The notes under the pieces: generated by a model | Database searches by the model: none | What the model saw: only the letters and a program-made list of their open reading frames with translations | What the model was told of the DNA's origin: nothing | Translations under genes and position numbers: made by a program | In this document: piece by piece, positions 1-64,000 of the stretch | Position numbering within the stretch: position 1 is the stretch's first letter | How the letters are laid out: each line of letters opens with the position of its first letter | Origin: an uncultured Bacilli bacterium | Lineage (GTDB): Bacteria > Bacillota_I > Bacilli_A > RF39 > UBA660 | Length of the DNA stretch: 64,000 nt | Assembly (NCBI GenBank): GCA_934096075.1 | Contig: CAKOLN010000003.1 | Span: forward strand, 26,184 to 90,183 | Reading direction: 5' to 3'

Positions 1-11
1 GTGAAAATTAA

Positions 12-338
12 ATGAATGGTAGTTACTACAAAAGCCCATTATTTCCAAACGAACCAATCTATGAAAGAGATACTGCAGTACCTAACCAAAATAATGACTT
101 ACCAATGGAACAAAGTTACATAGAAAATATACTAAGACTTAATAAAGGAAGAAAAGCAACAATATATGTAAGTTTTCCTGATTCCATAAATTGGAAAGAT
201 AAAATATTTACTGGAATAATTGAACAAGCAGGAAGAGATCATATCATATTAAGTGATCCTGAAACTGGAAAATGGTATATGATATTAATGATATACTTAG
301 ATTATGTTGAGTTCCAAGATAAAATAAACTACAAATAA
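12..338 (+). CDS. gerQ: Spore coat protein GerQ-like (C-terminal Spore_GerQ domain)
   Basis: 108 aa; the C-terminal motif ENILRLNKGRKATIYVSFPDS...WKDKIFTGIIEQAGRDHIILSDPETGKWYMILMIYLDYVEF matches the conserved GerQ/YwdL core from memory. An in-frame TAA lies immediately upstream, so the ORF starts at 12. A hairpin plus T-run terminator sits at about 340-366. Confidence 0.6.
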   Translation: MNGSYYKSPLFPNEPIYERDTAVPNQNNDLPMEQSYIENILRLNKGRKATIYVSFPDSINWKDKIFTGIIEQAGRDHIILSDPETGKWYMILMIYLDYVEFQDKINYK

Positions 339-480
339 GGTATCTTAAATGATACTTTTTATTTTGAAGAACTAAAAATCGCACTCTTGTGAATTAATTC
401 GTGAGTTAGATTTTTCCTTTTTTGTTTCTAAAAGTATTTATTTTTATGCTTACATATGGTATGATTGTTATGGTGGTAAT

Positions 481-876
481 ATGATTATTTCCAAAGGAAG
501 AGGATATGTATATGGTATAGAGTACCATATAGTATTTTGTACTAAATATCGTAAAAAAATAATAACCGATAGTGTAAAAGATTCACTTTTTCAAATAATT
601 ATATCATTATCTCAAGAAATGGATTTTAAAATAATAGAAATTAATACAGATTTAGACCATATTCACTTGTTAATTAGTTGTAAGCCTCAGCATTATATAC
701 CTACTATCGTAAAAAGATTAAAAGGTACAAGTGCAAGACTATTATTTAAATTATATCCAGAATTAAAAAAAGAATTATATGGTGGACATATGTGGAATCC
801 TTCTTATTTTGTTGCTACTGTTAGTGATACACTAGAAGATAATATTAAAGAATATATTTCTAATCAGGGGAAGTAG
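481..876 (+). CDS. tnpA: IS200/IS605 Y1 (HUH) transposase TnpA
   Basis: 131 aa; the HIVFCTKYRKK motif, the HUH-type HIHLLIS motif and a C-terminal catalytic Y region (WNPSYFVATVS) are typical of IS200-like TnpA. Confidence 0.85.
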   Translation: MIISKGRGYVYGIEYHIVFCTKYRKKIITDSVKDSLFQIIISLSQEMDFKIIEINTDLDHIHLLISCKPQHYIPTIVKRLKGTSARLLFKLYPELKKELYGGHMWNPSYFVATVSDTLEDNIKEYISNQGK

Positions 877-1968
877 GTGTTATTTATGGAGTATACTTAT
901 AGTTTTAGAATTTATCCTAATGAAGAGCAAATTGTTTTAATTGCTAAAACTTTTGGATGTTGTAGATTTATCTATAATTATTTTTTAGACTATTCTAATA
1001 ATAATGGCTATAGTTCAAAGTATACAAATAATAATACCTGTAATAGAGAGCTAAAAGTAGAATATCCTTGGCTTAAAGAAGTGGATAAGTTTGCTATTAC
1101 TAATACTATTTATAATTTAGATAATGCTTATAAAAGATATATAAACAAATTAGGTGGTAATCCTAGATTTAAAAAGAAAAATAAGGGAGAATCTTATCAA
1201 ACTAATTATACTAATAATAATATAGAAGTATTAGATAATTACATTAAATTACCTAAATTAGGTAAAGTACTCGCTAAAGTTCATAGAAAAGTAGAAGGTA
1301 CTATTATTAATGCTACAATAAAAAAATATAGTAATAATAAATATAAAGTAATGATATTAGTTAGAAAAGAAATTAAAAAGTTAGAAACTAATAGTTATAT
1401 AGTAGGAATAGATATGGGAGTTAGTAATTTTGTTCATGATAGTTCTAATAATATATATAATGCTCCTAAAGAATTAATGAATACTTATGATAAAATAGGT
1501 AGATTACAAAAAAGTCTTTCTTTAAAAAAGAAAGGCAGTAATAATTATAAGAAAATAGAAAATAAGATTAATAAACTATATGATAAATGTAATAATGTTA
1601 GAAATGATTTCTTACATAAATTAAGTACTAGTATTATAAACGAAAACCAAGTTATAGTAGTAGAAGATTTAAATGTTAAAGAAATGTTTCAAAATAAGAA
1701 TATAGCCAAAGTACTTGGAGATATATCTATATCTAAGTTTATTAATATGTTAGAATATAAAGCAAAATGGTATGGAAGAAAATTAATAAAGGTTGGTAGA
1801 TATTATCCATCTAGTCAGTTATGTAATAACTGTGGTTATCAAAATAAAAAAATAAAAGACTATAGTATAAGATCTTGGCAGTGTCCTAGATGCGATAGTG
1901 TACATGATAGAGATTATAATGCTGCGAACAATATACTAGATAAAGGAATAGAATTATTACTTATCTAA
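877..1968 (+). CDS. tnpB: IS605 OrfB / TnpB RNA-guided endonuclease (RuvC-like plus Zn finger)
   Basis: 363 aa; RuvC-I (VGIDMGV), RuvC-II (VVEDLNVKEM) and a C-terminal zinc finger (CNNCGY...CPRCDSVHDRDYNAANNI). It is full length with no frameshift. Confidence 0.85.
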   Translation: MLFMEYTYSFRIYPNEEQIVLIAKTFGCCRFIYNYFLDYSNNNGYSSKYTNNNTCNRELKVEYPWLKEVDKFAITNTIYNLDNAYKRYINKLGGNPRFKKKNKGESYQTNYTNNNIEVLDNYIKLPKLGKVLAKVHRKVEGTIINATIKKYSNNKYKVMILVRKEIKKLETNSYIVGIDMGVSNFVHDSSNNIYNAPKELMNTYDKIGRLQKSLSLKKKGSNNYKKIENKINKLYDKCNNVRNDFLHKLSTSIINENQVIVVEDLNVKEMFQNKNIAKVLGDISISKFINMLEYKAKWYGRKLIKVGRYYPSSQLCNNCGYQNKKIKDYSIRSWQCPRCDSVHDRDYNAANNILDKGIELLLI

Positions 1969-2130
1969 TTAATTATATATAGGGTAGGAACTATCCGAGT
2001 TTATGTCTCTTTACATTAATAATAGTATTATTAAATGGAGAAAATTCTAATAGTGATATTAGAAGCATGCGATATTAAATCGTGTGAGGTTCACAATAAA
2101 TGTAAACTAACAATATTTGTTAATTCAATG
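1850..2130 (+). ncRNA. Putative omegaRNA/reRNA of TnpB, derived from the tnpB 3' end plus the IS right end
   Basis: Inferred from established TnpB biology, in which the guide RNA scaffold overlaps the tnpB 3' end and the right end. A structured right-end region with hairpins is present. Not directly demonstrable from sequence alone. Confidence 0.3.
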
Positions 2131-2157
2131 AATTCAATTATGTGATACAATACTATT

Positions 2158-3384
2158 ATGAAGAAGTTTTTTAAAAGTTTAATAATATTTATTTTAATGT
2201 GCCCTTTAATAACAAAAGCATTTGAAATTGAAGGATTATATTCTAAAAATGTCTTAGTCTACAATTTAGATGAAGATAAGATTTTATATAATGTAAAAAG
2301 TGAAGATAAAATTAGCATAGCAAGTCTTACAAAAATAATGACTACAATAGTCGCTATAGAAAATATTGAAAATTTAGATGAAACCATAACTATAACTTCT
2401 AAAATGTTAGATGACATTCCATATGATGCATCAACCGCAGGATTAGAAGTTGGAGATAAGGTAACTTATAAAGATTTGTTATATGCAAGTCTTATACCTT
2501 CTGGAGCTGATGCAACTCAATCATTGGCAGTTTCGATCTCAGGTTCAGTATCTAAATTTGTAGAACTTATGAATAATAAAGCAAAAAGCTTAAATATGAA
2601 AAACACTCACTTCGTTAATACTACAGGACTAGATGCAGAAGGACATTATTCAACACTAGAAGACATACTTATTTTAATAAAATATGCCTTAAAAAATGAA
2701 ACATTTAAATCAGTATTTGAAACAAAATCATACACAACTACAAACAATATTAAACTTAAATCAACATTAGATTATTATAATAGAGATTTTAATTACAACA
2801 TATCTTATGTATTAGGATCAAAAACAGGTTTTACTGATGATGCAGGCCTATGCCTATTAACTTTATCAAATGTAGATGACACAAATATCATTACAATAAC
2901 AGCTAATGCACCCTATTCTTATGGTAACTCTAAAAACATGATGGACCTAAACACAATAAAAACATCATTAGATAAATCATTTGAAAAAGCAACACTCATA
3001 ACTGAAAACGAGCAACTAATAGTATTAAATACGAAATATGCTAAAGAAAAAGAAATAAAAATAACATCTCCTTCCGAAATAACTAAATATGTAGAAAAAC
3101 CTTTCAATAAAGATAAAATAAAAACTGAATATACTGGAGAAAAAATAATATCATACAAAACAGAAAAAGGTACTAAACTTGGAGAAATAAAAATAAGTTA
3201 TAATGATGAATTAGTAGATATAATTGAAGTTAAATTAGATAAAGATTTACACTTTAGTTTATGGGTATTTATTAAAGATAATATATTGCTAATCACTATA
3301 GTAATCATAGTATTTCTAATGCTTCTATTAATAATTAGAAAATCTAAAAAGAAAAGAAAGAGACTAAGAAAAATGAGACGATAA
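2158..3384 (+). CDS. D-alanyl-D-alanine carboxypeptidase (PBP5/DacB-type serine peptidase S11) with C-terminal TM anchor and K/R tail
   Basis: Signal peptide; SxxK motif (SLTKIM), SxN-like region and KTG motif (KTGFTDDAG); C-terminal hydrophobic segment followed by KKKRKRLRKMRR. Confidence 0.8.
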   Translation: MKKFFKSLIIFILMCPLITKAFEIEGLYSKNVLVYNLDEDKILYNVKSEDKISIASLTKIMTTIVAIENIENLDETITITSKMLDDIPYDASTAGLEVGDKVTYKDLLYASLIPSGADATQSLAVSISGSVSKFVELMNNKAKSLNMKNTHFVNTTGLDAEGHYSTLEDILILIKYALKNETFKSVFETKSYTTTNNIKLKSTLDYYNRDFNYNISYVLGSKTGFTDDAGLCLLTLSNVDDTNIITITANAPYSYGNSKNMMDLNTIKTSLDKSFEKATLITENEQLIVLNTKYAKEKEIKITSPSEITKYVEKPFNKDKIKTEYTGEKIISYKTEKGTKLGEIKISYNDELVDIIEVKLDKDLHFSLWVFIKDNILLITIVIIVFLMLLLIIRKSKKKRKRLRKMRR

Positions 3385-3398
3385 GTCTCTTTTATTAT
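3352..3398 (+). repeat. Direct repeat copy 1 (47 nt): stop codon plus rho-independent terminator hairpin of dacB
   Basis: aaaagaaagagactaagaaaaatgagacgataagtctcttttattat; 46/47 identical to 4397-4443. Contains a hairpin (gagact...agtctc) followed by a T-run. Confidence 0.8.
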
Positions 3399-3461
3399 AC
3401 TAAAACATATGATATAATTAATTTGAGACAAACTTAAAAGAGAAAAAATATAAAGAAAGGA

Positions 3462-4412
3462 GTGAAAGAAATGATTGATTTTTCTACTTCAATTGAAGAA
3501 TTAAATAGTTATAAGGGATCAGAAAAAAAGAAAACCTTAATTTACAATGGAAAAAAATATTTAGTAAAATTTCCAGATCCAATAAGAGAAAAAAATAAAA
3601 CAATTTCATATATAAATAATGCTTTTTCAGAATATGTAGGAAGCAATATCTTTAAATTACTAGGATTTGAAACTCAAAATACATTACTAGGTATTTATAA
3701 GTACAATAATAAAGACAAAGTAGTATGTGCTTGTGAAGACTTTACTGACAGTAACCACGAATTGTATGAATTTGAAAATCTTGCACTAAGTACTAATCCC
3801 GATAAAAAAATTCAAACTGAATTAAATGACATAATGGAAGTTATTAATTGGTTGACTAATTCAAAAGATATTAAATTGTATATAAATGATAATATAAAAG
3901 AAAAGTTTTGGAATATGTTTATCATAGACTGCTTAATTGGAAATACCGACAGACATAATGGCAACTGGGGATTATTGGTAAACACTAAAACTAAGGAAGC
4001 AAGTTTTTCACCAATATATGACTGTAGTTCTTGTTTAAATCCAATGTTAGATGATGAGGAATTATCTAAAATAGATGAAATAGAGTTAAAAAATTTAGCA
4101 ATTAATTCATATTCATGTCTTAAAGAAAATGGAAAAAAGATAAATTACATCACTTTCATAAAAAATGCAAAAAACGAAGACTGCAATAAAGCTTTATTAA
4201 GAGTATTTAAAAAAATTAACATAGAAGAAATTAATGACTTTATAGATAGTATAAAAGGAATATCAAAAACAAGAAAAAACTTTTATAAAAACATAATTAA
4301 TTATAGATATAATATATTAAATAAAATACATAAGAAAATAGTTAATTCAAGATATAAAGTAATTAGGGAATCTTATGATAAAATAAACATTGATAGAAAA
4401 GAAAGAGACTAA
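3462..4412 (+). CDS. HipA-like Ser/Thr kinase domain protein (HipA_C / CtkA / HipT-like, short form)
   Basis: 316 aa; the catalytic-loop motif CLIGNTDRHNGNWGLL matches the HipA_C GNxDxHxxN signature. No adjacent HipB/HipS-like small ORF. Own promoter (TGaTATAAT at about 3408-3420) and RBS AAAGGAG. Confidence 0.6.
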   Translation: MKEMIDFSTSIEELNSYKGSEKKKTLIYNGKKYLVKFPDPIREKNKTISYINNAFSEYVGSNIFKLLGFETQNTLLGIYKYNNKDKVVCACEDFTDSNHELYEFENLALSTNPDKKIQTELNDIMEVINWLTNSKDIKLYINDNIKEKFWNMFIIDCLIGNTDRHNGNWGLLVNTKTKEASFSPIYDCSSCLNPMLDDEELSKIDEIELKNLAINSYSCLKENGKKINYITFIKNAKNEDCNKALLRVFKKINIEEINDFIDSIKGISKTRKNFYKNIINYRYNILNKIHKKIVNSRYKVIRESYDKINIDRKERD

Positions 4413-4443
4413 GAAAAATGAGACGTTAAGTCTCTTTTATTAT
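4397..4443 (+). repeat. Direct repeat copy 2 (47 nt): terminator duplicated after the HipA-like gene
   Basis: aaaagaaagagactaagaaaaatgagacgttaagtctcttttattat. It is read in a different frame from copy 1, and here supplies the last codons and stop of the HipA-like ORF. Confidence 0.8.
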
Positions 4444-4546
4444 GTCTAATTCTATCAAATTTCAAAAAAATTCTAGTAATTTCCCCTATTTATGTGCTAT
4501 TATATATATACTAGCGGAGTATTGACTTAAAATTGTACCAAATCTT

Positions 4547-4575
4547 TCACAATTTGCAAATGCATAAAATTGTGA
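4547..4575. promoter_or_regulatory. Promoter of the rplI-dnaB operon with a 9-bp perfect inverted repeat (candidate operator)
   Basis: TTGCAA-17 bp-TGTGATATAAT (extended -10). The inverted repeat tcacaattt...(11)...aaattgtga spans the -35 and -10 elements. Confidence 0.5.
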
Positions 4576-4599
4576 TATAATATACTGACGGAGGATTTT

Positions 4600-5040
4600 A
4601 TGAAGATAATATTACTAGAAAATGTAAAAGGAACTGGAAAAAAAGATGAAATAAAAGAAGTTAAAGATGGCTTTGGAAATTTCCTTATAAAATCAAAAAA
4701 AGCAGTTTCTTATTCAGAAAAAAGTAAAGAGGTTCTAAAAACTCAATTAGAAAACAAAAAAGAAGAAGAAGACAGAATATATAAAGAAGCCTTAGAATTA
4801 AAAAGTAAGTTAGAAAAAACAAAACTAACTTTTAAAGTAAAAACTGGGGCTCAAGATAGAGTTTTTGGTAGTATAAGTTCTAAACAAATAAGTGAAGAAT
4901 TAAAAAAGAAAAACCTTAATGTAGACAAAAAAATAATAGATGCAGAAAACATAAATTCTCTAGGAATGCATTTAGTTAAAATAAAATTACATAAAAAAGT
5001 AACTGCCGAATTAAATGTAGAATTAAAAGGTGGTGAATAA
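4600..5040 (+). CDS. rplI: 50S ribosomal protein L9
   Basis: 146 aa; the N-terminal MKIILLENVKGTGKKDEIKEVKDGFGNFLI is typical of L9; RBS GGAGG. Confidence 0.9.
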   Translation: MKIILLENVKGTGKKDEIKEVKDGFGNFLIKSKKAVSYSEKSKEVLKTQLENKKEEEDRIYKEALELKSKLEKTKLTFKVKTGAQDRVFGSISSKQISEELKKKNLNVDKKIIDAENINSLGMHLVKIKLHKKVTAELNVELKGGE

Positions 5041-6390
5041 ATGGCAAGAAAAGAACCACAAAGTATTGAAGCAGAAATAAATGCTTTAGGATGTGCGTTC
5101 TTAAGTAAAAGTGCTTTAGACAAAGTATGTGAAGAATTAACCATGCCTATGTTTTACCTAGACGGTCATAAAAAAATATTTGAAGCATTATTAAATTTAA
5201 GAAGTACAGACACTGCAGTAGATATAACAACTGTAACTAATGAATTAGAAAGAACTAAATCACTTAGTTCAGTAGGCGGAATAGACTATTTAACTGAAAT
5301 AGTAAATTCAGTCGCAACACCTGCTAACTTAGAATACTACATAAAAATAATATTTGAAAAATACGTATTAAGATGTCTAATAGAAGAATCAACTAAAATA
5401 ATAGATGAATGCTATGATGAATCAGAAGATTTAAATTCTATAGTTGAAGATGCAGAAAAAAGAATTCTTGGAGTAAATAGTGATAGAATGATTAAAGATA
5501 TCAAACCTATTCAAGAAGTCTTAGTAAAAGCACAACAAGAAATAGAATCACTATCTAAAAATGGTGCAGACATAACAGGTGTACCTAGTGGATTTAAAGA
5601 CTTAGATAGAAGAACAGCTGGATTTCATGGCAATGAATTAATTATCTTAGCTGGTCGTCCAGGAATGGGTAAAAGTGCCCTTGCTATAAACATGGCAACA
5701 CATATGACAATAAATGCAAAAAAGTCAGTAGCCTTATTTAACCTAGAAATGGGAGCAACTCAAATAGTAAACAGAATGTTCTCATCCATTGGACAAATAG
5801 ATGGACAAAAACTAAGAACTGGTAGACTAGATCATATGGACTGGAAAAAATTTAACGAAGCATTAAGTCTACTAGCAGATACTAAGTTTTTTATAGATGA
5901 TACACCAGGAATAACAGTCGCAGAAATAAGAAGCAAATGTAGAAAATTAAAAAATAGTGATAAAGGTCTAGACTGTATAATAATAGACTACCTACAACTA
6001 ATAAGCAGTTCAAATAAGTACTCTGGACAAAGAACTAATGAGGTAAGTGAAATATCAAGAGACTTAAAAAAACTAGCAATGGAGTTAGAAGTGCCAGTAA
6101 TCGCCCTTGCACAACTATCTCGTGGTGTGGAACAAAGAGAAGACAAACGACCTTTAATGAGTGACTTAAAAGAAAGTGGCTCAATAGAACAAGATGCAGA
6201 TATTGTAATGTTCATTTATTGTGATGACTATTACAAATTCAAATCAAAAGAAAGACCTGCACTATCACCAACAGAACTAATAATTTCTAAACACAGAAGT
6301 GGTAGTACTGGTACAGTAGATTTAATTTTTGAAAGAGAACATGCTAATTTCAAAAATTATCTAAGAAGTGAGGAAAAAGAAAATGAATAA
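5041..6390 (+). CDS. dnaB: Replicative DNA helicase DnaB (DnaC in Bacillus nomenclature)
   Basis: 449 aa; Walker A GRPGMGKSA, RecA-like C-terminal domain, N-terminal DnaB domain; conserved synteny downstream of rplI. Confidence 0.92.
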   Translation: MARKEPQSIEAEINALGCAFLSKSALDKVCEELTMPMFYLDGHKKIFEALLNLRSTDTAVDITTVTNELERTKSLSSVGGIDYLTEIVNSVATPANLEYYIKIIFEKYVLRCLIEESTKIIDECYDESEDLNSIVEDAEKRILGVNSDRMIKDIKPIQEVLVKAQQEIESLSKNGADITGVPSGFKDLDRRTAGFHGNELIILAGRPGMGKSALAINMATHMTINAKKSVALFNLEMGATQIVNRMFSSIGQIDGQKLRTGRLDHMDWKKFNEALSLLADTKFFIDDTPGITVAEIRSKCRKLKNSDKGLDCIIIDYLQLISSSNKYSGQRTNEVSEISRDLKKLAMELEVPVIALAQLSRGVEQREDKRPLMSDLKESGSIEQDADIVMFIYCDDYYKFKSKERPALSPTELIISKHRSGSTGTVDLIFEREHANFKNYLRSEEKENE

Positions 6391-7846
6391 GAAAAGTATA
6401 TATTGGAGCTCAGTATTTGTAATCATACTAACTAGCCTAATATTTATACTTGGAACAGATAGAAAAAGTTATGATGAAAACCCTGAAACTGTTTATCAAG
6501 TATATCTAAACGGTCAAACAATAGGTGTCATCAAAAGTGAAGATGCCCTATATGACTTAATAGATAAAGAACAAAAAAATCTTAAAAAAGAATACAAAGT
6601 AAATAAAATATATGCTCCAATCGGACTAGAAGTAACTAAATTAGTAACATATGATAGTGAACTAGACGATGTAAAAGAAGTTTATAATAAAATAAAAGAT
6701 GAAGAACCATTTACTGTAAAAGGTTATGAAGTAACAATAACACATGATGAAAATAACATAGAAAAAATAAATGTACTAGATAAAAAGGACTTTGATACAG
6801 CAGTAGAAAATACAATAAAAGCTTTCGTAGATGAAACTGAATATGAAAAATACTTAAATGAAACTCAAGATGAAATAATAACAACAGGTTCAACTATAGA
6901 AAATATAAATATAAAAGAAAATATAACTATAAAAGAAAAATATCTAAGTACAGAAGACAAAATATATAGAGACGCAAATGAATTAAGTAGATACATGTTA
7001 TTTGGTACTGATGAAACTCAAGGAACACACATAGTAACCGCAGGAGAAACAATTAAACAAATTGCTGACGAATATGAACTATCAGTAAAAGAATTCTTAA
7101 TAGTTAACCCTGAAATAGTAAGTGAAAATGCATTATTATTTAACGGACAAGAAGTTAATGTAGGACTAGTAAAACCAATAATAAGTATTGTAGTAGAAAA
7201 TAATCTAGTTGAAGATAAAACAGTACCATATCAAAGTCAAACGAAATATGATAATAAATATGTGGTTGGTACAACATGGACAGAACAAACTGGACAAAAT
7301 GGTATCAGTAGAGTTGAATACTATACAGAAACAATAAATGGTGTAATAACTCAAGTAATACCATTAAGTACAGAAGTAATTAAACCAGTAGTAGATGAAG
7401 TAATAGTAAAAGGTGGTCTATCTATAAACTATGTAGGTGACACAGGTGCTTGGTATTGGCCAACAATAAGACCATATGTAATAACTTCATACTTTGGATG
7501 GAGAACAGACCCAATATCTGGAGAACATACATATCACCGTGGAATAGATATTTCCGGTACAGGTTATGGTTCACCAATATATGCTGCTCAATCAGGTACA
7601 ATCACTAGAATTGGATGGGCTGGAGACATGGGTAATTACATTTACATAGATCACGGAAAAGGATTCCAAACAATCTACATGCATTTAAGTGGTTTTGCAG
7701 ATGGAATGAGAAGTGGAGTTGCAGTAACTAAAGGAGAATTAATTGCATATATGGGAAGTACTGGATATTCAACTGGTACACACTTAGACTTCCGTATAAT
7801 GGCGAATGGTGTTTACATAGACCCACTAGGAGTAAAATATAACTAA
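6368..7846 (+). CDS. Membrane-anchored LysM plus M23 family metallopeptidase
   Basis: N-terminal TM; LysM-like segment (TAGETIKQIADEYELSVKEFLIVNPEI); M23 motifs HRGIDISG and HLDFRI. Confidence 0.8.
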   Translation: MRKKKMNKKSIYWSSVFVIILTSLIFILGTDRKSYDENPETVYQVYLNGQTIGVIKSEDALYDLIDKEQKNLKKEYKVNKIYAPIGLEVTKLVTYDSELDDVKEVYNKIKDEEPFTVKGYEVTITHDENNIEKINVLDKKDFDTAVENTIKAFVDETEYEKYLNETQDEIITTGSTIENINIKENITIKEKYLSTEDKIYRDANELSRYMLFGTDETQGTHIVTAGETIKQIADEYELSVKEFLIVNPEIVSENALLFNGQEVNVGLVKPIISIVVENNLVEDKTVPYQSQTKYDNKYVVGTTWTEQTGQNGISRVEYYTETINGVITQVIPLSTEVIKPVVDEVIVKGGLSINYVGDTGAWYWPTIRPYVITSYFGWRTDPISGEHTYHRGIDISGTGYGSPIYAAQSGTITRIGWAGDMGNYIYIDHGKGFQTIYMHLSGFADGMRSGVAVTKGELIAYMGSTGYSTGTHLDFRIMANGVYIDPLGVKYN

Positions 7847-8607
7847 TGAAAATCCATATACTAGGAAGTGGATCTAAAGGAAACTCTACATTTATAGATT
7901 TAGGAAACAAAAAAATCTTAATAGATGTAGGGTTTTCCTATAAACATATAAAAGAACAACTATCTAAAATAAACATAGATCCTAAAGAAATAGATGCTGT
8001 TCTAATAACCCATGACCATTCAGATCACACATATGGACTACCTGTATTTATAAACAAAGTTAACCCATTATTATATATAACTCCAGAAGTAGAAGAAGTA
8101 ATACTGAAAACACCTTACGAAAAAAGTATCTATTTAGGTGATGAATTATATATAGATGACGCTATGATAAAAGTAATACCTACATCTCATGATGCATTAA
8201 CATCAAATGGTTTTCTAATAGAAAAAAATAATGAATCTCTAGTATACATAACAGATACTGGTTACATAAATCAAAGATACTTTAAATTCCTACAAAACAA
8301 AACATACTACATAATAGAAAGCAACCATGATACCGAAAGATTAATAAAAGGAAGGTATCCAGAATATTTACAAAGAAGAATACTTAGTGATAAAGGACAC
8401 CTATCTAATGAATTATGTGCAGGTTATCTATCTAGATTTATCGGACCAAATACAAAAAAAGTTGTACTAGCACACTTATCAGAAGAAAATAATACAATAG
8501 ATTTAGCTTTAAACACAACTGAGTCAGTACTTAAAGAAAATAATATAAGTTTTTCAAACATAACATGTGCAAGTCAAACAGAATTAACCGAGGTAACTAA
8601 TGATTAA
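7846..8607 (+). CDS. MBL-fold metallo-hydrolase (YycJ/WalJ-like)
   Basis: 253 aa; HDHSDH motif; its position before rlmH matches yycJ-rlmH synteny in Bacilli. Confidence 0.75.
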   Translation: MKIHILGSGSKGNSTFIDLGNKKILIDVGFSYKHIKEQLSKINIDPKEIDAVLITHDHSDHTYGLPVFINKVNPLLYITPEVEEVILKTPYEKSIYLGDELYIDDAMIKVIPTSHDALTSNGFLIEKNNESLVYITDTGYINQRYFKFLQNKTYYIIESNHDTERLIKGRYPEYLQRRILSDKGHLSNELCAGYLSRFIGPNTKKVVLAHLSEENNTIDLALNTTESVLKENNISFSNITCASQTELTEVTND

Positions 8608-9037
8608 AATAATATGTATAGGTAAAATAAAAGAAAAATATCTAACAGATTTAATAAACGATTATCAAAAAAGAATAAACAAATATCATAAATTAGAAAT
8701 AATTGAACTAAAAGATTCCAACATAAATAATGAGAAAGAAGAAATACTTAAACATATAAAAACTTCTGATTACATTATATCAATGTGTATAGAAGGCAAG
8801 TTATTAACAACTTTAGAATTAAAAGATAAAATAGAAAGTCTTATGCTAAATGGTAACTCAAATATAACATTTATAATAGGTGGTTCTGATGGAATACATG
8901 ATGAAATAAAAAGACTAAGCAATGAATTAATATCTTTCTCAAAACTAACATTTCCTCATGGTTTATTTAGAGGGATACTATTAGAACAAATATATAGAAT
9001 ATTTAAAATAATGAATAATGAAACCTACCATAAGTAG
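8600..9037 (+). CDS. rlmH: 23S rRNA (pseudouridine1915-N3)-methyltransferase RlmH (SPOUT)
   Basis: 145 aa; YbeA/RlmH-like size and N-terminus (MIKIICIGKIKEKY...); synteny with yycJ. Confidence 0.7.
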   Translation: MIKIICIGKIKEKYLTDLINDYQKRINKYHKLEIIELKDSNINNEKEEILKHIKTSDYIISMCIEGKLLTTLELKDKIESLMLNGNSNITFIIGGSDGIHDEIKRLSNELISFSKLTFPHGLFRGILLEQIYRIFKIMNNETYHK

Positions 9038-9120
9038 GTTTTTACTTTTAAAATCATACTAGTTTATTTTAACCAAACATAATATAATATAAGTATAAAT
9101 AAAAAGATAAGGAGAACAAA

Positions 9121-9603
9121 ATGAAGAAAATATTCTTAATTGCAATTTGCATACTTATAATAGGATGTCAAAAAGAAGAAAATATTTATACTATAAAAGC
9201 AAACATTGAGGAAAATATTCTTAAGAATAAAGACTACAATAATTTAAGTTCATGTAAAATTGATGAAATCAATAATACAATAACTATAGAATTAATCAAT
9301 AATAGTGAAGAAGAACAAGAATGGTTTAAAAATAATATATCAAATTCAAATAAACTAATATTTAAGCAAGGAAAAGAAATTAAACAAGAAGAACTAACTT
9401 ATGTTTATAATTATATTAACGATTACATAAATTCAAATGGGCAAATAGAAAATTATACAGGTCATTACATAGATGAAATATGTAATAGTGTTGTAGTGAG
9501 TTTATTAGAAAATAACCAAAAACATCAAAATAATTTTAAACAAAACATAATTGATTCTAATCTAATAGAATTTAAAAAAGGAAATTATGGTATAGACCAA
9601 TAA
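9121..9603 (+). CDS. Lipoprotein, function unknown
   Basis: Lipobox LIIGC at residues 13-17; 160 aa, N/E/K-rich. Confidence 0.6.
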   Translation: MKKIFLIAICILIIGCQKEENIYTIKANIEENILKNKDYNNLSSCKIDEINNTITIELINNSEEEQEWFKNNISNSNKLIFKQGKEIKQEELTYVYNYINDYINSNGQIENYTGHYIDEICNSVVVSLLENNQKHQNNFKQNIIDSNLIEFKKGNYGIDQ

Positions 9604-9632
9604 CAAGTATCTACTCGAACTAGATACTTTTT
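9601..9632 (+). terminator. Rho-independent terminator (copy A), identical to 12382-12415
   Basis: taacaagtatctactcgaactagatacttttt: 8-bp stem agtatcta/tagatact, 7-nt loop, T-run. Confidence 0.8.
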
Positions 9633-9687
9633 AACTTGCTTAAAAAAATATTGTATTATATAATTTAAGTAGAAAGTAGGGAATGTA

Positions 9688-12384
9688 ATGAAAAAAATTA
9701 TTTATGTTTTAATGGGATTAATTATTATAATAAGTCCTAAATTTTTACAGGCAGAAATACCAGATGACTTTAAAAATTTACCAATTTATGAAAAAAATAA
9801 TAATTACTACATAGATGTAAATGTGGTAAATCCACAATATTTTATAGATAACTATTGCGTACAAGAAAATAAACAATGGAGTGACATTGAAAACTGTAGA
9901 GATCAAAAGTACTTTTTATTAATCAATATGCTTCAATCATCTCTTAAATTAGATGAAAATTATTTTTATAATGTTAACTCAACAGCTGAAACAATAACTA
10001 TTTATAATAAAGAAACAAGTACAGAGATAACAACATATTTAAATTTTAAGGATGCTGAAATAGCTATAGTAAAATCTTTAGCAACCTATAGAATAAATAA
10101 TAAAAACTATAGAAGTTATAATGTTTTACCAGCAATAAAATATACATTGGCATACAATGAAAACAAAAATAAAATATTATATAATCGCGAACTTAATACA
10201 ATTTTGTCTAAAAATGGAATGACAATCGAAATAGATAGTAATTTAACTAATTATCCAAAACAAATTAAGTATAATATATTAAAAAATGGTGTTATTTACT
10301 TTTCAGATTATATATATAGTGATTTTTATTACACCCTTCATGTTGAACCTATAACTTATGAAGAAAGACTAGATGAATTAAGTGATGAATACATAAAAGA
10401 AACCATATCAAAATTACTAAAAAACTATTTTAAAAATAGTACTATTACGATAGGAACATTAAATAGAGACACAAAACAATTAGCAATTACAATAGATTCA
10501 ATAGATTTTAATTTCAATTTAATAGTTGATAAAAATAAAATGTATGACTTTAATGAACATAACGAAACTTATTCTGACAATAACATTTATTTAGAAGATA
10601 TAAATAACCAATTTTCAGTAGATACAGCTTTTATAACAGAAGATGTAACTAATAAAGTAAAATTAACTAATATAAATATTGAAAGTGCCTATGAATTAAA
10701 GCTAAATGAATTAGAAAGTAAAAAAACAGTTACTAATTTTGATAATAATGTTATGATATACCTTCCAACTAATAAAGAAAAACTTGTTGGAGCCGAAGTT
10801 ACAGTTAATTACTACAAAGACTACTTATCAAAAGGTGAAAAACTTAAGGGGTCAATAGTTAATTATAACAATAAGACTTATGTAAAAATAGAAACAAATA
10901 AAGTTGGTATCTATGCTATAGATAATACACCTTACTTAGGAGATTCTTTAAAAGACTTACCAATAACTATAATTGATAATGATCATTTTCTAATAACATT
11001 TGATACGGTAGATCCAAAAATAATAGTAAAAGAAAGTCATATGTTTGATTTAACACCAGAATATAAAGAAAAAATATTTAAAGAGGCATATGTTTCAATT
11101 TATGATTCAACAACAGGAAATTATAAAGAAGTTACTGATCCTGATGAGAGAAAAAAAGTAATGACAGATGAATGGTACAACAAATATATAGAACAAGAAA
11201 AGAATGGTTATGTTAATTCAATAATAGATTTATATGTCAAGAAGGTTAACCCAAAAGCAGAAATTTTATACGCTTTAGCAAGTAACACACGCAATACGGA
11301 AATTTTATATACAAAACAATATAATAAAAAAGATTTTGAATCTGCTACAAATATACTTAATAAAATAAAAGATAAATATGAAACAAAAGGTTTAAGAGCG
11401 ATAAATTCAATTAGATTATATGGCGCACAAGATGCTGTCTTTGAAAATAATGATAAAGCACTTTATATATTTGATGATTTTAAAGAATATGTAATGTCAG
11501 TACCTGAAGAATATGACTTTGTATTTAGTATCGGTGGAACTGGTGGAGGAAACGGTGGCGGAGGAAATGAAGTAACCGTTGGAATTGTAAAAGATGGAAC
11601 ACTATTAAATGTTGGACATACATCATTTTCTTATGAATATTTTCTATATGTTGATAAAAAACAACCAGGAACAACTTTAGAAAAGGGACTAGAAATTCTA
11701 AAAAAATACTTCAAAAATTTACCTTTTGAATATAAGGAAGTAGAAGGATATAAAGATGATTGCTTAATAGATTACTCAGAAGAAGAATGTGGAGAATTCA
11801 TAGAATTAACAATAGACGGAAAATTTACATTAGCACTTATCAAAGAAAAAGAAGACTACAAAATAGAAGATAATTATGTAAGAAGTAATGATGAACATGT
11901 GGCTATAGAAAGTGATTCATACGATGTAGCACCGGATACAGTTGTTAAAAGCGAAAATGTATCTGATAACAAGGAATTAAAACACTTTGGTTTAGAAAGT
12001 GCATTCGATATCAAATTAATTCAATTAATAGGTGGAATATATAAAAAGAATATAGATGGAACTGTTACAGTGTACTTACCTACTATAAGAAAAAATATAG
12101 GAGAAAAAGTAAAAATCTATTATATAAAGGACGATTATACTATAGGAGAAACTTTAATAGGAGAAGTAGTAAAATATAATAACAAATATATGATTAAATT
12201 TGAAACAAATCACTTTAGTATATATGGCATAGAAAAAATGAATTCAAAAATTAATTCAGAAGAAATAGAAAATCCACAAACTGGGGATAATATTTACAAC
12301 TCATTTATTATACTAGTAACAAGCATACTATCCATATCGCTTATAATAATAAGCCAAATTAAAAAACAAAAAAATAACTATTAA
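9688..12384 (+). CDS. Large cell-surface protein with class B sortase-type NPQTG sorting signal
   Basis: 898 aa; signal peptide; internal Gly-rich GGTGGGNGGGGNE; C-terminal NPQTGD followed by a hydrophobic TM segment and the basic tail KKQKNNY, which is a canonical cell-wall sorting signal. NPQT(G/N) is the SrtB-type motif. Confidence 0.7.
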   Translation: MKKIIYVLMGLIIIISPKFLQAEIPDDFKNLPIYEKNNNYYIDVNVVNPQYFIDNYCVQENKQWSDIENCRDQKYFLLINMLQSSLKLDENYFYNVNSTAETITIYNKETSTEITTYLNFKDAEIAIVKSLATYRINNKNYRSYNVLPAIKYTLAYNENKNKILYNRELNTILSKNGMTIEIDSNLTNYPKQIKYNILKNGVIYFSDYIYSDFYYTLHVEPITYEERLDELSDEYIKETISKLLKNYFKNSTITIGTLNRDTKQLAITIDSIDFNFNLIVDKNKMYDFNEHNETYSDNNIYLEDINNQFSVDTAFITEDVTNKVKLTNINIESAYELKLNELESKKTVTNFDNNVMIYLPTNKEKLVGAEVTVNYYKDYLSKGEKLKGSIVNYNNKTYVKIETNKVGIYAIDNTPYLGDSLKDLPITIIDNDHFLITFDTVDPKIIVKESHMFDLTPEYKEKIFKEAYVSIYDSTTGNYKEVTDPDERKKVMTDEWYNKYIEQEKNGYVNSIIDLYVKKVNPKAEILYALASNTRNTEILYTKQYNKKDFESATNILNKIKDKYETKGLRAINSIRLYGAQDAVFENNDKALYIFDDFKEYVMSVPEEYDFVFSIGGTGGGNGGGGNEVTVGIVKDGTLLNVGHTSFSYEYFLYVDKKQPGTTLEKGLEILKKYFKNLPFEYKEVEGYKDDCLIDYSEEECGEFIELTIDGKFTLALIKEKEDYKIEDNYVRSNDEHVAIESDSYDVAPDTVVKSENVSDNKELKHFGLESAFDIKLIQLIGGIYKKNIDGTVTVYLPTIRKNIGEKVKIYYIKDDYTIGETLIGEVVKYNNKYMIKFETNHFSIYGIEKMNSKINSEEIENPQTGDNIYNSFIILVTSILSISLIIISQIKKQKNNY

Positions 12385-12415
12385 CAAAGTATCTACTCGA
12401 ACTAGATACTTTTTT
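12382..12415 (+). terminator. Rho-independent terminator (copy B), duplicate of 9601-9632 including the preceding TAACAA
   Basis: ttaacaaagtatctactcgaactagatactttttt. Confidence 0.8.
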
Positions 12416-12486
12416 CCTTCTTAATATAGAAATAAACTACATTATTTGATATAATGTATCTGTATAAGAATAAAAAGGAATAAAAT

Positions 12487-13353
12487 ATGAATAAGAATAA
12501 AAAGAATATAATAAATTTATTTATGTTTATAATAGGTATAACAATAGTATCAATAACATTTAATACTTTGTGTGTTCCAAAAAACATAGTAATTGGAGGA
12601 GTTAGTGGAATAGCAGTAATATTTAATTACTTATTCAAAATAGATGTTACGACTACATTACTTATTGGAAACATATTATTAATAGTAATGGGAGTATTAG
12701 TACTAGGATTTAAAGATACAATACCAAGTATCATTGGCTCATTCATATATACATTAGGAGTATATCTAACTGAAAATCTAATAACAGTACAAATTGATTC
12801 AATCTTTCTTAACATAGTAGCTGTAGGAGTATTATATGGAATAGGATGTACCTTAATATATCTAGCAGGTTATTCAACAGGTGGAACTGACATACTTGGA
12901 ATAATATTTCAAAAAAAATTAGGGTATCCATTAGGAAGAGCATTACTAATAATAAACATACTAATCTTAATATTTGGTACAGTAGTATTTGGACCTGAAA
13001 TGCTAATAATAGGACTTGTTATAAGATACTTAGAAAGCAGAATAATAGATAACTTCCTAATTGGAATAAGTGACTCTAAAGTATTATTCATAAATACTGA
13101 AAAAGAAGAAGAAATAAATAATTATATAATACATGAAATAAAAAGCGGAACAAGTGAAATAAAAATAAAAAGTGGTTATAAAGGAATACATAAAAATTTA
13201 TTAATGTGTGTAGTACCTACAGAAAAGTATATGCTATTAAAAGAAGAAATAAAGAAAATAGACAAAGATGCTTTTATAACTGTACTAGATGCATATGAAG
13301 TATATGGTGGTACAAATAGGTATAAACTACCATTACATGACCTAAGAATATAA
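12487..13353 (+). CDS. YitT-family membrane protein (DUF161 plus DUF2179)
   Basis: 288 aa; multiple TMs and a C-terminal soluble domain, as in B. subtilis YitT/YpjC family proteins. Confidence 0.6.
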   Translation: MNKNKKNIINLFMFIIGITIVSITFNTLCVPKNIVIGGVSGIAVIFNYLFKIDVTTTLLIGNILLIVMGVLVLGFKDTIPSIIGSFIYTLGVYLTENLITVQIDSIFLNIVAVGVLYGIGCTLIYLAGYSTGGTDILGIIFQKKLGYPLGRALLIINILILIFGTVVFGPEMLIIGLVIRYLESRIIDNFLIGISDSKVLFINTEKEEEINNYIIHEIKSGTSEIKIKSGYKGIHKNLLMCVVPTEKYMLLKEEIKKIDKDAFITVLDAYEVYGGTNRYKLPLHDLRI

Positions 13354-13377
13354 TGTATAATTGAAGTGGAGGTAAAA

Positions 13378-14064
13378 ATGAACTTAATTGAAGTGAGAAA
13401 TGTATATAAACAATATAGAAATGGTGTAACAGCCTTATGTGATATAAATCTTTCAATACCTAAAGGAGACTTTGTTTTTGTCATCGGATCAACAGCATCA
13501 GGTAAAAGTACACTAATAAAATTACTATATAGACAAGAAAAGCCAACTAAAGGAGAAGTATATGTAGGTGGAATAAATGTAGCAAAACTAAGAAACAGAA
13601 AAGTTTACATACTTAGAAGAAAAATAGGTATAGTATTCCAAGACTATAAACTATTACCACAAATGACTGTATTTGAAAATGTTGCATTTGCATTAGAAAT
13701 ATATGGATTACCAGAAAAAGAAATAAGAAAAAAAGTAATGACAGCCATAGAAAAAGTAGGACTAAAAGAAAAATTTAGAAGTTATCCAGATGAATTATCA
13801 GGTGGAGAACAACAAAGAGTATCAATCGCAAGAGCAATAGTAAATAACCCTAAAATACTAATATGCGATGAACCTACAGGTAATCTAGATCCAGACACAT
13901 CAATGGGAATAATGGAAATAATAAATAAAATAAATGAAGAAGGAACAACAATAATAATGGCAACACATGATAAAGACATAGTTAACAAATACAAAAAAAG
14001 AGTAATAACTTTAGAAAAAGGTATCCTTATTGGAGATAAAGAAAAAGGAGGATACAGTAAATAA
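13378..14064 (+). CDS. ftsE: Cell-division ABC transporter ATP-binding protein FtsE
   Basis: P-loop GSTASGKST, ABC signature LSGGEQQRVSIARA, Walker B ILICDEPT. GGAGG RBS ahead of the ATG at 13378; the ORF-track start at 13366 is an upstream in-frame GTG. Confidence 0.9.
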   Translation: MNLIEVRNVYKQYRNGVTALCDINLSIPKGDFVFVIGSTASGKSTLIKLLYRQEKPTKGEVYVGGINVAKLRNRKVYILRRKIGIVFQDYKLLPQMTVFENVAFALEIYGLPEKEIRKKVMTAIEKVGLKEKFRSYPDELSGGEQQRVSIARAIVNNPKILICDEPTGNLDPDTSMGIMEIINKINEEGTTIIMATHDKDIVNKYKKRVITLEKGILIGDKEKGGYSK

Positions 14065-14963
14065 TGAAAGCATTTAGAATATTAAGAAATAATTTAAAAG
14101 ATGGATTTAAAAGTGTATTTAGAAACTTTTCTCTAAGCCTAGCAAGTATAAGTTGTATAACAATAACTTTAATCTTAGTAGCCGTTTCAATAATACTATC
14201 AGAAAACATAAAAAACTTTACTGATGACATAGAAAAAGATGTAACAATAGTAGTATATGTTGATAAAGATGCTACTGAAGATGACAGAAAAGCAATTGAA
14301 CTTAAAATAGACTTCTTAGACAACATAGAAAGTGTAACATTCATGTCAAAAGAAGACATTAGAAAAGACATGGCAAGTGATTCTGATGGTTTAGGTACAA
14401 TATTAAATGAATATGATGAGACAAATAATCCATTATTGGATGAATATCTAGTAAAAGTAAAAGATACTGAAAAAATAGGTGTAACAGCCAAAAAAATTGA
14501 AGGAATAGACAAAGTAAACACAGTTAAATATGGAGAAGGAATGGTAGAAGAATTAGTAAAAATCTTCGACATAGTCAAGAAAATAACACTAGGTATAGTT
14601 GCCGGACTTATAATAGTAACTGCATTCTTAATAAGTAACACAATAAAAATAACTATATCTAATAGAAAAAGACAAATAGAAATAATGAGATTAGTTGGAG
14701 CATCAAACTCCTACATAAAATTACCTTTCTTCTTTGAAGGTATAATACTTGGATTCTTAGGAAGTATACTACCTATACTAATAAGTTGTTATGGTTACAT
14801 AATTCTTTATGATAAACTAGGTGGAATTCTATTTACAGAAGTAATAAGTTTAGTAAGCCCAGAAAAAATATTATTAAACTTATCAATAATATTAGTATCT
14901 ATTGGTGTATTAGTAGGTGCCTTTGGTTCATATAAAGCTGTAAGGAGGTACTTAAAAATATAA
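14064..14963 (+). CDS. ftsX: Cell-division permease FtsX
   Basis: 299 aa; TM1, large extracellular loop, three C-terminal TMs; overlaps the ftsE stop. Confidence 0.88.
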   Translation: MKAFRILRNNLKDGFKSVFRNFSLSLASISCITITLILVAVSIILSENIKNFTDDIEKDVTIVVYVDKDATEDDRKAIELKIDFLDNIESVTFMSKEDIRKDMASDSDGLGTILNEYDETNNPLLDEYLVKVKDTEKIGVTAKKIEGIDKVNTVKYGEGMVEELVKIFDIVKKITLGIVAGLIIVTAFLISNTIKITISNRKRQIEIMRLVGASNSYIKLPFFFEGIILGFLGSILPILISCYGYIILYDKLGGILFTEVISLVSPEKILLNLSIILVSIGVLVGAFGSYKAVRRYLKI

Positions 14964-16153
14964 TGAAGAAAAAAGTAGTATTAATTATATTATTACTAGG
15001 AATATTCTTCTCATTGCCAACTAAAAGTAATGCTACAACATTAGGAGACTTATATGATGAATTGTATGAACTAAGACAAGAAAAAGAAGAACAAGATAAT
15101 CAAAAACAAATGTCAGAAGAAGAATACAGAAAAACTAGTAATGAAATAATGACAACTGAACAAAACATAGAAAACTTGAATAAAAGAATACAAGAAGCAA
15201 CGGAAAAAATCGCGGAATTAGAAACTGAAATAAAAAAGAAAGAAGAAGAAACTAAAAAAATACTTGTATTTTTACAAGTAACAAGTGGTGAAAAATCATA
15301 CTTAGAGTACATCTTTAAAGCAAAAACATTTACTGATTTTATTCACAGAGTTTCAGTAGTAGAACAATTAAGTAAATATAATTCTAACTTAATAAAAGAA
15401 ATGAATGATTTAATAAAACAAAATAATGAATTAAAAGAACAACTTAAGAATGATATTAAAACTCAAGAATCTGAAAGAGAAAAATTAAAAGTTAAACTAT
15501 CTGAAATAGGAAGTAGAATAGATGAATTAGATGATGAAGCAATATCAATAGATGCTAAAATTAGTACTCAAGAAAGTCTAATAGCGTTCTACGAAGATAT
15601 GGGGTGTACTGACAAAAGTGATAACCTAGCAACTTGTGGAGACACTGTACCTACTGCAACAGGTTTCTTAAGACCAGTTAACAAAGGAATAATAATGAGT
15701 TGGTTTGGTTATAGATCAGATCCGTTTAGTGGAAGTTTATCATACCATAGTGGTCTAGATATATCAGACTCTTCTCCTGCAGAAGGAAAAGATGTTTACC
15801 CAGTCGCACCAGGAATAGTTAGTACTATTCAAAGATGGAGTTGTGGAGGAAATGTTATATTTATATATCACAACATAAATGGTAAAAACTATACATCAGT
15901 TTATATGCATTTATTAGATACTGCAGACACACAAGTCGGCGATGTAGTAACAACAAATCAAGTAATTGCACATATGGGTGGATACTCGACAAGTACTTCT
16001 CATGGTGGTTATGACTATTGTACAACAGGCGCACACCTTCACTTATCTATATGTGATGGCCATGTAACTGCTGGAGCATATCGTTCATCATTAATTGATC
16101 CAACATCAGTAATATACTTCCCAGATGGTTGGTTCTATGGAAGAGATTGGTAA
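14963..16153 (+). CDS. Coiled-coil M23 peptidase (EnvC/PcsB-like FtsEX-associated murein hydrolase)
   Basis: 396 aa; signal peptide, long coiled-coil region (EEL/K-rich), C-terminal M23 domain (HSGLDISD, HLHLSI); immediately follows ftsX. Confidence 0.8.
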   Translation: MKKKVVLIILLLGIFFSLPTKSNATTLGDLYDELYELRQEKEEQDNQKQMSEEEYRKTSNEIMTTEQNIENLNKRIQEATEKIAELETEIKKKEEETKKILVFLQVTSGEKSYLEYIFKAKTFTDFIHRVSVVEQLSKYNSNLIKEMNDLIKQNNELKEQLKNDIKTQESEREKLKVKLSEIGSRIDELDDEAISIDAKISTQESLIAFYEDMGCTDKSDNLATCGDTVPTATGFLRPVNKGIIMSWFGYRSDPFSGSLSYHSGLDISDSSPAEGKDVYPVAPGIVSTIQRWSCGGNVIFIYHNINGKNYTSVYMHLLDTADTQVGDVVTTNQVIAHMGGYSTSTSHGGYDYCTTGAHLHLSICDGHVTAGAYRSSLIDPTSVIYFPDGWFYGRDW

Positions 16154-16227
16154 GAGTCTTACAAAAGTAAGATTCTTTTCTTAAATAATCAAATGTGATA
16201 TAATTTACTCAAGAAAAGAGGTGTACT

Positions 16228-17151
16228 ATGTCTTTTACAACAAATATAAAAAATGAAATGTTAAATCTTGAATATCCAGAAACAGAAATAATCGCAGAAC
16301 TGTCAGCAATTATTAACATTTCCGCTGAAATAAAAAAAGATTCCTTCGAAATATATACAGAAAACATAGGAGTATCAAGAAGAATATATACACTCATAAA
16401 AAACTTATTCAATCAAAAAATTGAAATAACAACACAAGAAATTAACAGACTAAACAAAAACTACATAGTAAATATATCAGTAGAAGACAAAGATAAAAAA
16501 ATATTAAAAACACTTAATATAATAGATGAAAATAACAAAAGAAGATACATACCAGAAGATTACATAACTGATAACTTAGAAGAAAAAAAAGCTTATCTAA
16601 GAGGTGCATTTTTAATATGTGGTAGTGTTAATGATCCAAAAACAAGTAGATATCATTTAGAATTTATAATAGATAACAAAAAAGTTGCAAATTTTATAAA
16701 TAAATTATTAAATGACTTAAATTTTTCAAGCAAAGTATTAAAAAGAGAAAGACATTACATGGTATACATAAAAGAATCAGAAAAAATAAGTGACTTTATA
16801 AAACTATTAAATGCATATAACAGTTTATTCTATTATGAAGACATAAGAATATATAGAGATCACAAAAATATGACCAATAGACTAAATAACTGTGAACAAG
16901 CAAATATAGACAAAATTGTATTTTCTTCAAATGAACAATTAGAAAACATAAAAAAACTAAAAGAAATATATGACTTTGATCTGCTTGATGATAAAATAAA
17001 AGAAGTATGCATTTATAAAGAAAAATACCCAGAAAGTTCTATGGGCGAACTAGCTGAAATTATAAGTATGGAAACAGGCTCTAATATAACAAAAAGTGGT
17101 ATAAATCATAGATTTAGAAAAATAAAAGAAATGGTAAATAAGAAATCTTAA
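16228..17151 (+). CDS. whiA: Sporulation/cell-division regulator WhiA
   Basis: 307 aa; LAGLIDADG-like core (LRGAFLICGSVNDP, YHLEF) and C-terminal HTH (GELAEIISMETGSNITKSGINHRFRKI). Confidence 0.8.
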   Translation: MSFTTNIKNEMLNLEYPETEIIAELSAIINISAEIKKDSFEIYTENIGVSRRIYTLIKNLFNQKIEITTQEINRLNKNYIVNISVEDKDKKILKTLNIIDENNKRRYIPEDYITDNLEEKKAYLRGAFLICGSVNDPKTSRYHLEFIIDNKKVANFINKLLNDLNFSSKVLKRERHYMVYIKESEKISDFIKLLNAYNSLFYYEDIRIYRDHKNMTNRLNNCEQANIDKIVFSSNEQLENIKKLKEIYDFDLLDDKIKEVCIYKEKYPESSMGELAEIISMETGSNITKSGINHRFRKIKEMVNKKS

Positions 17152-17167
17152 AAATTTAGGAGTAGTT

Positions 17168-17761
17168 ATGAAAAAATTAAATAAAATAATATTAATCTTA
17201 TTTTTAGTGTGTATAACTGTTGGTTTATCAACAAATTTTTATATTATATATAACACTAAAGACAAAATTGTTAACAATTATAATGAACTAAAAGACATCT
17301 CAGCAATAGTAGTATTGGGTGCCGGAGTAAAAAATAATGAACCAAGCCCTATACTAAAAGACAGGCTAGATGAAGGAATAAAACTTTATAATGAAGGAAT
17401 TTCATCAAAAATAATAATGAGTGGAGATGGAACACATCAAGAAAGAAATGAAGTCGCAGTAATGAAAAATTATGCAATTAAACAAGGTATACCAGAAGAA
17501 AATATAATAACTGACCAATATGGCCTATCAACATATGATACTATTAAAAACATGAAAGAAACTTATAAACTAAATAAAATAATATTAGTAACACAAAAAT
17601 ATCACTTATACCGAGCACTATACATTTCTGATAAATACAAATTAGATTCATATGGTTCACCATCAGACTTAAGAAAACATAGTGGTGTTTTATATAGAGA
17701 ATCAAGAGAATTACTTGCCAGAACTAAAGACTTCTTTAAATGTTTAGCTACATTAAACTAA
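17168..17761 (+). CDS. DUF218 (SanA/YdcF/ElyC-family) membrane-anchored protein
   Basis: 197 aa; N-terminal TM; AIVVLGAGV...SPILKDRLDEGIKLY...IIMSGDG is typical of DUF218. Confidence 0.65.
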   Translation: MKKLNKIILILFLVCITVGLSTNFYIIYNTKDKIVNNYNELKDISAIVVLGAGVKNNEPSPILKDRLDEGIKLYNEGISSKIIMSGDGTHQERNEVAVMKNYAIKQGIPEENIITDQYGLSTYDTIKNMKETYKLNKIILVTQKYHLYRALYISDKYKLDSYGSPSDLRKHSGVLYRESRELLARTKDFFKCLATLN

Positions 17762-17817
17762 AGATTTACATAAAAATCAAATAGTGTTATAATACATCTC
17801 ATCAGAAGGGGGATACT

Positions 17818-18789
17818 ATGTTAACAAATACAGAACTAGAAGATATAAAAATGTTAATAAACATAGAAAATAACATATATAAAGCATATCTTGAATTAAG
17901 TACCACATTAAAAAGAAATAATGATACTAAAAAGAAAGAACTGATTAGTGAACTAAAAACACTTACAAACATAGAAGAAAATATCTTAAATAGACTTATT
18001 AATTCAGAAAGAAAGTTAAAAGAAATAGAGAAATATCTTAAAGATAATAATTATATAGATGAATTTGTTTGTACAGAAACGGAAATAATAGATAAAAAAA
18101 TAAATCAAATTGGTTTTAGTAAACTAAGACTAGCCAGTAGAATTCAAAATTTTAAATCTAAAATATGTATGCCTGAATTAGACGGAAAAATTATATCAGT
18201 AAAACCACCAAAAAGTGTATTGTTAAAATCATATATATCTAATTACTTATATGATAAAGATTTTTTCAATTTGATTACTTATTATTTATATCGAGAATTA
18301 GAAAATACAAATAACAAAAACAGGAAAGATATGTTAATAGATAAAATTATTTCACTAATATATCTAGACAAAGAACAAGAAAAAAATGCATTATCTAATG
18401 GTTTTAATTCTGATGAAAAAATAATATTAATGTATGATTGTATTACAACTAACCTAGGTATAGATAAAAATTTAGTGAGTGAATATAAAAAAATAAAAAT
18501 AAGTGCTATGACATCAATGACATTAAAAGCTTTAGTGATACCGGATGTATTTTATAATGATGAATCTTCGTATGATACAATAGAATATATTAAAGCGTCA
18601 TTTAAATCATGTTGTTATCTAGCTGATTCAAAGACAAAAGAAAATTTAATAAAACAAATAGAAATTTTAAAAAATACTCCACAAGGACAAATGTGTAAAA
18701 AATCATTTGATGTCTTAAATGATTGTATGAATGAAGTGGAAACATCTACAAATCAAATATACACAATAAAATCTTTAGTCAAAAACTAA
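17818..18789 (+). CDS. Hypothetical protein
   Basis: 323-aa ORF with start context GGGGGATACTATG; no recognisable motifs. Confidence 0.45.
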   Translation: MLTNTELEDIKMLINIENNIYKAYLELSTTLKRNNDTKKKELISELKTLTNIEENILNRLINSERKLKEIEKYLKDNNYIDEFVCTETEIIDKKINQIGFSKLRLASRIQNFKSKICMPELDGKIISVKPPKSVLLKSYISNYLYDKDFFNLITYYLYRELENTNNKNRKDMLIDKIISLIYLDKEQEKNALSNGFNSDEKIILMYDCITTNLGIDKNLVSEYKKIKISAMTSMTLKALVIPDVFYNDESSYDTIEYIKASFKSCCYLADSKTKENLIKQIEILKNTPQGQMCKKSFDVLNDCMNEVETSTNQIYTIKSLVKN

Positions 18790-18798
18790 AGATTCTTT

Positions 18799-19365
18799 TT
18801 ATATAACTTTATCAATAATTCCATACTCTAAAGCTTCGTTACTATCCATAAAATAATCTCTTTCAGTATCATTTTCTATCTTTTTAAGGCTTTTCCCAGT
18901 ATTATCACTTAATATTTTATTAATTTTCTTTTTCAACCTAATAATTCTCTCAGCTGCAATTTTAATCTCAGTTGCTTGCCCTTGACAGCCACCTAAAGGT
19001 TGATGTATCATCACTTCAGAATTTTTAAGTGCCAACCTTTTTCCTTTTTTACCACTAGACAGCAAAAAAGCTGCCATACTAGCACACATTCCAACACATA
19101 TAGTAGAAACATCACTCTTAATAAAATTCATAGTATCATAAATAGCCATCCCGGAAGTTATACTCCCACCAGGACTATTTATATACAAATAAATATCATC
19201 ATTACTAACTCCATCTAAATAAAGTAACTCACTCACCACTACATTACTTACTTCATCATTAATTTCTCCACTCAAAAAAATAATTCTATCTTTAAGTAGT
19301 CTACTATACAAGTCATAATATTTCTCTCTTCCATTTTCTTCTATAGTTATAGTTGGTATAATCAT
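18799..19365 (-). CDS. clpP: ATP-dependent Clp protease proteolytic subunit ClpP
   Basis: 188 aa; catalytic Ser in GMAASMAAF, His in MIHQPLGG; classic ClpP N-terminus. The only minus-strand gene in the window. Confidence 0.92.
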
Positions 19366-19470
19366 AAAATCCTCCTATAATATATTAGTGTTAAAAAACA
19401 AATTTTATACACTTAAATTGTATAAATAAAAATTCTATGATAAAATATACTTAGAATAAAGAGGTGTTAT

Positions 19471-21120
19471 ATGAAAGACAACATAATAATTGATGTAACT
19501 GGTTATGATAAAGTATTATTTAAAGAAGGCGGTACTCTAGAAGAACTATTAAAAAAAATAGATGCTCCTAAAAACATAATCGCAGGTATAATAAACAATG
19601 AAATATTAGAATTAAATTATAAACTTAAAGAAGACACTACTATAAAACTAATTACTACTAATGATAGACAAGGTTCAAAAATATACATAAATGGTTTAAA
19701 GTTTTTATACATAACTGCTATAAAAGAATTATATGGTGCATCCACTGATGTAAGACTTAAACATAGTTTAGACAAAGGAATATATACAACTATTGATATG
19801 GAACTAAACACAAAAGTATTAGATGATATAAAAGCAAAAATGCATGAACTTGTAGAAAAAGACTTACAAATAGAAAAAATAACAACAAGTAGAAAAGAAG
19901 CTATAAAATATTTTGATTCAATAAATGAACAAGAAAAATCAAGTAACTATAAACAAATGACTAATGAAGTAGTAACTCTTTATTCATTATTAGATTACTA
20001 TAACTATTTCTTTAGTCCAATGCCTATAAGTACAGGAATACTAAAAGATTTTGATCTAACTTTAACAAAAGATAAAGCTGTAATACTAGAATACCCAGAT
20101 ACTCTAACAGGTTCAATACCAAAATATAATCATATGGAAAAAGTACTAAATGTATTTACTACATACTCATCATGGGCAAATAAACTAAATGTTAACTATG
20201 TATCAGATGTAAATAATGTAGTAATCCAAGGAAAAATAAAAGAATTTATTCAACTAAATGAAATAAAACAAAATGATGATCTAAATAAAATAGCTAATGA
20301 AATAGAAAATAACATAAAAGATATAAAACTTGTACTAATCGCAGGACCTTCTTCATCAGGTAAAACAACAACAAGTAAAAAACTATCTTTATACTTAAAA
20401 AACAAAGGAATAAATCCATTTGTAATATCTACAGATGATTACTTTAAAGATAGAAAAGATACTCCAAAGAATGAAAAAGGCGAATACGAATATGACATAC
20501 TAGAAGCATTAGATATTGATTTATTTAATGAACAAATAACTAAATTACTAAATAATGAAAAAGTAAAAATACCAACATATAACTTTATTACTGGAGAAAA
20601 AGAATTTAAAAATAAAGAAATATCTATAGAAAATAGAGACTTAATTATAATTGAAGGTATACATACTTTAAATGAAGAATTAACTAAAAGTATACCTAGA
20701 AAAAATAAGTACAAAATATATATAAGTCCATTTACTCCACTTGATTTAGATAGACATAATCATGTATCAACTGTGGACATTAGACTTATAAGAAGACTAG
20801 TAAGAGATTATAGAACAAGAGGATATGACGGAGAAGCAACCTTAAAAAATTGGCCACTTGTAAGAGCAAGTGAAGAAAAATATATATTTCCTTATCAAAA
20901 AGAAGCAGATGTCGTTTTAAATACTGCTCTAATATATGAATTAGGAATACTTAAAACATATGCAATACCAATTTTACAAGGAATAGACTACAAAAGTGAA
21001 TTTTATATAGAAGCAATAAGAATAATGAATTTCTTAAAATATTTCTTAGATATACCAGAAAGTGCATTACCAACAACAGCACTATTAAGAGAATTTGTTG
21101 GTGGAAGTTATTTTGAATAG
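19471..21120 (+). CDS. TGS-domain / uridine-kinase-family (PRK/URK) fusion nucleoside kinase
   Basis: 549 aa; N-terminal ThrRS-like TGS-type domain; central P-loop LIAGPSSSGKTTT and PRK/URK-like region. Confidence 0.6.
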   Translation: MKDNIIIDVTGYDKVLFKEGGTLEELLKKIDAPKNIIAGIINNEILELNYKLKEDTTIKLITTNDRQGSKIYINGLKFLYITAIKELYGASTDVRLKHSLDKGIYTTIDMELNTKVLDDIKAKMHELVEKDLQIEKITTSRKEAIKYFDSINEQEKSSNYKQMTNEVVTLYSLLDYYNYFFSPMPISTGILKDFDLTLTKDKAVILEYPDTLTGSIPKYNHMEKVLNVFTTYSSWANKLNVNYVSDVNNVVIQGKIKEFIQLNEIKQNDDLNKIANEIENNIKDIKLVLIAGPSSSGKTTTSKKLSLYLKNKGINPFVISTDDYFKDRKDTPKNEKGEYEYDILEALDIDLFNEQITKLLNNEKVKIPTYNFITGEKEFKNKEISIENRDLIIIEGIHTLNEELTKSIPRKNKYKIYISPFTPLDLDRHNHVSTVDIRLIRRLVRDYRTRGYDGEATLKNWPLVRASEEKYIFPYQKEADVVLNTALIYELGILKTYAIPILQGIDYKSEFYIEAIRIMNFLKYFLDIPESALPTTALLREFVGGSYFE

Positions 21121-21132
21121 GAGGAAAAGTAA

Positions 21133-22137
21133 ATGATAAGAGTAGCAATTAATGGTTTTGGGAGAATAGGAAGATGTGCACTAAGACAAATGAGTGAATT
21201 AGATAATGTAAAAGTAGTCGCAATTAATGATTTATCTGATCCACTTACACTAGCATATCTATATAAGTATGATTCAGTTCATAGAACAAATAAAGAAAAA
21301 GTTACATATGATAATGATAGCATAATAGTTAAAGATGAAGAAATTAAAATATTTAAAGAAAATGATCCAAACAATTTACCTTGGAAAGAACTAGATATTG
21401 ATGTTGTTTTAGAATGTACTGGGGTATTCACATCTAGTGAAAAATCTCAAGCACATATAAACGCAGGAGCAAAAAAAGTAATCATAAGCGCACCTTCAAA
21501 AGATGACACGAAAACAGTAGTTTATGGAGTAAATGAAAGTATTTTAAATAGTGAAGATACAATTATAAGTGCTGCTTCTTGTACAACTAATTGTCTAGGA
21601 CCAGTATTAAAATTATTAAATGATAATTACCATGTAATAAGTGGGTTCATGTCTACAGTTCATGCAATGACAAACGACCAAGAAACACTCGATATAACTC
21701 ATAAAAAGGGTATAGAAAGTAGAAGAGGCAGAGCTGCTAGTTTAAACATAGTACCAACTTCAACAGGCGCTGCATCACAAATCGGTAAAGTTATACCCGA
21801 ATTAAATGGTAAACTTGATGGCGTGGCATATCGCGTACCAGTAGGGGATGGTTCACTAATAGACTTAAATGTTTTAGTAGAAAAAAATCCTACAATAGAT
21901 GAAGTAAATAAAATGTTCAAAACTAATCAAAATAATACAATTAAAATAGTAAATGCACCTTTAGTAAGTAGTGATATTATTGGATGTACAGAAGGTGCAG
22001 TAGTTGATTCACTTTTGACAAAAGTACTAGATATGAATGACTATTCAATGATTAAAGTATCAGCATGGTATGATAATGAATGGGGTTATACTAGTCAAAT
22101 GTTAAGAACTATGGAATATTGGATGAGTCTTAAATAA
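21133..22137 (+). CDS. gap: Glyceraldehyde-3-phosphate dehydrogenase
   Basis: NAD-binding INGFGRIGR; catalytic ASCTTNCL; 334 aa. Confidence 0.92.
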   Translation: MIRVAINGFGRIGRCALRQMSELDNVKVVAINDLSDPLTLAYLYKYDSVHRTNKEKVTYDNDSIIVKDEEIKIFKENDPNNLPWKELDIDVVLECTGVFTSSEKSQAHINAGAKKVIISAPSKDDTKTVVYGVNESILNSEDTIISAASCTTNCLGPVLKLLNDNYHVISGFMSTVHAMTNDQETLDITHKKGIESRRGRAASLNIVPTSTGAASQIGKVIPELNGKLDGVAYRVPVGDGSLIDLNVLVEKNPTIDEVNKMFKTNQNNTIKIVNAPLVSSDIIGCTEGAVVDSLLTKVLDMNDYSMIKVSAWYDNEWGYTSQMLRTMEYWMSLK

Positions 22138-22205
22138 AAAAATAATAAACTTGGTTGAAAATAAACAATAAATATAATATTATTAAAGTAGGGAGGTTAA
22201 AAAAT

Positions 22206-22748
22206 ATGACTAAATTAGAAAAAGCTATGCAACAAATGTGTACACCTGGTCTATGGGAAGCAACTATTAACTTTTGTTATCAAAATTCCAATAAAAAAGA
22301 AATATATCTTTATGATGGAGAAAGTAAAGCATACAACATAATAGTAAGAACAGGAATATCACCTTACTATGTAGAAGAACTACTAACAGGAATTCAAATA
22401 CCTATTATTTATCAAAGAAAATTAAAGGAAAAAGGTATAATAGAAGGAAAAATAATAAACAAAATTAATAGGGCTTATGGAGTAGTATTAAATATTTATG
22501 ATAAACCATTTTCAACTAATACCAATTATGAATTTCAACATCAAAATAATACTAATGAATTTTATGGACCATTTAATAAATACTATTCTCTAGATAAAAG
22601 TAAAACGTTAGTTAACAAATATCAAGAGTTGCATCCAGATTATAATGAATTTAAATTAGAATTAGAAGAATATTTAGATAAAACAATAACTGAAATGAAT
22701 GAATACATTAGAAGAGAGCAAATAATAAGATTAAACTTAAAAAAGTAA
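22206..22748 (+). CDS. Hypothetical protein inserted between gap and pgk
   Basis: 180 aa from the ATG at 22206, preceded by GGGAGG; the ORF track extends to 22155. No recognisable domain. Confidence 0.5.
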   Translation: MTKLEKAMQQMCTPGLWEATINFCYQNSNKKEIYLYDGESKAYNIIVRTGISPYYVEELLTGIQIPIIYQRKLKEKGIIEGKIINKINRAYGVVLNIYDKPFSTNTNYEFQHQNNTNEFYGPFNKYYSLDKSKTLVNKYQELHPDYNEFKLELEEYLDKTITEMNEYIRREQIIRLNLKK

Positions 22749-22820
22749 AGAAAGTGTTAAAAACTTTCTTTTTTCTTTTATTAACAAAAAATTATGTATA
22801 TAATAAAATTGGTGATATAT

Positions 22821-23960
22821 ATGAGAAAACTAAAAAATATCAAAGTAGAAAATAAAAAAGTATTAGTAAGAGTAGACTATAATGTACCAATTAAAAATGG
22901 TTTAGTCTTAGATAACAATAGAATAATACAAAGCATTGAAACAATAAATTACTTGATTGAACATAATGCTAAAATAATACTTATGTCTCACATGGGAAAA
23001 GTAAAAAAAGTAGAAGATAAAATGTTAAATACTTTAAAACCAGTAAAAATAGAATTAGAAAGAATATTAAATAGAAAAATTTATTTTGCTGAAGAATTAA
23101 AAGGAAAAGCATTAGAATCTCAAATTAACTCTCTTAAACCAGGAGAAATCTTACTAATGGAAAACACCAGATACATGGATGTTCCAGATAACTTAGAAAG
23201 TAGTTGTGATGAAGAACTTTCTAAATACTGGGCTAGTCTAGGAGATGTATTTATTCTAGATGCCTTTGGTTCATGTCATAGAAATCATGCATCTACTTAT
23301 GGAATAAGTAAGTACTTACCACATGCTATAGGTTTCTTAATAGAAAGAGAATTAAAAGAATTAAATAAAATAAAAAAAGATAAAAAAACTTTCATACTAG
23401 GTGGATCTAAAGTTAGTGATAAAATAGGCATAATAAAAAATCTAATGGACAACACCGACAAATTCTTAATTGGAGGTGCTATGTGTGCAACATTCCTAAC
23501 TGCGAATGGTAATCCAGTAGGAAGTACTTTTGTAGAAACTGATAAAATAACAGAATGTAAAAATCTTTTAAAAACAGGAAAAATAATAATTCCAATAGAC
23601 TATGTAACAGAAAATGGAGTAAAAAAATTAAATGATATATTTAATGATGAACACATACTAGATATTGGACCTAAAACAATAGAACTATTCAAAAATAGAA
23701 TTGATATAAATACCCTTATAGTATTAAACGGAACACTAGGTAAATATGAAGAAGATGCATATCAAAATGGTACAAAAGAAATATTTAATTATCTAAAAGA
23801 AAACATAGTAAAAACAGTAGTGCTTGGTGGAGATACATCATCTGCTGCAAAAAAATATAACTTTAATGCATCATACATTTCAACTGGAGGAGGAGCAAGC
23901 CTAGAATATCTAGAAGGTAAAGAATTTGAAACACTAAAAATAATGGAGGAATCCAAATGA
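22821..23960 (+). CDS. pgk: Phosphoglycerate kinase
   Basis: N-terminus MRKLKNIKVENKKVLVRVDYNVP; C-terminal GGGAS; the upstream ORF-track extension is unlikely. Confidence 0.9.
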   Translation: MRKLKNIKVENKKVLVRVDYNVPIKNGLVLDNNRIIQSIETINYLIEHNAKIILMSHMGKVKKVEDKMLNTLKPVKIELERILNRKIYFAEELKGKALESQINSLKPGEILLMENTRYMDVPDNLESSCDEELSKYWASLGDVFILDAFGSCHRNHASTYGISKYLPHAIGFLIERELKELNKIKKDKKTFILGGSKVSDKIGIIKNLMDNTDKFLIGGAMCATFLTANGNPVGSTFVETDKITECKNLLKTGKIIIPIDYVTENGVKKLNDIFNDEHILDIGPKTIELFKNRIDINTLIVLNGTLGKYEEDAYQNGTKEIFNYLKENIVKTVVLGGDTSSAAKKYNFNASYISTGGGASLEYLEGKEFETLKIMEESK

Positions 23961-24649
23961 AAACAATAGTACTGAATCATAAAAGTTACCTAAGTTATAA
24001 TGAAATAAATAAATATAAAGAAAAAATAAATAACATCCAAACTAAAAATATTAACCTAGTATTAATGCCTAACTTAGCATATCTATCATTATTTAAAGAT
24101 TCTAAAATTAAAATAGGTGCCCAAAATTTCTATAGTTATAACTATGGTTCATACACTGGTGAAATACCTCTTGAAATATTAAAAAGTCTAAACATAAATT
24201 ACACCCTAGTAGGCCATCCAGAAAGAATCACCTTAAAATTAGACACATATGAAGAAATAAAAGAAAAACTATATAGAAGCCTTAACTCAGGTTTCAAAAC
24301 TATTCTTTGTATAGGACATGATGAAAAACTAAGTACAATAAAAAAAGAATTAAAATATTACATAAAATCCTCAGACTATATAGACATAAAAAACTTAATA
24401 ATCGCATATGAACCAATATCTAAAATAGAAAATGAAGAAGCTAACTTAAAAGACATAGAATATTTAAATAAATATATAAAAGAATACTTCATGTATGAAT
24501 TTGAAGAAGAAATAGAATTTTTCTATGGAGGTTCAGTTAATAAAGAAAACATAAATGAAATTCTTAACATAACAGATGGTGTTATAATAGGAAAACTTAG
24601 TACTGACATAAACTCAGTTAAAGAAATAATAGAAAATATAACAAAATAA
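23957..24649 (+). CDS. tpiA: Triosephosphate isomerase, highly divergent (TIM-like)
   Basis: 230 aa; alignable to TIM: K near the N-terminus (NHKSY), catalytic His (GHPERI versus GHSERR), catalytic Glu (AYEP), and YGGSV. However, the loop-6 AIGTG is replaced by SKIENEE and the GGAS phosphate loop by GKLS. ATGA overlap with pgk. Confidence 0.65.
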   Translation: MKTIVLNHKSYLSYNEINKYKEKINNIQTKNINLVLMPNLAYLSLFKDSKIKIGAQNFYSYNYGSYTGEIPLEILKSLNINYTLVGHPERITLKLDTYEEIKEKLYRSLNSGFKTILCIGHDEKLSTIKKELKYYIKSSDYIDIKNLIIAYEPISKIENEEANLKDIEYLNKYIKEYFMYEFEEEIEFFYGGSVNKENINEILNITDGVIIGKLSTDINSVKEIIENITK

Positions 24650-24767
24650 AAACTATAAATACATTTCATGACACAAATCGTCATTATTAGACATAACTAG
24701 ACCTTTTTCGCTATGGATTTATGTATAATAAATTTATATAATAAAGACAGTGTTAAAGGAGAAATAA

Positions 24768-25532
24768 ATGAAAAAGAAAATAATGATTGTGGATGATAAC
24801 AAGGCCTTAGTAGGTATGTTAAAAGAGTTTATAAATAATACTAATGACTTAACATTATTAAAAGAAGCATATAATGGTGGAGAAGCATGGGAATATATAA
24901 AAGATAATTATAGTGAAATAGATGCTTTAATATTGGACTTAGTAATGCCAGAAAAAGATGGAATGTATTTATTAGACAAATTAAAAGAAAACAAAATAAA
25001 TTTAAAAATATTAGTATTAACAAGTTACAACGAACAAGAAACAATAAGAAATGTAAGTGAATATGGAGTAAAATATTTCATGCTAAAACCATTTGACTTA
25101 CAAGAATTACATAAAAGAATACAAGATATAACAAATCCTAAAGCAAAAGAAGCAAAAATAATAAATGTAGAAAAGAATAATACTCAAGCAATGATAACTA
25201 AACTCTTACATGAACTAGGAATACCATCACATATTAAAGGCTATCAATACATAAGAGAAGCCATCAATATGGTATATGATGATCCTAAACTTATAGGAGG
25301 CATAACTAAAGAATTATATCCAGAGATAAGCACTAAATATGGTCAATCAGTAACTCGAGTAGAAAGAGCAATTAGACACGCTATTGAAGTGAGTTGGAAT
25401 CGTGGAGATTGGGACTTAATGGAAGAAATCTTTGGACACTCAGTTGATATAGATCGAGCAAAACCTACAAACTCAGAATTTATAGTAACAATCGCAGACA
25501 AACTAAGATTAGATATGCTAAAAATACATTAA
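24768..25532 (+). CDS. spo0A: Sporulation master regulator Spo0A (REC plus Spo0A_C DNA-binding domain)
   Basis: 254 aa; receiver domain (DDN...D, LDLVMP); C-terminal Spo0A signature HIKGYQYIREAI...ISTKYGQSVTRVERAIRHAIEVSWNRGD...EFIVTIADKL. Confidence 0.9.
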   Translation: MKKKIMIVDDNKALVGMLKEFINNTNDLTLLKEAYNGGEAWEYIKDNYSEIDALILDLVMPEKDGMYLLDKLKENKINLKILVLTSYNEQETIRNVSEYGVKYFMLKPFDLQELHKRIQDITNPKAKEAKIINVEKNNTQAMITKLLHELGIPSHIKGYQYIREAINMVYDDPKLIGGITKELYPEISTKYGQSVTRVERAIRHAIEVSWNRGDWDLMEEIFGHSVDIDRAKPTNSEFIVTIADKLRLDMLKIH

Positions 25533-25584
25533 TTCTTTAAATTAAAAAAGAAATGTGCTAGAATGTATCTAGGTGATAAAAATA

Positions 25585-27093
25585 ATGAAAAAAGTAATAT
25601 TATTAATACTAGATGGATTTGGAATAAACAACAGTGAATATGGAAATGCAATAAAACAAGCAAGAACACCTGTAATAGATAAACTTCTAACAGTTTTTCC
25701 ACATGCACAATTAGCGGCTTCAGGAATAGAAGTTGGACTTCCAAAAGGACAAATGGGAAATAGTGAAGTTGGACACATGACTATAGGTAGTGGTAGAATT
25801 AATCCACAACCATTAACATACATAAATGATAAAATAAAAAGTAAAGAGTTTTTTGATAATGAAGTACTAAAAAATACAATGAACTTTGTAAAGGAAAATA
25901 ACTCAACACTTCACTTAATAGGACTTCTTTCTAATGGTGGAGTTCACTCAAGTATAAATCATTTCTATGCAGCTCTAGCAATGGCTAAACTAGAACATGT
26001 AGAAAAAGTGGTATTTCACTTTATAACTGATGGAAGAGATACAGATCCTAAAAGTGGAGTTAAATTTGTAACGGACTTTATGGAAAAAGCAAATAAACTT
26101 AAACTAGGAGAAATAGGTACTATCTCAGGTAGATATTATGCAATGGATAGAGATAATCGTTGGGAAAGAATAAAAAAATCCTATGATGCAATGTGCTACG
26201 GATTAGGTAATTCTTTTTCAAACTATGAAAGTTGTTTTAAAGAACACTATAAAAGAGATATAACCGACGAATTTATTAATCCAAGTATACTATCAAATAA
26301 CACTATAAAAGATAATGATGCAATACTATTTATTAACTTTAGACCAGAAAGAATGAAAGAACTAATAGATGCATTTCATGATAAAAACTTTAAACCATTC
26401 AAAACAAAACAATATCAAAACTTAAAATTAACATCTTTATTTAACATACATCAAGATATTGAATATGCTTTTGATACTGAAAAACCAAAAGAAACATTTG
26501 GTGAATACATAGATGGATTAGATTATACACAAGCAAGAATAGCTGAAACAGAAAAATATGCTCATGTTACATACTTCTTTGATGGAATGGAAGAACTATC
26601 AAGTAACAAATGTGATAAAATATTAGTACCATCTCCAAGTGTACCAACATATGATATGAAACCTGAAATGAGTGTAGGAGAAGTAACAGAAAATGTTTTA
26701 AAAGCAATTGATAATGATTATGATTTCATATTAGTTAATTTTGCAAATCCAGACATGGTTGGACACACAGGTAACTTTAATGCAACTAAAGATGCTATAG
26801 AAATATGTGACTTCTGTGTAGGAAAAATATTTGAAGCAGCTAAAGAACATTTCTATGAACTAGTAATAACTGCTGACCATGGTAATGCAGAAAAAATGTT
26901 AACAAGAGATGGAACACCAATAACTAGTCACACAACAAGTCTTGTTCCTTTCATAGTATGTAATGAAGAATATAAATTAAAAGAAACAGGATCACTAAAA
27001 GATATAATACCAACAATAATAGATATATATCAAATAAAAAAACCAGACAAAATGACTGGAGAAAGTTTAATAATTAAAGAAGATTCAAAGTAG
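25585..27093 (+). CDS. gpmI: 2,3-bisphosphoglycerate-independent phosphoglycerate mutase
   Basis: Start MKKVILLILDGFG; Ser-phosphotransfer region MGNSEVGHMTIG; metal-binding ADHGNAE; AGGTGA RBS. Confidence 0.9.
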   Translation: MKKVILLILDGFGINNSEYGNAIKQARTPVIDKLLTVFPHAQLAASGIEVGLPKGQMGNSEVGHMTIGSGRINPQPLTYINDKIKSKEFFDNEVLKNTMNFVKENNSTLHLIGLLSNGGVHSSINHFYAALAMAKLEHVEKVVFHFITDGRDTDPKSGVKFVTDFMEKANKLKLGEIGTISGRYYAMDRDNRWERIKKSYDAMCYGLGNSFSNYESCFKEHYKRDITDEFINPSILSNNTIKDNDAILFINFRPERMKELIDAFHDKNFKPFKTKQYQNLKLTSLFNIHQDIEYAFDTEKPKETFGEYIDGLDYTQARIAETEKYAHVTYFFDGMEELSSNKCDKILVPSPSVPTYDMKPEMSVGEVTENVLKAIDNDYDFILVNFANPDMVGHTGNFNATKDAIEICDFCVGKIFEAAKEHFYELVITADHGNAEKMLTRDGTPITSHTTSLVPFIVCNEEYKLKETGSLKDIIPTIIDIYQIKKPDKMTGESLIIKEDSK

Positions 27094-27163
27094 TCTTCTT
27101 TTTTATAATACTTTTTGATAAAATAAAATTATCACAAATTAACAAAAGATGAGGAGTTTAGCT

Positions 27164-28033
27164 ATGAAATACTATATAGAATTACAGGGAACTTGTTGGT
27201 TAGTTCAATACTTAAATTATATTAATAAAGATTATGATAAAGACAGTTTTTTTAAATATCTAGCACTAAATAGATTTTTAAGATACGAAAAGGCAATAAA
27301 ACTTGTTAATAACAAAGAACTTATTAACACTAAAGAATACTTATTAGAAACATTATTAACATTTGAAGGAAGTTTATTTGATATTGAAGATATATTAAAC
27401 TATAAAATAAATTGGGATTTAAAAAATGATATTAAACTAGAAGATATAATGTTAATGAATGAAAAAGTATTGATGTTTTTATTAGAAATGTATGATAACA
27501 ATATAGACTTGAGTAACAAGATTTTTGAAAAGTTAAATAAAACATTTGGTAATTTAAAATTTGAAAAAAATAAAAAAAACACACTTAATATAGTGATAAG
27601 TAATCCAAAATTAGAATACAAAAAAATAAATCTAATTAACAGTGAAAACCTATATCATACTCAGAAAAGTTTTTATAATGTACAAAATGTTAATGAAATA
27701 ATAGATAGAGAATTGACAAAAAACAAAAAGGTTTTAGTTTCAATAGATATAGCTAAATCAGTAACAGACATAAACAAAATTATATATCCGAAAGGAATAA
27801 AAAAGGATACTTTAAATAAATTTATATCTATAGATAATCACTATTACATATTAACTGAAAAAATAACTCTAAATAATGAAACATATTATAAAGCATTCAC
27901 TGGATATCAAAATGATGAATATGCATTAATTTCAAATAAATATTTGAAAGAGTTTCTAAATCATATAATATGTGATAAAATAACAATTAAAGAAGAAACA
28001 ACACTAGATTTTTATAAATATATGGAGGAATAA
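27164..28033 (+). CDS. Hypothetical protein
   Basis: 289 aa from the ATG after the GAGGAG RBS; no motifs recognised. Confidence 0.45.
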   Translation: MKYYIELQGTCWLVQYLNYINKDYDKDSFFKYLALNRFLRYEKAIKLVNNKELINTKEYLLETLLTFEGSLFDIEDILNYKINWDLKNDIKLEDIMLMNEKVLMFLLEMYDNNIDLSNKIFEKLNKTFGNLKFEKNKKNTLNIVISNPKLEYKKINLINSENLYHTQKSFYNVQNVNEIIDRELTKNKKVLVSIDIAKSVTDINKIIYPKGIKKDTLNKFISIDNHYYILTEKITLNNETYYKAFTGYQNDEYALISNKYLKEFLNHIICDKITIKEETTLDFYKYMEE

Positions 28034-28034
28034 A

Positions 28035-28820
28035 ATGCAAGAAATATCAAAATCAAATGAAAAAGTAAAAGAATTAAAAAACTTAAAAAATAAGGGAAAA
28101 AACAATTTAATGGTAGTAGAAGGTTTAGATGTAATTAAAGAAGCAATAAACTATAATGCTGAAATAATGAGTGTGTTTTATAATGAAGAAACATTAAGAG
28201 ATGAGGCACTAGAATTATTAAATGAATGTAAAAAAAGAGCAAAAGAAGTATATAGAATTTCGCTTAAAACATTTGAATCATTAAAAGAAAAAGAAAATGC
28301 AATACCTATCATAATTGTTGTTAAATATAAAGAATTAACATTAAAAGATATAGACAAAAATAAACATAAATTAATAATAGTAAATGATAGAATAGAATTA
28401 CCAGGTAACTTAGGAACTATATATAGAAGTGCATATGCAAGTGGAGTAGACCTAATAATAAATGTTAATCCTGTAACAACAATATACAAAGAAAAATTCT
28501 TGGCCAGTTCAAGAGGAACGATATTCAGTATTCCTACTATAAATACTACATATGAAGAAGCCCAAAAATCACTTTTAGAATTAGGCTATGATATATGTCT
28601 TTGTGAACCAGTTGAAGGAACATCATATAATGAATTTGACTATCAAGAAAATACAGCATTAGTAATAGGAAATGAAAGATTTGGAATTAATAAAGAATGG
28701 TACAATAACAAAAATAGTAAAGTATTTATACCAATGAAAGAAGGTATTAATTCAATAAATGTTTCAGTCGCAGGCTCAATAATAATGTTTGATGCTGGTA
28801 TAAAAATGAGGAAAATATGA
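28035..28820 (+). CDS. TrmH/SpoU-family RNA 2'-O-methyltransferase (RlmB-like)
   Basis: 261 aa; SPOUT motifs (LVIGNERFGI, SINVSVAGSI); stop overlaps the start of the downstream radical-SAM gene (ATGA). Confidence 0.7.
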   Translation: MQEISKSNEKVKELKNLKNKGKNNLMVVEGLDVIKEAINYNAEIMSVFYNEETLRDEALELLNECKKRAKEVYRISLKTFESLKEKENAIPIIIVVKYKELTLKDIDKNKHKLIIVNDRIELPGNLGTIYRSAYASGVDLIINVNPVTTIYKEKFLASSRGTIFSIPTINTTYEEAQKSLLELGYDICLCEPVEGTSYNEFDYQENTALVIGNERFGINKEWYNNKNSKVFIPMKEGINSINVSVAGSIIMFDAGIKMRKI

Positions 28821-30022
28821 AATTAAGTAAATATGTAATTAAGATTCCATATGGCACTAAAGTGATTTTATATAATACAGTAAATGATATGATTGTACTT
28901 TGCGATTATAAAGACTTTTTTAACAAAGAAACAAAACAATATTTAAAAAATAATGGATATTATGATAATAGTGAAAAACAATTAAAAAATTTTATAAAAA
29001 ATACTAAAAAGAAAAGAACCCAACTTGATATAACAATAAGTTTAACAGAGAGTTGTAATTTATGCTGTAAGTACTGCTCTCAAAGTGGAGTAAAAAATGA
29101 TTCATTTATAACTAAAGAAATAATTGATGAAATAATAGAATACATAGAAATTTGTAAAAATAAATATGGCTATAAAACATTTTCAATCCATTTATTTGGT
29201 GGAGAACCATTATTACAAAAGCAGGAGATTCTATATTTAAATAACAAATTAAAAGAAAAAAATATACCAATAAATTATTATATGGATACTAATGGAATAT
29301 TGTTAAGTGAAAAATTTATAAAAGAATTTGATAATATAACTTTTTGTGTAACATTAAGTAACAAATGCGACCACGATAATCTAAGAGTTACTTCAAACAA
29401 TACTGGAAGTTATGATTTAATTATGGAAAATCTAAACAAAATTCAGTATGTACTTGATAACAATCATAGATTAATGGTTAGATATAATGTGAATGATAGA
29501 AATATAAATGACTTAGAAGAATTCCTTAAAACAATTGAAAACATTAAAATAAGTGATTTTGTTGTAGCCTATACAAATAATTATAAAGAAAATTTATTTA
29601 TAAATAAATTACCTTATAAAAAGTATAAAAAATGGAATTCTAAAAAAATAATACCACTACTAGAAAAATATAATTATCCTATATCACTTCCTACATCAAG
29701 TTTTTATTGTAAAGGCTATGAAGACTATTCTATAAAAGTCTTTTCGAATGGTAAAATAGGTATGTGTAATGCCTATGATATTAGTAATTCAAAATATACA
29801 TTAAAAGAAATATTAGAAAACTACTATAAAACAAAAAAACTTATAAAACCTTTTGAAGAAGAAAGAAATCTTGATAATATAATAGATAAAGAATGTAAAA
29901 AATGTGCATTAATATATATATGTAATGGTAAATATTATTGCAGAGATAATAAATGTGATTTTTTAGATTATAATTTAAAAGAATACATTAAATCATATGT
30001 AAAAAATGTATTGAATAAATAA
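28817..30022 (+). CDS. Radical SAM enzyme with C-terminal SPASM/twitch-like Cys cluster and ~75-aa N-terminal extension (putative peptide-modifying maturase)
   Basis: 401 aa; CxxxCxxC as CNLCCKYC at about residues 80-87; C-terminal Cys cluster (MCNAY...CKKCALIYICNGKYYCRDNKC); the N-terminal extension before the rSAM core fits an RRE-like domain. Confidence 0.7.
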   Translation: MKLSKYVIKIPYGTKVILYNTVNDMIVLCDYKDFFNKETKQYLKNNGYYDNSEKQLKNFIKNTKKKRTQLDITISLTESCNLCCKYCSQSGVKNDSFITKEIIDEIIEYIEICKNKYGYKTFSIHLFGGEPLLQKQEILYLNNKLKEKNIPINYYMDTNGILLSEKFIKEFDNITFCVTLSNKCDHDNLRVTSNNTGSYDLIMENLNKIQYVLDNNHRLMVRYNVNDRNINDLEEFLKTIENIKISDFVVAYTNNYKENLFINKLPYKKYKKWNSKKIIPLLEKYNYPISLPTSSFYCKGYEDYSIKVFSNGKIGMCNAYDISNSKYTLKEILENYYKTKKLIKPFEEERNLDNIIDKECKKCALIYICNGKYYCRDNKCDFLDYNLKEYIKSYVKNVLNK

Positions 30023-30061
30023 AATAATTTGGTAAAATATAGTTAAGAAAGGAATTAAATT

Positions 30062-30166
30062 ATGAAAGTAATTAAGAAACCCGTTAAAAAATCTAAAATT
30101 AATGCAGCAGGATGTGGAGAAAACAAGGTTAATAGTAGCCATTGTGCATCAAAGAAAAGTAATTAA
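30062..30166 (+). CDS. Small ORF (34 aa) absent from the ORF track: candidate RiPP precursor / signalling peptide
   Basis: MKVIKKPVKKSKINAAGCGENKVNSSHCASKKSN; RBS AAAGGAA 8 nt upstream; a strong hairpin terminator (aggcccatatgggtct plus T-run, 30174-30200) lies immediately downstream; two Cys residues; sits directly after the rSAM/SPASM gene. Confidence 0.5.
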   Translation: MKVIKKPVKKSKINAAGCGENKVNSSHCASKKSN

Positions 30167-30272
30167 TTAGATTTAGGCCCATATGGGTCTTTATTTTTGT
30201 ATAAAATTACCACTACTTGCATTTTTTTTAAATTGTGCTAAAATAAAGTACACTGAAAAGAGGCGATTATAT

Positions 30273-32036
30273 ATGTCATTAATAAAAAAAGATACAAATT
30301 ATCCTAGTATTGATAAAACTCACGAAAAACAATATAATTTTTTTGAAAATAATCCAATAATTCCAAGCATAAGCATATTTAATGCAATAAACCTTATTAG
30401 TAAAAGCTATTCTAATGAAATTGCTGTTAATAGTTTAGAACTTAACAAGACTTTTAAATCGCTAATAAAAGATTCTGCTTTGCTTTCTAAAGCATTTAAA
30501 GAACTTGGAATAAAAAATGGTGACATAATTGTTGTATCAATGCCTAATTATTATCAAGCTGTAATTACTTTTTTTGCAGCAAATCGCATTGGAGCAACAA
30601 CAACATTTTTAAATTCATTTAGTAGTAAAGAAGAAATTAGTAATTATTTAAACTTATTTGAATCGCCTTTATTTATAAATTATAATAAAAGTGAAGAATA
30701 TAACAAATATATAAAAAATAATACAAAAGTAAGACAAATTATAACCCTATATGAAAAAGATTTAAATATGCCATATTTTAATGATAATACTAATAATTTT
30801 ATAGGCTATAATGATTTTATTTCTTTTAATGATGCAAAATTAGTTGGTAATTACTATAAAAAGCCATTAACAACATTATATGGAGGAAAAGAAAATGCTT
30901 TAATATTATACACAAGTGGAACTACAGGTAATCCAAAATCAGTAGTTTTAACCAATGAAAATATCTTGGCCTCAGGAATATACATGAAAAATTCAACAAA
31001 TTTATCAAATACTAAAGGAGAAAAATCATTAGTATGTGTACCATTTACTTACCCTTATGGTTTTTCAACATCAACATTAATGAGTTTATTATGTGGTAGA
31101 CAAGCAATTCTAGCACCTGATTTATCAAGTGAAAATATAAAAACATATTTAAAGAAAAATCCAAATATAATTTTTGGAAGCCCAGCATTATTAGAACTTA
31201 TAAAAAGAAATACACCTGAAAATCAAGATTTGTCATCAATTAAAACATTTATATCTGGTGGTGATTTTCTAACAGAAACGCAAGCGAAAGAAGGAAAAGA
31301 ATTTTTTAAAAAGCATAATGCAGAAGTAACAATATGTAATGGTTCTGGAAATGCGGAGACAGTTGGCGCCAGCACAAACTCAGTAGGAATAAAAATAAAA
31401 CCAGAAACAGTCGGAAAAATTCTAGTGGGCACAAAAGCAATTGTTATTAATCCTGACACAATGAAAGAATTAAAATATGGTGAAGAAGGTTTATTATGCA
31501 TAAGTGGTAAACATGTGTTTAAAGAATATTATAAAGAGCCAAAACTAACACAGGATTCAAAATTTATTTACAAAGGTAATACATATTTTAAAACAGGAAC
31601 AAGAGGCAAAATAGATAAAGAAGGTTACTTTACTTTAACTGGAAGAGATTCAAGATATTATATTATCTCAACTTTAAATAAAGTATATTGTGATAGAGTA
31701 CAATTAATTATGTCTAGAATAGATTGCATAGAAGCAGTAGCAATAGTAGAAAAACCTGACAAAGAAATGTTGTTTACAAACAAAGCATTTATTGTGTTAA
31801 AGGAAGGTATAAAAGCAAGCGAGGCAATAAAAAAATATATATTAAGAAAATGCACTGAAACTTTGAAATTAGAAAACGGAGAAGATGTTGAACTAAAAGA
31901 ATATGAAATACCTAGTAGCATAGAATTTGTTGAAAAATTGCCTAGAACCAAAGCAGATAAAATTGATTACAATGTTTTAAAAGAAAATGCAATAAATGAA
32001 TATAAAGAAGAACAGCATATACTAAAGCTTAAATAG
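30273..32036 (+). CDS. AMP-dependent synthetase/ligase (adenylate-forming enzyme, acyl-CoA-ligase-like)
   Basis: AMP-binding motif LYTSGTTGNPKSVVLT; A-domain-like architecture; RBS AAGAGG; start at the ATG at 30273. Confidence 0.8.
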   Translation: MSLIKKDTNYPSIDKTHEKQYNFFENNPIIPSISIFNAINLISKSYSNEIAVNSLELNKTFKSLIKDSALLSKAFKELGIKNGDIIVVSMPNYYQAVITFFAANRIGATTTFLNSFSSKEEISNYLNLFESPLFINYNKSEEYNKYIKNNTKVRQIITLYEKDLNMPYFNDNTNNFIGYNDFISFNDAKLVGNYYKKPLTTLYGGKENALILYTSGTTGNPKSVVLTNENILASGIYMKNSTNLSNTKGEKSLVCVPFTYPYGFSTSTLMSLLCGRQAILAPDLSSENIKTYLKKNPNIIFGSPALLELIKRNTPENQDLSSIKTFISGGDFLTETQAKEGKEFFKKHNAEVTICNGSGNAETVGASTNSVGIKIKPETVGKILVGTKAIVINPDTMKELKYGEEGLLCISGKHVFKEYYKEPKLTQDSKFIYKGNTYFKTGTRGKIDKEGYFTLTGRDSRYYIISTLNKVYCDRVQLIMSRIDCIEAVAIVEKPDKEMLFTNKAFIVLKEGIKASEAIKKYILRKCTETLKLENGEDVELKEYEIPSSIEFVEKLPRTKADKIDYNVLKENAINEYKEEQHILKLK

Positions 32037-32110
32037 AATTTATTCGAATAAATATTAAATAAATTCTTTTTTTGTGATATAATTTACTTAAAATACGAGG
32101 AGTTGATTAT

Positions 32111-34327
32111 ATGGGAACTGGAATATACTTTCCAATTAGTGCTTTATTATTTAGCTTATTGATAATGTTATTATTCTTTTTAAAAGAACATATTAATACA
32201 ATGGAAACAAAACTTTATGGTGCAATAGTTATAACAAATTTTTTAGGTTTAATCATTGAAATCCTATGTACATTAGCATCAAAAATATATGAAACTAATA
32301 AACTTTTTGCAGACATTATCTTAAAATTATATCTAGTTTATTTAGTAACATGGGCACTAATATTTACGATTTATATAATATTAATTTCATTTAATAATAA
32401 TAAACTAAAAAATAATAAAGAAAAATTACTTAGAATCGCAAAAATATTTTATTTTATTTCAGTAATAATAATTTATATTTTACCAATTGATTTAGTAATA
32501 AAAAATAATTTTTCAATAAGATATACAACTGGACCAAGTGTATATTTTACATACTTTATTTCATTTGTAATGATTATAGTTATGCTTTATTGTATGATAA
32601 AAAATTATAAAAATTTGAAATCAAAGAAATACCTACCATTATTTACTTTTTTAACTTTAGGTACTGCAACGATGATTTTTCAAATGATTAATCCTCAATT
32701 TTTATTAATAACATATATGGAAACATTTATAACTGTATTAATGTATCATACAATTGAAAACCCAGATGTTAAAATGAAAAATGAATTAGAACTAGCCAAA
32801 AATAAAGCAGATCAAGCAAATAATGCAAAATCAGATTTCTTATCAAGTATGTCGCATGAAATAAGAACACCATTAAATGCAATTGTAGGTTTATCAGAAA
32901 ATATGCAAACAGAAACAAACATGAATGTAATACATTCTAATGCAAAAGATGTAGTCGATGCAAGTTATATACTTTTAGATATAGTAAATAGTATACTAGA
33001 TATAAGTAAAATAGAAGCAGGAAAAATGGAAATGGTAAATACTAACTATAATCTAAAAAGTGAAGTAAAAAAACTAGTAAAACTATTAGAAACAAGAATA
33101 GGAGAAAAAGATTTAAAACTAGTAACAAATATAAGTGATGAAATACCAAATGTATTATATGGGGATGTAAATAAAGTAAAACAAATAATAACAAACTTAG
33201 TAACAAATGCAATAAAATATACAGACAGTGGAGAAGTAGATTTCACAATAGATGCAGAAAACAAAGATGATAAATGTAACTTAACAATAACAGTAAAAGA
33301 TACAGGAAGAGGAATAAAAGAAGAACAACTAAAACACCTATATGAAAAATTTGAAAGACTAGAAAGTGATAAAAACACAACAATCGAAGGAACAGGATTA
33401 GGACTAGCAATAACAAAACAATTAGTAGGAATGTTTAAAGGAACAATAACAGTAGATAGTATATATGGAAAAGGTTCAACATTCAAAGTAACACTAACAC
33501 AAGACATAAAAGAAGGAGTAATACTAGAAGAACATAATGAAACAGAACAACAAAAATATAATAATGTAAAAGTACTAGTAGTAGATGATAGTAGTCTAAA
33601 CTTAAAAGTAGCCGACACAATATTAAGAAAATATAATATAGAAACAGAACTAGTAACAAGTGGACAAGAATCAATAGAAAAATGCAAAACAAATAAATAT
33701 GATATAGTATTTATGGACATAATGATGCCTTCAATGTCAGGAGAAGAAACATTAAAAAAACTAAAAGAAATAAAAGACTTTAACACACCAGTGGTAGCCT
33801 TAACCGCAGATGCAATGGAAGGAAAGAAAGAAATATATCTAAGTGAAGGATTTATAGATTATCTAAGTAAACCAATACAAAGACCAGAATTAGAAGAAGT
33901 ACTAGGTAAAATATTAAGTAATAACATTTCATCAGAAACAAGAACAGAAGATAAAAGTACAAATAACCTATCATACTTAGAAGAACACGGTATAGATACA
34001 AAAACGCCATTAGAAATGTTTGGTAGTGAAGAAATGTACATAGATTCAATAAAAACATTTATAGAAGAAACACCAGAATCTTATACTAATCTTATGAGAT
34101 ACTATTTAGACAATGATTTAGAAGATTATAAAATTTTAGTTCACAAATTAAAAAGTGAAAGCAGGTATATTGGACTAAATAAATTCTCAGATATGTGTTT
34201 AGAACATGAAATAAAAGCAAAAGAAGGGGATAATCAATATATAATATCTAACTTTAGTAGCTTAATAAAAGAATACAAAAATGTAATGAGAATATTAAAA
34301 GATTTTATATGTACGACAAATAAATAA
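32111..34327 (+). CDS. Hybrid sensor histidine kinase (7 TM – HisKA – HATPase_c – REC – HPt)
   Basis: 738 aa; seven N-terminal TM helices; H-box SHEIRTPLNAI; N/G boxes (NAIKYT, GTGLGLAI); REC (VLVVDDSSLN...FMDIMMP); C-terminal HPt-like helix with HKLKSES. Confidence 0.8.
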   Translation: MGTGIYFPISALLFSLLIMLLFFLKEHINTMETKLYGAIVITNFLGLIIEILCTLASKIYETNKLFADIILKLYLVYLVTWALIFTIYIILISFNNNKLKNNKEKLLRIAKIFYFISVIIIYILPIDLVIKNNFSIRYTTGPSVYFTYFISFVMIIVMLYCMIKNYKNLKSKKYLPLFTFLTLGTATMIFQMINPQFLLITYMETFITVLMYHTIENPDVKMKNELELAKNKADQANNAKSDFLSSMSHEIRTPLNAIVGLSENMQTETNMNVIHSNAKDVVDASYILLDIVNSILDISKIEAGKMEMVNTNYNLKSEVKKLVKLLETRIGEKDLKLVTNISDEIPNVLYGDVNKVKQIITNLVTNAIKYTDSGEVDFTIDAENKDDKCNLTITVKDTGRGIKEEQLKHLYEKFERLESDKNTTIEGTGLGLAITKQLVGMFKGTITVDSIYGKGSTFKVTLTQDIKEGVILEEHNETEQQKYNNVKVLVVDDSSLNLKVADTILRKYNIETELVTSGQESIEKCKTNKYDIVFMDIMMPSMSGEETLKKLKEIKDFNTPVVALTADAMEGKKEIYLSEGFIDYLSKPIQRPELEEVLGKILSNNISSETRTEDKSTNNLSYLEEHGIDTKTPLEMFGSEEMYIDSIKTFIEETPESYTNLMRYYLDNDLEDYKILVHKLKSESRYIGLNKFSDMCLEHEIKAKEGDNQYIISNFSSLIKEYKNVMRILKDFICTTNK

Positions 34328-34394
34328 AAATGTAAACAGGTAATAAGAAAAAATATTATCTGTTTTTTCTATTTGCCTATAATGCTTGAAAAAA

Positions 34395-34589
34395 GAGGTG
34401 TAAACTTTACAAAAAATTTATTTAAAAAAAGGGTTGATTTTTACATAATTTTATCATATAATTATCATTGTATGACTGCGGAGAAGCGCGAGGTTGCTGA
34501 TACACCCGGTTAAGTTGTGATATCTTAACTAAATATCAGGTAATTCGTGCCGAGCGAGTCTATTATAAAATAGGCGAAGGAGGGTAATT
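34395..34589 (+). promoter_or_regulatory. S10-operon promoter plus ~110-nt GC-rich structured leader
   Basis: TTGATT-17-TATAAT at about 34432-34460; the leader (gactgcggagaagcgcgaggttgctgatacacccggttaag...gtgccgagcgagtc) is far more GC-rich than its surroundings. Confidence 0.5.
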
Positions 34590-34898
34590 ATGGCAAAAGA
34601 GAAGGTTCGTATCAAATTAAAAGCGTATGATCATAGAATACTTGATGTAGCAGCAAGCAAAATAGTAGATACAATCAAAAGAACAGGTGGTAAAGTTTCT
34701 GGACCAGTTCCACTACCAACTGATGTTGAAAAATTCACTATATTAAGAGCTGTTCACAAATATAAAGATTCTCGTGAACAATTTGAAATGCGTACACACA
34801 AAAGATTAATAGATGTAGATAGTCCAAGTAAAGAAACAGTTGATGCATTATCACACTTAGATTTACCTAGTGGAGTAGACATCGAAATCAAATTATAA
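34590..34898 (+). CDS. rpsJ: 30S ribosomal protein S10
   Basis: 102 aa; [19 protein letters not shown] is the S10 signature. Confidence 0.97.
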
Positions 34899-34918
34899 TA
34901 ATGGAGGGAGTAATTAAA

Positions 34919-35704
34919 ATGAAAGGAATCTTAGGACGTAAAGTTGGAATGACTGAAGTCTTCACAACTAACGGATTACTTATACCTGTAACTGTTGTTG
35001 AAGTTGAACCAAATATAATAACTCAAATTAAAACAGTTGAAAAAGATGGGTATAACAGCATTCAATTAGGTGCTTTCACTAAAAGAGAAAAAGTATCTAA
35101 TAAACCAGAAATGGGACATATTAAGAAAGCTAACACTACACCTAAGCGCTTCTTAAAAGAAATTAAAGGGTTAGATGTATCAAACTATGAAGTTGGACAA
35201 ATAATCGGTGTAGACACTTTTGAAGCTGGAGAACTTGTAGATGTAACTGGTACATCAAAAGGAAAAGGCTTCCAAGGAACAATTAAAAGACATAACTTCT
35301 CAAGAGGACCTATGTCACACGGTTCTCATTACCACAGAGCTGTAGGTTCACGTGGACCAATGAGACCAATGAGAGTATTAAAAGGAAAGAAATTACCAGG
35401 ACATATGGGTAATGAACAAGTAACTATTCAAAATCTAGAAATAATTGCAGTAGATACTGAAAATAATTGCTTATTAATAAGTGGTAATATTCCAGGACCT
35501 AAAAAAGGTTATGTTCTTGTAAGAACAGCTGTTAAAAATGGTGGAAAAAATGAAGCAAAAGAATTAGTTTCATATGTAGTTGAAGAAGTAGTAGAAAATA
35601 CTGAAGAAGTAGTAACTGAAGAAATTACAGAAACACCAGAAACAGCCGTTGAAGAAACAACTGAAACAGTTGAAGAAACTTCACAAAAGGAAGGTGAAGA
35701 ATAA
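34919..35704 (+). CDS. rplC: 50S ribosomal protein L3, with ~55-aa acidic C-terminal extension
   Basis: [12 protein letters not shown] start after GGAGGG; tail [40 protein letters not shown]. Confidence 0.95.
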
Positions 35705-36327
35705 TGGCAAAAATTAAAGTATTAAATTTAAATGGAGAAACAAAGGAAGACATCACATTAAATGATACTGTATGGAACACTGAAGTAAATGAAATAGTTT
35801 TATCAGATGCTATTAAATTACAAATGGCTTCATTAAGACAAGGAACTCATGATACTAAAGGTAGAAGTGAAGTATCTGGTGGTGGAAGAAAACCATGGAG
35901 ACAAAAAGGTACTGGGCGTGCTCGTCAAGGTACAATAAGAGCTCCTCACTGGGTTGGTGGTGGAATAGTATTCGGACCAACTCCAAGAGATTATGGTTTC
36001 AAAATGAATAAGAAAGAAAGAAGACTTGCATTAAGAAGTGCTCTTTCAGACAAATTCCAAAATAAAGAATTATGTGTTGTAGAAAATTTAGAATTGGCTA
36101 CACCAAAAACTAAAGACTTCAAGAAAGTTTTAGAAACATTAAAATTAGAAGGAAAAACACTTATAGTTACTGATGGTGAAAATGGTAATGCATGTTTAGC
36201 AGCAAGAAACTTAACTAACTTACATGTAATTGAACCAAGTAGCATCAATGTATTAGATTTAGTAGGTGCAGATAACTTATTAATCGATGTTGAAAGTGTT
36301 AAAAAGATAGAGGAGGTGCTTAAATAA
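35704..36327 (+). CDS. rplD: 50S ribosomal protein L4
   Basis: 207 aa; RQGTHDTKGRSEVSGGGRKPWRQKGTGRARQG motif. Confidence 0.95.
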   Translation: MAKIKVLNLNGETKEDITLNDTVWNTEVNEIVLSDAIKLQMASLRQGTHDTKGRSEVSGGGRKPWRQKGTGRARQGTIRAPHWVGGGIVFGPTPRDYGFKMNKKERRLALRSALSDKFQNKELCVVENLELATPKTKDFKKVLETLKLEGKTLIVTDGENGNACLAARNLTNLHVIEPSSINVLDLVGADNLLIDVESVKKIEEVLK

Positions 36328-36596
36328 TGAATTACGAAATAATTAAAGCACCAGTTATAACTGAAAAAACAAATAACTTAGCAAGTGAAAACGTATATGT
36401 ATTCAAAGTTGATAAAAAAGCTAACAAAACTCAAATTAAACAAGCAATTGAATCAAAATTTGGAGTAAAAGTAGAAAGCGTTAACACTGTTAATACACAA
36501 AGCAAAAAAAGAAGAGTAGGAAAATATACAGGTTACACATCTTCTTATAAAAAAGCTTATGTAAAACTAAAGGAAGGCTCTAAAATAGAGTTTTAG
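36327..36596 (+). CDS. rplW: 50S ribosomal protein L23
   Basis: 89 aa; position and conserved IIKAPVITEK. Confidence 0.93.
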   Translation: MNYEIIKAPVITEKTNNLASENVYVFKVDKKANKTQIKQAIESKFGVKVESVNTVNTQSKKRRVGKYTGYTSSYKKAYVKLKEGSKIEF

Positions 36597-36609
36597 AAGG
36601 TGATTATAT

Positions 36610-37443
36610 ATGGCAATAAGAAAATTCAAACCAATAACTAATGGTCAAAGAAATAAAAGTACATTAGTAAACGAAGAAATAACAAAATCTACTCCAGAAA
36701 AAAGCTTAACTGAAAAATTAAATAAAAAAGCTGGAAGAAATAATCAAGGTAAAATAACTGTTAGACATCGTGGTGGCGGAGTTAAAAGAAAATACCGTGT
36801 AATAGATTTCAAAAGAAATAAAGATGGTGTTATCGGGACTGTTGCATCAATCGAATATGATCCAAACAGAAGTGCTAATATAGCTTTAATAAACTATGCA
36901 GATGGTGAAAAAAGATATATAATAGCACCACTTGATTTAAAAGTTGGAGATAAAATTGAAAGTGGAGAAAATGTAGATATCAAAGTTGGTAATGCTCTTC
37001 CACTTATGAACATTCCTGTTGGTACAGTTGTACACAACATCGAAATGAATCCTGGAAAAGGTGCTCAACTAGCAAGAGGTGCTGGATCAAGTGCACAAAT
37101 CCTAGGAAGAGAAGGAAAATACGTATTATTAAGATTAAAGAGTGGTGAAACTAGAAAGGTTCAAGGTGTATGCCGTGCTACAATTGGTACAGTAGGAAAT
37201 CTTGATTATGAACTAGTACACTTAGGTAAAGCAGGTCGTAAAAGACTTATGGGTTGGCGTCCAACAGTACGTGGATCAGTTATGAACCCTAATGATCACC
37301 CTCATGGTGGTGGTGAAGGTAAAGCTCCAGTAGGACGTAAAGGACCAATGACTCCTTGGGGTAAACCAGCTCTTGGATTAAAAACACGTAAAACAAAGAA
37401 AGCAAGCGAGAAATTAATAGTATCTCGTAGAAAGAAAAAATAA
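36610..37443 (+). CDS. rplB: 50S ribosomal protein L2
   Basis: 277 aa; [11 protein letters not shown] and [14 protein letters not shown] motifs. Confidence 0.97.
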
Positions 37444-37460
37444 AGAAAGGATTTGTGAGT

Positions 37461-37727
37461 ATGTCAAGAAGTTTAAAAAAAGGACCTTACGTTTTTGAAA
37501 GATTACTAAATAAAGTAAAATCATTAAACGAAAGTGGAAAAAAAGAAGTAATTAAAACTTGGTCACGTCGTTCAACAATCTATCCTGATTTCGTTGGACA
37601 CACAATTGCAGTACACAATGGAAAAGATTTCATTCCTGTGTATATCACAGAAGACATGGTTGGTCACAAACTAGGAGAGTTTGCATTAACTCGTAAGTTT
37701 GGTGGACACGCTGGCGAAAACAAATAG
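37461..37727 (+). CDS. rpsS: 30S ribosomal protein S19
   Basis: [11 protein letters not shown] start; ~88 aa. Confidence 0.95.
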
Positions 37728-37739
37728 GAAGGTGAATAA

Positions 37740-38087
37740 ATGGAAACTTATGCAATACATAAAGGTGCCATGATTGCACCTAGAAAAGCAAGAATGACAC
37801 TTGACCTTATAAGAGGAAAAAAAGTAACAGAAGCAAGAGCAATACTATTAACAACTAACACTAAAGGTAGTCGTTTAATCAGTAAAGTTCTTGAAAGTGC
37901 TACTGCAAATGCAGTAAACAACTTAAATCTTAAAGAAGAAGATTTATATGTAACAGAAACTTATATCAGTGAAGGACCTACATTAAAAAGAAGTAAAATA
38001 GCTTCTCGTGGTTCAGTTGATAGAAGAGACAAAAGAACAAGTCACATATTTGTTAAAGTAAGTGACAAGAAAGGAGCTACAGAATAG
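37740..38087 (+). CDS. rplV: 50S ribosomal protein L22
   Basis: 115 aa; operon position; conserved [13 protein letters not shown]. Confidence 0.95.
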
Positions 38088-38088
38088 C

Positions 38089-38766
38089 ATGGGACAAAAA
38101 GTAAGTCCAGTCGGACTAAGAATTGGAATCAATAAAGACTGGGAAAGCAAATGGTATGCTAAAAATAAAGATTTCTCTAAAATGTTAAATACAGATATTA
38201 AAATTCGTAAATACTTAGAAAAAGCTTTAAAAGGTAGCTCAGTTGCAAACATAGTTATTGAAAGAAACAATAAAAGAACAAATGTAATAATTAACACTTC
38301 TAAACCAGGTGTTGTAATAGGACGTGGTGGAGAAGAAATAGAAAAACATAAGAAAGCTTTATCAAAATTAACTGGTGAAGACATCTATGTTTCAATCGTT
38401 GAAATCAAACAACCAGACTTAAATGCAGCATTAGTTGCAGAACAAATTGCAATGCAAATTGAAAATCGTGCTTCATTCAGAATGGCTCAAAAAAGAGCAA
38501 TAAGAAATACAATGAAAGCAGGAGCAAAGGGTATTAAAACTCAAGTATCAGGTCGTTTAAATGGTGCAGAAATTGCAAGAAGCGAAGGATACACTGAAGG
38601 AACAGTACCACTTCATACTTTAAGAGCTGATATAGATTATGCTCATAAAGAAGCTGATACTATTTATGGAAAAATCGGTGTAAAAGTATGGATCTATAAA
38701 GGAGAAATCCTTCCTGCTAAAGGAAATAAGGGAGGTAAGAAAGATGTTACTACCAAAGAGAACTAA
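38089..38766 (+). CDS. rpsC: 30S ribosomal protein S3
   Basis: [13 protein letters not shown] start; KH domain. Confidence 0.96.
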
Positions 38767-39175
38767 ATATAGAAAACCTCATCGTGTTAGTTACGAAGGA
38801 AAAAGTAAAGGTAAAAATGTATTATCTTACGGAGAATATGGATTAGTTGCAAAAGAAGGAGCTTATATCACTGCTAGACAAATAGAAGCTGCTCGTGTAG
38901 CTATGACAAGAGAAATGAAAAAGTCTAAAAGAGGTAAAGTATTCATCAACATATTCCCTCATTTAGCAAGAACTAAAAAACCTTTGGAAGTTCGTATGGG
39001 AAGCGGAAAAGGTAACGTAGAAGAATGGGTAGCAGTAGTTAAAGAAGGTAAAATCATGTTTGAAATGACTGATGTAACTGAAGAAACTGCTAGAGAAGCA
39101 TTCAGATTAGCTGGACATAAACTACCTATCAAAACAAAATTCATTAAGAAAGAAGGTGTAACTAATGAAAACTAG
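38744..39175 (+). CDS. rplP: 50S ribosomal protein L16
   Basis: [14 protein letters not shown] start. Confidence 0.96.
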
Positions 39176-39359
39176 TGAAATAAGAAAAATGTCTACAGAA
39201 GATATCAACAAAAAAATCACTGAAACTAAAGCTGAATTATGGAATTTGCGTTTCAGTAGTGCTACTGGTTCATTAGAAAAACCTCATAAAATTAGAGAAT
39301 TAAGACATGACGTTGCCAGAATGAAAACTGTACTTAACGAACGTAAGGAAAGTAAGTAG
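39165..39359 (+). CDS. rpmC: 50S ribosomal protein L29
   Basis: 64 aa; operon position. Confidence 0.93.
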
Positions 39360-39367
39360 GAGGATTT

Positions 39368-39625
39368 ATGGAAAAGACTAATGAAACTAGAGTAGGTAAA
39401 GTAGTAAGCACTAGTATGGATAAAACAATTGTAGTATTAGTTGAAACTTACAAAAATCACCCACTTTATAAAAAAAGAGTAAAATACTCTAAAAAATATA
39501 AAGCACATGATGAAGAAAACAAAGCAAAAGTTGGAGACATTGTAAAAATATCTGCATGTCGTCCACTAAGTAAAACTAAAAGATATGTATTAGATAGCAT
39601 TGTTGAAGAAGCTATCATACTTTAA
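39368..39625 (+). CDS. rpsQ: 30S ribosomal protein S17
   Basis: 85 aa; [16 protein letters not shown]. Confidence 0.95.
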
Positions 39626-39642
39626 GAAAGGACGTGGGTATT

Positions 39643-40011
39643 ATGGTACAACCAGAAAGCCGTTTAAAAGTAGCCGATAACTCAGGTGCTCGTGAAATAT
39701 TAGTAATAAGAGTACTTGGTGGTTCATTTGTAAGAAGTGGAAACATCGGTGACGTAGTAGTTGGGACTGTTAAAAAAGCAATACCTAACTCTAACACTAA
39801 AAAAGGAAAAGTAGTAAAAGCTGTAATAGTTAGAACAGTTCAAGGCGTTAAAAGACCTGATGGATCATACATCAAATTTGATGATAATGCTTGTGTTCTA
39901 ATTAAAGATGATAAGAGTCCAGTAGGAACTCGTGTTCTAGGACCTGTTGCTAGAGAATTAAGAGATAAAGATTTCATGAAAATCGTTTCACTAGCACCAG
40001 AAGTATTATAG
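39643..40011 (+). CDS. rplN: 50S ribosomal protein L14
   Basis: [19 protein letters not shown]; 122 aa. Confidence 0.96.
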
Positions 40012-40023
40012 GAGGGTACTAAC

Positions 40024-40287
40024 GTGAAAATAAAAGTTGGAGATAAAGTAACTGTTATCGCTGGAGATGACAAAGGAAAACAAGGAAAAGTATCAAAAGT
40101 TTTAAGAAGCGAATCAAGAGTAATAGTTGAAGGTGTTAATATTGTAAAAAAACATGTGAAACCAAATAGAACTAATGAAACTGGTGGAATACTTGAAACA
40201 GAAGCTCCTATCCATATTTCAAATGTAAAAGTTTTAAAAGAAGAAAAAAAAGAAACTAAGAAAGAAACAAAGAAAGTAAGTAAATAG
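40024..40287 (+). CDS. rplX: 50S ribosomal protein L24 (GTG start; KKET-repeat tail)
   Basis: [23 protein letters not shown]; KOW motif. Confidence 0.93.
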
Positions 40288-40297
40288 GAGGCAAATA

Positions 40298-40837
40298 ATG
40301 GAAACATTAAAAGAAGTTTATGAAAAAGAAATCGTGCCTGCTCTAACAGAAAAGTTTAAATATACTTCAAGAATGCAAGTACCTAAACTTGAGAAGATAG
40401 TTCTTAACATGGGTGTAGGTGATGCTACTACAGATTCTAAATACTTAGATGCTGCAGTAAAAGAACTTGAAGTAATCGCTGGACAAAAACCAGTTATAAC
40501 AAAAGCAAAAAAATCAATCGCTGGATTTAAACTAAGAGAAGGAAACAAAATCGGATGTAAAGTTACATTACGTGGTGAAAATATGTATATCTTCTTAGAA
40601 AAATTAATTAAGATAGCATTACCTCGTGTTCGTGACTTTAGAGGAATTTCAAAAGGAAGTTTTGATGGAAGAGGAAACTATACTCTAGGAATTAAAGAAC
40701 AATTAATATTCCCAGAAGTAGACTACGATCAAGTTATTAAAACAAGAGGACTTGATATAGTAATGGTAACAACTGCTAAAACAAATGAAGAAGCATTAGA
40801 ATTACTAAGTGGTTTTGGTTTACCTTTCAAGAAATAA
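40298..40837 (+). CDS. rplE: 50S ribosomal protein L5
   Basis: 179 aa; conserved L5 sequence. Confidence 0.96.
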
Positions 40838-40849
40838 GGAGGCATTTAA

Positions 40850-41035
40850 GTGGCAAAAACAAGTAAATTAGTTAGCTGGAAAAAAGGGTCAAAATTCAAA
40901 GCTAGAAATTATACTAGATGCGAAAGATGTGGAAGACCTCACGGTGTATTAAGAAAATTCGGACTATGCCGTATATGCTTTAGAGAATTAGCTTATAAAG
41001 GACAAATACCAGGCGTTAAAAAGTCTAGTTGGTAA
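40850..41035 (+). CDS. rpsN: 30S ribosomal protein S14 type Z (zinc-ribbon)
   Basis: 61 aa; CERCGRPH...CRIC. Confidence 0.95.
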
Positions 41036-41053
41036 GAAGGGAGGACTAAAGTT

Positions 41054-41449
41054 ATGGTAAATGATATAATTGCAGATATGCTTACAAGAATGCGTAATGC
41101 AGTTGCAATGAAATATAAAACAGTTGAAGTACTTAGTTCTAAAATGACAAAAGAAATAGCTACAATATTAACAAATGAAGGATACATCGATGGTTTTGAA
41201 GAAAAAACTGAAGGTGCAAGCAAAACATTAACATTAAATTTAAAATATGGACAAAGAAAAGAAAACATTATAACAGGACTTAAAAGAATCAGTAAACCTG
41301 GTCTAAGAGTTTATGTTAAAAGTGATGAAGTTCCAAAAGTATTAAATGGTCTTGGAATAGCAATCATATCTACTTCAAAAGGAATTATGACAGACAAGGA
41401 AGCAAGAAAAGAAAACTTAGGTGGAGAAGTTCTTGCATACATCTGGTAG
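41054..41449 (+). CDS. rpsH: 30S ribosomal protein S8
   Basis: 131 aa; DMLTRMRNA motif. Confidence 0.96.
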
Positions 41450-41456
41450 GTGAATT

Positions 41457-41993
41457 ATGAGTAGAATAGGTAAAAGAGTATTAGTTATACCTGAAGGTGT
41501 AACAGTTGATGTTAATGGAAATGTTGTAACAGTAAAAGGAAAATTAGGAGAATTAACTCTTAATACAAAACCTGGAATCAATGTATTAGTTAATGAAGGA
41601 AATGTAACAGTTGAAAGAGCAAATGACTCAAAAGAATTAAAACAATTACATGGAACTACTAATGCTAACATAAATAATATGTTAATTGGAGTAAGTACAG
41701 GATACAAAAAAGAATTAGAAATTAATGGTGTTGGTTATAAATTCCAAGTTGCTGGTAATAAATTAACTATCAGTGCAGGTTATAGTCATCCAGTTATCAT
41801 GGAAGCACCAGAAGGAATCAAATTAGATTCACCTAGTCAAACTGAATTAAATATATCAGGATATGACAAACAAGCCGTTGGAGAATTCACTGCATTAGTA
41901 CGTAAAGTACGTGGACCTGAACCATACAAAGGAAAAGGTATCAAATATAAAGATGAATTCATAAGACGTAAGGAAGGAAAGAAAGCTGCATAG
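41457..41993 (+). CDS. rplF: 50S ribosomal protein L6
   Basis: 178 aa; MSRIGKRVLVIPEGV. Confidence 0.96.
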   Translation: MSRIGKRVLVIPEGVTVDVNGNVVTVKGKLGELTLNTKPGINVLVNEGNVTVERANDSKELKQLHGTTNANINNMLIGVSTGYKKELEINGVGYKFQVAGNKLTISAGYSHPVIMEAPEGIKLDSPSQTELNISGYDKQAVGEFTALVRKVRGPEPYKGKGIKYKDEFIRRKEGKKAA

Positions 41994-42004
41994 GGAGGTA
42001 AAAT

Positions 42005-42358
42005 ATGATAAAGAAAGAATCAAAAAATGCTAATCGTATAGCAAGACATAAACGTATCAGAAAGAACTTATCTGGTACAGCTACTACACCAAGATTAAAT
42101 GTATTCAAAAGTAATACAAACATCTATGCTCAAATAATAGATGATGAAAAGGGTGTAACATTAGTAAGTGCATCTTCTCTAGAAATGAAACTAAATAAAT
42201 GTGATATCGAAACTGCTAAAAAAGTTGGAGCAGAAGTTGCTAAAAGAGCATTAGATAAAAAAATCACTGAAGTAGTTTTTGACCGTGGTGGATATCAATA
42301 TCATGGTAAAGTAAAAGCCCTAGCAGACAGTGCTCGTGAAGCAGGACTACAATTCTAA
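42005..42358 (+). CDS. rplR: 50S ribosomal protein L18
   Basis: 117 aa; operon position. Confidence 0.94.
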
Positions 42359-42371
42359 AGGAGGGACTATA

Positions 42372-42914
42372 ATGGAAAAAACAGAAAGAACTAATAATAA
42401 AGAAAGAAATAATAAAAGAGAATTCGTTAAAAAAAGTCCTTATGAAGAAAAAGTAATTTCAATTGGACGTGTAAGCAAAACCACTAAAGGTGGTCGTACA
42501 ATGAGATTCACTGCAACAGTTGCTGTTGGAGATAGAAAAGGTCGTGTTGGACTTGGAACAGGAAAAGCTGGAGAAGTACCAGAAGCAATTTCAAAAGCAA
42601 TCAAAGCTGCTGAAAAAAATGTAATTAAAGTTAATCTAGTTGAAGGAAGAACTTTAAGTCATGAAGCAATTGGTGTTTGCGGAGCTGCTAGAGTACTAGT
42701 AAAACCTGCTAAAGCCGGTAGTGGAATCATCGCTGGTGGACCAGTTCGTAACGTATTAGAACTTGCTGGAGTAAAAGATATAGTATCTAAATCTTTAGGA
42801 AGTAATACACAAATAAACACTGCTAAAGCTGCTATGGAGGCATTAAAAATGCAAAGAGATGCTGAACACGTAGCAAGTCTTCGTGGTAAAAAAGTAGAGG
42901 AGATTATAGGATAA
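42372..42914 (+). CDS. rpsE: 30S ribosomal protein S5 (N/K/E-rich N-terminal extension)
   Basis: GGAGGG RBS before the ATG at 42372; conserved S5 core [11 protein letters not shown]. The stop overlaps the rplO start, with no L30 gene between. Confidence 0.95.
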
Positions 42915-43357
42915 TGAAATTAAATGAATTAAAAAATCATCCTGGATCTACTCACAAAAGAAAAATAGTAGGTAGAGGACCAGGAAGTGGACTAGGAAAA
43001 ACAAGTGGACGTGGAGAAAAAGGTCAAAAAGCGCGTTCAGGAGCAAGTATTAAACCTTGGTTTGAAGGTGGACAAAATCCATTATACAAAAGAATACCAA
43101 GAAGAGGATTTAATAATGCAAGATTTACTACTAGATATAGTGTAGTAAATGTATCAGACCTTAATAGATTTGAAGATAATACAACTGTAACACCTGAACT
43201 TCTTAAAGAAGTAGGTTTAGTGAAAAAAGAATTAAGTGGAGTTAAAATCCTAGGAAGTGGAAACTTAGAAAAGAAATTAACTGTAAAAGCTAATTTATTC
43301 ACAAACAGTGCTATCAATAAAATAGAAAGTATCGGTGGAAAAGTTGAGGTGATTTAG
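42914..43357 (+). CDS. rplO: 50S ribosomal protein L15
   Basis: 147 aa; [12 protein letters not shown]. Confidence 0.95.
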
Positions 43358-44614
43358 ATGTTCTCAACATTTAAACAAATTTTCAAAAAAACTAACAAAG
43401 ATTTAAAACAAAGAGTATTTTATACATTAGGAGCATTATTCATATTTGCACTAGGTAATGCAATTACTGTTCCAGGTATGAAGGCAATAACTAAAGACTT
43501 AGGATTCTTAGAATTATTAAATGCAATGAGTGGTGGAGGACTAAAAAGATTTAGTATATTTGCGTTAGGTGTATCACCTTACATAACTGCTTCTATAATA
43601 TTACAAGTATTACAAATGGATTTAATGGGAATAACTTATTTCCAAGAATTAAAAGAAATGGGAGAAGCTGGCAGAACTAAAATTAATAAAATCAATAGAT
43701 ATTTAGGTATCGGATTTGCATTAATAGAGGGTTACATTTACTCACTAATGTTTATGGGTAAAGGGGCAGATCCAATTCAATATGTAAAAATAAGTTTATT
43801 ATTAACTGCTGGAACTGCATTCCTACTTTGGTTAGGTGATCAAATAACTAACAAAGGTATAGGAAATGGAATAAGTCTTATCATTATGGCAGGTATAGTT
43901 AGTACTGTTCCAAGCATGATGATTGAAGCATTCAAAAATCTAGTAGTAAATGGTTCAAACTCAGTTGTAGGAATCATATCATTTGTAATATTCATACTAC
44001 TATATGTTGGAATAATAATTGGTGTAATATATGTACAAGAGGCTGAAAGAAGAATACCTGTACAATATTCAAACAGAAGTGCAGGAGCATACAAAGCTAA
44101 TCAATCATTCTTACCATTAAGAATAAATTCAGCTGGAGTAATGCCGGTAATCTTCGCATCAGCAGTACTTGCAATACCAACAACTCTAACATACTTTATA
44201 AAAAGTGAAGGATTTAAATCTTTTATAACTAAATATTTAACAACAACAACTCCAATAGGATTTGTAGTATATATCCTTCTAATAATTGCATTCACATATG
44301 GATATACATTTGTAGCTGCAGTTAACCCTGAAGATATATCAAAAAATCTTAACAAACAAAACGGATACATTCCAGGAATAAGACCAGGAACTGAAACTAC
44401 TAAATACATTTCAAAAATTCTTTCAAGAATCACATTCCTAGGAGCAATATTTATAGCTGTTATAGCAGCACTACCAATTGTATTTAGTTGGATTTCGAAT
44501 ATGCCTAGTATAGTAACTCTTGGAGGAACAAGTATCTTAATCGTTGTAGGAGTATTACTAGAATTATATAAACAAATAGAAAGTTCAGTAGCAAGTCGTG
44601 CTTATAGGAGGTAA
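43358..44614 (+). CDS. secY: Preprotein translocase SecY
   Basis: 418 aa; 10 TMs; conserved SecY motifs. Confidence 0.96.
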   Translation: MFSTFKQIFKKTNKDLKQRVFYTLGALFIFALGNAITVPGMKAITKDLGFLELLNAMSGGGLKRFSIFALGVSPYITASIILQVLQMDLMGITYFQELKEMGEAGRTKINKINRYLGIGFALIEGYIYSLMFMGKGADPIQYVKISLLLTAGTAFLLWLGDQITNKGIGNGISLIIMAGIVSTVPSMMIEAFKNLVVNGSNSVVGIISFVIFILLYVGIIIGVIYVQEAERRIPVQYSNRSAGAYKANQSFLPLRINSAGVMPVIFASAVLAIPTTLTYFIKSEGFKSFITKYLTTTTPIGFVVYILLIIAFTYGYTFVAAVNPEDISKNLNKQNGYIPGIRPGTETTKYISKILSRITFLGAIFIAVIAALPIVFSWISNMPSIVTLGGTSILIVVGVLLELYKQIESSVASRAYRR

Positions 44615-44619
44615 TTAAA

Positions 44620-45279
44620 TTGAACATAATTTGGATAGCACCACCAGCCGCTGGTAAAGGTACATATAGTTCTTTACTAAAAGAAAAATATGGCTTTAAC
44701 CACATAGGCGCAGGAGATGCACTAAGAGAACAAATTAGTTTAAAAACTGAAATAGGAAAAGAAGTTGAAAGCATCATCAACAAAGGTGAAATGGTTAATG
44801 ATGAATTAATGGCAAAATTGATTGAAGCAAAATTAAAAAGTCTAGATTTAACTAAACCATTTATGCTTGACGGATATCCTAGAAAAATGAATCAAGCACA
44901 AGATTATGAACAAATACTAAAAAAATTAAATTTGGATGTGGATAAAGTTATATTTATCAACATTTCAAAAGAAACAGGACTAAAAAGAATATTAGGAAGA
45001 TTAAACTGTCCTAATTGTAAAAGAAGCTATAACAAATTTCTAAAAGACACAATGCCAAAAACTGAAGGAATATGTGATGATTGTAAAACACCACTTATTT
45101 CCAGGGTTGATGACACAAAAGAGTCTTATGAAACAAGATATAATGTGTACATGACTGAAACAAAACCAGTTATTGAATACTACAAAAATCTTGGAAAATT
45201 AATAGAAATAGATGGTTCTAAAAGTCCAGAAGAAACACTTAAAGTTATAGAAAATATCTTAGGAGTAAATAATGGTTAG
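44620..45279 (+). CDS. adk: Adenylate kinase (Zn-binding lid)
   Basis: P-loop GPPAAGKGT; lid CPNCKRSY...CDDCKT. Confidence 0.95.
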   Translation: MNIIWIAPPAAGKGTYSSLLKEKYGFNHIGAGDALREQISLKTEIGKEVESIINKGEMVNDELMAKLIEAKLKSLDLTKPFMLDGYPRKMNQAQDYEQILKKLNLDVDKVIFINISKETGLKRILGRLNCPNCKRSYNKFLKDTMPKTEGICDDCKTPLISRVDDTKESYETRYNVYMTETKPVIEYYKNLGKLIEIDGSKSPEETLKVIENILGVNNG

Positions 45280-46018
45280 TACTAAAACTGAAAGTGAAAT
45301 TAGCCTAATGAGTTATGCCGGGAAAGTATGCTTTGACTTACTAGAATTAATGGAAACAGTAATTAAGCCTGGCATAACTACAGAAGAGCTAAATAAAATC
45401 GCTGATAAATTTATAAGAGAAAAAGGCTGTACACCATCATTCCTTAACTACGAAGGTTATCCAGCTAGCATATGCACATCAATAAACGAAGAAGTGGTGC
45501 ATGGAATACCTAGTAAAAGAAAACTAAAAAATGGTGACATAATCACTATTGATGTAGGAGCAATCTATAAAGGATATCATGGAGATACAGCAAGAACTTA
45601 CAAAGTTGGTAAAATTTCTAATGAAGTAAGTGACTTAATGAAATACACAAAAGAAGCTTTGTATAAGGGCTTAAGTGTAATCAAACCTGGTATAAAACTA
45701 AATGAAGTATGTAAGGCTATCGAAAGTGTAGCAAAAGAACATGGATATGGAGTAATTCGTGAATTAACAGGTCACGGAATAGGAACTGAAATGCATGAGG
45801 ATCCATACATTCCAAACTATGCTAACAATGAAAGTGAACTAATTCTAAAAGAAGGAATGACTTTAGCAATCGAGCCAATGTTTAGTTTAAAAGGTAGACA
45901 AGTATGGCTACTAGATGATGATTGGACAATCATAACCCGTGATTCATCACCAGCAGCACATTATGAACATACAATTGTAGTTACAAAAGATGGCTACAAA
46001 ATACTAACAGGAGAGTGA
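45272..46018 (+). CDS. map: Methionine aminopeptidase type I
   Basis: 248 aa; metal ligands D...D...H...E...E in conserved contexts (HGIGTEMHE). Confidence 0.94.
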
Positions 46019-46022
46019 TTTA

Positions 46023-46365
<343 letters not shown>

Positions 46366-46377
46366 TAGGAGGAAATA

Positions 46378-46743
46378 ATGGCACGTATTAAAAATATTGA
46401 TTTACCAAAAGAAAAGAGAATTGTTATCGGTTTAACTTATATTTATGGTATCGGACCAAGCCGTGCACAAAAAATATGTGCAGCAGCAGGTGTAAGCGAA
46501 GACATAAGAGTTAAAGATTTAACAAATGATCAAATCAACGACTTAAGAAAAGCATGTGATGAATATGTATTAGTCGGTGACTTAAAACGTGAAGTTGAAA
46601 TGAACATTAAAACTAAAATGGAAATCAACTCATATCAAGGTACTAGACATAAAAAAGGTCTTCCAGTTAGAGGACAAAGAACTAGTAGAAATGCTAGAAC
46701 TCGTAAAGGTAAAGCTAAAACAATAGCTAATAAGAAAAAATAG
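46378..46743 (+). CDS. rpsM: 30S ribosomal protein S13
   Basis: 121 aa; [10 protein letters not shown]. Confidence 0.96.
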
Positions 46744-46755
46744 GAGGTTAATGTA

Positions 46756-47139
46756 ATGGCATATAATAGAAGAAAAAGAAAAGTCAAAAAGGATGTCACT
46801 GTTGGTGAAGCACATATTCATACTACATACAATAACACAATAGTAACAATCACTGACGAAAATGGTGGAGTAATAAGCTGGGCTTCTTCAGGAAGTATCG
46901 GATACAAAGGAAGTAAGAAGAAAACTCCATTCGCTGCTGGACAATCAGCAGAAGCTGCAGGAAAAGTTGCATATGACATGGGACTTAGAAAAGTAAGTGT
47001 ATACGTAAAAGGAATTGGTGGAGGACGTGAAACTGCAATTCGTTCATTACAAACTGCAGGACTTGAAATCACTTCGATCACAGATGTAACACCAATACCA
47101 CATAATGGATGTAGACCACCTAAGAGAAGACGTGTTTAG
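46756..47139 (+). CDS. rpsK: 30S ribosomal protein S11
   Basis: 127 aa; conserved. Confidence 0.96.
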
Positions 47140-47154
47140 GAAAGGGGAAATATT

Positions 47155-48105
47155 ATGTTAAGATTTGAAAAACCAGATTATAAAGTTGTAGAATATAATG
47201 AAAGCAACTTTTATGCAAAATTTGTATTAGAACCATTAGAAAGAGGTTTTGGTACAACTATAGGAAACGCTTTAAGAAGAGTAATGTTATCACACTTACC
47301 AGGTAGTGCTGTAAAAAGCATCAAAATCGAAGGTGTACTTCATGAATTCCAAAAAATAGATGGAGTTGTTGAAGATGTAACAGAAATAGTTTTAAACATG
47401 AAAAAATTAGTAGTTAAAAACTTTACTGAAGAAGACAAAGTCTTATACCTAAAAGCAAATCAAGAAGGTGTAGTAACTGCTAATGACATAACACCAGACG
47501 CAGATGTTGAAATTGTTAACAAAGATTTAGTAATTGCAACACTAGCAAAAGGTGGAAACCTAGACATGCAAATAACAATTGGTAATGGACGTGGATATGT
47601 TGATGCAAAAATCAATAGAAAAGAAATGAAAAATGTACCAGTTGGTGTAATACCTGTAGACTCACTATATAGTCCAATCGAAAGAGTAAGCTATGAAGTT
47701 GAACCTGCACGTGTAGGACAAAGTGAAAACTATGATAAATTAATAATGGAAGTTTATACAAATGGTTCTATGACTCCACAAGAAGCAATGGCTTTGTCAA
47801 GTAGAATCTTAATCGAACATTTTGATATAATTACTAAAATTAACAAAATAGCAGACATGACAGGATTATTATCTGACAAAGAAGAAGATCCAATTCAAAA
47901 AACATTGGAAACACCAATTGAAGAATTAGATTTATCTGTAAGAGCTTACAATTGCTTAAAGAGAGCTGGACATCATACTCTTCAAGACTTAACATCATTG
48001 ACTGAACCTGAAATGATGAAAATCAGAAACTTAGGTAAAAAATCTTTAAAAGAGGTAATGGATAAAATAAAAGAAATGGGACTAAAGTTCCGTGACGAAG
48101 AATAG
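47155..48105 (+). CDS. rpoA: DNA-directed RNA polymerase alpha subunit
   Basis: 316 aa; NTD plus alpha-CTD (DLSVRAYNCLKRAG). Confidence 0.96.
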   Translation: MLRFEKPDYKVVEYNESNFYAKFVLEPLERGFGTTIGNALRRVMLSHLPGSAVKSIKIEGVLHEFQKIDGVVEDVTEIVLNMKKLVVKNFTEEDKVLYLKANQEGVVTANDITPDADVEIVNKDLVIATLAKGGNLDMQITIGNGRGYVDAKINRKEMKNVPVGVIPVDSLYSPIERVSYEVEPARVGQSENYDKLIMEVYTNGSMTPQEAMALSSRILIEHFDIITKINKIADMTGLLSDKEEDPIQKTLETPIEELDLSVRAYNCLKRAGHHTLQDLTSLTEPEMMKIRNLGKKSLKEVMDKIKEMGLKFRDEE

Positions 48106-48114
48106 GAGGTACTT

Positions 48115-48456
48115 ATGGCATACAGAAAATTGAATAGAGATACTAAAAAAAGAAAAAGTATCCTTTCTGGTGAAACAAAAATTGTAATAAAAAATGGTCG
48201 TATTGAAACAACTGAAGAAAGAGCAAAAGAAGTAAGAAAATTTGTTGACAAAATGATTACCTATGCTAAAAAGGGAGACTTAAATTCTAGAAGACAAGCA
48301 TTAGCTTTCTTAGAAAATGATACAGAAGCTGTAAAAATATTATTTGATGAATTAGCTCCAAAATATGCTGATAGATTAGGTGGATATACTAGAATAATTA
48401 AACTAAAAGAAAGAAGAGGAGACGATGCTTTAATAGTAAGTCTAGAATTAGTTTAA
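48115..48456 (+). CDS. rplQ: 50S ribosomal protein L17
   Basis: 113 aa; a terminator hairpin follows at 48460-48495. Confidence 0.94.
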   Translation: MAYRKLNRDTKKRKSILSGETKIVIKNGRIETTEERAKEVRKFVDKMITYAKKGDLNSRRQALAFLENDTEAVKILFDELAPKYADRLGGYTRIIKLKERRGDDALIVSLELV

Positions 48457-48565
48457 TCATAAATACTCTAAAAATTTAGAGTATTTTTATTTTGAAAATA
48501 TTGTGAAACTATTCAAATTATTTTACATTTGTGGTATGATTATAAATAGAATAGGTGTGATACTA

Positions 48566-49768
48566 ATGAAAAAAGGAACTAAGGTTATAAAAAGCAGGAA
48601 AGAAAGAAATGCATCTTTTAATTTAATAGAAGTTATAATCATAATTATAATGACCAGTTTAATAGTGGGAGTTTCAACAGGAGTAATTGTATATAGTAAT
48701 TATGCTAAGGAAACTTCAGGAATAAAAGATGACAATCAATATATAAGTGAATTTAAGAAGGCATACAACAATATAATAAACGGATATGTTGAAAAGGTTG
48801 ATGAATCTAAATTAATTGATGCAGCTATAGAGGGTATGTACGATTATTTAGGAGATCCATACACAAACTATATTGATGAAACAAATACAGATGATCTTAC
48901 TGATCGTTTAAATGGTAAATACACGGGTATAGGTATTGAAATAACAAAAGTAGAAGATGGAATACTAGTTATAAATGTTTTTAAGGATGGTCCAGCATAT
49001 ATTGCCGGAATAGAGGCAGGGGATATATTGATTAAATTAAATGGAAACGATATAACAAGCCTATCAGCAGCAGAGGTATCCAATAGTATTAAAAATTCAA
49101 ATAAAGATACCATAGAATTAAGTTTTGTAAGATCTGGAATAACAATAACTAAAACGGTTAATGTAAAAAATGTTAATATTCCTTCTATTAGTAAAGAAAA
49201 CTTTAATAATGTAGGATATATTAAGATAGATACATTTTCAAATACAACTTATACTCAATTTAAAGACTCTTTGGAATCACTTGAAAAAGATGGCATCACA
49301 AGCTTAATAATAGATGTAAGGAATAATGGAGGAGGTTACTTAAATAGCGCTGTAGAAATAGCTGAATTATTTGTAGAAAAGGGTAAAAATATTTATGGAT
49401 TAGAAAACAAATCAGGTAAAAATTTTTATGAAGATAATACAAAAGCAAAAAGAAATTATAAAATTGCAGTATTAATAAATGGTACAAGTGCATCAGCATC
49501 AGAAGTACTAACATGTGCATTAAAAGAAAGCTATGGAGCCGTAGTAATTGGAACAACAAGTTATGGAAAAGGGACAGTGCAAGAAACATCAAAGTTATTA
49601 AGTGGAGGAATGGTAAAGTACACCACTGCCTATTGGTTAACACCAAGCGGAAATTCAATAAATAATACAGGAATAAAGCCTGACATAGAGGTAATAATGG
49701 ATAATACAGAAAATTACTCATATGATAATGATACACAACTACAAACAGCGATAAATACAGTTAAATAA
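48566..49768 (+). CDS. ctpA: C-terminal processing (tail-specific) peptidase S41, PDZ-containing, membrane-anchored
   Basis: N-terminal TM; PDZ (GIEITKVEDGILVINVFKDGPAYIAG); S41 catalytic Ser in GTSASASE and Lys in YGKGTVQ. The start at 48566 is preferred over the upstream ORF-track start. Confidence 0.8.
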   Translation: MKKGTKVIKSRKERNASFNLIEVIIIIIMTSLIVGVSTGVIVYSNYAKETSGIKDDNQYISEFKKAYNNIINGYVEKVDESKLIDAAIEGMYDYLGDPYTNYIDETNTDDLTDRLNGKYTGIGIEITKVEDGILVINVFKDGPAYIAGIEAGDILIKLNGNDITSLSAAEVSNSIKNSNKDTIELSFVRSGITITKTVNVKNVNIPSISKENFNNVGYIKIDTFSNTTYTQFKDSLESLEKDGITSLIIDVRNNGGGYLNSAVEIAELFVEKGKNIYGLENKSGKNFYEDNTKAKRNYKIAVLINGTSASASEVLTCALKESYGAVVIGTTSYGKGTVQETSKLLSGGMVKYTTAYWLTPSGNSINNTGIKPDIEVIMDNTENYSYDNDTQLQTAINTVK

Positions 49769-50024
49769 ACTGTATTTATTTTATATAAAAGTTGTTACTT
49801 ATAAAATAGAGGTATTAAATATTCAAACTATATACTATAATAAATCAATTATCATTAGATAATAAAAGACTAATCAAGGGTTAAAATAAATTCGACTAAT
49901 TCTGGGACTTAATTTCCACCTATAAAAAAAACGGGAACTTCAAATAAAATTCAATGTAATTTTACCATAATATATAAAAAAACCATAAATTATGATATAA
50001 TGAATACATTGAAAGAGGCAAATT

Positions 50025-50552
50025 ATGAAATTAAATATTGGTGATACAATTAAAATACATTGCTATAAACATAATGGACTAATATATAAAACTTGGGATA
50101 AAGCAATTGTACTTGACATAAAGAAAGATTTTATAGTATTAGGAAATAATAATGTTTTAGTAACCAAAAAAGATGGTAGAAGTTGGCATACTAAAGAACC
50201 GGCAATCATGTTTTTCTATAAAAATAGGTGGTTTAATATAATTGCTCAATTAAAAAGAACTGGACTATTTTATTACTGTAATATAGCAAGTCCTTATGTT
50301 ATTGACAATGGTGTTATAAAATATATTGATTATGATTTGGATTTAAGAGTATTTCCAGATGGAGCTTTTAGAGTATTAGATAGAAATGAGTATAATTATC
50401 ATAGAAGGTTAATGAAATATCCATATGAAATTAATACTATAATAAGATATGAATTGACATCATTGATAGATTTAAAAAGAAAAGGATTAGGACCATTTGA
50501 TTCGAAGATGATTAATTACTATTATAAAATTTATCAAAAAATAAATAAATAA
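50025..50552 (+). CDS. DUF402 (FomD/YgaC-like) putative nucleoside di/triphosphatase
   Basis: 175 aa; resemblance to the Firmicute UPF0374/DUF402 family. Confidence 0.5.
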   Translation: MKLNIGDTIKIHCYKHNGLIYKTWDKAIVLDIKKDFIVLGNNNVLVTKKDGRSWHTKEPAIMFFYKNRWFNIIAQLKRTGLFYYCNIASPYVIDNGVIKYIDYDLDLRVFPDGAFRVLDRNEYNYHRRLMKYPYEINTIIRYELTSLIDLKRKGLGPFDSKMINYYYKIYQKINK

Positions 50553-50599
50553 TGGTAATTTTTTTCTACTTAACACATATTATAAAATATAGTAAAAAA

Positions 50600-50870
50600 A
50601 ATAAAAAAAAGCTTGCATTACTACAAAAAAAGTGGTAAATTATTAATCGTTGCTGAAACGAAAGGTAATTATATATATCAAATAATGCAATAACAAAAAA
50701 ATAAAAAAAAATAAAAAAAAGTATTGCATTATGTTAAAAAGAGTGGTATATTAATACCCGTTAGTTGCGAAAAGCGACAGCAAAACTTAGAAATGAAAAA
50801 ATGTTAAAAAAAATAAAAAAATATGTTGACATTTAATTCTGAGTTTGATATATTATATAAGCAACCAAGA
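50600..50870 (+). promoter_or_regulatory. Three tandem rRNA promoters with A-tract UP elements, plus boxA-like antiterminator
   Basis: P1 TTGCAT-17-TAAATT (about 50614-50645); P2 TTGCAT-17-TATATT (about 50725-50755); P3 TTGACA-17-TATATT (about 50826-50856). Each is preceded by AAAAATAAAAAAAA tracts. A boxA-like tgatctttgaaaac lies at about 50887-50900. Confidence 0.6.
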
Positions 50871-50967
50871 AAAACAAGAAGTAAATGATCTTTGAAAACT
50901 GAGTAAAATGAAATGAGTTTTATAGTTAGGATTTAAACAAAATCAATTCCGAAAATCGAATAGATTT

Positions 50968-52541
<1,574 letters not shown>

Positions 52542-52822
52542 ATGGAGTAATAACTAGTAGAAAAAAGAACCGTAAATATCATTCGGGGTTTGCTTAATTG
52601 AAACATGATATATTATAAACTAACATAAAACACATTTTACTCGGCTTTGAGAGATTATTTCTCTCAATATTGTATTTAATTATACGATAATTGTTCTTTG
52701 AAAACTTGATAATGTGATGTTCATATTGTTCTTACGAGCAACAATATGAATGCTTAATTTTTTGGTAATTTATTTAAAGATAAATATTAAGAAATAGCTC
52801 ATCAAATTAGGATATATAAAGT

Positions 52823-55740
<2,918 letters not shown>

Positions 55741-55805
55741 CATTTAATTTGATGTTTTTAATCACATTATCTTGTTTTGAGAGAACAATTATGGTATAAT
55801 CATTT

Positions 55806-55912
55806 TATTGGTGACGATAGCAAAGTGGATACACCTGTTCCCATCTCGAACACAGAAGTTAAGCACTTTAACGGCGAAGATAGTGTAAGCGAAAATAGCA
55901 AGTTGCCAATAT
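55806..55912 (+). rRNA. rrf: 5S ribosomal RNA
   Basis: GTTCCCATCTCGAACACAGAAGTTAAGC core; terminal helix UAUUGG/CCAAUA. The ends are approximate. Confidence 0.85.
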
Positions 55913-55930
55913 TTTTTTTGCAATAAAATA

Positions 55931-55960
55931 CTTGAAATGTTTTAACAAATATTGTATAAT
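55931..55960 (+). promoter_or_regulatory. Promoter for tRNA-His (TTGAAA-17-TATAAT)
   Basis: cttgaaatgttttaacaaatattgtataatc, immediately upstream of the tRNA. Confidence 0.6.
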
Positions 55961-55971
55961 CATATCTACAT

Positions 55972-56048
55972 GGCGGTATTGGTGAAGTGGTTAACACACC
56001 AGATTGTGGCTCTGGCATGCAAGGGTTCGACTCCCTTATACCGCCCCA
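55972..56048 (+). tRNA. tRNA-His (GUG) with encoded G-1 and CCA
   Basis: Acceptor stem GGCGGUA/UACCGCC with an extra 5' G pairing the C73 discriminator; anticodon loop UUGUGGC; T-loop GGTTCGACTCC; 3' CCA encoded. A terminator hairpin follows at 56055-56085. Confidence 0.9.
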
Positions 56049-56127
56049 TTAAAAAATAACACTTGATAAAGTGTTTTTTTATTTACTACAAATAACAAAT
56101 ATGCTAATATTAAAGTGGTGATTATTA

Positions 56128-57099
56128 ATGATGAAAAATAAAATTTGTGTTGTTCTAGGAACAATAATTACAATATTAGTTATTACTCTAATAATAGATT
56201 TAATAAGTATTAAAATGACATCTATGCCTTTAATTATATTGAAGGAAGAAGACGGTGTGGATAAAGTATATTATGGAATATTGTATAATACCTATGATTG
56301 TTCTTTAAATAAAAAAGTAACAATAAAACTAAAAATGACTAAATATTCTTGTCCTGTTAAAACATCAAATACTTACATAATAGAAGATGAATCTAAACTT
56401 ATAAATAATTTTACTTGTAATGAAGTACTAGATGAAATATACAAAGATAATGATTATTCTTATAATTTAACATGTGAAAAAGCAAGTTATATACAAGTAA
56501 AATATAGTGATGGACTTAAAATGAACATAAAAGATGCTCTAAAAAATGGCAAGATAAATATAGAAGATTTAAAAACATATAACATTGAATTTGTTAAGGT
56601 ACCACTAAATAAAAATGAACAGTATCTGCCAACTGAACCAATTCTTCCTAGTGAGCCGACAACACCTGAAACACCAGTAATACCAATAACACCGGATATT
56701 CCTAATTCATCAACTGGAAACAATGAACCTGACAGTGCATCCACACCAACAATACCAACGAATCCAACTGAACCTAGTACACCTTCATCAGATAAAAATG
56801 ATACAGTAATTGTTAATCCTGGAATAAAAAAAGATAACTTAAAAAATCCTACTACTTCCGCCAAATCAATTGAAGTTATAGATAAATCAACAGGAAAATA
56901 TTGTGCAGAAGCAATTGAATATTTTTATCAAAATTATTATTTTAGTTGTATTAAAAGTAATTATGTATATGTAAAAATAAATGGTAAAGAATATTTACTA
57001 AAAGATGCATTAAAAAATGGTATCGTTACAATGAAAGAGTTAGAAGATGCAGGATACAAATTTAGAAAAAATAACAATATGAACTTTGCAGACAGATAA
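56128..57099 (+). CDS. Membrane-anchored protein with two homologous domains separated by a Pro/Thr-rich linker
   Basis: 323 aa; N-terminal TM; linker PTEPILPSEPTTPETPVIPITPDIP...PTIPTNPTEPSTPSS; repeated motif (Y.VK...L.KDALKNG....EL...Y.F) in both halves. Confidence 0.55.
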   Translation: MMKNKICVVLGTIITILVITLIIDLISIKMTSMPLIILKEEDGVDKVYYGILYNTYDCSLNKKVTIKLKMTKYSCPVKTSNTYIIEDESKLINNFTCNEVLDEIYKDNDYSYNLTCEKASYIQVKYSDGLKMNIKDALKNGKINIEDLKTYNIEFVKVPLNKNEQYLPTEPILPSEPTTPETPVIPITPDIPNSSTGNNEPDSASTPTIPTNPTEPSTPSSDKNDTVIVNPGIKKDNLKNPTTSAKSIEVIDKSTGKYCAEAIEYFYQNYYFSCIKSNYVYVKINGKEYLLKDALKNGIVTMKELEDAGYKFRKNNNMNFADR

Positions 57100-57167
57100 A
57101 ATACTAGAAATAGTATTTTTTTAAATTGATGAAGCAGACATGTCATGTTATACTTAAATCAAAGTAG

Positions 57168-57593
57168 GTGATGATAATTGATACTAAAGTAAAATACCTG
57201 GTAGAAAGAAAACATATCGATCCTTCAAAGATAGTTGTTATTTCTTATACAAACAAAGCAACTGATGAATTAGAAGACAGAATAAAATATAAAAAGTGTC
57301 CTAATGCTTACATAGAAGCAATGAGCGTTCATAAATCAAAAGGATTAGGAGCAGACCAAGTTATTATTTTAAATGTTACTAATAAAAATTTTCCTGAAGA
57401 AGCAAGAAAAACATTTTGGATTAAAAATCTTTTTGATGATCATGAATTTGTAGAGGAATTTCCGGATGCAGAGGAAAGAAGAGTATTTTATGTAGCATTA
57501 ACTAGAACAAAAAAAGATGTATATTTATTAACACCAAGGGAAAAATCTAAAAAATCTCCGTTTGTTAGGGAATTGCTGGAAAGTGAAATATAA
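57168..57593 (+). pseudogene. UvrD/PcrA-like helicase remnant (internally deleted, N-terminally truncated)
   Basis: Contains a motif-Ia-like YTNKATDELEDRI fused almost directly to the C-terminal motifs SVHKSKGLGADQVII and VFYVALTRTKKDVYL. The Walker A region and ~400 central residues are absent; no proper upstream start. Confidence 0.5.
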
Positions 57594-57764
57594 ATAAAGA
57601 ATATCGATTTAACACCACAAAAATCACTATTAACAAGATATTCACATTAACTTAAAAAATTGGATTTTTTAAGAATATATAATTACAAAGGGTTATTAAA
57701 TATAACTCTTTTTTAGTCCATTCCATTTATTAACAAAGTCATAAAATATATTGGAGGTACAAAA

Positions 57765-58097
57765 ATGTTAAATATGACCTTATTAAAAAATGTCTTAATA
57801 ATAGCAATGGCTAGTAGTATAATATCTACTGCATTAACTCAACAATTAAAAGAATCATTAAAATGCAAAGAAAAAGGTAAATTACCAATAAAATGTTTTT
57901 TAATATCTATGATAATAGGAACAATGTTTAGTCTTACTTTTTCAGATATAAATATAAAATATGCTTTATGGGTAGGACTTATAAGTTTTATAGGTGCGGA
58001 TGCAATCTACAAAGCATTTGAAGACAAAATATTTAAAAGTTTTAGTTCGATAGAAAATGCGATTTATATAGAAAGGAAGGATAAAAAAGATGTTTAG
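57765..58097 (+). CDS. Putative holin (3-TM small membrane protein with charged C-terminus)
   Basis: 110 aa; three predicted TMs; C-terminal ERKDKKDV; overlaps the start of the downstream M23 peptidase by 8 nt. Confidence 0.5.
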   Translation: MLNMTLLKNVLIIAMASSIISTALTQQLKESLKCKEKGKLPIKCFLISMIIGTMFSLTFSDINIKYALWVGLISFIGADAIYKAFEDKIFKSFSSIENAIYIERKDKKDV

Positions 58098-58740
58098 ATA
58101 TCCAGTTAATTATATTGCTATCACTCAATATTTTAAAAGTGGAGTCCACAATGGTTTGGATTTGGGATGGAATTCTAATTATTATGGAAAAGAACAGCCT
58201 ATATATGCGTCAGCTTCAGGAACTATTATTGAATTAAAAAATGATTATACAACTACAGATTCAACCGGTTCTTCATACGGAAATTATGTAAAAATAAAGC
58301 ATGATAATAATCTATTCACACTTTATGCACATTTAAAAACAAATAGTATTCCTTATAAAATTGGTGATACAGTTAAACAAGGAACTCAAATAGGAATAAT
58401 GGGAAATACAGGAAGAAGTAATGGAAATCACTTGCACTTTGAAATATTTGAAGGAACAACAAAAGTAAATCCATTAAATTTAACTTATGTTTACAGCGAT
58501 CAGATAATTTCAAAAAATTTAGATGCAACGGAAGGATTACTATATTACATTCCTGAAACACCGAAAGCTGATAAGGAATTACAAGAACTCCAAGACAAAA
58601 TAAATTTGCAATTAAAAGAAATTGAATCACTAAAAAACGAAATAAATGAACTAAAACAAAATAAATTCGAATATACAATAACCAAAACAAGTTTATATAA
58701 AATAAATCTATATGAAGGTGAAATATTAATAGTAAAATAA
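58090..58740 (+). CDS. M23 peptidase without signal peptide plus C-terminal coiled coil (endolysin-like)
   Basis: 216 aa; M23 motifs HNGLDLGW and GNHLHFEIFEG; coiled coil KELQELQDKINLQLKEIESLKNEINELKQNK; no signal peptide. Confidence 0.7.
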   Translation: MFRYPVNYIAITQYFKSGVHNGLDLGWNSNYYGKEQPIYASASGTIIELKNDYTTTDSTGSSYGNYVKIKHDNNLFTLYAHLKTNSIPYKIGDTVKQGTQIGIMGNTGRSNGNHLHFEIFEGTTKVNPLNLTYVYSDQIISKNLDATEGLLYYIPETPKADKELQELQDKINLQLKEIESLKNEINELKQNKFEYTITKTSLYKINLYEGEILIVK

Positions 58741-58817
58741 AAATTAAATTTCTTTCATCCCTTTAAAAAAACAAAATATCCTGGTATAATTATTACATAA
58801 TAGAAAAGGGGAATAAA

Positions 58818-59621
58818 ATGAAAAGAATTATTATTTATATACTTTTAATTATATCATTCACATCTCTTGGTATAATAGGATTAAAAAACCAGCCAATAGA
58901 TTTACCAGAAAAAGAATTATTAAATAAAGAGCTATATTTATTTAATACAAAAACAGGTAATTATGAAATATTAAAAATAACAAGTGATAAATTTGAATAT
59001 ACTGGAGAATCTTTAGATTTAAATAATTGCAAAAAATATGAATATAACTCTGGAACAGGTATACTTAAATTAGATTGTAATAAAGCAATTAGAATTGTTG
59101 GCAAGGTGGGAAATTCATATGTTTTCAAAGTTAATAACAATAATGTTTTTCTCTACTTTACAAAATCTGACAGTTATAATGGTGAATTTCAAAGAACATT
59201 TAATACTACTAAGGAAAATTATGTAACTGAAGGTATAACAAAAATTACGCCATTATCATTAGATTATAATACATTAATTCAAACTTTATCTTCTAATGAA
59301 ATAAAATACATATATATAAAATCAAATGACTGCTCTGAAATTTGTGATATATATAATAATATTTATTCTTCTAGTAATATGGGAAATAAGTATTATTTAG
59401 AACTAAATACACTAACAGTCGAAAATTTAATTAATTTAGAAAATATTAATAAACCATTTAGAGATTTACTGACTGGAACAATAAAATATCCTTTAATAAT
59501 AGAAGTTCAAAATAACAATATTATAAGAAATTTTGAAGTGAAAGTTGATGGATTAGATTTTAGTAATTACATAAATTTAGATGAAGAAAAGGAGATATCA
59601 AATGAACAAAATAAGCAATAA
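58818..59621 (+). CDS. Hypothetical secreted/lipoprotein-like protein
   Basis: 267 aa; N-terminal hydrophobic signal; extended -10 promoter upstream (ctggtataat). Confidence 0.45.
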   Translation: MKRIIIYILLIISFTSLGIIGLKNQPIDLPEKELLNKELYLFNTKTGNYEILKITSDKFEYTGESLDLNNCKKYEYNSGTGILKLDCNKAIRIVGKVGNSYVFKVNNNNVFLYFTKSDSYNGEFQRTFNTTKENYVTEGITKITPLSLDYNTLIQTLSSNEIKYIYIKSNDCSEICDIYNNIYSSSNMGNKYYLELNTLTVENLINLENINKPFRDLLTGTIKYPLIIEVQNNNIIRNFEVKVDGLDFSNYINLDEEKEISNEQNKQ

Positions 59622-61932
59622 AGAACTAGTAATAATAGATAAATATTTTAGATTAGCAAATTATCTTTCAGTTGGACAACTATACTTATTAGATAATCCA
59701 TTGCTAAGAAGAAAACTTGAACTTAAAGATATAAAACCACATGTTGTTGGACACTGGGGAACCGCTCCTGGACAAAACTTCATATACTTGCATTTAAATA
59801 GAATGATAAAAAAATATAACTTGAATATGATCTACATATCTGGACCAGGTCATGGTGGAGAAGCCATGATTGCGAACACTTTTATAGAAGGTTCTTATAC
59901 AAAAATATATAATAATATAACAAATGATGAAGAAGGATTAAAAAAATTGTTTAAACAATTCTCTTTTCCAGGTGGTGTATCTTCACATGTTGCACCTGAG
60001 ACACCAGGAAGTATTAACGAAGGCGGAGAACTTGGTTATAGTTTAAGTCATGCTTATGGAGCAGTATTAGATAATCCAACATTAATCGCCGCCTGTGTAA
60101 TAGGAGATGGAGAAGCCGAAACAGGTCCACTTCAAGCAAGTTGGCAACTTAACAAAATAATAAATCCAAAAAAAGATGGAATAGTTTTGCCTATCTTACA
60201 TTTAAATGGTTATAAAATTGCAAACCCAACAATATTATCTAGAATACCTGAAGATGAATTAATTTCATACTTCAAAGGACTAGGTTACAAACCATATATA
60301 GTTGAAGGTAATGATGAAAAGAAAATGCACATAAAAATGGCTTCTACTATGGAAGAAGTAATAACTTATATAAATAAAATAAAAAAAGCATCACAAAATA
60401 CAGACTTCAGACCATTCTATCCAATAATAATCTTAAGAACACCAAAAGGATGGACTGGACCAAAAGAAGTAGAGGGTTCATTTAAATCACATCAAATCCC
60501 TTTAATAGTAGATGCCGAACATCCAGATAATGTTAGTTTATTAGAAAAATGGATGAAAAAATATAAACCAGAAGAATTATTTAATGAAGATGGAAGTATA
60601 AAAGAAGAAATAACAAACTATGCTCCACCACTAGATAAATGCATGGGACTAAATCCTAATACAAATGGTGGCTTATTACTAAAAGAATTAAAAACACCAA
60701 ATCTAAAAAAATATGGAGTAAAAATAAAAACACCAGGTTGCATAGAAAAAGAAGACATGAGAGAACTTGGTAAATACATTAGAGATTTAATAAAATTAAA
60801 TGAAAAAAATAATAACTTTAGAATATTTGGACCAGATGAAGCCTTATCAAATAGACTTAATTATGTATTTGATGTAACTAATAAAAAATGGGGTACTAAA
60901 ATAATTAAACAAGATGAATTATTAAACAGAAATGGTATGGTTATAGATGGAGTGCTATCTGAACATGCCTGTGAAGGAATGCTAGAAGGCTACTTATTAA
61001 CAGGAAGGCATGGTTTCTTTCATTCATATGAAGCATTTATAAGAATAGTTGATTCAATGACAAGCCAACATGCAAAATGGTTAAAAGTTACAAGTGAATT
61101 ACCATGGAGAAAACCAATAAGTTCATTAAACTACATACTTACAAGTCATGTATGGCAACAAGATCATAATGGTTATACACATCAAAATCCCGGATTTATC
61201 AACCACATATTAACAAAAAAAGCTGAAATATCAAGAATATACTTACCATTTGACTCAAACTCACTAATATCAACATTTGACCATGTAATAAAAACAAAAA
61301 ATTACATAAATGTTATCATCGCATCAAAACATATGAGACCACAATGGTTAAACATGGAAGATGCAATTCAACATTGTGAAAAAGGTTTAGACATTTGGGA
61401 GTGGGCAAGTACAAATAGTGGTAAAAATCCGGATATAGTCCTAGCATGCGCAGGAGACACACCAACTTTAGAAACATTGGCCGCAACAACAATACTAAAA
61501 GAACACTTGCCTAGCCTTAAAATAAGAGTCGTAAATGTTGTAGACCTAATGAAACTTGAATCAAATAAAAAACATCCACACGGATTAACAGATTCTGAGT
61601 ATAACAAAATATTTACCACAAACAAACCAATCATATTCACATTCCATGGTTATCCAAATGTAATACATGAATTAACTTATAATCGCACAAACAGAGAAAT
61701 TCATGTAAGAGGTTACAATGAAGAAGGTACAATAACAACACCATTCGACATGAGAGTTCAAAATAAAATAGATAGATACCACATAGTATTAGATGTCTTA
61801 AAATATGTACCAGGTTTATCTAAAGAAAAAGAACTTAAAAATTACTGTAATAAAATGTTAGAAAAACATAACTCATACATTAGAGAATATGGAAAAGATA
61901 TTGAAGAGGTATCAAATTGGAAATGGAAATAA
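59602..61932 (+). CDS. xfp: Xylulose-5-phosphate/fructose-6-phosphate phosphoketolase
   Basis: ANYLSVGQLYLLDNPLL, GHWGTAPGQNFIYLHLNR, ISGPGHGG motifs; ~776 aa from the ATG at 59602 after AAAAGGAG. Confidence 0.92.
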   Translation: MNKISNKELVIIDKYFRLANYLSVGQLYLLDNPLLRRKLELKDIKPHVVGHWGTAPGQNFIYLHLNRMIKKYNLNMIYISGPGHGGEAMIANTFIEGSYTKIYNNITNDEEGLKKLFKQFSFPGGVSSHVAPETPGSINEGGELGYSLSHAYGAVLDNPTLIAACVIGDGEAETGPLQASWQLNKIINPKKDGIVLPILHLNGYKIANPTILSRIPEDELISYFKGLGYKPYIVEGNDEKKMHIKMASTMEEVITYINKIKKASQNTDFRPFYPIIILRTPKGWTGPKEVEGSFKSHQIPLIVDAEHPDNVSLLEKWMKKYKPEELFNEDGSIKEEITNYAPPLDKCMGLNPNTNGGLLLKELKTPNLKKYGVKIKTPGCIEKEDMRELGKYIRDLIKLNEKNNNFRIFGPDEALSNRLNYVFDVTNKKWGTKIIKQDELLNRNGMVIDGVLSEHACEGMLEGYLLTGRHGFFHSYEAFIRIVDSMTSQHAKWLKVTSELPWRKPISSLNYILTSHVWQQDHNGYTHQNPGFINHILTKKAEISRIYLPFDSNSLISTFDHVIKTKNYINVIIASKHMRPQWLNMEDAIQHCEKGLDIWEWASTNSGKNPDIVLACAGDTPTLETLAATTILKEHLPSLKIRVVNVVDLMKLESNKKHPHGLTDSEYNKIFTTNKPIIFTFHGYPNVIHELTYNRTNREIHVRGYNEEGTITTPFDMRVQNKIDRYHIVLDVLKYVPGLSKEKELKNYCNKMLEKHNSYIREYGKDIEEVSNWKWK

Positions 61933-62144
61933 ACTATTTAATTAAACAAAAAATAAAGAGTAACATCTAATATACTAGGAATACTAAAAATTCCTAATAT
62001 AAAATTTAATTAAAAATTTGTATTTCCTCCTAAAAATCGTTTAATAGACTATACTGGTCTCAAATATATAAATTAATAAAAGCTACTTAACAAAAGTAGT
62101 TTTTTTTACACCAAGTTTATGATAAAATTATAAAGAGGATAGTT

Positions 62145-62972
62145 ATGAAAAAGGGTATATTAATTATTATAATATTAAATTTAAATATAATGATGTTAAA
62201 TGCATCAACTGGACTTCTAAAAGATGGAAGTATTTTTAAATGTGATGGTGAATACTATGGAACCCATGGAAAAGATGTACACTATCATAAAGCAGAAAAA
62301 TCAACTAATGGTAACTACAAAGCAACTGGAGAATCATTAGGTACAAATTGGGTATGTGACGGTGAAATTGTAGACATTGACGACACAATAGTTTTGGAAA
62401 AACAAGAAGTAACATTTAATAGATGTGTAGATGGAGACACTGCAGTATTTAATGTAAATAATAAAGAAGAAAAATTTAGATTTCTAGCAGTAGATACACC
62501 AGAAACAAAACATCCTACAAAAGGAGTTCAAGCATATGGTAAAGAAGCAAGTGATTATACATGTGACAAACTTAAAAATGCAACTAAAATAGAAGTAGAA
62601 TATGAAGAAAATAAAACAGATAAATATAACAGATATTTAGGATGGATATGGATAGATGGAAAACTTTTACAAGAAGAATTAATATCTAATGGCCTAGCAG
62701 AAGTATCTTACATATATGGTAACTACAAATATACCAATCACTTATGCAATGTACAAACTACTGCAATAAAAAATAACCTAGGAATATGGACTACTAACAG
62801 AGAAGAAGGATTTTGTTCAAGCATTAGAAAACTCAACATAGAAAGAACAACTACAACCACAAGTGAAGATGAAACAAAAACAGAAGAAAGTCTAAATACT
62901 CAAGATTTACTATATTCATTACCAATACTATTTTTATTATTTATAGTAAAAAAACTAGGAGGTAAAAAATGA
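62145..62972 (+). CDS. nuc: Secreted thermonuclease (staphylococcal-nuclease/SNase-like) with C-terminal hydrophobic anchor
   Basis: Signal peptide; SNase core (FRFLAVDTPETKHP, YGKEASDY, NRYLGWIWIDG, GLAEVSYIY); C-terminal LPILFLLFIVKKLGGKK. Confidence 0.8.
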   Translation: MKKGILIIIILNLNIMMLNASTGLLKDGSIFKCDGEYYGTHGKDVHYHKAEKSTNGNYKATGESLGTNWVCDGEIVDIDDTIVLEKQEVTFNRCVDGDTAVFNVNNKEEKFRFLAVDTPETKHPTKGVQAYGKEASDYTCDKLKNATKIEVEYEENKTDKYNRYLGWIWIDGKLLQEELISNGLAEVSYIYGNYKYTNHLCNVQTTAIKNNLGIWTTNREEGFCSSIRKLNIERTTTTTSEDETKTEESLNTQDLLYSLPILFLLFIVKKLGGKK

Positions 62973-63247
62973 TAATTAATGGAAAAGAAGTTAGTATTGA
63001 TGATTTAGTAGAAACAATAGACATTAATAACAACATACCCAAAACAAGAAAAAACGGCTTAGTTTTAAGAGATTCACAAATTGAAACATTAAAAAAATAT
63101 AACATAGAATATGAAAACTTTACTAGTTTATCAAGCCTAATATTTGAAATAGAAGAAATCTTAACATATGAAACTGACTTAGATGATTTAGAAGAATTGA
63201 GTGCAGAACTATCAGAACAAAACTACTATAATAACACAAACAAGTAA
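62969..63247 (+). CDS. Small acidic protein translationally coupled to the nuclease gene (ATGA overlap)
   Basis: 92 aa; D/E-rich C-terminal half (TYETDLDDLEELSAELSEQ). Confidence 0.45.
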   Translation: MIINGKEVSIDDLVETIDINNNIPKTRKNGLVLRDSQIETLKKYNIEYENFTSLSSLIFEIEEILTYETDLDDLEELSAELSEQNYYNNTNK

Positions 63248-63256
63248 GGAGTAGCT

Positions 63257-64000
63257 ATGAAAAAAGAATATTTAATAAAGAAAGAAGAAGTAATATCTAA
63301 TTTAGAAAGTAACATAAATGGTTTATCAACAAAAGAAGCAAATAAAAGATTAAACAAATATGGTAAAAATGTACTACCTAAAAAGAAACAAAAAACTTTT
63401 ATACAAGTATTTCTAAGTGAATTTAAAAATCCTATAGTTTATATATTATTTATATCTATGATACTATCATTCATAATAGGTGAATATATTGATGGTTTAT
63501 TTATACTTTTTGTTGTATTAATAGATGCAATATTAGGTTCAATACAAGAATATAGAAGTAACAAAAATGCAGAAGCCCTAGCAAGTCTTATTAAAATAGA
63601 AGCATTAGTTATAAGAGATGGAATAGAATATATGGTGCCAAGTGAAGACTTAGTAATAGGCGACATTGTATTATTAGAATCAGGCACAAGAGTACCTGCA
63701 GATATAAGATTAATTGAAACACAAAATTTATCAATAGATGAATCAATGTTAACAGGAGAATCTATTCCAAGAGAAAAAAAATCAAGCACATTAAAAAAAG
63801 AAGAAACTCTAAGTGAAAGAATCAACATGGCTTATTTAGGAACATCCGTAATGAGGGGAAGAGGAAAAGGAATAGTCACAGGAACAGGTACTAATACTGA
63901 AATAGGAGTACTAGCAAAAGAAGTATTAGAAAAAGAAGATACAATAACTCCACTTCAAATAAGAATGACAAAATTTACTAAAACTCTAGGTATGCTAACA
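63257..64000 (+). CDS. P-type cation-transporting ATPase (Ca2+/Mg2+-type), 5' part; continues beyond the window
   Basis: AAGGAG RBS; N-terminal Cation_ATPase_N (LSTKEANKRLNKYGKNVLP), TM1-2, actuator-domain motif LTGES. No stop codon before the window end. Confidence 0.8.
   Translation, partial: MKKEYLIKKEEVISNLESNINGLSTKEANKRLNKYGKNVLPKKKQKTFIQVFLSEFKNPIVYILFISMILSFIIGEYIDGLFILFVVLIDAILGSIQEYRSNKNAEALASLIKIEALVIRDGIEYMVPSEDLVIGDIVLLESGTRVPADIRLIETQNLSIDESMLTGESIPREKKSSTLKKEETLSERINMAYLGTSVMRGRGKGIVTGTGTNTEIGVLAKEVLEKEDTITPLQIRMTKFTKTLGMLT

Follow-up and report, generated by a model that had tools for sequence, protein, structure and literature searches.

An IS200/IS605-type element lies between gerQ and dacB of an uncultured gut Bacilli bacterium (host DNA 29% G+C), and it raises the question of where the element begins and ends, which of its parts are intact, and whether it is likely to be a working RNA-guided system or a remnant of one. 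All positions refer to the window, i.e. the whole stretch of 64,000 nucleotides that was analysed. The earlier note on this DNA had recognised an intact element that encodes both a Y1 TnpA and a full-length TnpB and has a likely guide RNA at the right end, and that identification is borne out by the protein domains, the active sites, the covariation of the RNA and the match between the guide and the empty site. It can be stated with high confidence that positions 369-2094 hold a complete, probably active IS200/IS605 insertion sequence with ISDra2 as its closest characterised relative, which would be maintained by TnpB-omegaRNA homing. The transposition chemistry, the expression and processing of the omegaRNA, the TAM use of TnpB and its cleavage activity we infer from the family.

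Boundaries, insertion site and polymorphism

The ends of the element were established by comparison of filled and empty alleles. In eight empty alleles the flanks fuse exactly between positions 368 and 2095 with no duplication (BLAST), the empty allele reading TTGAA followed directly by AATAAATG and the filled allele carrying the element between the two. The same ends, GAACTAAAAATC on the left and GAGGTTCAC on the right, recur in two further unrelated genomic contexts (L003 and L004) and are common to three independent contexts in all. No inverted repeat is formed by the termini (GAACTAAA and GGTTCAC); as in other IS200/IS605 elements, subterminal imperfect hairpins are found at both ends in place of terminal inverted repeats. 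The extent of 440-2150 proposed earlier was thus off by 71 nt on the left and by 56 nt on the right.

TTGAA stands directly 5' of the left end at all nine independent insertion sites of close copies and likewise in L107, and the left end abuts this specific pentanucleotide with the target not duplicated, which is again a family trait. A TTAC-like target had been suspected; the TTAC at 448-451 is internal to the element.

Table 1 Features of the element and its flanks, in window coordinates
Feature	Position	Strand	Description
gerQ	12-338		Upstream of the element
gerQ terminator-like hairpin, then T-tract	339..365	+	GTATC 340-344 / GATAC 351-355; flanking DNA, present in empty alleles
TTGAA target pentanucleotide and predicted TnpB TAM	364..368	+	Immediately 5' of the left end; kept in the empty allele
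IS200/IS605-family element, whole	369..2094	+	1726 bp; no target-site duplication; no terminal inverted repeats; from empty-allele comparison
Left-end subterminal imperfect hairpin	386..405	+	CTYGTGAATT/AATTCGTGAG, with G.T mismatches; from fold and nine-copy comparison
tnpA	481..876	+	131-aa Y1 HUH transposase; H60-I-H62, catalytic Tyr125; Pfam Y1_Tnp E=9e-41
tnpB	886..1968	+	Predicted 360-aa RNA-guided nuclease; RuvC D176, E260, D343; zinc finger C313, C316, C333, C336
omegaRNA scaffold	1982..2094	+	113 nt between tnpB stop and right end; no ORF overlap; RNAalifold and pair counts, 45 relatives
omegaRNA stem 1	1982-1986 / 1992-1996	+	5-nt loop
omegaRNA pseudoknot	1988-1991 with 2089-2092	+	-104..-107 paired with -3..-6
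omegaRNA stem 2	2006-2010 / 2037-2041	+	
omegaRNA stem 3 hairpin	2016-2034	+	
omegaRNA clade-specific extra hairpin	2045-2064	+	20 nt, between stems 2 and 4
omegaRNA stem 4	2066-2073 / 2079-2086	+	
Right-end subterminal imperfect hairpin	2066..2086	+	CATGCGAT-attaa-ATCGTGTG; 8 nt from right terminus; same sequence as omegaRNA stem 4
omegaRNA tail AGGUUCAC	2087-2094	+	Ends GGUUCAC
Predicted 16-nt guide AATAAATGTAAACTAA	2095..2110	+	Flank read through from the right end; position by the ISDra2 rule
Native dacB upstream region	2095..2157	+	Outside the element; near-identical in empty alleles, few SNP positions differ
Extended -10-like box TGaTACAAT	2143-2151	+	Native DNA, also in empty alleles
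dacB, S11 D-Ala-D-Ala carboxypeptidase	2158-3384		Downstream of the element

Some strains of the bacterium carry the element at the gerQ-dacB site and others have the empty allele there; the element is multi-copy and polymorphic for presence and absence. In one metagenome the identical TnpB was found at three loci, which indicates recent spread. The window itself yielded no second copy (BLAST with the element, tBLASTn with both proteins), and plasmid and phage collections held no close copy, the best DNA identity being about 65%. No group I intron was detected at positions 1-5000 (Rfam, E<=1), and the left end lies just 112 nt before tnpA; an IStron was accordingly rejected.

All four filled alleles at the gerQ-dacB locus carry the linked flank SNP T345, where the empty alleles have A; because they share it, they represent one insertion by descent, and the empty state may be no more than the ancestral one, and not a product of excision. 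The element could on these grounds be regarded as a fixed relic with intact genes, in which a T at position 388 of the left-end hairpin blocks excision and the polymorphism records one old insertion. Seven of nine related copies have C at position 388; the T of the window copy converts a C-G pair to T.G, weakening one pair of a hairpin that is presumed, by analogy with ISDra2 and IS608, to be a TnpA binding site, and it could reduce excision. The identity by descent of the filled alleles and the fact that no excision product was observed agree with such a relic. However, T388 is also present in a copy in another MAG (L020), and since neighbouring hairpin positions vary among copies too, the stem appears to tolerate G.T pairs. 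The right end shows no difference from the right ends of other copies, and the occurrence of the same TnpB at three loci of one sample likewise argues against immobility, so that we consider a fixed relic unlikely and retain a mobile element as the preferred reading.

The guide RNA

The region between the tnpB stop and the right end carries a conserved structure which we assign to the omegaRNA. The conserved scaffold lies wholly downstream of tnpB, and the span of 1850-2130 suggested earlier has to be narrowed to 1982-2094. Among 45 non-redundant relatives, 95.6% of the omegaRNA cells pair, against about 40% in slid-partner controls, and double-sided changes are seen in 16 of the 21 pairs. The covariation score is 0.651 versus 0.253 in shuffles and was reached by none of 500 shuffles. 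For the pseudoknot, 98.9% of cells are paired, with exchanges of AU to CG and of CG to AU. This covariation supports stems 1, 2 and 4 and the pseudoknot of the predicted RNA. As G.U cells (87) far outnumber A.C cells (5) in the alignment, the conserved structure belongs to the + strand.

A covariance model (R1) gave 55.6 bits at the window scaffold and matched right after the tnpB stop at five of five loci outside the seed (E 4e-11 to 3e-15; TnpB 56-77% identical), these five loci amounting to four distinct relatives, with L104 and L105 identical in the scaffold. Elsewhere in the window R1 produced weak matches only (<=14.5 bits), and the best of them was rejected as chance, as it sits within a 783-aa ORF. 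No Rfam family matched positions 1-5000 even at permissive thresholds (E<=1), for which reason the omegaRNA assignment is comparative throughout. Folding of 1900-2094 as a single sequence was not significant (z = -1.55), and the structure becomes apparent only with comparative data. A terminator scan labelled stem 1 as terminator-like, which was treated as a by-product of the hairpin.

The pairing of the GUUCA tail with the stem-1 loop, a UUUA-type loop at about -20..-17 and the presence of stems 1-4 agree with the architecture of the ISDra2 omegaRNA as seen by cryo-EM in complex with TnpB (PMC10097598), the positions and bases compared being those given in the text of that paper and not a sequence alignment.

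The structure after tnpB might also be read as a top-strand DNA signal for the transposase only. The presumed TnpA site in DNA, i.e. the right-end hairpin assigned on the analogy of ISDra2, is the same sequence as stem 4; moreover, as the top strand and the transcript run in the same direction, the excess of G.U cells would look alike whether it stems from G.T in single-stranded DNA or from G.U in RNA. Against this, ISDra2 TnpA in vitro needs just the terminal 43 nt or so of the right end, which are sufficient (PMC2806898), whereas the covariation here spans 113 nt and reproduces the long-range pseudoknot and the architecture of the TnpB-bound RNA. The entire structure is also kept in relatives L104, L106 and L108, which have tnpB without tnpA. 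A pure DNA signal is on this evidence very improbable, and an RNA scaffold is preferred.

The transposase and the nuclease

Both tnpA and tnpB are intact, as the earlier note had held, with no frameshift or internal stop. TnpA possesses both the HUH motif and the catalytic tyrosine that mark the Y1 HUH transposases. It aligns without gaps with ISDra2 TnpA (2XM3; E=5e-37, offset +7) and matches IS608 TnpA (2A6M) at 2e-22. Its H60/H62 and Y125 fall on H67/H69 and Y132 of 2XM3, the HUH and tyrosine residues of ISDra2 TnpA.

TnpB is full length as previously read, though its start is likely ATG 886, giving 360 aa, and not GTG 877, giving 363 aa: an AGGTG Shine-Dalgarno sequence lies 6 nt upstream of ATG 886, and gene callers and homologues also give 360 aa. 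The protein carries the Pfam domains HTH_OrfB_IS605, OrfB_IS605 and Cas12f1-like_TNB, and it aligns with ISDra2 TnpB (8BF8/8EXA/8H1J) across residues 5-352 at E=1.5e-82. D191/E278/D361 and C331/C334/C351/C354 of ISDra2, whose roles are described in PMC10097598, align with D176/E260/D343 and C313/C316/C333/C336, respectively. The protein thus combines the RuvC triad with a TNB-domain CCCC zinc finger, as TnpB nucleases do, and both are invariant in 28 relatives (48-89% identity). A search of genome contigs with the single protein returned only nine loci, mostly near-identical; divergent relatives came from a metagenome scan with an alignment.

The conservation of these residues also bears on whether TnpB could be a nuclease-dead, domesticated RNA-guided regulator of the TldR kind, acting on neighbours such as dacB. 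The guide region does adjoin the dacB promoter region. Yet TnpB has kept all three RuvC carboxylates and its zinc finger, none of which varies among the relatives; the transposon ends are complete, an intact tnpA stands alongside, and the same protein occurs at unrelated loci. With catalytic residues, ends and tnpA all present, the features of TldR-type proteins are absent and such a regulator is scarcely credible; a TnpB that is probably catalytically competent is favoured.

The TAM contacts of ISDra2 TnpB for T-5, T-4 and G-3 (N124, T123, F77 and K76) are kept as N110, T109, F69 and K68, and two contact residues are changed, namely S56 to N50 and Q80 to T72 (positions -1 and -2). Because these two residues differ, the TAM use of the window TnpB is a prediction from the insertion sites.

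The gerQ and dacB flanks

The placement of the element between the gerQ terminator and dacB holds, with gerQ upstream and the S11 carboxypeptidase gene downstream. The insertion point lies 3 nt past the T-tract of the gerQ terminator and 63 nt before the dacB ATG, where about 8 nt had been claimed. The terminator-like hairpin has fewer than three G-C pairs and was not listed by a consensus terminator scan.

Insertion left the native DNA upstream of dacB untouched. The earlier note had held dacB to be stripped of its own 5' region, whereas nearly the same 63 nt, including tgtgatacaat, are present in alleles without the element. It is hardly conceivable, therefore, that an element spanning roughly 440-2150 was inserted next to a TTAC-like site, abuts dacB and either supplies its promoter or forces a leaderless mRNA: a TTAC at 448-451, a -10-like box near the ATG and the lack of a visible Shine-Dalgarno sequence before position 2158 fit that anatomy, but it is rejected by the empty alleles, which lack exactly 369-2094 and keep 2095-2157 nearly unchanged with the -10-like box, by ends common to three independent contexts, and by TTGAA instead of TTAC at 9/9 sites.

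As dacB retains its own upstream region, its transcription need not be ascribed to a promoter in the element. A leaderless dacB mRNA is possible, given the extended -10 at 2143-2151, but such an mRNA would reflect the native locus and not the insertion. A promoter consensus scan was uninformative in this AT-rich DNA (31 sites versus 31.8 expected).

Predicted guide and homing model

The guide was placed in the right flank by the rule known for ISDra2 (PMC8612924). The same 16 nt, AATAAATGTAAACTAA, are unique within the window and stand directly 3' of TTGAA in the empty alleles, giving in silico an exact match to TAM plus guide. A right-flank guide, a TAM equal to the target motif and a donor joint equal to the target are what is expected of a TnpB-type system; in ISDra2, likewise, one pentanucleotide, TTGAT, is both the motif 3' of which the element inserts and the TAM (PMC2806898; PMC8612924). 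This match fits a role of TnpB as a putative homing nuclease.

It can be presumed from the family that TnpA would release the top (+) strand in the form of a single-stranded circle, recognising the hairpins at 386-405 and 2066-2086, with a predicted circle junction of GAGGTTCAC joined to GAACTAAAAATC, i.e. GTGTGAGGTTCAC joined to GAACTAAAAATCGCAC. The circle would be re-inserted 3' of another TTGAA with the target not duplicated. The + strand has a positive GC skew throughout the window and carries nearly all genes, which would place the top strand of this one element copy on the lagging-strand template; excision and insertion of ISDra2 have been described for this orientation (PMC8612924).

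TnpB would bind an omegaRNA made of the 113-nt scaffold (1982-2094) and a guide of about 16 nt transcribed from the adjoining flank (2095-2110). Excision would rejoin the donor site as TTGAA plus AATAAATGTAAACTAA, which is the TAM with a perfect guide match; on the T345 haplotype the predicted joint is TTATTTTGAA followed by AATAAATGTAAAC. TnpB may then cut the rejoined site, after which the element would be regained by recombination with the sister copy (homing or retention). The natural variation at this locus displays such a homing logic, the empty allele of other strains being exactly TAM plus guide.

To a more specific proposal we give slightly less than an even chance: that the short 360-aa TnpB without a C-terminal domain is an active nuclease with a TTGAA TAM, that its omegaRNA is a variant form, with stem 1 reduced to a minimum and an additional clade-specific hairpin, and that N50 and T72 explain the change from T to A at -1 relative to ISDra2. 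No mention of a TTGAA motif was found in the TnpB literature. If the proposal holds, the clade would provide a small editor scaffold whose TAM is different, and it would show TAM re-specification occurring naturally.

Relation to known systems and significance

The element is a new example of a well-known kind. ISDra2 of Deinococcus radiodurans is the best natural PDB match of both proteins and shares with it the gene order, a left-end pentanucleotide target starting with TTGA and not duplicated, subterminal hairpins at both ends, and an omegaRNA with stems 1-4, a pseudoknot through the 3' GUUCA tail and a right-flank guide. The two differ in the target, TTGAT there and TTGAA here, together with the -1/-2 contacts (S56 to N50, Q80 to T72). 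They differ also in the length of TnpB, 408 aa there and 360 aa here, the window protein ending near ISDra2 residue ~378 without the dispensable C-terminal domain. The window scaffold is further set apart by its freedom from ORF overlap, its 5-nt stem-1 loop and its extra 20-nt hairpin (2045-2064). The two DNAs are not alignable by BLAST-type searches, and the host in the present case is a gut member of the Bacilli with 29% G+C.

IS608 (ISHp608) of Helicobacter pylori is the mechanistic reference for IS200/IS605 transposition, and internal nucleotides that pair with its cleavage sites are known. It likewise has a Y1 HUH TnpA, the tnpA-tnpB layout and subterminal hairpins that are imperfect, and it inserts 3' of a short specific sequence with no duplication; its target, however, is TTAC and not TTGAA, and both window proteins are nearer ISDra2. 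The same architecture is found in plasmid elements of Clostridium, Enterococcus and Bacillus (e.g. C. tetani NZ_AP026813.1), which are about 65% identical in DNA at best, so the window element is a distinct insertion sequence. These plasmid relatives are annotated as 'IS200/IS605 family transposase' and 'RNA-guided endonuclease TnpB'. Miniature Cas12f/type V effectors share the RuvC and TNB core (Pfam Cas12f1-like_TNB) and a guide-RNA pseudoknot (PMC10097598); the window element, in contrast, has no CRISPR array, takes its guide from the transposon flank and encodes a TnpB that, going by the ISDra2 work, would act as a monomer.

For annotation, the exact ends, the target motif, the guide RNA and the predicted guide allow the element to be masked and named correctly. 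A compact ISDra2-like TnpB of 360 aa with a predicted TTGAA TAM and a delimited 113-nt scaffold clear of any ORF is of modest practical value. The element also accounts for breaks between contigs where this uncultured Bacilli lineage has been assembled from gut metagenomes.

Gene content and boundaries of the element

The tnpA and tnpB ORFs of the IS200/IS605-family element lie on the same strand between a gerQ homologue and an S11 carboxypeptidase gene, in a window of 28.8% G+C. The earlier note's description of both genes as intact was borne out: neither carries a frameshift, and the Pfam domains and key residues are in place. Its 363 aa for TnpB hold for the ORF read from 877, but the probable start is ATG 886 (360 aa), as an AGGTG lies 6 nt upstream, gene callers use the 360-aa form and homologues begin there. 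BLAST of the element and tBLASTn of both proteins returned no second copy in the 64-kb window.

Genes and predicted omegaRNA (TnpB guide RNA) features of the gerQ-dacB locus, in window coordinates
Feature	Position	Strand	Remarks
gerQ homologue	12-338	+	Spore_GerQ E=1e-37
tnpA ORF, Y1 transposase, 131 aa	481-876	+	Y1_Tnp E=9e-41
tnpB ORF	877-1968	+	domains HTH_OrfB_IS605, OrfB_IS605, Cas12f1-like_TNB
Stem 1	1982-1986 / 1992-1996	+	
Pseudoknot	1988-1991 / 2089-2092	+	
Stem 2	2006-2010 / 2037-2041	+	
Stem 3 hairpin	2016-2034	+	
Extra hairpin, this clade only	2045-2064	+	compensatory changes in loci L025, L056, L101
Stem 4	2066-2073 / 2079-2086	+	
Tail AGGUUCAC	2087-2094	+	
S11 D-alanyl-D-alanine carboxypeptidase (dacB)	2158-3384	+	

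Among metagenome contigs carrying GerQ protein, the gerQ-dacB interval contains the element in some (filled alleles) and lacks it in most (empty alleles). When the window was compared by BLAST with eight empty alleles, the flanks joined exactly at 368|2095, which defines the element as 369-2094 (1726 bp); there is no target duplication, the empty site reading ...TTATTTTGAA|AATAAATGTAAAC.... An identical TnpB is encoded by two further copies in unrelated contexts of a single Hadza gut sample, one neighbouring polA and the other a rhodanese gene, and both share the termini of the window element (start GAACTAAAAATCGC..., finish ...GTGTGAGGTTCAC). Judged by the empty alleles and these copies, the previously proposed interval of 440-2150 began 71 nt too late and ended 56 nt too late.

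At 9/9 independent insertion sites from at least six assemblies, TTGAA immediately precedes the left end, as it does in L107, a 64%-identical relative. The TTAC-like target suggested earlier is therefore not the left-end motif, the TTAC at 448-451 falling within the element. The characterised element nearest to it is ISDra2, whose insertions lie 3' of TTGAT, a pentanucleotide that also serves as the TAM (the motif beside the TnpB target) of its TnpB (PMC2806898; PMC8612924); the insertion motif here is TTGAA.

Within the left-end hairpin, position 388 is T in the window copy and C in most copies, converting a C-G pair to T.G; one other copy (L020) also has T, and adjacent hairpin positions vary too. 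In the flank, the SNP T345 is common to all four filled alleles while empty alleles have A, which indicates that the filled alleles stem from one ancestral insertion; the empty alleles are thus not necessarily excision products.

TnpB and TnpA proteins

Residues 5-352 of TnpB align with ISDra2 TnpB (8BF8/8EXA/8H1J; E=1.5e-82), whereby D176/E260/D343 correspond to catalytic D191/E278/D361 and C313/C316/C333/C336 to zinc ligands C331/C334/C351/C354, the roles of the ISDra2 catalytic, zinc and TAM-contact residues being taken from PMC10097598. Across 28 aligned TnpB relatives of 48-89% identity, none of the seven catalytic and zinc residues varies. The protein ends near ISDra2 residue ~378 and so is without the ISDra2 C-terminal domain, which has been tested by deletion (PMC10097598). 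Of the ISDra2 TAM contacts, K76, F77, T123 and N124 (G-3, T-4, T-5) are kept as K68, F69, T109 and N110, whereas S56 (-1) and Q80 (-2) are replaced by N50 and T72; this difference is only suggestive, since the alignment is insecure around residues 44-50. TnpA aligns gap-free with ISDra2 TnpA (2XM3, E=5e-37), with its HUH at H60/H62 and C-terminal tyrosine Y125.

Comparative evidence for an omegaRNA scaffold

No Rfam family matched the scaffold region at permissive thresholds (window 1-5000), and its single-sequence fold gave no significant structure. Relatives were gathered from 80 metagenomic loci (TnpB 40-89% identical) plus genome loci, and in nearly all of them the region 3' of the tnpB stop has one common architecture and finishes in GTTCAC, GTTCAA or GTGTCAA. 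RNAalifold on 45 non-redundant sequences recovered stems 1, 2 (long-range) and 4 (terminal); a pseudoknot pairing GAAC of the stem-1 loop with GUUC of the 3' tail was added afterwards and the pairs were then counted. Across the 45 sequences, paired cells amounted to 95.6%, against 39-43% with partners slid by 1-3 columns, and cells changed on both sides to 211, against 62 in shuffles; the covariation score of 0.651 (shuffles, 0.253) was reached by 0/500. Pseudoknot cells were 98.9% paired, with AU to CG in 10 sequences and CG to AU in 9, and the excess of G.U over A.C cells (87 vs 5) places the structure on the + strand. Comparative support for the predicted omegaRNA is strong.

The alignment served as seed for a covariance model, which was run on the window and on loci outside the seed. 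It gave a single strong window match (1968-2094, 55.6 bits) and matched immediately 3' of the stop codon in five non-seed loci (TnpB 56-77% identical; E 4e-11 to 3e-15), which represent four distinct relatives, L104 and L105 being identical there; tnpA is missing from three of the four. Two weak matches (14.5 and 10.9 bits) lie on opposite strands within a 783-aa ORF, at 60930-61209, and were judged chance.

The window scaffold matches the layout of the ISDra2 omegaRNA, compared through published positions and bases and not by alignment. The cryo-EM structure shows a 116-nt scaffold of stems 1-4 plus a pseudoknot of -5U to -3C with -103A to -105G, flanked by -6G and -2A, and a UUUA loop at -20 to -17 (PMC10097598). 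Tail bases -6 to -1 of the window are GUUCAC with the pseudoknot partner at -104 to -107, and the stem-4 loop at -21 to -17 is AUUAA (mostly UUUA in relatives). As the scaffold starts 14 nt past the tnpB stop, the earlier span of 1850-2130 was too wide on its 5' side.

Loci L104, L105, L106 and L108 combine the full omegaRNA motif and tnpB with no called tnpA, retain TTGAA upstream of tnpB, and are classed as IS1341-like solo-tnpB elements. An insertion of ~52 nt in the stem-3 region of a subgroup (L038, L043, L048), shorter in L057, means that apical stem 3 length varies freely. At L078 (2602-2750), the right-end terminal hairpin and tail occur twice, ~45 nt apart (…GCCATGAGAGGTTCAA … GCCATGAGAGGCTCAA), which may reflect partial duplication of the right end or what is left of a neighbouring copy.

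Predicted guide, homing model and strand

By the ISDra2 rule, the guide would consist of the ~16 nt that follow the right end, AATAAATGTAAACTAA (2095-2110). These bases directly follow TTGAA in the empty alleles, so that an excised donor joint or element-free allele would present a perfect TAM-plus-target, while the filled allele would be protected from TnpB because its TTGAA runs into the left end. Such homing and retention has been proposed for ISDra2 (PMC8612924) and is stated for IS605-family TnpBs (10.1101/2023.11.20.567912). Transposition chemistry, omegaRNA expression and cleavage we infer by analogy.

GC skew of the + strand is positive throughout the window and nearly all genes lie on it, which would make the top strand of the element the lagging-strand template; for ISDra2 the top strand serves as lagging-strand template (PMC8612924). 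A complete rRNA operon (16S, 23S, 5S), then tRNA, occupies 50969-56045. This operon, the nearby dnaB and rplI, the uniform skew and the gene bias place the window on one replichore, probably not far from the origin.

Distribution and significance

Hadza gut MAGs bearing the label 'uncultured Bacilli bacterium' contain near-identical TnpB fragments, while 'Firmicutes bacterium CAG:321' and a 1.46-Mb 'Bacilli bacterium' chromosome have copies of 93-96% identity. Among plasmid and phage records, DNA identity with the element does not exceed about 65-71%; those matching are annotated as IS200/IS605 transposase and RNA-guided endonuclease TnpB, and no paper of the searched literature joins TnpB, TAM and TTGAA. 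On these grounds, the element is a new insertion sequence that belongs to a very well-known type. Two points give it interest: natural variation in which TAM-plus-guide cleanly equals the empty allele, and a compact TnpB whose predicted TAM is TTGAA. The earlier note was confirmed in part as observation and supported in part as interpretation, its genes standing and its ends, target, RNA span and dacB gap being revised through empty alleles, other copies and covariation in relatives.

Near-identical TnpB clusters P0008-P0010 have hundreds of members on very short contigs, as expected if a multi-copy element fragments assemblies of this lineage; the Hadza contig L001 (ERZ4568042) begins at 2157, 1 base before the dacB ATG and 63 nt past the element, a break off the element boundary.

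The dacB upstream region

The right end had been placed ~8 nt from the dacB ATG, leaving the gene deprived of its own 5' region; empty alleles put the gap to ATG 2158 at 63 nt. The segment 2095-2157, including TGTGATACAAT, occurs in them with only a few SNP differences from filled alleles, so dacB lost nothing through the insertion. Translation probably begins at ATG 2158, as a typical signal peptide opens there (MKKFFKSLIIFILMCPLITKA); gene callers often choose the internal ATG 2197 (395 aa). As claimed earlier, no Shine-Dalgarno is visible 5' of ATG 2158. An extended -10 (TGaTACAAT, 2143-2151) ends 6 nt 5' of the ATG, in empty alleles too, and would set transcription start at ~2158; a leaderless dacB mRNA is hence conceivable, as a native feature not due to the insertion. 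Between the tnpB stop and dacB, the terminator scan gave only the omegaRNA stem-1 hairpin, treated as a by-product of that structure, and transcripts from the element may therefore read through into dacB.

Downstream of dacB, a HipA_C-like kinase ORF (3462-4412) is missing in loci L007, L011 and L012, where rplI directly follows dacB; besides the element itself, the locus thus shows a second case of presence/absence polymorphism.

Follow-up and report, generated by a model that had tools for sequence, protein, structure and literature searches.

A stand-alone CtkA-family kinase gene between two copies of a terminator-containing repeat in an uncultured gut Bacilli lineage

A gene for a CtkA-family Ser/Thr kinase is situated between dacB and rplI in an uncultured bacterium of the Bacilli, where it is bracketed by two copies of a 49-nt sequence made up of the 3' end of dacB and its terminator hairpin (Table 1; 'the window' denotes the whole 64-kb stretch of DNA analysed). 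The arrangement probably stems from an ancestral event, in which a fragment carrying the kinase entered the dacB-rplI spacer by insertion with long target duplication. It matches the published form of such insertions; new are the type of cargo and the recurrence of the events within a clade.

The insert and its flanking repeat

The two copies of the repeat are identical at 48 of 49 positions, lie 1045 nt apart (start to start) and bracket an insert of 996 nt. The preliminary description gave a repeat of 47 nt with 46 identities; the repeat is there, but its true extent is the 49 nt reported here. It is the longest local direct repeat of the window and is found there twice only, and its 40-nt core pattern has exactly two occurrences against none expected from shuffled sequences. 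On folding, the repeat forms a stem of 10 bp (3356-3365 paired with 3384-3393) that closes a loop of 18 nt (-10.3 kcal/mol, z = -3.65), and a terminator scan picks up a 5-bp hairpin plus T-run at both copies as predicted terminators. Differences in copy 2 among strains, compared over six assemblies, all fall outside the 10-bp stem. The high identity between copies could be due in part to gene conversion rather than to recency.

Table 1. Features of the dacB-rplI locus and of the second repeat-flanked insert (positions in the window)
Feature	Position	Strand	Remarks
dacB-like D-Ala-D-Ala carboxypeptidase, upstream target gene	2158..3384	+	Pfam Peptidase_S11 E 1.3e-46, plus PBP5_C
Direct repeat, copy 1	3350..3398	+	last 35 nt of dacB (stop 3382-3384) and terminator hairpin
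Inserted segment proper, 996 nt	3399..4394	+	promoter-like TGATATAAT, GGAG, kinase ORF without its own stop
CtkA-family (HipA_C fold) Ser/Thr kinase, 313 aa	3471..4412	+	last five codons and stop from copy 2
Direct repeat, copy 2	4395..4443	+	ancestral terminator position; gives kinase RKERD-stop (stop 4410-4412) and terminator
rplI (ribosomal protein L9), downstream target side	4600..5040	+	Pfam Ribosomal_L9_N/C
dnaB	5041-6390		directly after rplI
Second case, repeat copy 1	9601..9637	+	stop of 160-aa ORF (9121-9603) and terminator hairpin
Second case, inserted gene: 898-aa orphan surface protein	9688..12384	+	signal peptide, NPQTG sorting signal
Second case, repeat copy 2	12382..12419	+	stop of 898-aa ORF and same terminator hairpin

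Both genes end within the repeat, each with a TAA and in different frames: dacB reads ...RKRLRKMRR before its stop in copy 1, the kinase ...DRKERD before its stop in copy 2. That copy 2 supplies the C-terminal residues and stop of the kinase in another frame, as first described, agrees with the translations of both ORFs. The insert starts with ACTAAAACAT and ends with AACATTGAT, and copy 2 is followed by GTCTAATTC. In relatives, the basic tail and stop of dacB likewise overlap the gene's own terminator.

What does the insert carry? An extended -10 box, TGATATAAT, is present at 3410-3418, as the preliminary description had it, and is predicted to act as a promoter; a consensus promoter scan does not list the site because it has no -35 box. 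GGAG follows at 3459-3462. The kinase is the sole gene of the 996-nt insert, which holds no transposase, integrase or other mobility gene, and the only other ORFs within it are two of 41 and 57 aa, antisense and of low complexity. No partner ORF accompanies the kinase, its neighbours being dacB (Peptidase_S11) and rplI, and the lack of a HipB/HipS-like partner noted earlier is thereby upheld. A search of window positions 1-13000 against Rfam found no match, and therefore no RNA antitoxin or riboswitch candidate of a known family. The G+C content of the kinase gene matches that of the flanks, and its base composition that of the host.

The same arrangement, with small sequence variants, is found in five other independent assemblies (L001, L002, L013, L014 and L057); it is therefore no assembly artefact. 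In seven related species (L015, L022, L024, L025, L027, L028 and L056), the kinase is absent between dacB and rplI, and in L022, L024, L025, L027, L028 and L056 dacB is directly followed by rplI. The locus is therefore the product of an insertion with duplication of the target, in keeping with the cassette of about 1 kb first proposed, and it is not an arrangement carried by all relatives. The closest other species, L015, is kinase-free; its homology to the window picks up again immediately past the T-run of copy 2. An empty site with a single copy of the repeat had been anticipated. Kinase-free dacB-rplI sites do exist in the seven species, but the terminator that overlaps the dacB stop in them differs in sequence from the 49-mer. 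All of the kinase empty sites come from other species with differing dacB ends (dacB of L015 is only 73% identical), and because these ends are not identical to that of the window, we infer the exact pre-insertion sequence.

The order rplI-dnaB-M23 is kept in 44 of 44 related loci, with the dnaB context constant, and the dacB-rplI spot is a hot spot, which in L023 holds a RelB/YafQ toxin-antitoxin pair. No terminator duplication flanks the other dacB-rplI inserts in nine relatives; the repeat is therefore not a general property of this spot. A donor locus for the kinase was not found: the nearest homologue outside the species is 74% identical, and lysS, beside which relatives of the gene often lie, is absent from the window.

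Recurrence of the architecture and a proposed mechanism

A second insert of this kind lies a few kilobases downstream (Table 1). Its repeat has a 28-nt perfect core at 9605-9632 and a hairpin of -8.2 kcal/mol. The 898-aa gene is absent from strains L013 and L014, each of which has a single copy of the terminator; L014 represents an exact same-species empty site, and such a site exists for the second case only. Among 5.8 billion proteins, a search for a donor or relatives of the 898-aa gene gave only two matches, each of which comes from this very locus in the same species. The neighbouring 160-aa ORF has been lost in L013 between TTTTAAC.AAACATAAT repeats.

Further examples of the footprint are present in 1.4 Mb of related sequence, with no recombinase gene. 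In L092 the kinase together with a Mur-ligase gene sits between perfect 33-nt terminator copies, in L144/L147 modules of stop, terminator and promoter stand on either side of the kinase, in L047 a Fic gene has a duplication of ~98-115 nt that takes in the start of rplI, and L075 adds a case with a 42-nt repeat. Repeat lengths across cases are 49, 28-33, 33, 63, ~98-115 and 42 nt, and the sequence differs each time. Cargo other than the kinase consists of the surface protein, a dUTPase (dut), a Fic protein and a Mur-ligase-like gene. With the same architecture around unrelated genes, the event is not kinase-specific. Further loci with duplicated terminators around a gene thus exist, in the second case of the window and in L092 and L144/L147. 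The idea of a terminator-targeted mechanism peculiar to the kinase is not supported: unrelated genes share the architecture, and the duplications, of 28 to ~115 nt, do not always cover a terminator. Not counted here is the kinase of L064, which has 53-nt repeats on its flanks: between them is a further copy in inverted orientation, and the contig breaks off within the repeat, which looks like a dispersed repeat element.

How might a gene come to lie between two copies of its target? In the course of events considered probable here, the host ancestor would have belonged to an uncultured gut Bacilli/Firmicutes lineage of ~25% G+C, related to Clostridium sp. CAG:628. A fragment of about 1 kb, with promoter, ribosome binding site and a kinase ORF cut just before its stop, would have entered the short dacB-rplI spacer, and the 49-bp target (the last 35 nt of dacB and the intrinsic-terminator hairpin) would have ended up on both sides of it. 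Copy 1 would still end and terminate dacB, and copy 2, at the original terminator position, would extend the kinase ORF by five new codons at its C-terminal end and provide it with a stop and a terminator. The break-and-fill-in step is purely what we infer: two single-strand breaks on opposite strands would flank the hairpin-forming target, or an equivalent template switch would occur during replication; a piece of DNA, which probably came in by uptake or as a copy of another region, would be captured; and fill-in synthesis would copy the overhang of 28 to ~115 nt on both sides. Selection would then keep only those events that leave both flanking genes with stop, terminator and promoter.

Could a duplication followed by a deletion have left the same layout? 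A large tandem duplication would have joined the terminator end of dacB to the region upstream of a kinase formerly located elsewhere on the same replichore, and a later deletion would have spanned the stretch from the 3' end of the kinase to the last 35 nt of the second dacB. Such a history accounts for a recombinase-free insert, a stopless kinase ORF and variable repeats of 28 to ~115 nt, and deletions between short repeats do occur in the species, as the loss of the 160-aa ORF in L013 illustrates. However, it calls for two independent events per case, with the end of the deletion within tens of nucleotides of a gene end each time. The five terminator-covering inserts that were examined leave only the hairpin, with or without a promoter, and no larger gene fragment, and the 898-aa orphan gene has neither a second copy nor a relative in the protein collection searched. 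Duplication followed by deletion is judged improbable, and insertion with long target duplication is retained as the probable origin of the locus.

A stand-alone kinase family in gut Firmicutes

The 313-aa protein matches Pfam HipA_C over residues 19-194 (41.2 bits against a cut-off of 30.5, E 1.9e-10) and contains only this domain, with no HipA N-terminal subdomain or HipS surrogate. It carries the sequence GNTDRHNGNWG, with catalytic residues D160, H162 and N165, and the Mg-binding D184 (PIYD184C). The catalytic loop D-x-H-x-x-N and the Mg-binding Asp are invariant in a 15-sequence family alignment, and D160 and D184 align with D155 and D179 of CtkA. A profile search of the PDB found CtkA (3AKJ_A, E 4.6e-58, 200 bits, query 15-286 against chain 18-285), a protein of 325 aa with which the kinase aligns end to end. 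With an AF2 model of the kinase (pLDDT 77.6, pTM 0.81), the top Foldseek matches are the CtkA structures 3AKK/3AKL/3AKJ (TM 0.68-0.77, 35-36% identity, E down to 3e-18), and HipA and HipT come next, at a TM of ~0.4 and 12-14% identity. The kinase is therefore a full-length homologue of Helicobacter pylori CtkA and belongs to the CtkA family. The first assignment, a HipA_C-type kinase with its fold conserved, is confirmed by the Pfam score, the invariant catalytic motif and the CtkA fold match. The NCBIfam YjjJ model gives 20 bits against a cut-off of 401, the NCBIfam toxin models are unmatched, and PADLOC PDC-M03A models match the kinase (best E 2.4e-32). Of interest is S186 of the window allele, which adjoins the Mg-binding Asp at a position where 120 of 120 homologues have G; judged from the sequence, this residue could impair the activity of the window allele.

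The family is large. A search gave 4050 matches, of which the best 120 share 67-74% identity with the window protein and 77% among themselves, and the homologues, numbering hundreds to thousands, are from gut Firmicutes and conserved at the level of housekeeping proteins. In the window and in ~90 related loci the context is chromosomal and of a housekeeping nature, with no secretion-system link in the loci seen. Family members stand alone in every locus examined and often share an operon with lysS or tilS, and no conserved small partner gene lies beside the kinase in related loci; in those linked to lysS, the kinase begins 14-47 nt after that gene, and there is therefore no room for a partner. 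Gene neighbourhoods vary greatly: 40 kinase lineages show 31 upstream and 32 downstream families in 40 distinct pairs, with lysS upstream in 8 of the 40. A conserved upstream element was sought across 53 distinct kinase loci, and only the ribosome binding site proved general; one sub-group of loci carries ~80 nt of promoter and 5' UTR along with the gene. The ORF is intact in six assemblies with pN/pS values of 0.06-0.22, i.e. under purifying selection, and the gene is therefore functional at its new site. Within the clade this Ser/Thr kinase stands alone and is conserved by vertical descent, and the chromosomal position of its gene has changed many times.

Is it nevertheless a toxin of the HipA type that came in recently from outside, was left without its antitoxin and owes its position to a mobile mechanism specific for terminators? 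The HipA_C domain with its intact catalytic motif, the match to the candidate defence gene PDC-M03A and the RelB/YafQ pair at the same hot spot in L023 would all fit, and the unique G186S change would suit an attenuated toxic kinase. But the protein is of the CtkA family and not of the HipA/HipT type (TM 0.71-0.77 against ~0.4, in addition to the PDB match), so that the solo-toxin reading of the preliminary description is not supported. That reading is also opposed by the failure of toxin models to match, the absence of a HIRAN partner, a family that is partnerless as a whole and found in lysS/tilS operons, its housekeeping-like conservation, purifying selection and a G+C content like that of the flanks and host. 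In addition, other insertions of this kind have brought in a surface protein, dut, a Fic gene and a ligase, and their sites are not in every case terminators. A stranded toxin is thus left with little probability. A toxin-antitoxin remnant is likewise improbable, as there is no adjacent HipB/HipS or small partner, the family is solo and the gene is under purifying selection.

A large, conserved family of CtkA-like kinases that stand alone is now placed in human gut Firmicutes, and the recurrent lysS linkage provides a concrete substrate hypothesis for a family known so far from one Helicobacter pylori protein. Do uncultured gut Bacilli of this clade gain and move single genes mainly by recombinase-free breakage on either flank of hairpin-forming intergenic signals, which would be duplicated around the incoming DNA, with this kinase as the top passenger, semi-selfish, and with lysyl-tRNA synthetase as its ancestral home and likely substrate? 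As a whole this proposal is tentative and rather doubtful. If true, each incoming gene would arrive with a ready stop and terminator, and sometimes with a promoter.

Mobile elements and known insertion systems

A duplicated gene 3' end with adjacent sequence is the classical footprint of integrase insertion. Could a small circle with the kinase and one 49-mer (an attP-like substitute for the end of dacB) have integrated, in a site-specific or Campbell-type manner, by an integrase acting in trans or by RecA on 49 bp of homology, the element being akin to a CIME, an integron cassette or a dif module? The 3'-end duplication fits, and both ends of the 1027-nt contig L117 lie in the repeat that flanks its kinase. 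This contig was considered as a 956-nt circle and rejected: the same sequence is present in the 59-kb chromosomal contig L144, and L117 is a fragment of that locus. There is no integrase or recombinase in or near the insert (ORFs annotated over 1-14 kb), each repeat is unique within its own locus, and repeat sequence and length differ per case, so that a different recombinase would be needed each time. A scan of viral contigs yielded no relative of the kinase, those in phage and plasmid records are all distant (<=41% identity), and PHROGs contributed no more than a weak match, its function unknown. The integron attC and dif-module readings were rejected on the grounds of sequence, attC-like R''/R' motifs not being visible. 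Integration of a circle is, on balance, very unlikely.

IS200/IS605 elements make no target duplication. An insertion sequence as the source of the insert (IS30 and IS200/IS605 were considered) is highly improbable, for although the MAGs are relatives of Mollicutes and an active IS200/IS605 copy lies 1.4 kb upstream, there are no terminal inverted repeats at the insert ends, no end motif common to the cases and no IS30 transposase in the window region examined, the duplications reach ~115 nt, and the resident IS200/IS605, whose end hairpin GGGTAGGAACTATCC is unrelated to the repeat, lies outside the insert and is absent from the kinase-bearing strains L001, L002 and L013. A PATE-like element of IS200/IS605 was rejected as well, since empty sites keep one hairpin and the repeat contains the coding end of dacB. 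IS1630 (IS30 family) of Mycoplasma fermentans, a related low-G+C lineage, resembles the present cases in duplicating inverted-repeat, terminator-like targets of variable length and sequence; it differs in encoding a transposase and having its own ends, neither of which the present inserts possess, and its duplications are of 19-26 bp.

Among known proteins, CtkA (PDB 3AKJ/3AKK/3AKL) is the closest in full-length homology, fold, size (~300 aa) and catalytic and Mg-binding Asp residues. Both CtkA and the window kinase represent a core kinase without the HipA N-terminal subdomain and without an adjacent antitoxin gene. CtkA (JHP0940) of Helicobacter pylori, however, is carried on the integrating conjugative element tfs3 and is described as pro-inflammatory, its activity being dependent on a type IV secretion system (PMC5536186), whereas the window family is chromosomal in gut Firmicutes amid housekeeping genes, with no ICE or type IV secretion context in the loci seen. 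With HipA, HipT and HipH (YjjJ) the kinase shares the Pfam HipA_C superfamily and the catalytic motif, and HipH/YjjJ is also monocistronic (PMC8262856); the window kinase has no HipA N-terminal domain, HTH, HipB, HipS or HIRAN partner. The known substrates of HipA/HipT are aminoacyl-tRNA synthetases, and LysS has been reported, with dispute, as a target of Caulobacter HipA2. PDC-M03 is a two-gene system of HipA-like and HIRAN proteins (PMC13245101); the kinase matches its A component, but no HIRAN gene is adjacent here or in the related loci examined.

Insertion with long target duplication has been known since 2000 from genome comparisons and has been linked to restriction-modification genes. 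The kinase insert resembles it in being gene-sized, without a mobility gene and flanked by a direct repeat of >30 bp (PMC2853133); at 49 nt, the repeat is above this length, and the insert is well below 20 kb. In the published cases, the repeat is single in the empty-site genome, and its length and sequence are case-specific (Nobusato 2000; Furuta 2010, PMC2853133). Reported examples include a pair of 46-bp repeats of which 15 bp lie within the 3' end of HI0105; fusion of genes across a junction is also on record (PMC2853133). The original cases involve restriction-modification genes, mostly in naturally competent Proteobacteria, and were ascribed to the DNA breakage that these genes cause (PMC2853133). 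Here, in contrast, the hosts are uncultured gut Bacilli, the short duplications (28 to ~115 nt) have a terminator hairpin at their centre in most cases, and the cargo is a kinase, a sortase-anchored orphan, a dUTPase, a Fic protein or a ligase, not restriction-modification genes. A clade with fresh events, some of them with same-species empty sites, is now identified, in which such insertions are frequent enough for study. The presence of the footprint around genes that are unable to cut DNA weakens the restriction-enzyme explanation and points to the structure of the target or to general repair.

The kinase locus

The preliminary description placed an orphan HipA-like kinase gene between two 47-nt stop-plus-terminator repeats read in two frames. 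This finding is real and well described; each descriptive point was confirmed, and the repeat is two bases longer, at 49 nt. The interpretation needs two corrections. The gene is a relocated, conserved solo kinase of the CtkA family, not an orphaned toxin, and the mode of insertion is already known, mechanistically unsolved and recurrent in the clade for unrelated genes.

Coordinates of the features discussed (window positions, or positions within the related locus named)
Feature	Sequence	Position	Strand	Remarks
gerQ	window	12-338	+	
tnpA (IS200/IS605 element)	window	481-876	+	
tnpB (IS200/IS605 element)	window	877-1968	+	
dacB-type D-Ala-D-Ala carboxypeptidase	window	2158-3384	+	stop 3382-3384
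Direct repeat, copy 1	window	3350-3398		49 nt; stem 3356-3365 with 3384-3393
Insert proper	window	3399-4394		996 nt
Extended -10 box	window	3410-3418		promoter-like
GGAG	window	3459-3462		
HipA_C-domain kinase ORF	window	3471-4412	+	Pfam; ATG 3471, stop 4410-4412
Codon 186 of kinase	window	4026-4028		
Direct repeat, copy 2	window	4395-4443		48/49 identical to copy 1
rplI	window	4600-5040	+	
dnaB	window	5041-6390	+	
160-aa ORF	window	9121-9603		
Short direct repeats around its deletion	window	9066-9083; 9533-9550		
Second case, repeat copies	window	9601-9637; 12382-12419		after 160-aa ORF; end of 898-aa ORF
Deletion of 160-aa ORF	L013	11980-12100		
Kinase plus ligase-like segment	L092	3853-6211		
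lysS, dut and kinase series	L144	4380-5960		
lysS and kinase series	L147	4800-5880		
Duplication around Fic/DOC-family gene	L047	3472-4565		gene 3706-4389
RelB/YafQ pair	L023	3805-4434		
~50-nt sequence	L064	1-53; 1288-1340; 1167-1205		direct; direct; inverted

The 49-nt pair is the longest local direct repeat across the whole 64 kb, and its 40-nt core occurs exactly twice in the window and not at all in 100 shuffles. The repeat folds as RNA into a 10-bp stem with an 18-nt loop (-10.3 kcal/mol, z = -3.65), and a simple terminator scan detects, in each copy, an inner 5-bp hairpin followed by a T-run. Copy 1 takes in the final 35 nt of dacB, stop included; the last five codons and the stop of the kinase come from copy 2, in a different frame from dacB. 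The insert carries the extended -10 box TGATATAAT, the GGAG and a kinase ORF without its own stop. The resulting protein has 313 residues, against the 285-299 usual in the family, about 17 of the extra ones stemming from insert sequence and five from the repeat.

The same arrangement with its repeat is found in five other independent assemblies of the species (L001, L002, L013, L014, L057). A DnaB scan with one genome per species gave 44 loci; they come from MAGs of uncultured gut Bacilli/Firmicutes, Clostridium sp. CAG:628 among them, and the kinase lies between dacB and rplI in two conspecific-level genomes only. The empty site whose search had been proposed is present in relatives: rplI follows dacB directly, with a gap of ~150-180 nt, in L022, L024, L025, L027, L028 and L056. 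In each of them the terminator hairpin of dacB overlaps the stop of the gene and its basic C-terminal tail, and thus copy 1 shows how dacB natively ends. The nearest other species (L015, DnaB 92% identical) has no kinase, and its homology with the window restarts immediately 3' of the T-run of copy 2, which puts copy 2 at the ancestral terminator position. As judged by these alignments, the locus is an insertion of a ~1-kb cassette with duplication of its target, as first proposed. Depending on the strain, one to four positions distinguish copy 2 from copy 1, all outside the 10-bp stem, and synonymous divergence between strains reaches ~12%; the insertion is therefore older than the sampled strains, but not by much.

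Other variation surrounds the locus. The IS200/IS605 element between gerQ and dacB is present in the window and L014 and absent from L001, L002 and L013, where the two genes are ~100-130 nt apart; Rfam matched no family in window positions 1-13000, TnpB-associated RNA included. The dacB-rplI spacer is a hot spot with varied cargo (L016, L018, L021, L023, L031, L032, L033, L053), and no flanking repeats were found at these other inserts. The rlmH-yitT spacer is another (L020, L021, L022, L030, L032, L033, L053). Among the genes at these hot spots are a RelB/YafQ toxin-antitoxin pair (L023) and others for XRE-type HTH proteins, lipoproteins and a ClpB-like ATPase.

Identity and mobility of the kinase

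The kinase fold is borne out by a Pfam HipA_C match above threshold. Searched against the PDB, the family profile matches Helicobacter pylori CtkA over essentially its full length (E 4.6e-58). CtkA chains align to the AlphaFold model (pTM 0.81) at TM 0.68-0.77 with 35-36% identity, whereas HipA and HipT reach only ~0.4 with 12-14% identity, and with the NCBIfam model for the YjjJ toxin the protein scores 20 bits, the cut-off being 401. An orthologue of HipA, HipT or YjjJ is ruled out by the profile match, the structure comparison and the YjjJ score. The catalytic D160, H162, N165 and D184 are invariant in the family alignment. The family has 4050 matches; the best 120 share 67-74% identity with the window protein and 77% with one another, a degree of conservation comparable to that of L9 or of the M23 peptidase across the clade.

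Could the gene be a stranded toxin, as the preliminary description suggested? That it stands without a partner was correctly noted, as no partner gene lies beside the kinase in any locus examined. The toxin reading is nevertheless unlikely, for the protein is CtkA-like, solo wherever the family was examined and under purifying selection (pN/pS 0.06-0.22, the ORF being intact in all six assemblies of the species), and G+C content equals that of the flanks. These sequence features describe what appears to be a conserved stand-alone kinase kept by selection.

Residue 186, in a D-C-G motif beside the Mg-binding Asp at a DFG-like position, is Ser in the window allele and Gly in 120/120 homologues, other strains of the species included; Ser186 could reflect a sequencing error or make the allele hypomorphic. 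Genes for distant CtkA-like proteins (35-41% identity) lie on plasmids of Campylobacter fetus, Selenomonas and Megamonas (NZ_CP007000.1, NZ_CP017043.1, NZ_CP048628.1, NZ_CP059434.1) and in an unannotated 8-kb faecal 'Bacteriophage sp.' record (MT839556.1).

About 90 kinase loci were fetched by exact-protein look-ups and a metagenome scan. Clustered at 95% identity, those with both neighbours visible form 40 lineages with 31 upstream families, 32 downstream families and 40 different neighbour pairs. The dnaB context is steady by comparison: in essentially all 44 loci, at identities as low as 55%, rplI precedes dnaB and the M23 peptidase, MBL-fold and rlmH genes come after it; thus the kinase is unusually mobile in otherwise syntenic chromosomes. 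In one sub-group (members at least 86% identical to each other), ~80 nt of promoter and 5' UTR accompany the gene in its different contexts.

The most common and only recurrent upstream neighbour is lysS, encoding class II lysyl-tRNA synthetase (8 of the 40 lineages); four loci have tilS in this place, and a polysaccharide deacetylase and an aldolase also occur a few times. In many independent lineages the kinase lies immediately 3' of lysS with a gap of 11-60 nt (L003-L012, L058, L060, L061, L067, L081, L113, L128, L129, L144, L147), the distance being 14-47 nt in many loci, and of all positions this one is most likely to be ancestral. A HipA phylogeny paper whose full text has no match to 'CtkA' (Gerdes et al., PMC8262856) records aminoacyl-tRNA synthetases as substrates of HipA-type kinases, LysS, which is disputed, being one of them. 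The lysS linkage is therefore a lead, not a result, and provides a substrate hypothesis for an understudied kinase family.

Repeat-flanked inserts around other genes

The proposed search for other genes between duplicated terminators, carried through all 1.39 Mb fetched, was productive. Next in length among the local repeats of the window is one with the anatomy of the kinase repeat, a 28-nt perfect terminator hairpin within 32-37 nt that include a stop codon. It flanks an 898-aa ORF for an orphan surface protein, which has both a signal peptide and an NPQTG sorting signal and whose only two matches in 5.8 billion proteins are from this species and this locus. The exact empty site, with a single hairpin, exists in L014 (DnaB 99% identical), and L013 also has just one hairpin copy and no 898-aa gene. 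L013 has in addition lost the 160-aa ORF between short direct repeats, TTTTAAC.AAACATAAT, with ~26 last codons remaining.

In L092 a 2.3-kb segment with the kinase and a Mur-ligase/FolC-like gene lies between two perfect 33-nt terminator hairpin copies, the stop of the ligase-like second ORF being in the loop of copy 2. In L144 and L147, AAG TAA closes lysS, dut (between lysS and the kinase in L144, absent from L147) and the kinase alike; each time it falls within the 5' arm of a near-identical terminator, and a near-identical promoter follows (49/51 matches in L144). In a distant relative, L047, a Fic/DOC-family gene upstream of rplI is flanked by a ~98-115-nt duplication spanning terminator, promoter, RBS and the first ~45 nt of rplI; a 1-nt deletion in the upstream copy frameshifts the leftover rplI start.

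The insertion footprint is thus general and not specific to the kinase. Repeats differ from case to case in sequence and length (28 to ~115 nt), and no recombinase, terminal inverted repeats or shared end motif were found in any repeat-flanked insert examined. Is the terminator itself the target, as had been supposed? Targeting is not established: most repeats include a terminator, but that of L075 (42 nt) covers an RBS region instead, and the same footprint surrounds unrelated genes. Spacers in these compact AT-rich genomes amount to hardly more than a terminator plus a promoter, and therefore any 30-100-nt duplication that spares both neighbours takes in these two signals.

A ~50-nt G+C-richer sequence, GGTCGGAGCTTTGTTTTTTCAAAAGTAACAAATTTCTTTCTCCGAGGGAGG, around a kinase gene of L064 appears to be a repeat element dispersed in that genome, with further short tandem repeats downstream.

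Possible mechanism and known systems

Target duplication, empty sites, absence of a mobility gene, loss of the insert's own stop, and reuse of the target's stop and terminator are observed, as is recurrence with variable repeat length. How might such inserts form? Tentatively, two offset single-strand breaks could flank a hairpin-forming target, or an equivalent replication template switch could occur; a DNA fragment would be captured, fill-in would copy the overhang on both sides of it, and selection would keep only events that leave both neighbours intact. Duplication followed by deletion is a possible alternative, although every case would require two events with finely placed end points. 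As no two cases share a repeat, site-specific or Campbell-type integration is unlikely.

The closest known protein to the kinase is CtkA, which according to its description (PMC5536186) is a pro-inflammatory kinase borne on an ICE and dependent on secretion. The footprint matches 'insertion with long target duplication', found in H. pylori (Nobusato et al., 2000) and extended to several phyla (Furuta, Abe and Kobayashi, 2010, PMC2853133); IS1630 of Mycoplasma fermentans is a second, partial precedent. In insertion with long target duplication, restriction-modification genes are inserted with long, variable target duplications and without any other mobile element, e.g. with 46-bp repeats that overlap a flanking gene at its 3' end or with gene fusion at the junction, and the authors suggested DNA breakage by the restriction enzyme as the common cause. 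The cargo described here, in contrast, consists of genes that do not cut DNA, which argues for ascribing the process to the host or the target, and in these genomes fresh, short, hairpin-centred cases of this unexplained insertion process are many.

Follow-up and report, generated by a model that had tools for sequence, protein, structure and literature searches.

How single accessory genes enter a chromosome with no recognisable mobile element is only partly understood. In the 64,000-nucleotide stretch of DNA analysed here (the window), from an uncultured Bacilli species of the human gut, a gene for a large surface protein lies between two copies of a short hairpin-forming sequence. The locus raises the question of whether the gene was inserted there with duplication of its target. 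A preliminary description of the window had proposed a recurrent process in which a gene is added downstream of a terminator and the terminator is duplicated.

The repeat pair and the gene between its copies

All features described below are on the plus strand. The repeat, hereafter referred to as T1, is present at positions 9601-9632 (copy 1, TAACAAGTATCTACTCGAACTAGATACTTTTT) and 12382-12415 (copy 2, TAACAAAGTATCTACTCGAACTAGATACTTTTTT). The copies were originally taken to be identical over 32 nt. The pair is real and both members open with a TAA stop codon, but they are only near-identical: copy 2 is longer by an A within the A-run, which the preliminary description had marked, and by a T, and the exact common core is 28 nt long (9605-9632 = 12387-12414). 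A search for a 27-nt core with up to three mismatches found only these two places in 64 kb, and 100 shuffled sequences gave no match. Across 1.8 Mb of loci from conspecifics and relatives, searched with up to four substitutions, T1 was confined to orthologous positions; the window and these loci define the scope of all copy-number statements made here for T1 and for the second pair, T2. Three matches to the T1 pattern in IMG/VR correspond to the chance level for 18 specified bases.

The TAA of copy 1 (9601-9603) is the stop codon of the ORF 9121-9603, a 160-aa lipoprotein gene whose translation has a signal peptide and a lipobox (IIGC) and gave no Pfam match. The TAA of copy 2 (12382-12384) ends the ORF 9688-12384. 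A hairpin of 9-10 bp followed by a U-run is present in each copy. Copy 1 has a 9-bp stem (AAGTATCTA / TAGATACTT), a 7-nt loop and T5 (dG -8.2 kcal/mol, z -3.8); copy 2 has the same hairpin with T6 (dG -8.6 kcal/mol, z -4.6). A stable hairpin just 3′ of a stop codon, with T5 or T6 directly after it, is the layout of an intrinsic terminator, although T1 falls below the threshold of a consensus terminator scan because it has only two G-C pairs. Judged from sequence, copy 1 is an intrinsic-terminator-like element of the lipoprotein gene and copy 2 is now the predicted terminator of the inserted gene. The downstream neighbour of copy 2 is a gene for a YitT-family membrane protein (12487-13353).

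Copy 1 forms the left and copy 2 the right edge of an inserted segment of 2749 bp (9633-12381), which contains a promoter-like region, a ribosome binding site and an ORF up to its last sense codon and has a GC content like that of its flanks. The putative promoter (9636-9664: TTGCTT, 17-nt spacer, TATAAT) was not listed by a promoter scan because its −35 element matches at 3/6 positions. The gene (9688-12384) codes for an 898-aa secreted surface protein with two homologous modules, a member of an uncharacterised protein family from gut Bacillota in which a length of about 500 aa is usual. Only two representatives of the two-module form are known, the 898-aa protein and a 999-aa homologue on contig L102, which are 34% identical and come from different organisms. 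The sense codons of the 898-aa ORF run exactly up to the repeat, and its tail has the usual length for the family. Another candidate family member, P0003 (contigs L100 and L101), in which a MurF N-terminus is joined to the C-terminal 177 residues of the 898-aa protein, was set aside as a probable chimeric assembly because the contigs have 1.7x coverage.

The C-terminal sorting signal (12271-12381) consists of NPQTG (12271-12285, residues 862-866), an Asp, a hydrophobic segment and a KKQKNNY tail. Class B sortase substrates include IsdC, with NPQTN, and proteins with other NP(Q/K)(T/S)(N/G/S) signals. The 898-aa protein has their tripartite layout of NPx(T/S)x, hydrophobic segment and positively charged tail; unlike IsdC-type substrates, its gene has neither NEAT nor Isd context. 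Its family also differs from them in having the consensus NPxTxD, in which P, T and D are invariant across 25 aligned members (alignment A1), the Asp following a variable fifth residue (G/S/Y/F/L). The signal had been assigned to the sortase B class, and this assignment is supported because two homologues, on contigs L119 and L121, directly adjoin class B sortase genes (scores of 167.8 and 188.8 bits; TIGR03064 cut-off, 153.75). The 898-aa protein is accordingly a predicted SrtB substrate, with support at the level of the family. The closest homologue of the 898-aa protein, P0004, has lost the sorting motif. No ORF of the 64-kb window has the sortase motif TLxTC, in agreement with the earlier remark that no srtB gene lies nearby; the lack of a sortase gene in the window is a further point of difference from IsdC-type loci.

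The same pattern had been noted around 3352 and 4397, and a 49-nt pair, T2, is indeed found there (3350-3398 and 4395-4443, 48/49 identical). T2 copy 1 comprises the last 25 coding nucleotides and the stop codon of a PBP5/DacA-like gene (2158-3384), a GAGAC/GTCTC hairpin and a T-run; copy 2 is the right edge of a second inserted segment (3399-4394), which holds a promoter-like region and most of a HipA_C-like ORF. This ORF (3462-4412) codes for a HipA_C-like kinase of 316 aa (Pfam HipA_C, 1.9e-10; PADLOC PDC-M03A, a candidate defence family, 1.8e-32), and T2 copy 2 includes the final six codons of the ORF together with its stop, in a frame differing from that of the PBP gene. T1 resembles T2 neither in sequence nor in length. 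In the window T2 occurs at the cassette edges only and, with up to four substitutions, it was found only at orthologous positions in the 1.8 Mb of conspecific and related loci.

Empty sites and strain distribution

Conspecific metagenome contigs, 98-99% identical to the window, were used for the comparison of presence and absence that the preliminary description had suggested. Ten of them (L008, L010-L014, L016, L017, L020, L021) have empty T1 sites, in which the lipoprotein gene, a single repeat copy and YitT follow one another. The left flank of the single copy is that of copy 1 and its right flank that of copy 2, the YitT promoter region lying directly 3′ of the repeat. The site in L013 reads ...GACCAA|TAACAAGTATCTACTCGAACTAGATACTTTTTT|CCTTCTTAG, and the other nine are the same save for a G/A variant in the loop. 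Empty sites for T2, with a single 49-nt copy between the PBP gene and rplI, are present in L012, L014 and L133. The conspecific empty sites of both pairs directly support the proposed recurrent addition of genes downstream of a terminator with duplication of that terminator. All four combinations of the cassettes were found: both in the window, the HipA_C-like gene alone in L013, the 898-aa gene alone in L133 and neither in L012. Among contigs with identical RlmH about 6 are occupied and about 16 empty, i.e. ~16/22 are without the 2749-bp segment.

T1 copy 2 always reads CAAAG, copy 1 and every empty site CAAG; all empty sites have the form CAAG...T6CC. On the occupied contig L015 the 898-aa gene is 97.9% identical to that of the window, and the flanks are similarly diverged. 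An allele difference of 2.1% makes this an old insertion within the species. In L015 three positions distinguish the two T1 copies, so that concerted evolution of the copies was rejected. L015 and the empty contig L017 differ by three SNPs in 3.7 kb, with none in the 480 bp leftward, yet their T1 sequences differ; the right flank of L015 comes from another haplotype group. An origin of L017 by recent simple deletion from an L015-like ancestor was rejected, the T1 of L017 not being a recombinant of the two copies of L015. The T1 insertion is an old, now segregating polymorphism and not a recent event, and the cassette now spreads between strains by homologous recombination of its flanks.

Outgroup species are without the lipoprotein, 898-aa and HipA_C genes and have other accessory genes in the rlmH-YitT and PBP-rplI gaps. 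Because the lipoprotein gene is also absent there, outgroups give no direct polarity of insertion or deletion at T1.

The same anatomy was found in relatives. In L022 the genes AbiLi and AbiLii lie between terminator copies of ~50 nt in the same rlmH-YitT slot, and in L079 an AAA_14/DUF4143 gene lies between 33-nt terminator copies upstream of rplI. The 999-aa homologue in L102 is flanked by ~60-nt copies that contain the last four codons of the upstream gene, and an OYE reductase gene in L055 by 27-nt copies. Repeat length therefore varies between events, from 27 nt to ~60 nt, and the T1, T2, L022, L079 and L102 repeats have no common sequence. The duplicated target is the intrinsic-terminator hairpin of the upstream gene in 5/6 events. 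Overall the cargo comprises a surface protein, a HipA_C-like kinase (PDC-M03A), AbiL, PDC-S01 and an OYE reductase, with no restriction-modification (RM) unit. In a permutation control for flanking duplications 6 were observed against 0-2 in 20 permutations, an imperfect comparison, since conspecific loci have sequence in common and coding repeats are among the six. A 25-nt pair in L066 was discarded, as it belongs to a REP-like GGGAGGG family in Ruminococcus; such true REP-like hairpin families, seen in the Ruminococcus loci L066 and L092, look different from T1 and T2.

Origin of the duplication

Taken together, the segment 9633-12381 is probably a promoter-plus-ORF unit that was inserted once, in an ancestor of the species, with duplication of about 33 nt of its target. 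The insertion point would lie immediately 3′ of the T-run of the lipoprotein gene's terminator, and the duplicated target would comprise stop codon, hairpin and T-run. By such a duplication the lipoprotein gene would keep its terminator, the incoming gene would be supplied with both stop codon and terminator, and nothing would be changed in the YitT promoter, which would make the insertion insulated and close to neutral. The second event in the window is independent and has an unrelated 49-nt target.

As to the molecular step, we tentatively prefer a recombinase-independent illegitimate insertion at a break, both ends of which retained the hairpin region. The break may have arisen from staggered nicks flanking the hairpin or a cruciform, or at a hairpin-stalled fork with template switching. 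The ends could have been joined through microhomology (e.g. TAACAA on the right side, the T-run on the left), with the gaps then filled in. Neither a donor nor an intermediate was found. Precise loss of the cassette should be possible as well, by way of the 33-nt direct repeats. Given CAAAG in copy 2 and CAAG elsewhere, pure fill-in requires that one mutation arose early or that the junction fell within the TAACAA microhomology. The 898-aa ORF ending exactly at the start of the repeat is somewhat unexpected for a random breakpoint.

A native-looking C-terminus with its stop codon favours the main alternative, which we regard as unlikely: site-specific or Campbell-type integration of a small circular cassette with an attP-like site (...CTAT TAACAAAG-hairpin-TTTTT AACTTGC...) into the chromosomal terminator as attB, the T1 copies being attL and attR. 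The agent would be RecA, using ~33 nt of homology, or a trans-acting tyrosine recombinase, in which case the cassette would resemble CIMEs or islets that have no integrase. A crossover inside the core would account for both differences between the copies, and no mutation would be needed: copy 1 combines the chromosomal left edge (CAAG) with T5 and AAC, and copy 2 combines CAAAG with the chromosomal right edge (T6 and CC). A duplicated 3′ gene end is a usual feature of att sites. The 9-7-9 dyad of the hairpin also has the layout of a tyrosine-recombinase core site, but it is non-discriminating because any intrinsic terminator has a stem-loop layout. Against integration, neither insert, each holding one ORF, contains a recombinase or transposase domain; no integrase or recombinase lies beside them, no cognate enzyme is found among the annotated flanking genes and none is evident among the window ORFs. 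Since the repeats are unrelated between events and range from 27 to ~60 nt, one recombinase specificity cannot serve all, and the independent insertions do not use one core attachment sequence. Moreover, the repeats contain non-functional upstream coding ends, and each cassette would therefore need a pre-carried copy of its target. The 898-aa gene was not found in circular form or at another location (11/11 contigs have the same context), and tblastn gave no match that would indicate a plasmid or phage origin.

Somewhat less probable again is the broader proposal that low-GC gut Bacilli have a dedicated insertion pathway aimed at terminator hairpins, which duplicates the terminator each time. 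A structure-specific nuclease or a trans-acting recombinase would cut on both sides of the hairpin, and self-contained promoter-ORF cassettes with defence genes or variable surface proteins would be installed; the two-module NPxTxD surface-protein gene would then be a repeatedly mobilised cargo. Both two-module representatives are flanked by freshly duplicated, unrelated local terminators, and about 12 short-form relatives are not. Flanking duplication as a general trait of the surface-protein family was rejected, as about 20 short-form loci in a metagenome scan had none.

That a hairpin-recognising transposase moved the cassette in trans and duplicated an inverted repeat is very improbable. 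An IS200/IS605 element (TnpA and TnpB), with an empty site in L003, lies 7 kb away and is itself directly 3′ of a terminator hairpin. However, IS200/IS605 transposition makes no target duplication and both hairpins of the element leave on excision, whereas here one hairpin copy stays in the empty site; the element is also absent from most cassette-carrying strains. Neither insert (9633-12381, 3399-4394) has terminal inverted repeats or subterminal hairpins of its own, and independent cassettes have no end sequences in common. A precedent for duplicating inverted repeats is IS1630 of Mycoplasma fermentans (IS30 family; Calcutt et al. 1999), which, as cited in PMC2853133, is reported to target and duplicate inverted repeats, with 19-26 bp duplications. 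Like the targets described here, those of IS1630 are terminator-like hairpins that vary in length and sequence, and its host is a low-GC relative of the Bacillota. IS1630 itself has a transposase and terminal inverted repeats, both lacking in the cassettes, and no IS30-family gene was seen.

We give next to no credence to the reading without any insertion-linked duplication, with T1 as a REP-like or generic terminator family (which the preliminary description had itself set against its proposal) or a chance similar pair around an ancestral gene and the empty sites as simple deletions: such deletions at short repeats do occur in the lineage (in L020 the lipoprotein gene was lost between 13-nt repeats, AAC[C/A]AAACATAAT) and true REP-like families exist in the Ruminococcus loci, but T1 and T2 are present only at cassette edges, at orthologous positions, in the 64-kb window and the 1.8 Mb of fetched loci, chance identity over 28-49 nt is excluded (0/100 shuffles), the same anatomy recurs with unrelated sequences, and the T1, T2 and L102 repeats hold an upstream coding 3′ end or stop codon, so that the second copy derives from the first.

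Comparison with known systems

Through insertion with duplication of a terminator, a gene can arrive insulated, with the upstream terminator kept, its own terminator supplied and the downstream promoter untouched. Duplicated terminators are a cheap annotation marker of recently gained islet genes in metagenome-assembled genomes, and they also mark strain-variable defence and surface loci.

In staphylococci SCC elements sit at the 3′ end of rlmH (orfX), and the CIMEs of streptococci are flanked by attL and attR. As in these islets, accessory genes here are flanked by direct repeats that stem from a chromosomal gene's 3′ end and could support excision, and the variable slot, like that of SCC, lies just downstream of rlmH. 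Unlike SCC and CIMEs, the inserts have no ccr or int, the repeat comes from the lipoprotein gene's end and not from that of rlmH, and in place of a fixed core site there is a different local sequence for each event. Integron cassettes are likewise single-ORF units bounded by hairpin-forming sites downstream of each gene. Their attC sites, however, are 57-141 nt long with R/L boxes, whereas the cassettes described here have their own promoter, a 23-nt terminator hairpin, no intI or attI, and two sites that are both copies of the target and not specific to the cassette.

A literature search under "terminator duplication" gave nothing relevant; the pattern is already published under the name "insertion with long target duplication" (Nobusato, Uchiyama, Ohashi & Kobayashi 2000, Gene 259:99; Furuta, Abe & Kobayashi 2010, NAR 38:2428, PMC2853133). 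Furuta and colleagues describe variable repeats of >30 bp around DNA with no genes for mobility, matched by an empty site in a conspecific genome; each repeat is genomically unique, lengths reach ~400 bp, and the molecular mechanism is still unknown (PMC2853133). T2, with 49 nt, lies within this length range, and T1 (32/34 nt with a 28-nt exact core) does so marginally. The ~33-nt repeat is barely above the 30-bp threshold used in the literature for excluding site-specific recombination. The repeats described here, of 27-60 nt, fall near the lower limit of the published range. As in the published class, there is a conspecific one-copy empty site to which both repeats align, the inserts have no mobile-element features, and the repeats can extend into the 3′-terminal part of the upstream gene, as do 46-bp repeats by 15 bp or 2 bp in H. 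influenzae (PMC2853133).

The published class was described for RM units and ascribed tentatively to their DNA-breaking activity (PMC2853133). The cases reported here differ in their uncultured low-GC gut Bacilli host, in their targets, 5/6 of which are terminator hairpins, and in their cargo, which is not RM: the same scar surrounds genes that do not cut DNA, for a surface protein, a HipA-like kinase, AbiL, an ATPase and a reductase. Non-cutting cargo, together with a target that is nearly always a terminator hairpin, speaks for a process that is a property of the host or of the target structure and not of the cargo.

Genes inserted between duplicated terminators

The window comes from a species of uncultured Bacilli known from human-gut metagenomes, Hadza samples among them (MAG contigs CAKOLW010000011 and CAKORV010000023); Clostridium sp. 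CAG:628 and UBA11492 are among the relatives. Genes in the window run in the order GerQ, IS200/IS605 (tnpA, tnpB), PBP5/DacA-like (hereafter PBP), HipA_C-like, rplI, dnaB, M23 peptidase, MBL-fold protein, rlmH, lipoprotein, 898-aa protein, YitT, ftsE, ftsX, PcsB-like and whiA. The 898-aa ORF (9688–12384) is bracketed by two copies of a repeat, T1. Copy 1 (9601–9632, TAACAAGTATCTACTCGAACTAGATACTTTTT) follows a 160-aa ORF (9121–9603) with a lipoprotein signal peptide and an IIGC lipobox; copy 2 (12382–12415, TAACAAAGTATCTACTCGAACTAGATACTTTTTT) follows the 898-aa ORF itself. The TAA stop codon of the preceding ORF (9601–9603 and 12382–12384) forms the first bases of each copy. These positions and the shared stop codon agree with the preliminary description, which had also called the copies identical; this holds for an exact common core of 28 nt, while copy 2 contains one extra A in the A-run and one extra T in the T-run. 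A search of the window tolerating up to 3 mismatches located the 27-nt core at these two places alone, and 100 shuffles never yielded it. In both copies a hairpin of 9–10 bp precedes a U-run (dG −8.2 and −8.6 kcal/mol, z −3.8 and −4.6); in a genome whose G+C content is about 25%, this is a plausible, if weak, intrinsic terminator. The second pair cited previously, T2, was present as well: its 49-nt copies (3350–3398 and 4395–4443, 48/49 identical) surround the HipA_C-like gene (3462–4412) and are unrelated in sequence to T1.

Contigs encoding an identical RlmH were collected and proved conspecific, at 98–99.4% nucleotide identity. The T1 site was occupied in about 6 of them and empty in about 16. 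In contigs without the 898-aa gene, YitT comes directly after the lipoprotein gene, and the site reads GGTATAGACCAA, then TAACAAGTATCTACTC(G/A)AACTAGATACTTTTTT, then CCTTCTTAGTATAG, i.e. the left flank of copy 1, one repeat copy and the right flank of copy 2. Empty T2 sites, consisting of PBP, a single 49-nt copy and rplI, were found in three contigs (L012, L014 and L133). Thus, the predicted presence/absence polymorphism bounded by duplicated terminators is observed at T1 and T2, and the recurrent insertion of genes downstream of a terminator, with its duplication, is supported. Since all four combinations of the 898-aa and HipA_C indels exist, the two insertions were independent events.

Each insert is a complete unit in which a single ORF is preceded by an RBS and a promoter-like region; the putative promoter of the first lies at 9636–9664 (TTGCTT, 17 nt, TATAAT). 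Both inserts begin directly 3′ of the T-run of the upstream gene's terminator. The right end of the first is the last sense codon of the 898-aa ORF, and the HipA_C-like ORF reaches 18 nt into T2 copy 2, where it stops in a frame other than that of the PBP gene. Because T2 takes in the final 25 coding nt of PBP and T1 the stop codon of the lipoprotein gene, the right-hand copy must in each case have come from the left-hand one, as a duplication of the target and not as sequence brought in by the cassette. Domain searches revealed no recombinase or transposase domains in either insert, and neither has terminal inverted repeats.

The IS200/IS605 element (377–2094; tnpA 481–876, tnpB 877–1968) is a strain polymorphism too. 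It is inserted directly 3′ of the GerQ terminator hairpin (AAGGTATCTTAAATGATACTTTTTATTTTGAA); L003 and the majority of the other contigs show its empty site, and no long duplication accompanies the element.

Age and spread of the insertions

The 898-aa insertion is not recent. Between the window allele and that of another occupied contig, L015, 57 nucleotides out of 2694 differ (2.1%), a divergence close to that of the flanks, and the two T1 copies of L015 differ from each other at three positions. A third allele, in L133, carries a nonsense change of CAA to TAA at codon 544 (L133 7620–7632) that leaves a 543-aa product, P0002, which suggests relaxed selection. In the same contig about 280 bp of unrelated sequence (5125–5406) separates rlmH from the lipoprotein gene, and the HipA_C-like gene is missing.

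Strains with and without the insertion are interspersed across the strain tree. L015 and the empty contig L017 differ by 3 SNPs in 3.7 kb, with none in the lipoprotein gene, yet differ at T1, and the right flank of L015 is that of another haplotype group. The window differs from its nearest empty relative, L013, by 0.64% upstream and by 2.3% in the lipoprotein gene. The insertion has spread by recombination of its flanks, and the simplest reading of these comparisons would be a single ancient insertion, after which occupied and empty alleles were swapped among strains by homologous recombination. Exact loss of the cassette through the 33-nt direct repeats is possible.

Other rearrangements were noted around these sites. 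In L020 (CAKOLW010000011; 10470–10540) the lipoprotein gene is mostly deleted between 13-nt direct repeats AAC[C/A]AAACATAAT (window equivalents 9075–9087 and 9541–9553), so deletion between short direct repeats operates at this locus. Contig L002 matches the window at 100% identity from PBP to the end of the 898-aa gene but at only 86% over YitT-ftsE-ftsX (L002 10534–13011, window 12487–14963; 316 mismatches, 27 gaps); this segment, which adjoins the cassette, has the appearance of DNA imported by recombination from a divergent lineage. Downstream of whiA, the DUF218 gene of the window is replaced in three strains (L010 13769–16438, L016 9234–11904, L012 13816–15166) by genes for 142-aa and 296-aa proteins and an ABC transporter, in L012 also with an IS3-family (rve) element; the right junctions of these variants fall beyond the fetched loci. 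In two species the 27-nt sequence TGTGAATAACTTAAAACTTATTAACAA occurs twice, 450–600 bp apart, just 3′ of whiA (L022 12785–12811 and 13232–13258; L026 15234–15260 and 15838–15864), and may reflect a further old duplication or serve as paired regulatory sites.

More distant species are devoid of the lipoprotein, 898-aa and HipA_C genes. Their rlmH-YitT and PBP-rplI gaps are either empty or contain accessory genes of quite other kinds (AbiL, a RelB-like antitoxin, lipoproteins, a 770-aa surface protein, ClpB), which marks both gaps as hot spots of gene gain.

The 898-aa protein and insertions of the same anatomy

The 898-aa product consists of a signal peptide, two homologous modules and a C-terminal sorting signal (NPQTG-D, a hydrophobic segment and KKQKNNY). 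Close relatives are essentially confined to its own species. A full HMMER scan revealed 83 distant relatives, mostly of about 500 aa, from low-GC gut bacteria. In the family alignment the sorting consensus is NPxTxD, with P, T and D invariant and the fifth residue variable. In two other organisms (loci L119 and L121) a family gene adjoins a sortase scoring above the curated cut-off of TIGR03064 (class B sortase). The SrtB-type assignment made earlier from the NPQTG signal is thus supported, by gene neighbourhood, at the level of the family. As had been noted, there is no sortase gene nearby: none was found within the 64-kb window.

Direct repeats flanking genes were scanned over 1943 ORFs and intergenic regions of the fetched loci, with variable slots inspected by hand. 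Further events of the same anatomy were found, each with a different local repeat. In the rlmH-YitT slot of UBA11492 (L022), terminators of about 50 nt (5946–5995 and 8028–8074) flank AbiLi and AbiLii (PADLOC 6.8e-79 and 9.1e-26; Pfam AAA_21 and RloB). Three tandem units of ~37 nt, each with a small hairpin (GTCCAATATAATGGAC-like), lie just 5′ of this cassette (5838–5945). In L079, an AAA_14/DUF4143 gene (PADLOC PDC-S01, 2.5e-59) with a 33-nt terminator copy on each side separates a SASP gene from rplI. Ahead of the consensus TTGACA-17-TATAAT promoter of this ATPase cassette, AAATTACCGAA occurs four times in direct orientation (4396–4540), and these copies could be operator sites. An OYE-family reductase gene in L055 lies between 27-nt copies with no hairpin. 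In L102, copies of ~60 nt (~85% identical), which take in the last four codons and stop of the upstream gene, surround the gene for P0004. This 999-aa protein, 34% identical to the 898-aa protein over the full length, is the only other two-module member of the family; about 20 loci with the short form have no flanking duplication. The HipA_C-like protein of the window matches the candidate defence family PDC-M03A (PADLOC, 1.8e-32). Defence or candidate defence genes account for half of the cargos, surface or metabolic genes for the other half.

L100/L101 (238–1533) encode a predicted protein of 431 aa, P0003, in which a MurF-like N-terminus is fused to the C-terminal 177 residues of the 898-aa protein; T1 and YitT come next. 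Since contig coverage is about 1.7x, a chimeric assembly is likely, with a real rearrangement the lesser possibility.

Origin of the duplication and known systems

How the target became duplicated is an inference. Our tentative preference, held at somewhat less than even odds, is for illegitimate insertion at a break whose two ends both kept the hairpin region. Staggered nicking on the two sides of a hairpin or cruciform could produce such a break, as could template switching where a fork stalls at a hairpin; joining would then rely on microhomology, provided by TAACAA at the right end and by the T-run at the left, before the gaps were filled. The main rival, a single RecA- or recombinase-mediated crossover in which a circular cassette carrying a site almost identical to the chromosomal terminator recombined with it, appears unlikely. 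It alone accounts without mutation for CAAAG always being found in copy 2 and CAAG in copy 1 and every empty site, and it also accounts for the native-looking C-terminus of the ORF, but each cassette would need to have carried a copy of its own target beforehand, non-functional coding ends included, and no circle, donor or recombinase was found. A dispersed REP-like element, which the preliminary description had weighed against insertion, is unsupported: within the 64-kb window T1 and T2 are limited to the cassette edges and, with up to 4 substitutions allowed, to orthologous positions in 1.8 Mb of fetched sequence. Selection probably sharpens the pattern, as the insertions that persist would be those keeping the upstream terminator, supplying one to the newcomer and sparing the downstream promoter.

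The class "insertion with long target duplication" was named by Kobayashi's group and described first from H. pylori, with later cases from H. influenzae, Neisseria, Campylobacter and others; it was defined on restriction-modification (RM) genes and tentatively tied to their double-strand-breaking activity (PMC2853133). The present cases share its structure but carry no RM genes, and the 898-aa insertion is a clear, population-verified example with non-RM cargo from an uncultured gut Bacilli species. What the present cases add is that the duplicated target is usually the terminator hairpin of the upstream gene. IS1630 of Mycoplasma fermentans, as cited in PMC2853133, also targets and duplicates inverted repeats; it bears a transposase and terminal repeats, whereas the window cassettes have neither. 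SCC-type and CIME-type att-flanked islets and integron cassettes resemble our cases in the direct repeats or hairpins around accessory genes, but depend on a recombinase, none of which was found among the annotated flanking genes, and on a fixed core site, which the present events do not share. Most intriguing of what is left over, both two-module members known so far lie between freshly duplicated, unrelated local terminators.

Follow-up and report, generated by a model that had tools for sequence, protein, structure and literature searches.

Why does spo0A lie within a string of glycolytic genes, between tpi and gpmI, in a member of the Bacilli, and does this position tie it to glycolysis? 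The question is raised by a stretch of 64,000 nt from an uncultured Bacilli bacterium (the window), in which a sequence-only reading had seen an unusual insertion and a possible transcriptional link between spo0A and the surrounding genes. The answer favored here, with a probability of about 70%, is that spo0A would be an autonomous, autoregulated unit in a fragmented glycolytic string, inherited as such from the ancestor of its clade.

The Gene String and Its Regulator

Pfam and NCBIfam searches return the co-directional order udk-like gene, gap, small ORF, pgk, tpi, spo0A, gpmI; the segment first read as gap-hypothetical-pgk-tpi-spo0A-gpmI is thus borne out, with every gene at the position assigned to it. 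The string begins with the udk-like gene (19471–21120; plus strand, as are all features below except clpP), which encodes a TGS-like N-terminus and a uridine kinase/PRK domain (PF00485; NCBIfam uridine kinase) and is transcribed divergently from clpP (18799–19365, minus strand); its stop lies 12 nt 5′ of gap (21133–22137), the gene for a type I glyceraldehyde-3-phosphate dehydrogenase (TIGR01534, 409.6 bits, cutoff 367). There follows a small, lineage-specific ORF for which no Pfam, NCBIfam or PHROG match was found; it was listed from TTG 22155, but most likely starts at ATG 22206 and extends to 22748. It is 97% identical at the DNA level to its counterpart in the related locus L081, where a 1-nt deletion is present, and has a weak homolog in L001; other relatives have no gene or a different one in this slot. 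For pgk (PF00162, 387 bits), listed from 22794, the L081 gene call and a Shine-Dalgarno (SD) sequence make ATG 22821 the most likely start (22821–23960); its stop codon is overlapped by 4 nt by the start of tpi (23957–24649; PF00121, 148 bits). Downstream of spo0A (24768–25532), gpmI encodes a cofactor-independent phosphoglycerate mutase (TIGR01307, 616 bits); here too the listed start, GTG 25573, most likely gives way to an ATG, at 25585, which follows the SD sequence AGGTGA and agrees with the relatives (25585–27093). An Rfam scan of the window returned rRNA and tRNA only, with no leader or riboswitch found near spo0A, and a PHROG search of the ORFs without family gave nothing useful, the sole weak match (9121–9603) being to a PHROG of unknown function.

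The product of spo0A matches the equivalog model TIGR02875 over residues 2–250 (264.2 bits, cutoff 200) and contains the Spo0A_C DNA-binding domain (PF08769, 135.9 bits, residues 143–246), whose recognition helix (R)VERAIRHAIE is invariant across 30 homologs and served as the search pattern for related Spo0A loci. In the receiver domain (PF00072, 80.7 bits) residues D9, D10, D57, T85 and K107 are invariant (alignment A1) and the Asp pocket is intact. The Bacillus subtilis protein (locus L047), which belongs to the same equivalog, is an ortholog with 43% identity. Judged by these domains and residues, the gene is a genuine ortholog of the sporulation and stationary-phase master regulator.

The central glycolytic genes of B. 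subtilis form the operon cggR-gapA-pgk-tpiA-pgm-eno. Shared with it are gap, pgk, tpi and the cofactor-independent mutase, in the same order and on one strand; in the window, however, cggR is absent and a udk-like kinase stands upstream instead of a DeoR/SorC-type regulator, a variable gene and a terminator separate gap from pgk, spo0A lies between tpi and gpmI, gpmI has a promoter element of its own, and eno is absent. The contiguity of gap-pgk-tpi-gpmI is broken by the variable ORF, with a hairpin behind it, and by spo0A, while the strand is kept; pgk, spo0A and gpmI each have a promoter-like element ahead of them. That eno is missing from the cluster had been observed correctly, and it is missing from the whole 64-kb window as well: the enolase signatures SGETED and NQIGT do not occur in any frame, nor did tblastn with a relative's enolase give a match. 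As eno was found near spo0A in only one of 44 related loci (L022, with the order murD-eno-spo0A-gpmI; motif and tblastn), its absence is the rule in the clade and by itself uninformative.

Gene Order in Related Genomes

The comparison comprised 44 related loci from metagenome-assembled genomes (MAGs) of uncultured gut “Tenericutes/Bacilli/Mollicutes”, with Spo0A proteins 45–98% identical and flanks of up to 10 kb on each side. In 39 of them tpi is located upstream of spo0A, at a distance of 200 nt or less in 31, and in 21 gpmI follows spo0A directly; neither spoIVB nor recN is present within these flanks in any clade locus. The outgroup is organized differently: spoIVB lies directly upstream of spo0A in 42 of 45 Bacillales/Paenibacillus loci, where recN-spoIVB-spo0A is canonical, as it is in B. 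subtilis. The order seen here was therefore rightly described as a departure from the usual one; as an insertion peculiar to this genome it does not hold up, for the arrangement is common across a deep clade that is monophyletic in a neighbor-joining tree of Spo0A. Half of what would have refuted the first reading, a common arrangement among relatives, is thus the case; the other half, its being already known for the clade, finds no counterpart in the literature: tpi-spo0A-gpmI goes unmentioned in papers dealing with the sporulation genes of RF39, RFN20 and ML615J-28, and no paper describing this synteny was found. Among the proteins matched by a profile built from the basal subclade, none belonged to a named cultured organism, and a cluster look-up gave “Tenericutes/Mycoplasmatota bacterium” alone.

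A recent insertion, a horizontal transfer or a mis-assembly confined to this genome has hardly any probability left. Nothing speaks for it beyond the first impression of an order atypical for Bacilli and Clostridia; the order recurs in separately assembled genomes from numerous studies and hosts, base composition is even across the spo0A region, and the Spo0A tree places the loci in one clade, consistent with vertical inheritance. A genome-specific insertion or artefact is ruled out by synteny in 44 independent loci.

Even very deep divergence has not broken the link between tpi and spo0A, including in loci where pgk and tpi are themselves separated by inserted genes. In distant members of the clade these encode a lysyl-PG-synthase-like transmembrane protein and a GT4 glycosyltransferase; enolase and spoIVB, which had been considered for this place, were rejected. 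Such persistence could reflect selection rather than neutrality. The flanking synteny (clpP, on the minus strand, with udk-gap upstream and the S10 operon downstream) is conserved equally, so that general genome stasis explains the adjacency of tpi and spo0A. In the reading favored here, the position between tpi and gpmI would have become fixed in the ancestor shared by these AT-rich, uncultured gut Bacilli, a large clade, and the arrangement would be neutral.

The 0A-Box Array

The spacer between tpi and spo0A is exactly 118 nt long (24650–24767), as first given, and the proposal that it is a regulatory region belonging to spo0A is strengthened by the 0A boxes it carries. Searching it revealed five 0A-box-like heptamers at an exact spacing of 10 nt, CATGACA, ATCGTCA, TTAGACA, CTAGACC and TTCGCTA (24667–24713). 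The best of these is TTAGACA (24687–24693), with one mismatch to TTCGACA; TTCGCTA, originally proposed as a box with one mismatch at about 24706, is situated at 24707–24713 and has two. As the array is degenerate, without an exact TTCGACA and with two or three mismatches in every box other than TTAGACA, a matrix and a phasing test were needed for its evaluation. With a matrix trained on other loci it is the top phased array of the 64-kb window on both strands, and of all intergenic plus-strand heptamers in the window only one, in this array, comes within one mismatch of the box. Exact TTCGACA occurs twice in the window, as often as chance would give, and both copies lie in coding sequence. Ahead of gap, pgk and gpmI the window scan found no 0A boxes.

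Homologous arrays are present across the clade, all with their boxes in one orientation. In 6300 nt upstream of the clade's spo0A genes exact TTCGACA occurs 26 times where 0.13 would be expected, and always on the coding strand; successive boxes are 10 nt apart in 31 cases, 20 nt in nine and 30 nt in three, and in 30 of the 44 loci no phased box pair anywhere in the locus scores better than the one upstream of spo0A. The boxes 5′ of spo0A are therefore enriched, oriented and phased in the clade, and they are putative binding sites of Spo0A itself.

Exact 0A boxes are also found upstream of spo0A in the outgroup loci, and the consensus TTCGACA/TGTCGAA is shared with B. subtilis, which implies autoregulation. 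In the Bacillaceae, though, the typical exact boxes are a TTCGACA and a TGTCGAA separated by about 130 nt, and tandem pairs are rare, whereas the clade has two to five boxes in a single orientation and strict 10-nt phase. A geometric parallel is offered by the abrB promoter of B. subtilis, where tandem 0A boxes are bound head-to-tail by Spo0A dimers: here, too, heptamer direct repeats with a 3-nt spacer give a 10-bp period, but the abrB boxes repress from a position downstream of the start site, while those in front of spo0A lie upstream of the −10 element and number up to five.

Between the array and spo0A are two TATAAT hexamers (24724–24729 and 24737–24742), both invariant in the subclade (alignment A4), and the SD sequence AAAGGAG (24755–24761). 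The second hexamer lies 43 nt past the best box, a distance matched in distant relatives, and is probably the −10 element of spo0A. No sigma-H-type promoter was recognized upstream of spo0A by eye, and no separate vegetative promoter is evident further upstream; the −10 element is sigma-A-like, in contrast to the B. subtilis locus with its promoters Pv and Ps and boxes 0A1–0A4. There, spo0A is autoregulated through 0A boxes, and 0A1–0A3, located between Pv and Ps, have been suggested to act as a roadblock on Pv (PMC12090719).

Phosphorylated Spo0A is predicted to bind the head-to-tail boxes, 10 nt apart and thus on one face of the helix, about 45–85 nt upstream of the TATAAT, and to feed back on the promoter of its own gene; the transcription start sites and the sign of this autoregulation we infer.

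Transcription Units

In this genome of 25% GC the promoter calls are consensus matches, no commoner than in shuffled sequence, and the standard terminator scan, which requires at least three G-C pairs, does not pick up the AT-rich hairpins present here, so that a relaxed scan and folding were used instead. A terminator-like hairpin with T-run follows the small ORF (22746–22772 or 22746–22781; −10.2 kcal/mol, z −2.3) and another covers the stop codon of gpmI (27077–27100; −8.8 kcal/mol, z −3.6), with none found by relaxed scan or folding between 22782 and 27076. A promoter-like site precedes pgk (TTAACA, 17 nt, TAAAAT; 22781–22809), matching the consensus in 10 of 12 positions. Ahead of gpmI the scan also located an extended −10 element (25556–25564, TGCTAGAAT), with TTTAAA at 25536–25541.

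As the stretch from the pgk promoter to the end of gpmI is free of terminators, read-through into spo0A from pgk-tpi is possible, and in this species spo0A may indeed also be read from pgk-tpi, and gpmI from spo0A. This leads to an alternative in which the arrangement is functional: pgk-tpi-spo0A-gpmI would form a single operon between the terminators at 22746 and 27077, in which transcripts from a constitutive glycolytic promoter run on to supply basal Spo0A in the role of Pv, until phosphorylated Spo0A on the array blocks this read-through and activates the internal promoter in a switch resembling that from Pv to Ps. With basal Spo0A stemming from a glycolytic promoter, its dosage would track glycolytic gene expression. 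We consider this possible, though unlikely. Besides the terminator-free stretch, it can draw on the closest relatives (L081, L082, L085, L086, L001, L087 and L088), which likewise have no terminator on either side of spo0A, on the tpi-spo0A adjacency kept clade-wide, and on the placement of the array after tpi and before the −10, the topology of 0A1–0A3 between Pv and Ps (PMC12090719). Across the clade, however, a terminator-like hairpin separates the upstream gene from the boxes in about one third of the relatives and another follows spo0A in 19 of 44, so that co-transcription is not the conserved feature; TGnTAnn[AT]T precedes gpmI in all 21 loci where gpmI directly follows spo0A; and the equally conserved flanks, as well as the lack of 0A boxes before gap, pgk and gpmI, also argue against it. 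Restricted to the subclade of the window, the idea would be that the pgk-tpi promoter has replaced the vegetative promoter of spo0A, with the phased array as roadblock and activator site and basal Spo0A proportional to glycolytic expression; this version we regard as doubtful.

The evidence thus favors independence over the transcriptional tie to glycolysis first suggested, as spo0A and gpmI have conserved promoter elements of their own and terminators flank spo0A in many relatives. In the autonomous, autoregulated arrangement, spo0A would be a separate transcription unit and gpmI would be driven by its extended −10 promoter; the lineage's “glycolytic operon” would then consist of udk-gap-(variable gene), pgk-tpi, spo0A and gpmI as separate parts.

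Lineage and Sporulation

The clade probably corresponds to the RF39/ML615J-28/RFN20 group of GTDB. RF39, ML615J-28, RFN20 (families CAG-631 and CAG-449) and the Anaeroplasmataceae are uncultured Bacilli in which spo0A is accompanied by a reduced set of sporulation genes (PMC10868615). Like the clade loci, these orders are host-associated, reduced in genome size, AT-rich, formerly assigned to the Tenericutes and have retained spo0A, and the content of the window fits; that study treats gene presence and absence, not gene order. A GerQ-family gene in the window hints at ML615J-28 rather than RF39 or RFN20 (PMC10868615).

It is conceivable, but very improbable, that the lineage does not sporulate and has kept Spo0A for stationary phase or carbon metabolism, its placement reflecting the new role. 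Spo0A does occur in non-spore-formers, so that its presence is no proof of sporulation (bioRxiv 10.1101/2022.02.25.481979; PMC10868615), and the gene sets of the related orders RF39, ML615J-28 and RFN20 are reduced (PMC10868615). Against this, GerQ is a spore-coat protein family, RF39, most of ML615J-28 and part of RFN20 are predicted to be able to sporulate (PMC10868615), the glycolytic genes have no 0A boxes in front of them, and the layout of the autoregulatory region is that of a classical sporulation Spo0A.

Implications

With the layout shared by the whole clade and spo0A apparently keeping a self-regulated promoter, the arrangement looks like a lineage marker and not like a demonstrated link between sugar and sporulation. 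If read-through from pgk-tpi is real in the subclade, it would be a compact tie of basal Spo0A dosage to glycolytic expression, and if the pgk-tpi promoter has indeed taken over, the decision to sporulate would be wired to central carbon metabolism in a gut lineage with a reduced genome, perhaps without a phosphorelay; if read-through is not real, the arrangement is ordinary gene-order evolution. The clean contrast between tpi-spo0A(-gpmI) and recN-spoIVB-spo0A could mark a large uncultured clade of human and animal gut Bacilli for which gene content has so far been the sole basis for predicting sporulation. As for regulation, nothing as concrete had been available for Spo0A in this clade before the conserved, phased array of 0A boxes; the array predicts that Spo0A there recognizes the classical box and autoregulates, and its motif can be used to find the rest of the Spo0A regulon in MAGs.

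Genomic Position of spo0A

The window has a G+C content of about 25%, with almost all genes on the plus strand. The following genes, all on that strand, make up the region of interest: a udk-like kinase (19471-21120), gap (21133-22137), an ORF belonging to no Pfam or NCBIfam family (22155-22748, probable start 22206), pgk (22794-23960, probable start 22821), tpi (23957-24649), spo0A (24768-25532) and gpmI (25573-27093, probable start 25585). Pfam and NCBIfam bear out the gene calls and the gene order of the sequence-only reading, which had placed spo0A inside a glycolytic cluster behind a 118-nt region; the spacer between tpi and spo0A has exactly this length. The protein is clearly a member of the Spo0A family, with a receiver domain, a Spo0A_C domain and 264 bits against TIGR02875 (cutoff 200). 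Enolase, noted as missing from the cluster, is indeed not there; motif search and tblastn revealed neither its signature nor a homolog within the entire 64-kb window. A phosphoketolase (XFP) is encoded at 59581-61932 (+), which would supply glyceraldehyde-3-phosphate to the lower glycolytic enzymes of the cluster. The glycolytic genes do not correspond to the cggR...eno operon of B. subtilis, nor does the locus correspond to the canonical spoIVB-spo0A neighborhood.

The closest Spo0A homologs are metagenomic proteins, few of which are named (“Tenericutes bacterium”, “Mycoplasmatota bacterium”, “Bacilli bacterium”). A locus scan with one genome per species covered 35 loci from metagenome-assembled genomes (MAGs) of uncultured Tenericutes, Bacilli and Mollicutes (Spo0A 45-67% identical) and 45 loci of other Bacillota, mainly Bacillales and Paenibacillaceae, as outgroup; eight contigs of closer or highly prevalent relatives, whose Spo0A shares 46-98% identity with that of the window, were added. 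As judged by tblastn and ORF clustering, the order clpP(-)-udk-gap-pgk-tpi-spo0A runs throughout the clade, often continued by gpmI and, a few kb further, by the S10 ribosomal operon. Upstream of spo0A, tpi is found in 39 of the 44 clade loci, less than 200 nt away in 31 of them, while in the remaining eight the two are separated by an additional gene or another copy of spo0A; gpmI follows spo0A directly in 21 of the 44. In the outgroup, spoIVB lies directly upstream of spo0A, preceded by recN, in 42 of 45 loci; neither gene was found in the fetched flanks of any clade locus. In a neighbor-joining tree of Spo0A the clade loci form one clade, apart from Bacillales and the other outgroup sequences. 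Shared synteny, a single Spo0A clade and flanks devoid of spoIVB show that the placement of spo0A behind tpi is old and has been inherited within a deep lineage. The arrangement had been called unusual, which holds in comparison with model organisms; within its own clade it is normal, and since the relatives have the same order, it is no peculiarity of the present genome. A local insertion or an assembly artefact is excluded. Two contigs with the clade-typical clpP-udk-gap-pgk-tpi-spo0A order (L017, L009) are filed as “Acidaminococcus fermentans” and “uncultured Muribaculaceae”, probably through binning or labelling errors.

That RF39, ML615J-28, part of RFN20 and Anaeroplasmataceae possess spo0A has already been published (PMC10868615); the position of this gene or the glycolytic genes are mentioned neither there nor in Firmicutes-wide surveys of sporulation genes or papers on sporulation in MAGs, and full-text searches for literature linking spo0A with a glycolytic operon, or with tpiA synteny, returned nothing relevant.

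Variable Parts of the Cluster and Neighboring Genes

The slot between gap and pgk is occupied by different genes in different relatives; where the window has the ORF without family, others encode an Rce1-like or an HTH protein, or the slot is empty (e.g., L086). The window ORF (22155-22748) is 97% identical at the DNA level to positions 7372-8053 of L081, the locus of a 98% relative, which is frameshifted by a 1-nt deletion in an A-run, either because the gene is decaying or through a sequencing error in the homopolymer; to its counterpart in the relative L001 it is weakly similar. Between pgk and tpi, a large subclade with many distant members (within L005-L026; e.g., L005 6865-9142) carries genes for a lysyl-phosphatidylglycerol-synthase-TM-like protein and a GT4 glycosyltransferase, a pair of membrane-lipid genes amid the glycolytic ones. 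One clade member has the order murD-eno-spo0A-gpmI; in L016 (4425-6036) spo0A is duplicated in tandem directly after tpi. In L085 (2078-5223) a single ORF of 615 aa results from fusion of pgk and tpi; between tpi and spo0A an AAA_14/DUF4143 ATPase gene has been inserted in reverse orientation, with the 0A-box array and −10 elements in front of spo0A still kept.

Elsewhere in the window, in an IS200/IS605 element (481-1968, +), the gene for a TnpB/Cas12f-like OrfB comes after that for a Y1 transposase (TnpA). Downstream of gpmI, a block at 27149-32036 (+) encodes a 294-aa protein without known function, a SpoU-type RNA methyltransferase, a radical-SAM/SPASM peptide maturase and an AMP-binding ligase; the genes could amount to a RiPP-type cluster that includes a methylase for self-resistance. 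In L081 different genes lie between gpmI and the kinase gene that follows, and the block is missing; it looks like a recently exchanged island. That gene (32111-34327, +), 5 kb downstream of spo0A, encodes a hybrid histidine kinase (HisKA, HATPase_c, C-terminal receiver domain) and is a candidate for a Spo0A kinase; the homolog at the corresponding place in L081 shares only 44% identity with it across the N-terminal sensor region.

The 0A-Box Array Upstream of spo0A

For 42 clade loci, boxes bound by Spo0A (TTCGACA; reverse, TGTCGAA) were counted across the 150 nt that precede spo0A, with the expectation taken from the rest of the same loci. Exact TTCGACA occurs in 26 copies in 25 loci (0.13 expected), always on the coding strand (0 on the opposite one), and only 3 times in 18.6 kb of control intergenic regions. 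Successive boxes are spaced by 10 nt (n = 31), 20 nt (n = 9) or 30 nt (n = 3); they are arranged as direct repeats along the same face of the helix. When whole loci (up to 20 kb) were searched on both strands, the highest-scoring phased pair, ties included, was located upstream of spo0A in 30 of 44. Exact 0A boxes precede spo0A in outgroup Bacillales, too, which agrees with the autoregulation established for B. subtilis spo0A, exerted through boxes located between the Pv and Ps promoters (PMC12090719); the layout differs, as in Bacillaceae a single TTCGACA and a single TGTCGAA typically lie about 130 nt from each other and tandem pairs are rare.

The region upstream of spo0A in the window contains no exact box. 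A search of 24650-24767, as proposed from sequence alone, turned out to be the most revealing check and uncovered a five-unit array in exact 10-nt register at 24667-24713 (+; CATGACA, ATCGTCA, TTAGACA, CTAGACC, TTCGCTA), which, scored with a matrix trained on the other loci, tops all 3-, 4- and 5-unit arrays of the entire window on either strand. Among plus-strand boxes in the intergenic regions of the window, TTAGACA alone has no more than one mismatch; TTCGCTA, put forward at about 24706 with one mismatch to TTCGACA, is at 24707 and has two. In the subclade alignment the GACA cores stand out as conserved islands amid diverged sequence, and so do two TATAAT hexamers (24724-24729, 24737-24742). 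The second TATAAT follows the best box of the window by 43 nt; in distant members 43-44 nt separate the last box from a single TATAAT. From these patterns we infer that Spo0A of the clade recognizes the classical box and that spo0A would be autoregulated from an upstream array binding Spo0A multimers; binding, its sign and the start site are predictions from sequence.

Distant relatives (e.g., L006, L013, L015, L026-L030) share two further conserved elements: CTAG-N10-12-CTAG, located between the 0A boxes and the −10, and GCGTG(G/C)nAGTA, 5-7 nt past TATAAT, near the probable transcript start. The 0A box nearest the promoter, about 85-95 nt before spo0A in L006, L012, L013, L017 and L026, lies within GACAAAAGTTGTC, followed by a T-run; this could be an inverted half-site pair or a weak terminator that overlaps with the box.

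Transcription Units and Interpretation

An extended −10 (TGnTAnn[AT]T) is located a few nt before the ribosome-binding site of gpmI in all 21 loci where this gene follows spo0A (in the window TGCTAGAAT, 25556-25564, +), which argues that gpmI is independent of the spo0A promoter. A hairpin with T-run lies within 90 nt after spo0A in 19 of 44 loci; about one-third have one that separates the upstream gene from the box array. Given the −10 of gpmI and the terminators flanking spo0A in many relatives, co-transcription is not a conserved property. Our preferred reading, to which we assign a probability of roughly 70%, is that spo0A would be an autonomous, autoregulated unit, its position inherited, inside a glycolytic string split into several transcription units.

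In the window, a relaxed scan, supported by folding, places hairpins with T-runs at two sites only: at 22746-22772, after the ORF without family and before a promoter-like site of pgk, and at 27077-27100, where gpmI ends. On both sides of spo0A, terminators are absent in the window and its closest relatives, and folding of the tpi-spo0A and spo0A-gpmI spacers gives no hairpin with a U-run behind it; read-through from pgk-tpi into spo0A and onward into gpmI is therefore plausible in this species. As the main alternative, read-through from the glycolytic promoter might provide basal Spo0A in the subclade, the array acting as roadblock and activator by analogy with Pv/Ps. The topology fits, but no feature distinguishing this reading is conserved clade-wide, and we consider it rather improbable.

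That Spo0A has been repurposed in a lineage that does not sporulate is unlikely. Related orders are predicted to sporulate (PMC10868615), and the window encodes a GerQ-family spore-coat protein (12-338, +; PF09671, 128 bits), so the genome retains at least one further sporulation-specific gene; gerQ is reduced or absent in RF39 and in the RFN20 families CAG-631 and CAG-449 (PMC10868615), so that its occurrence here hints weakly at ML615J-28.

Most likely, the arrangement of spo0A has no direct metabolic meaning; its value lies in a gene order that cleanly marks the clade, in the distinctive phasing of the 0A boxes and in a read-through hypothesis open to test.
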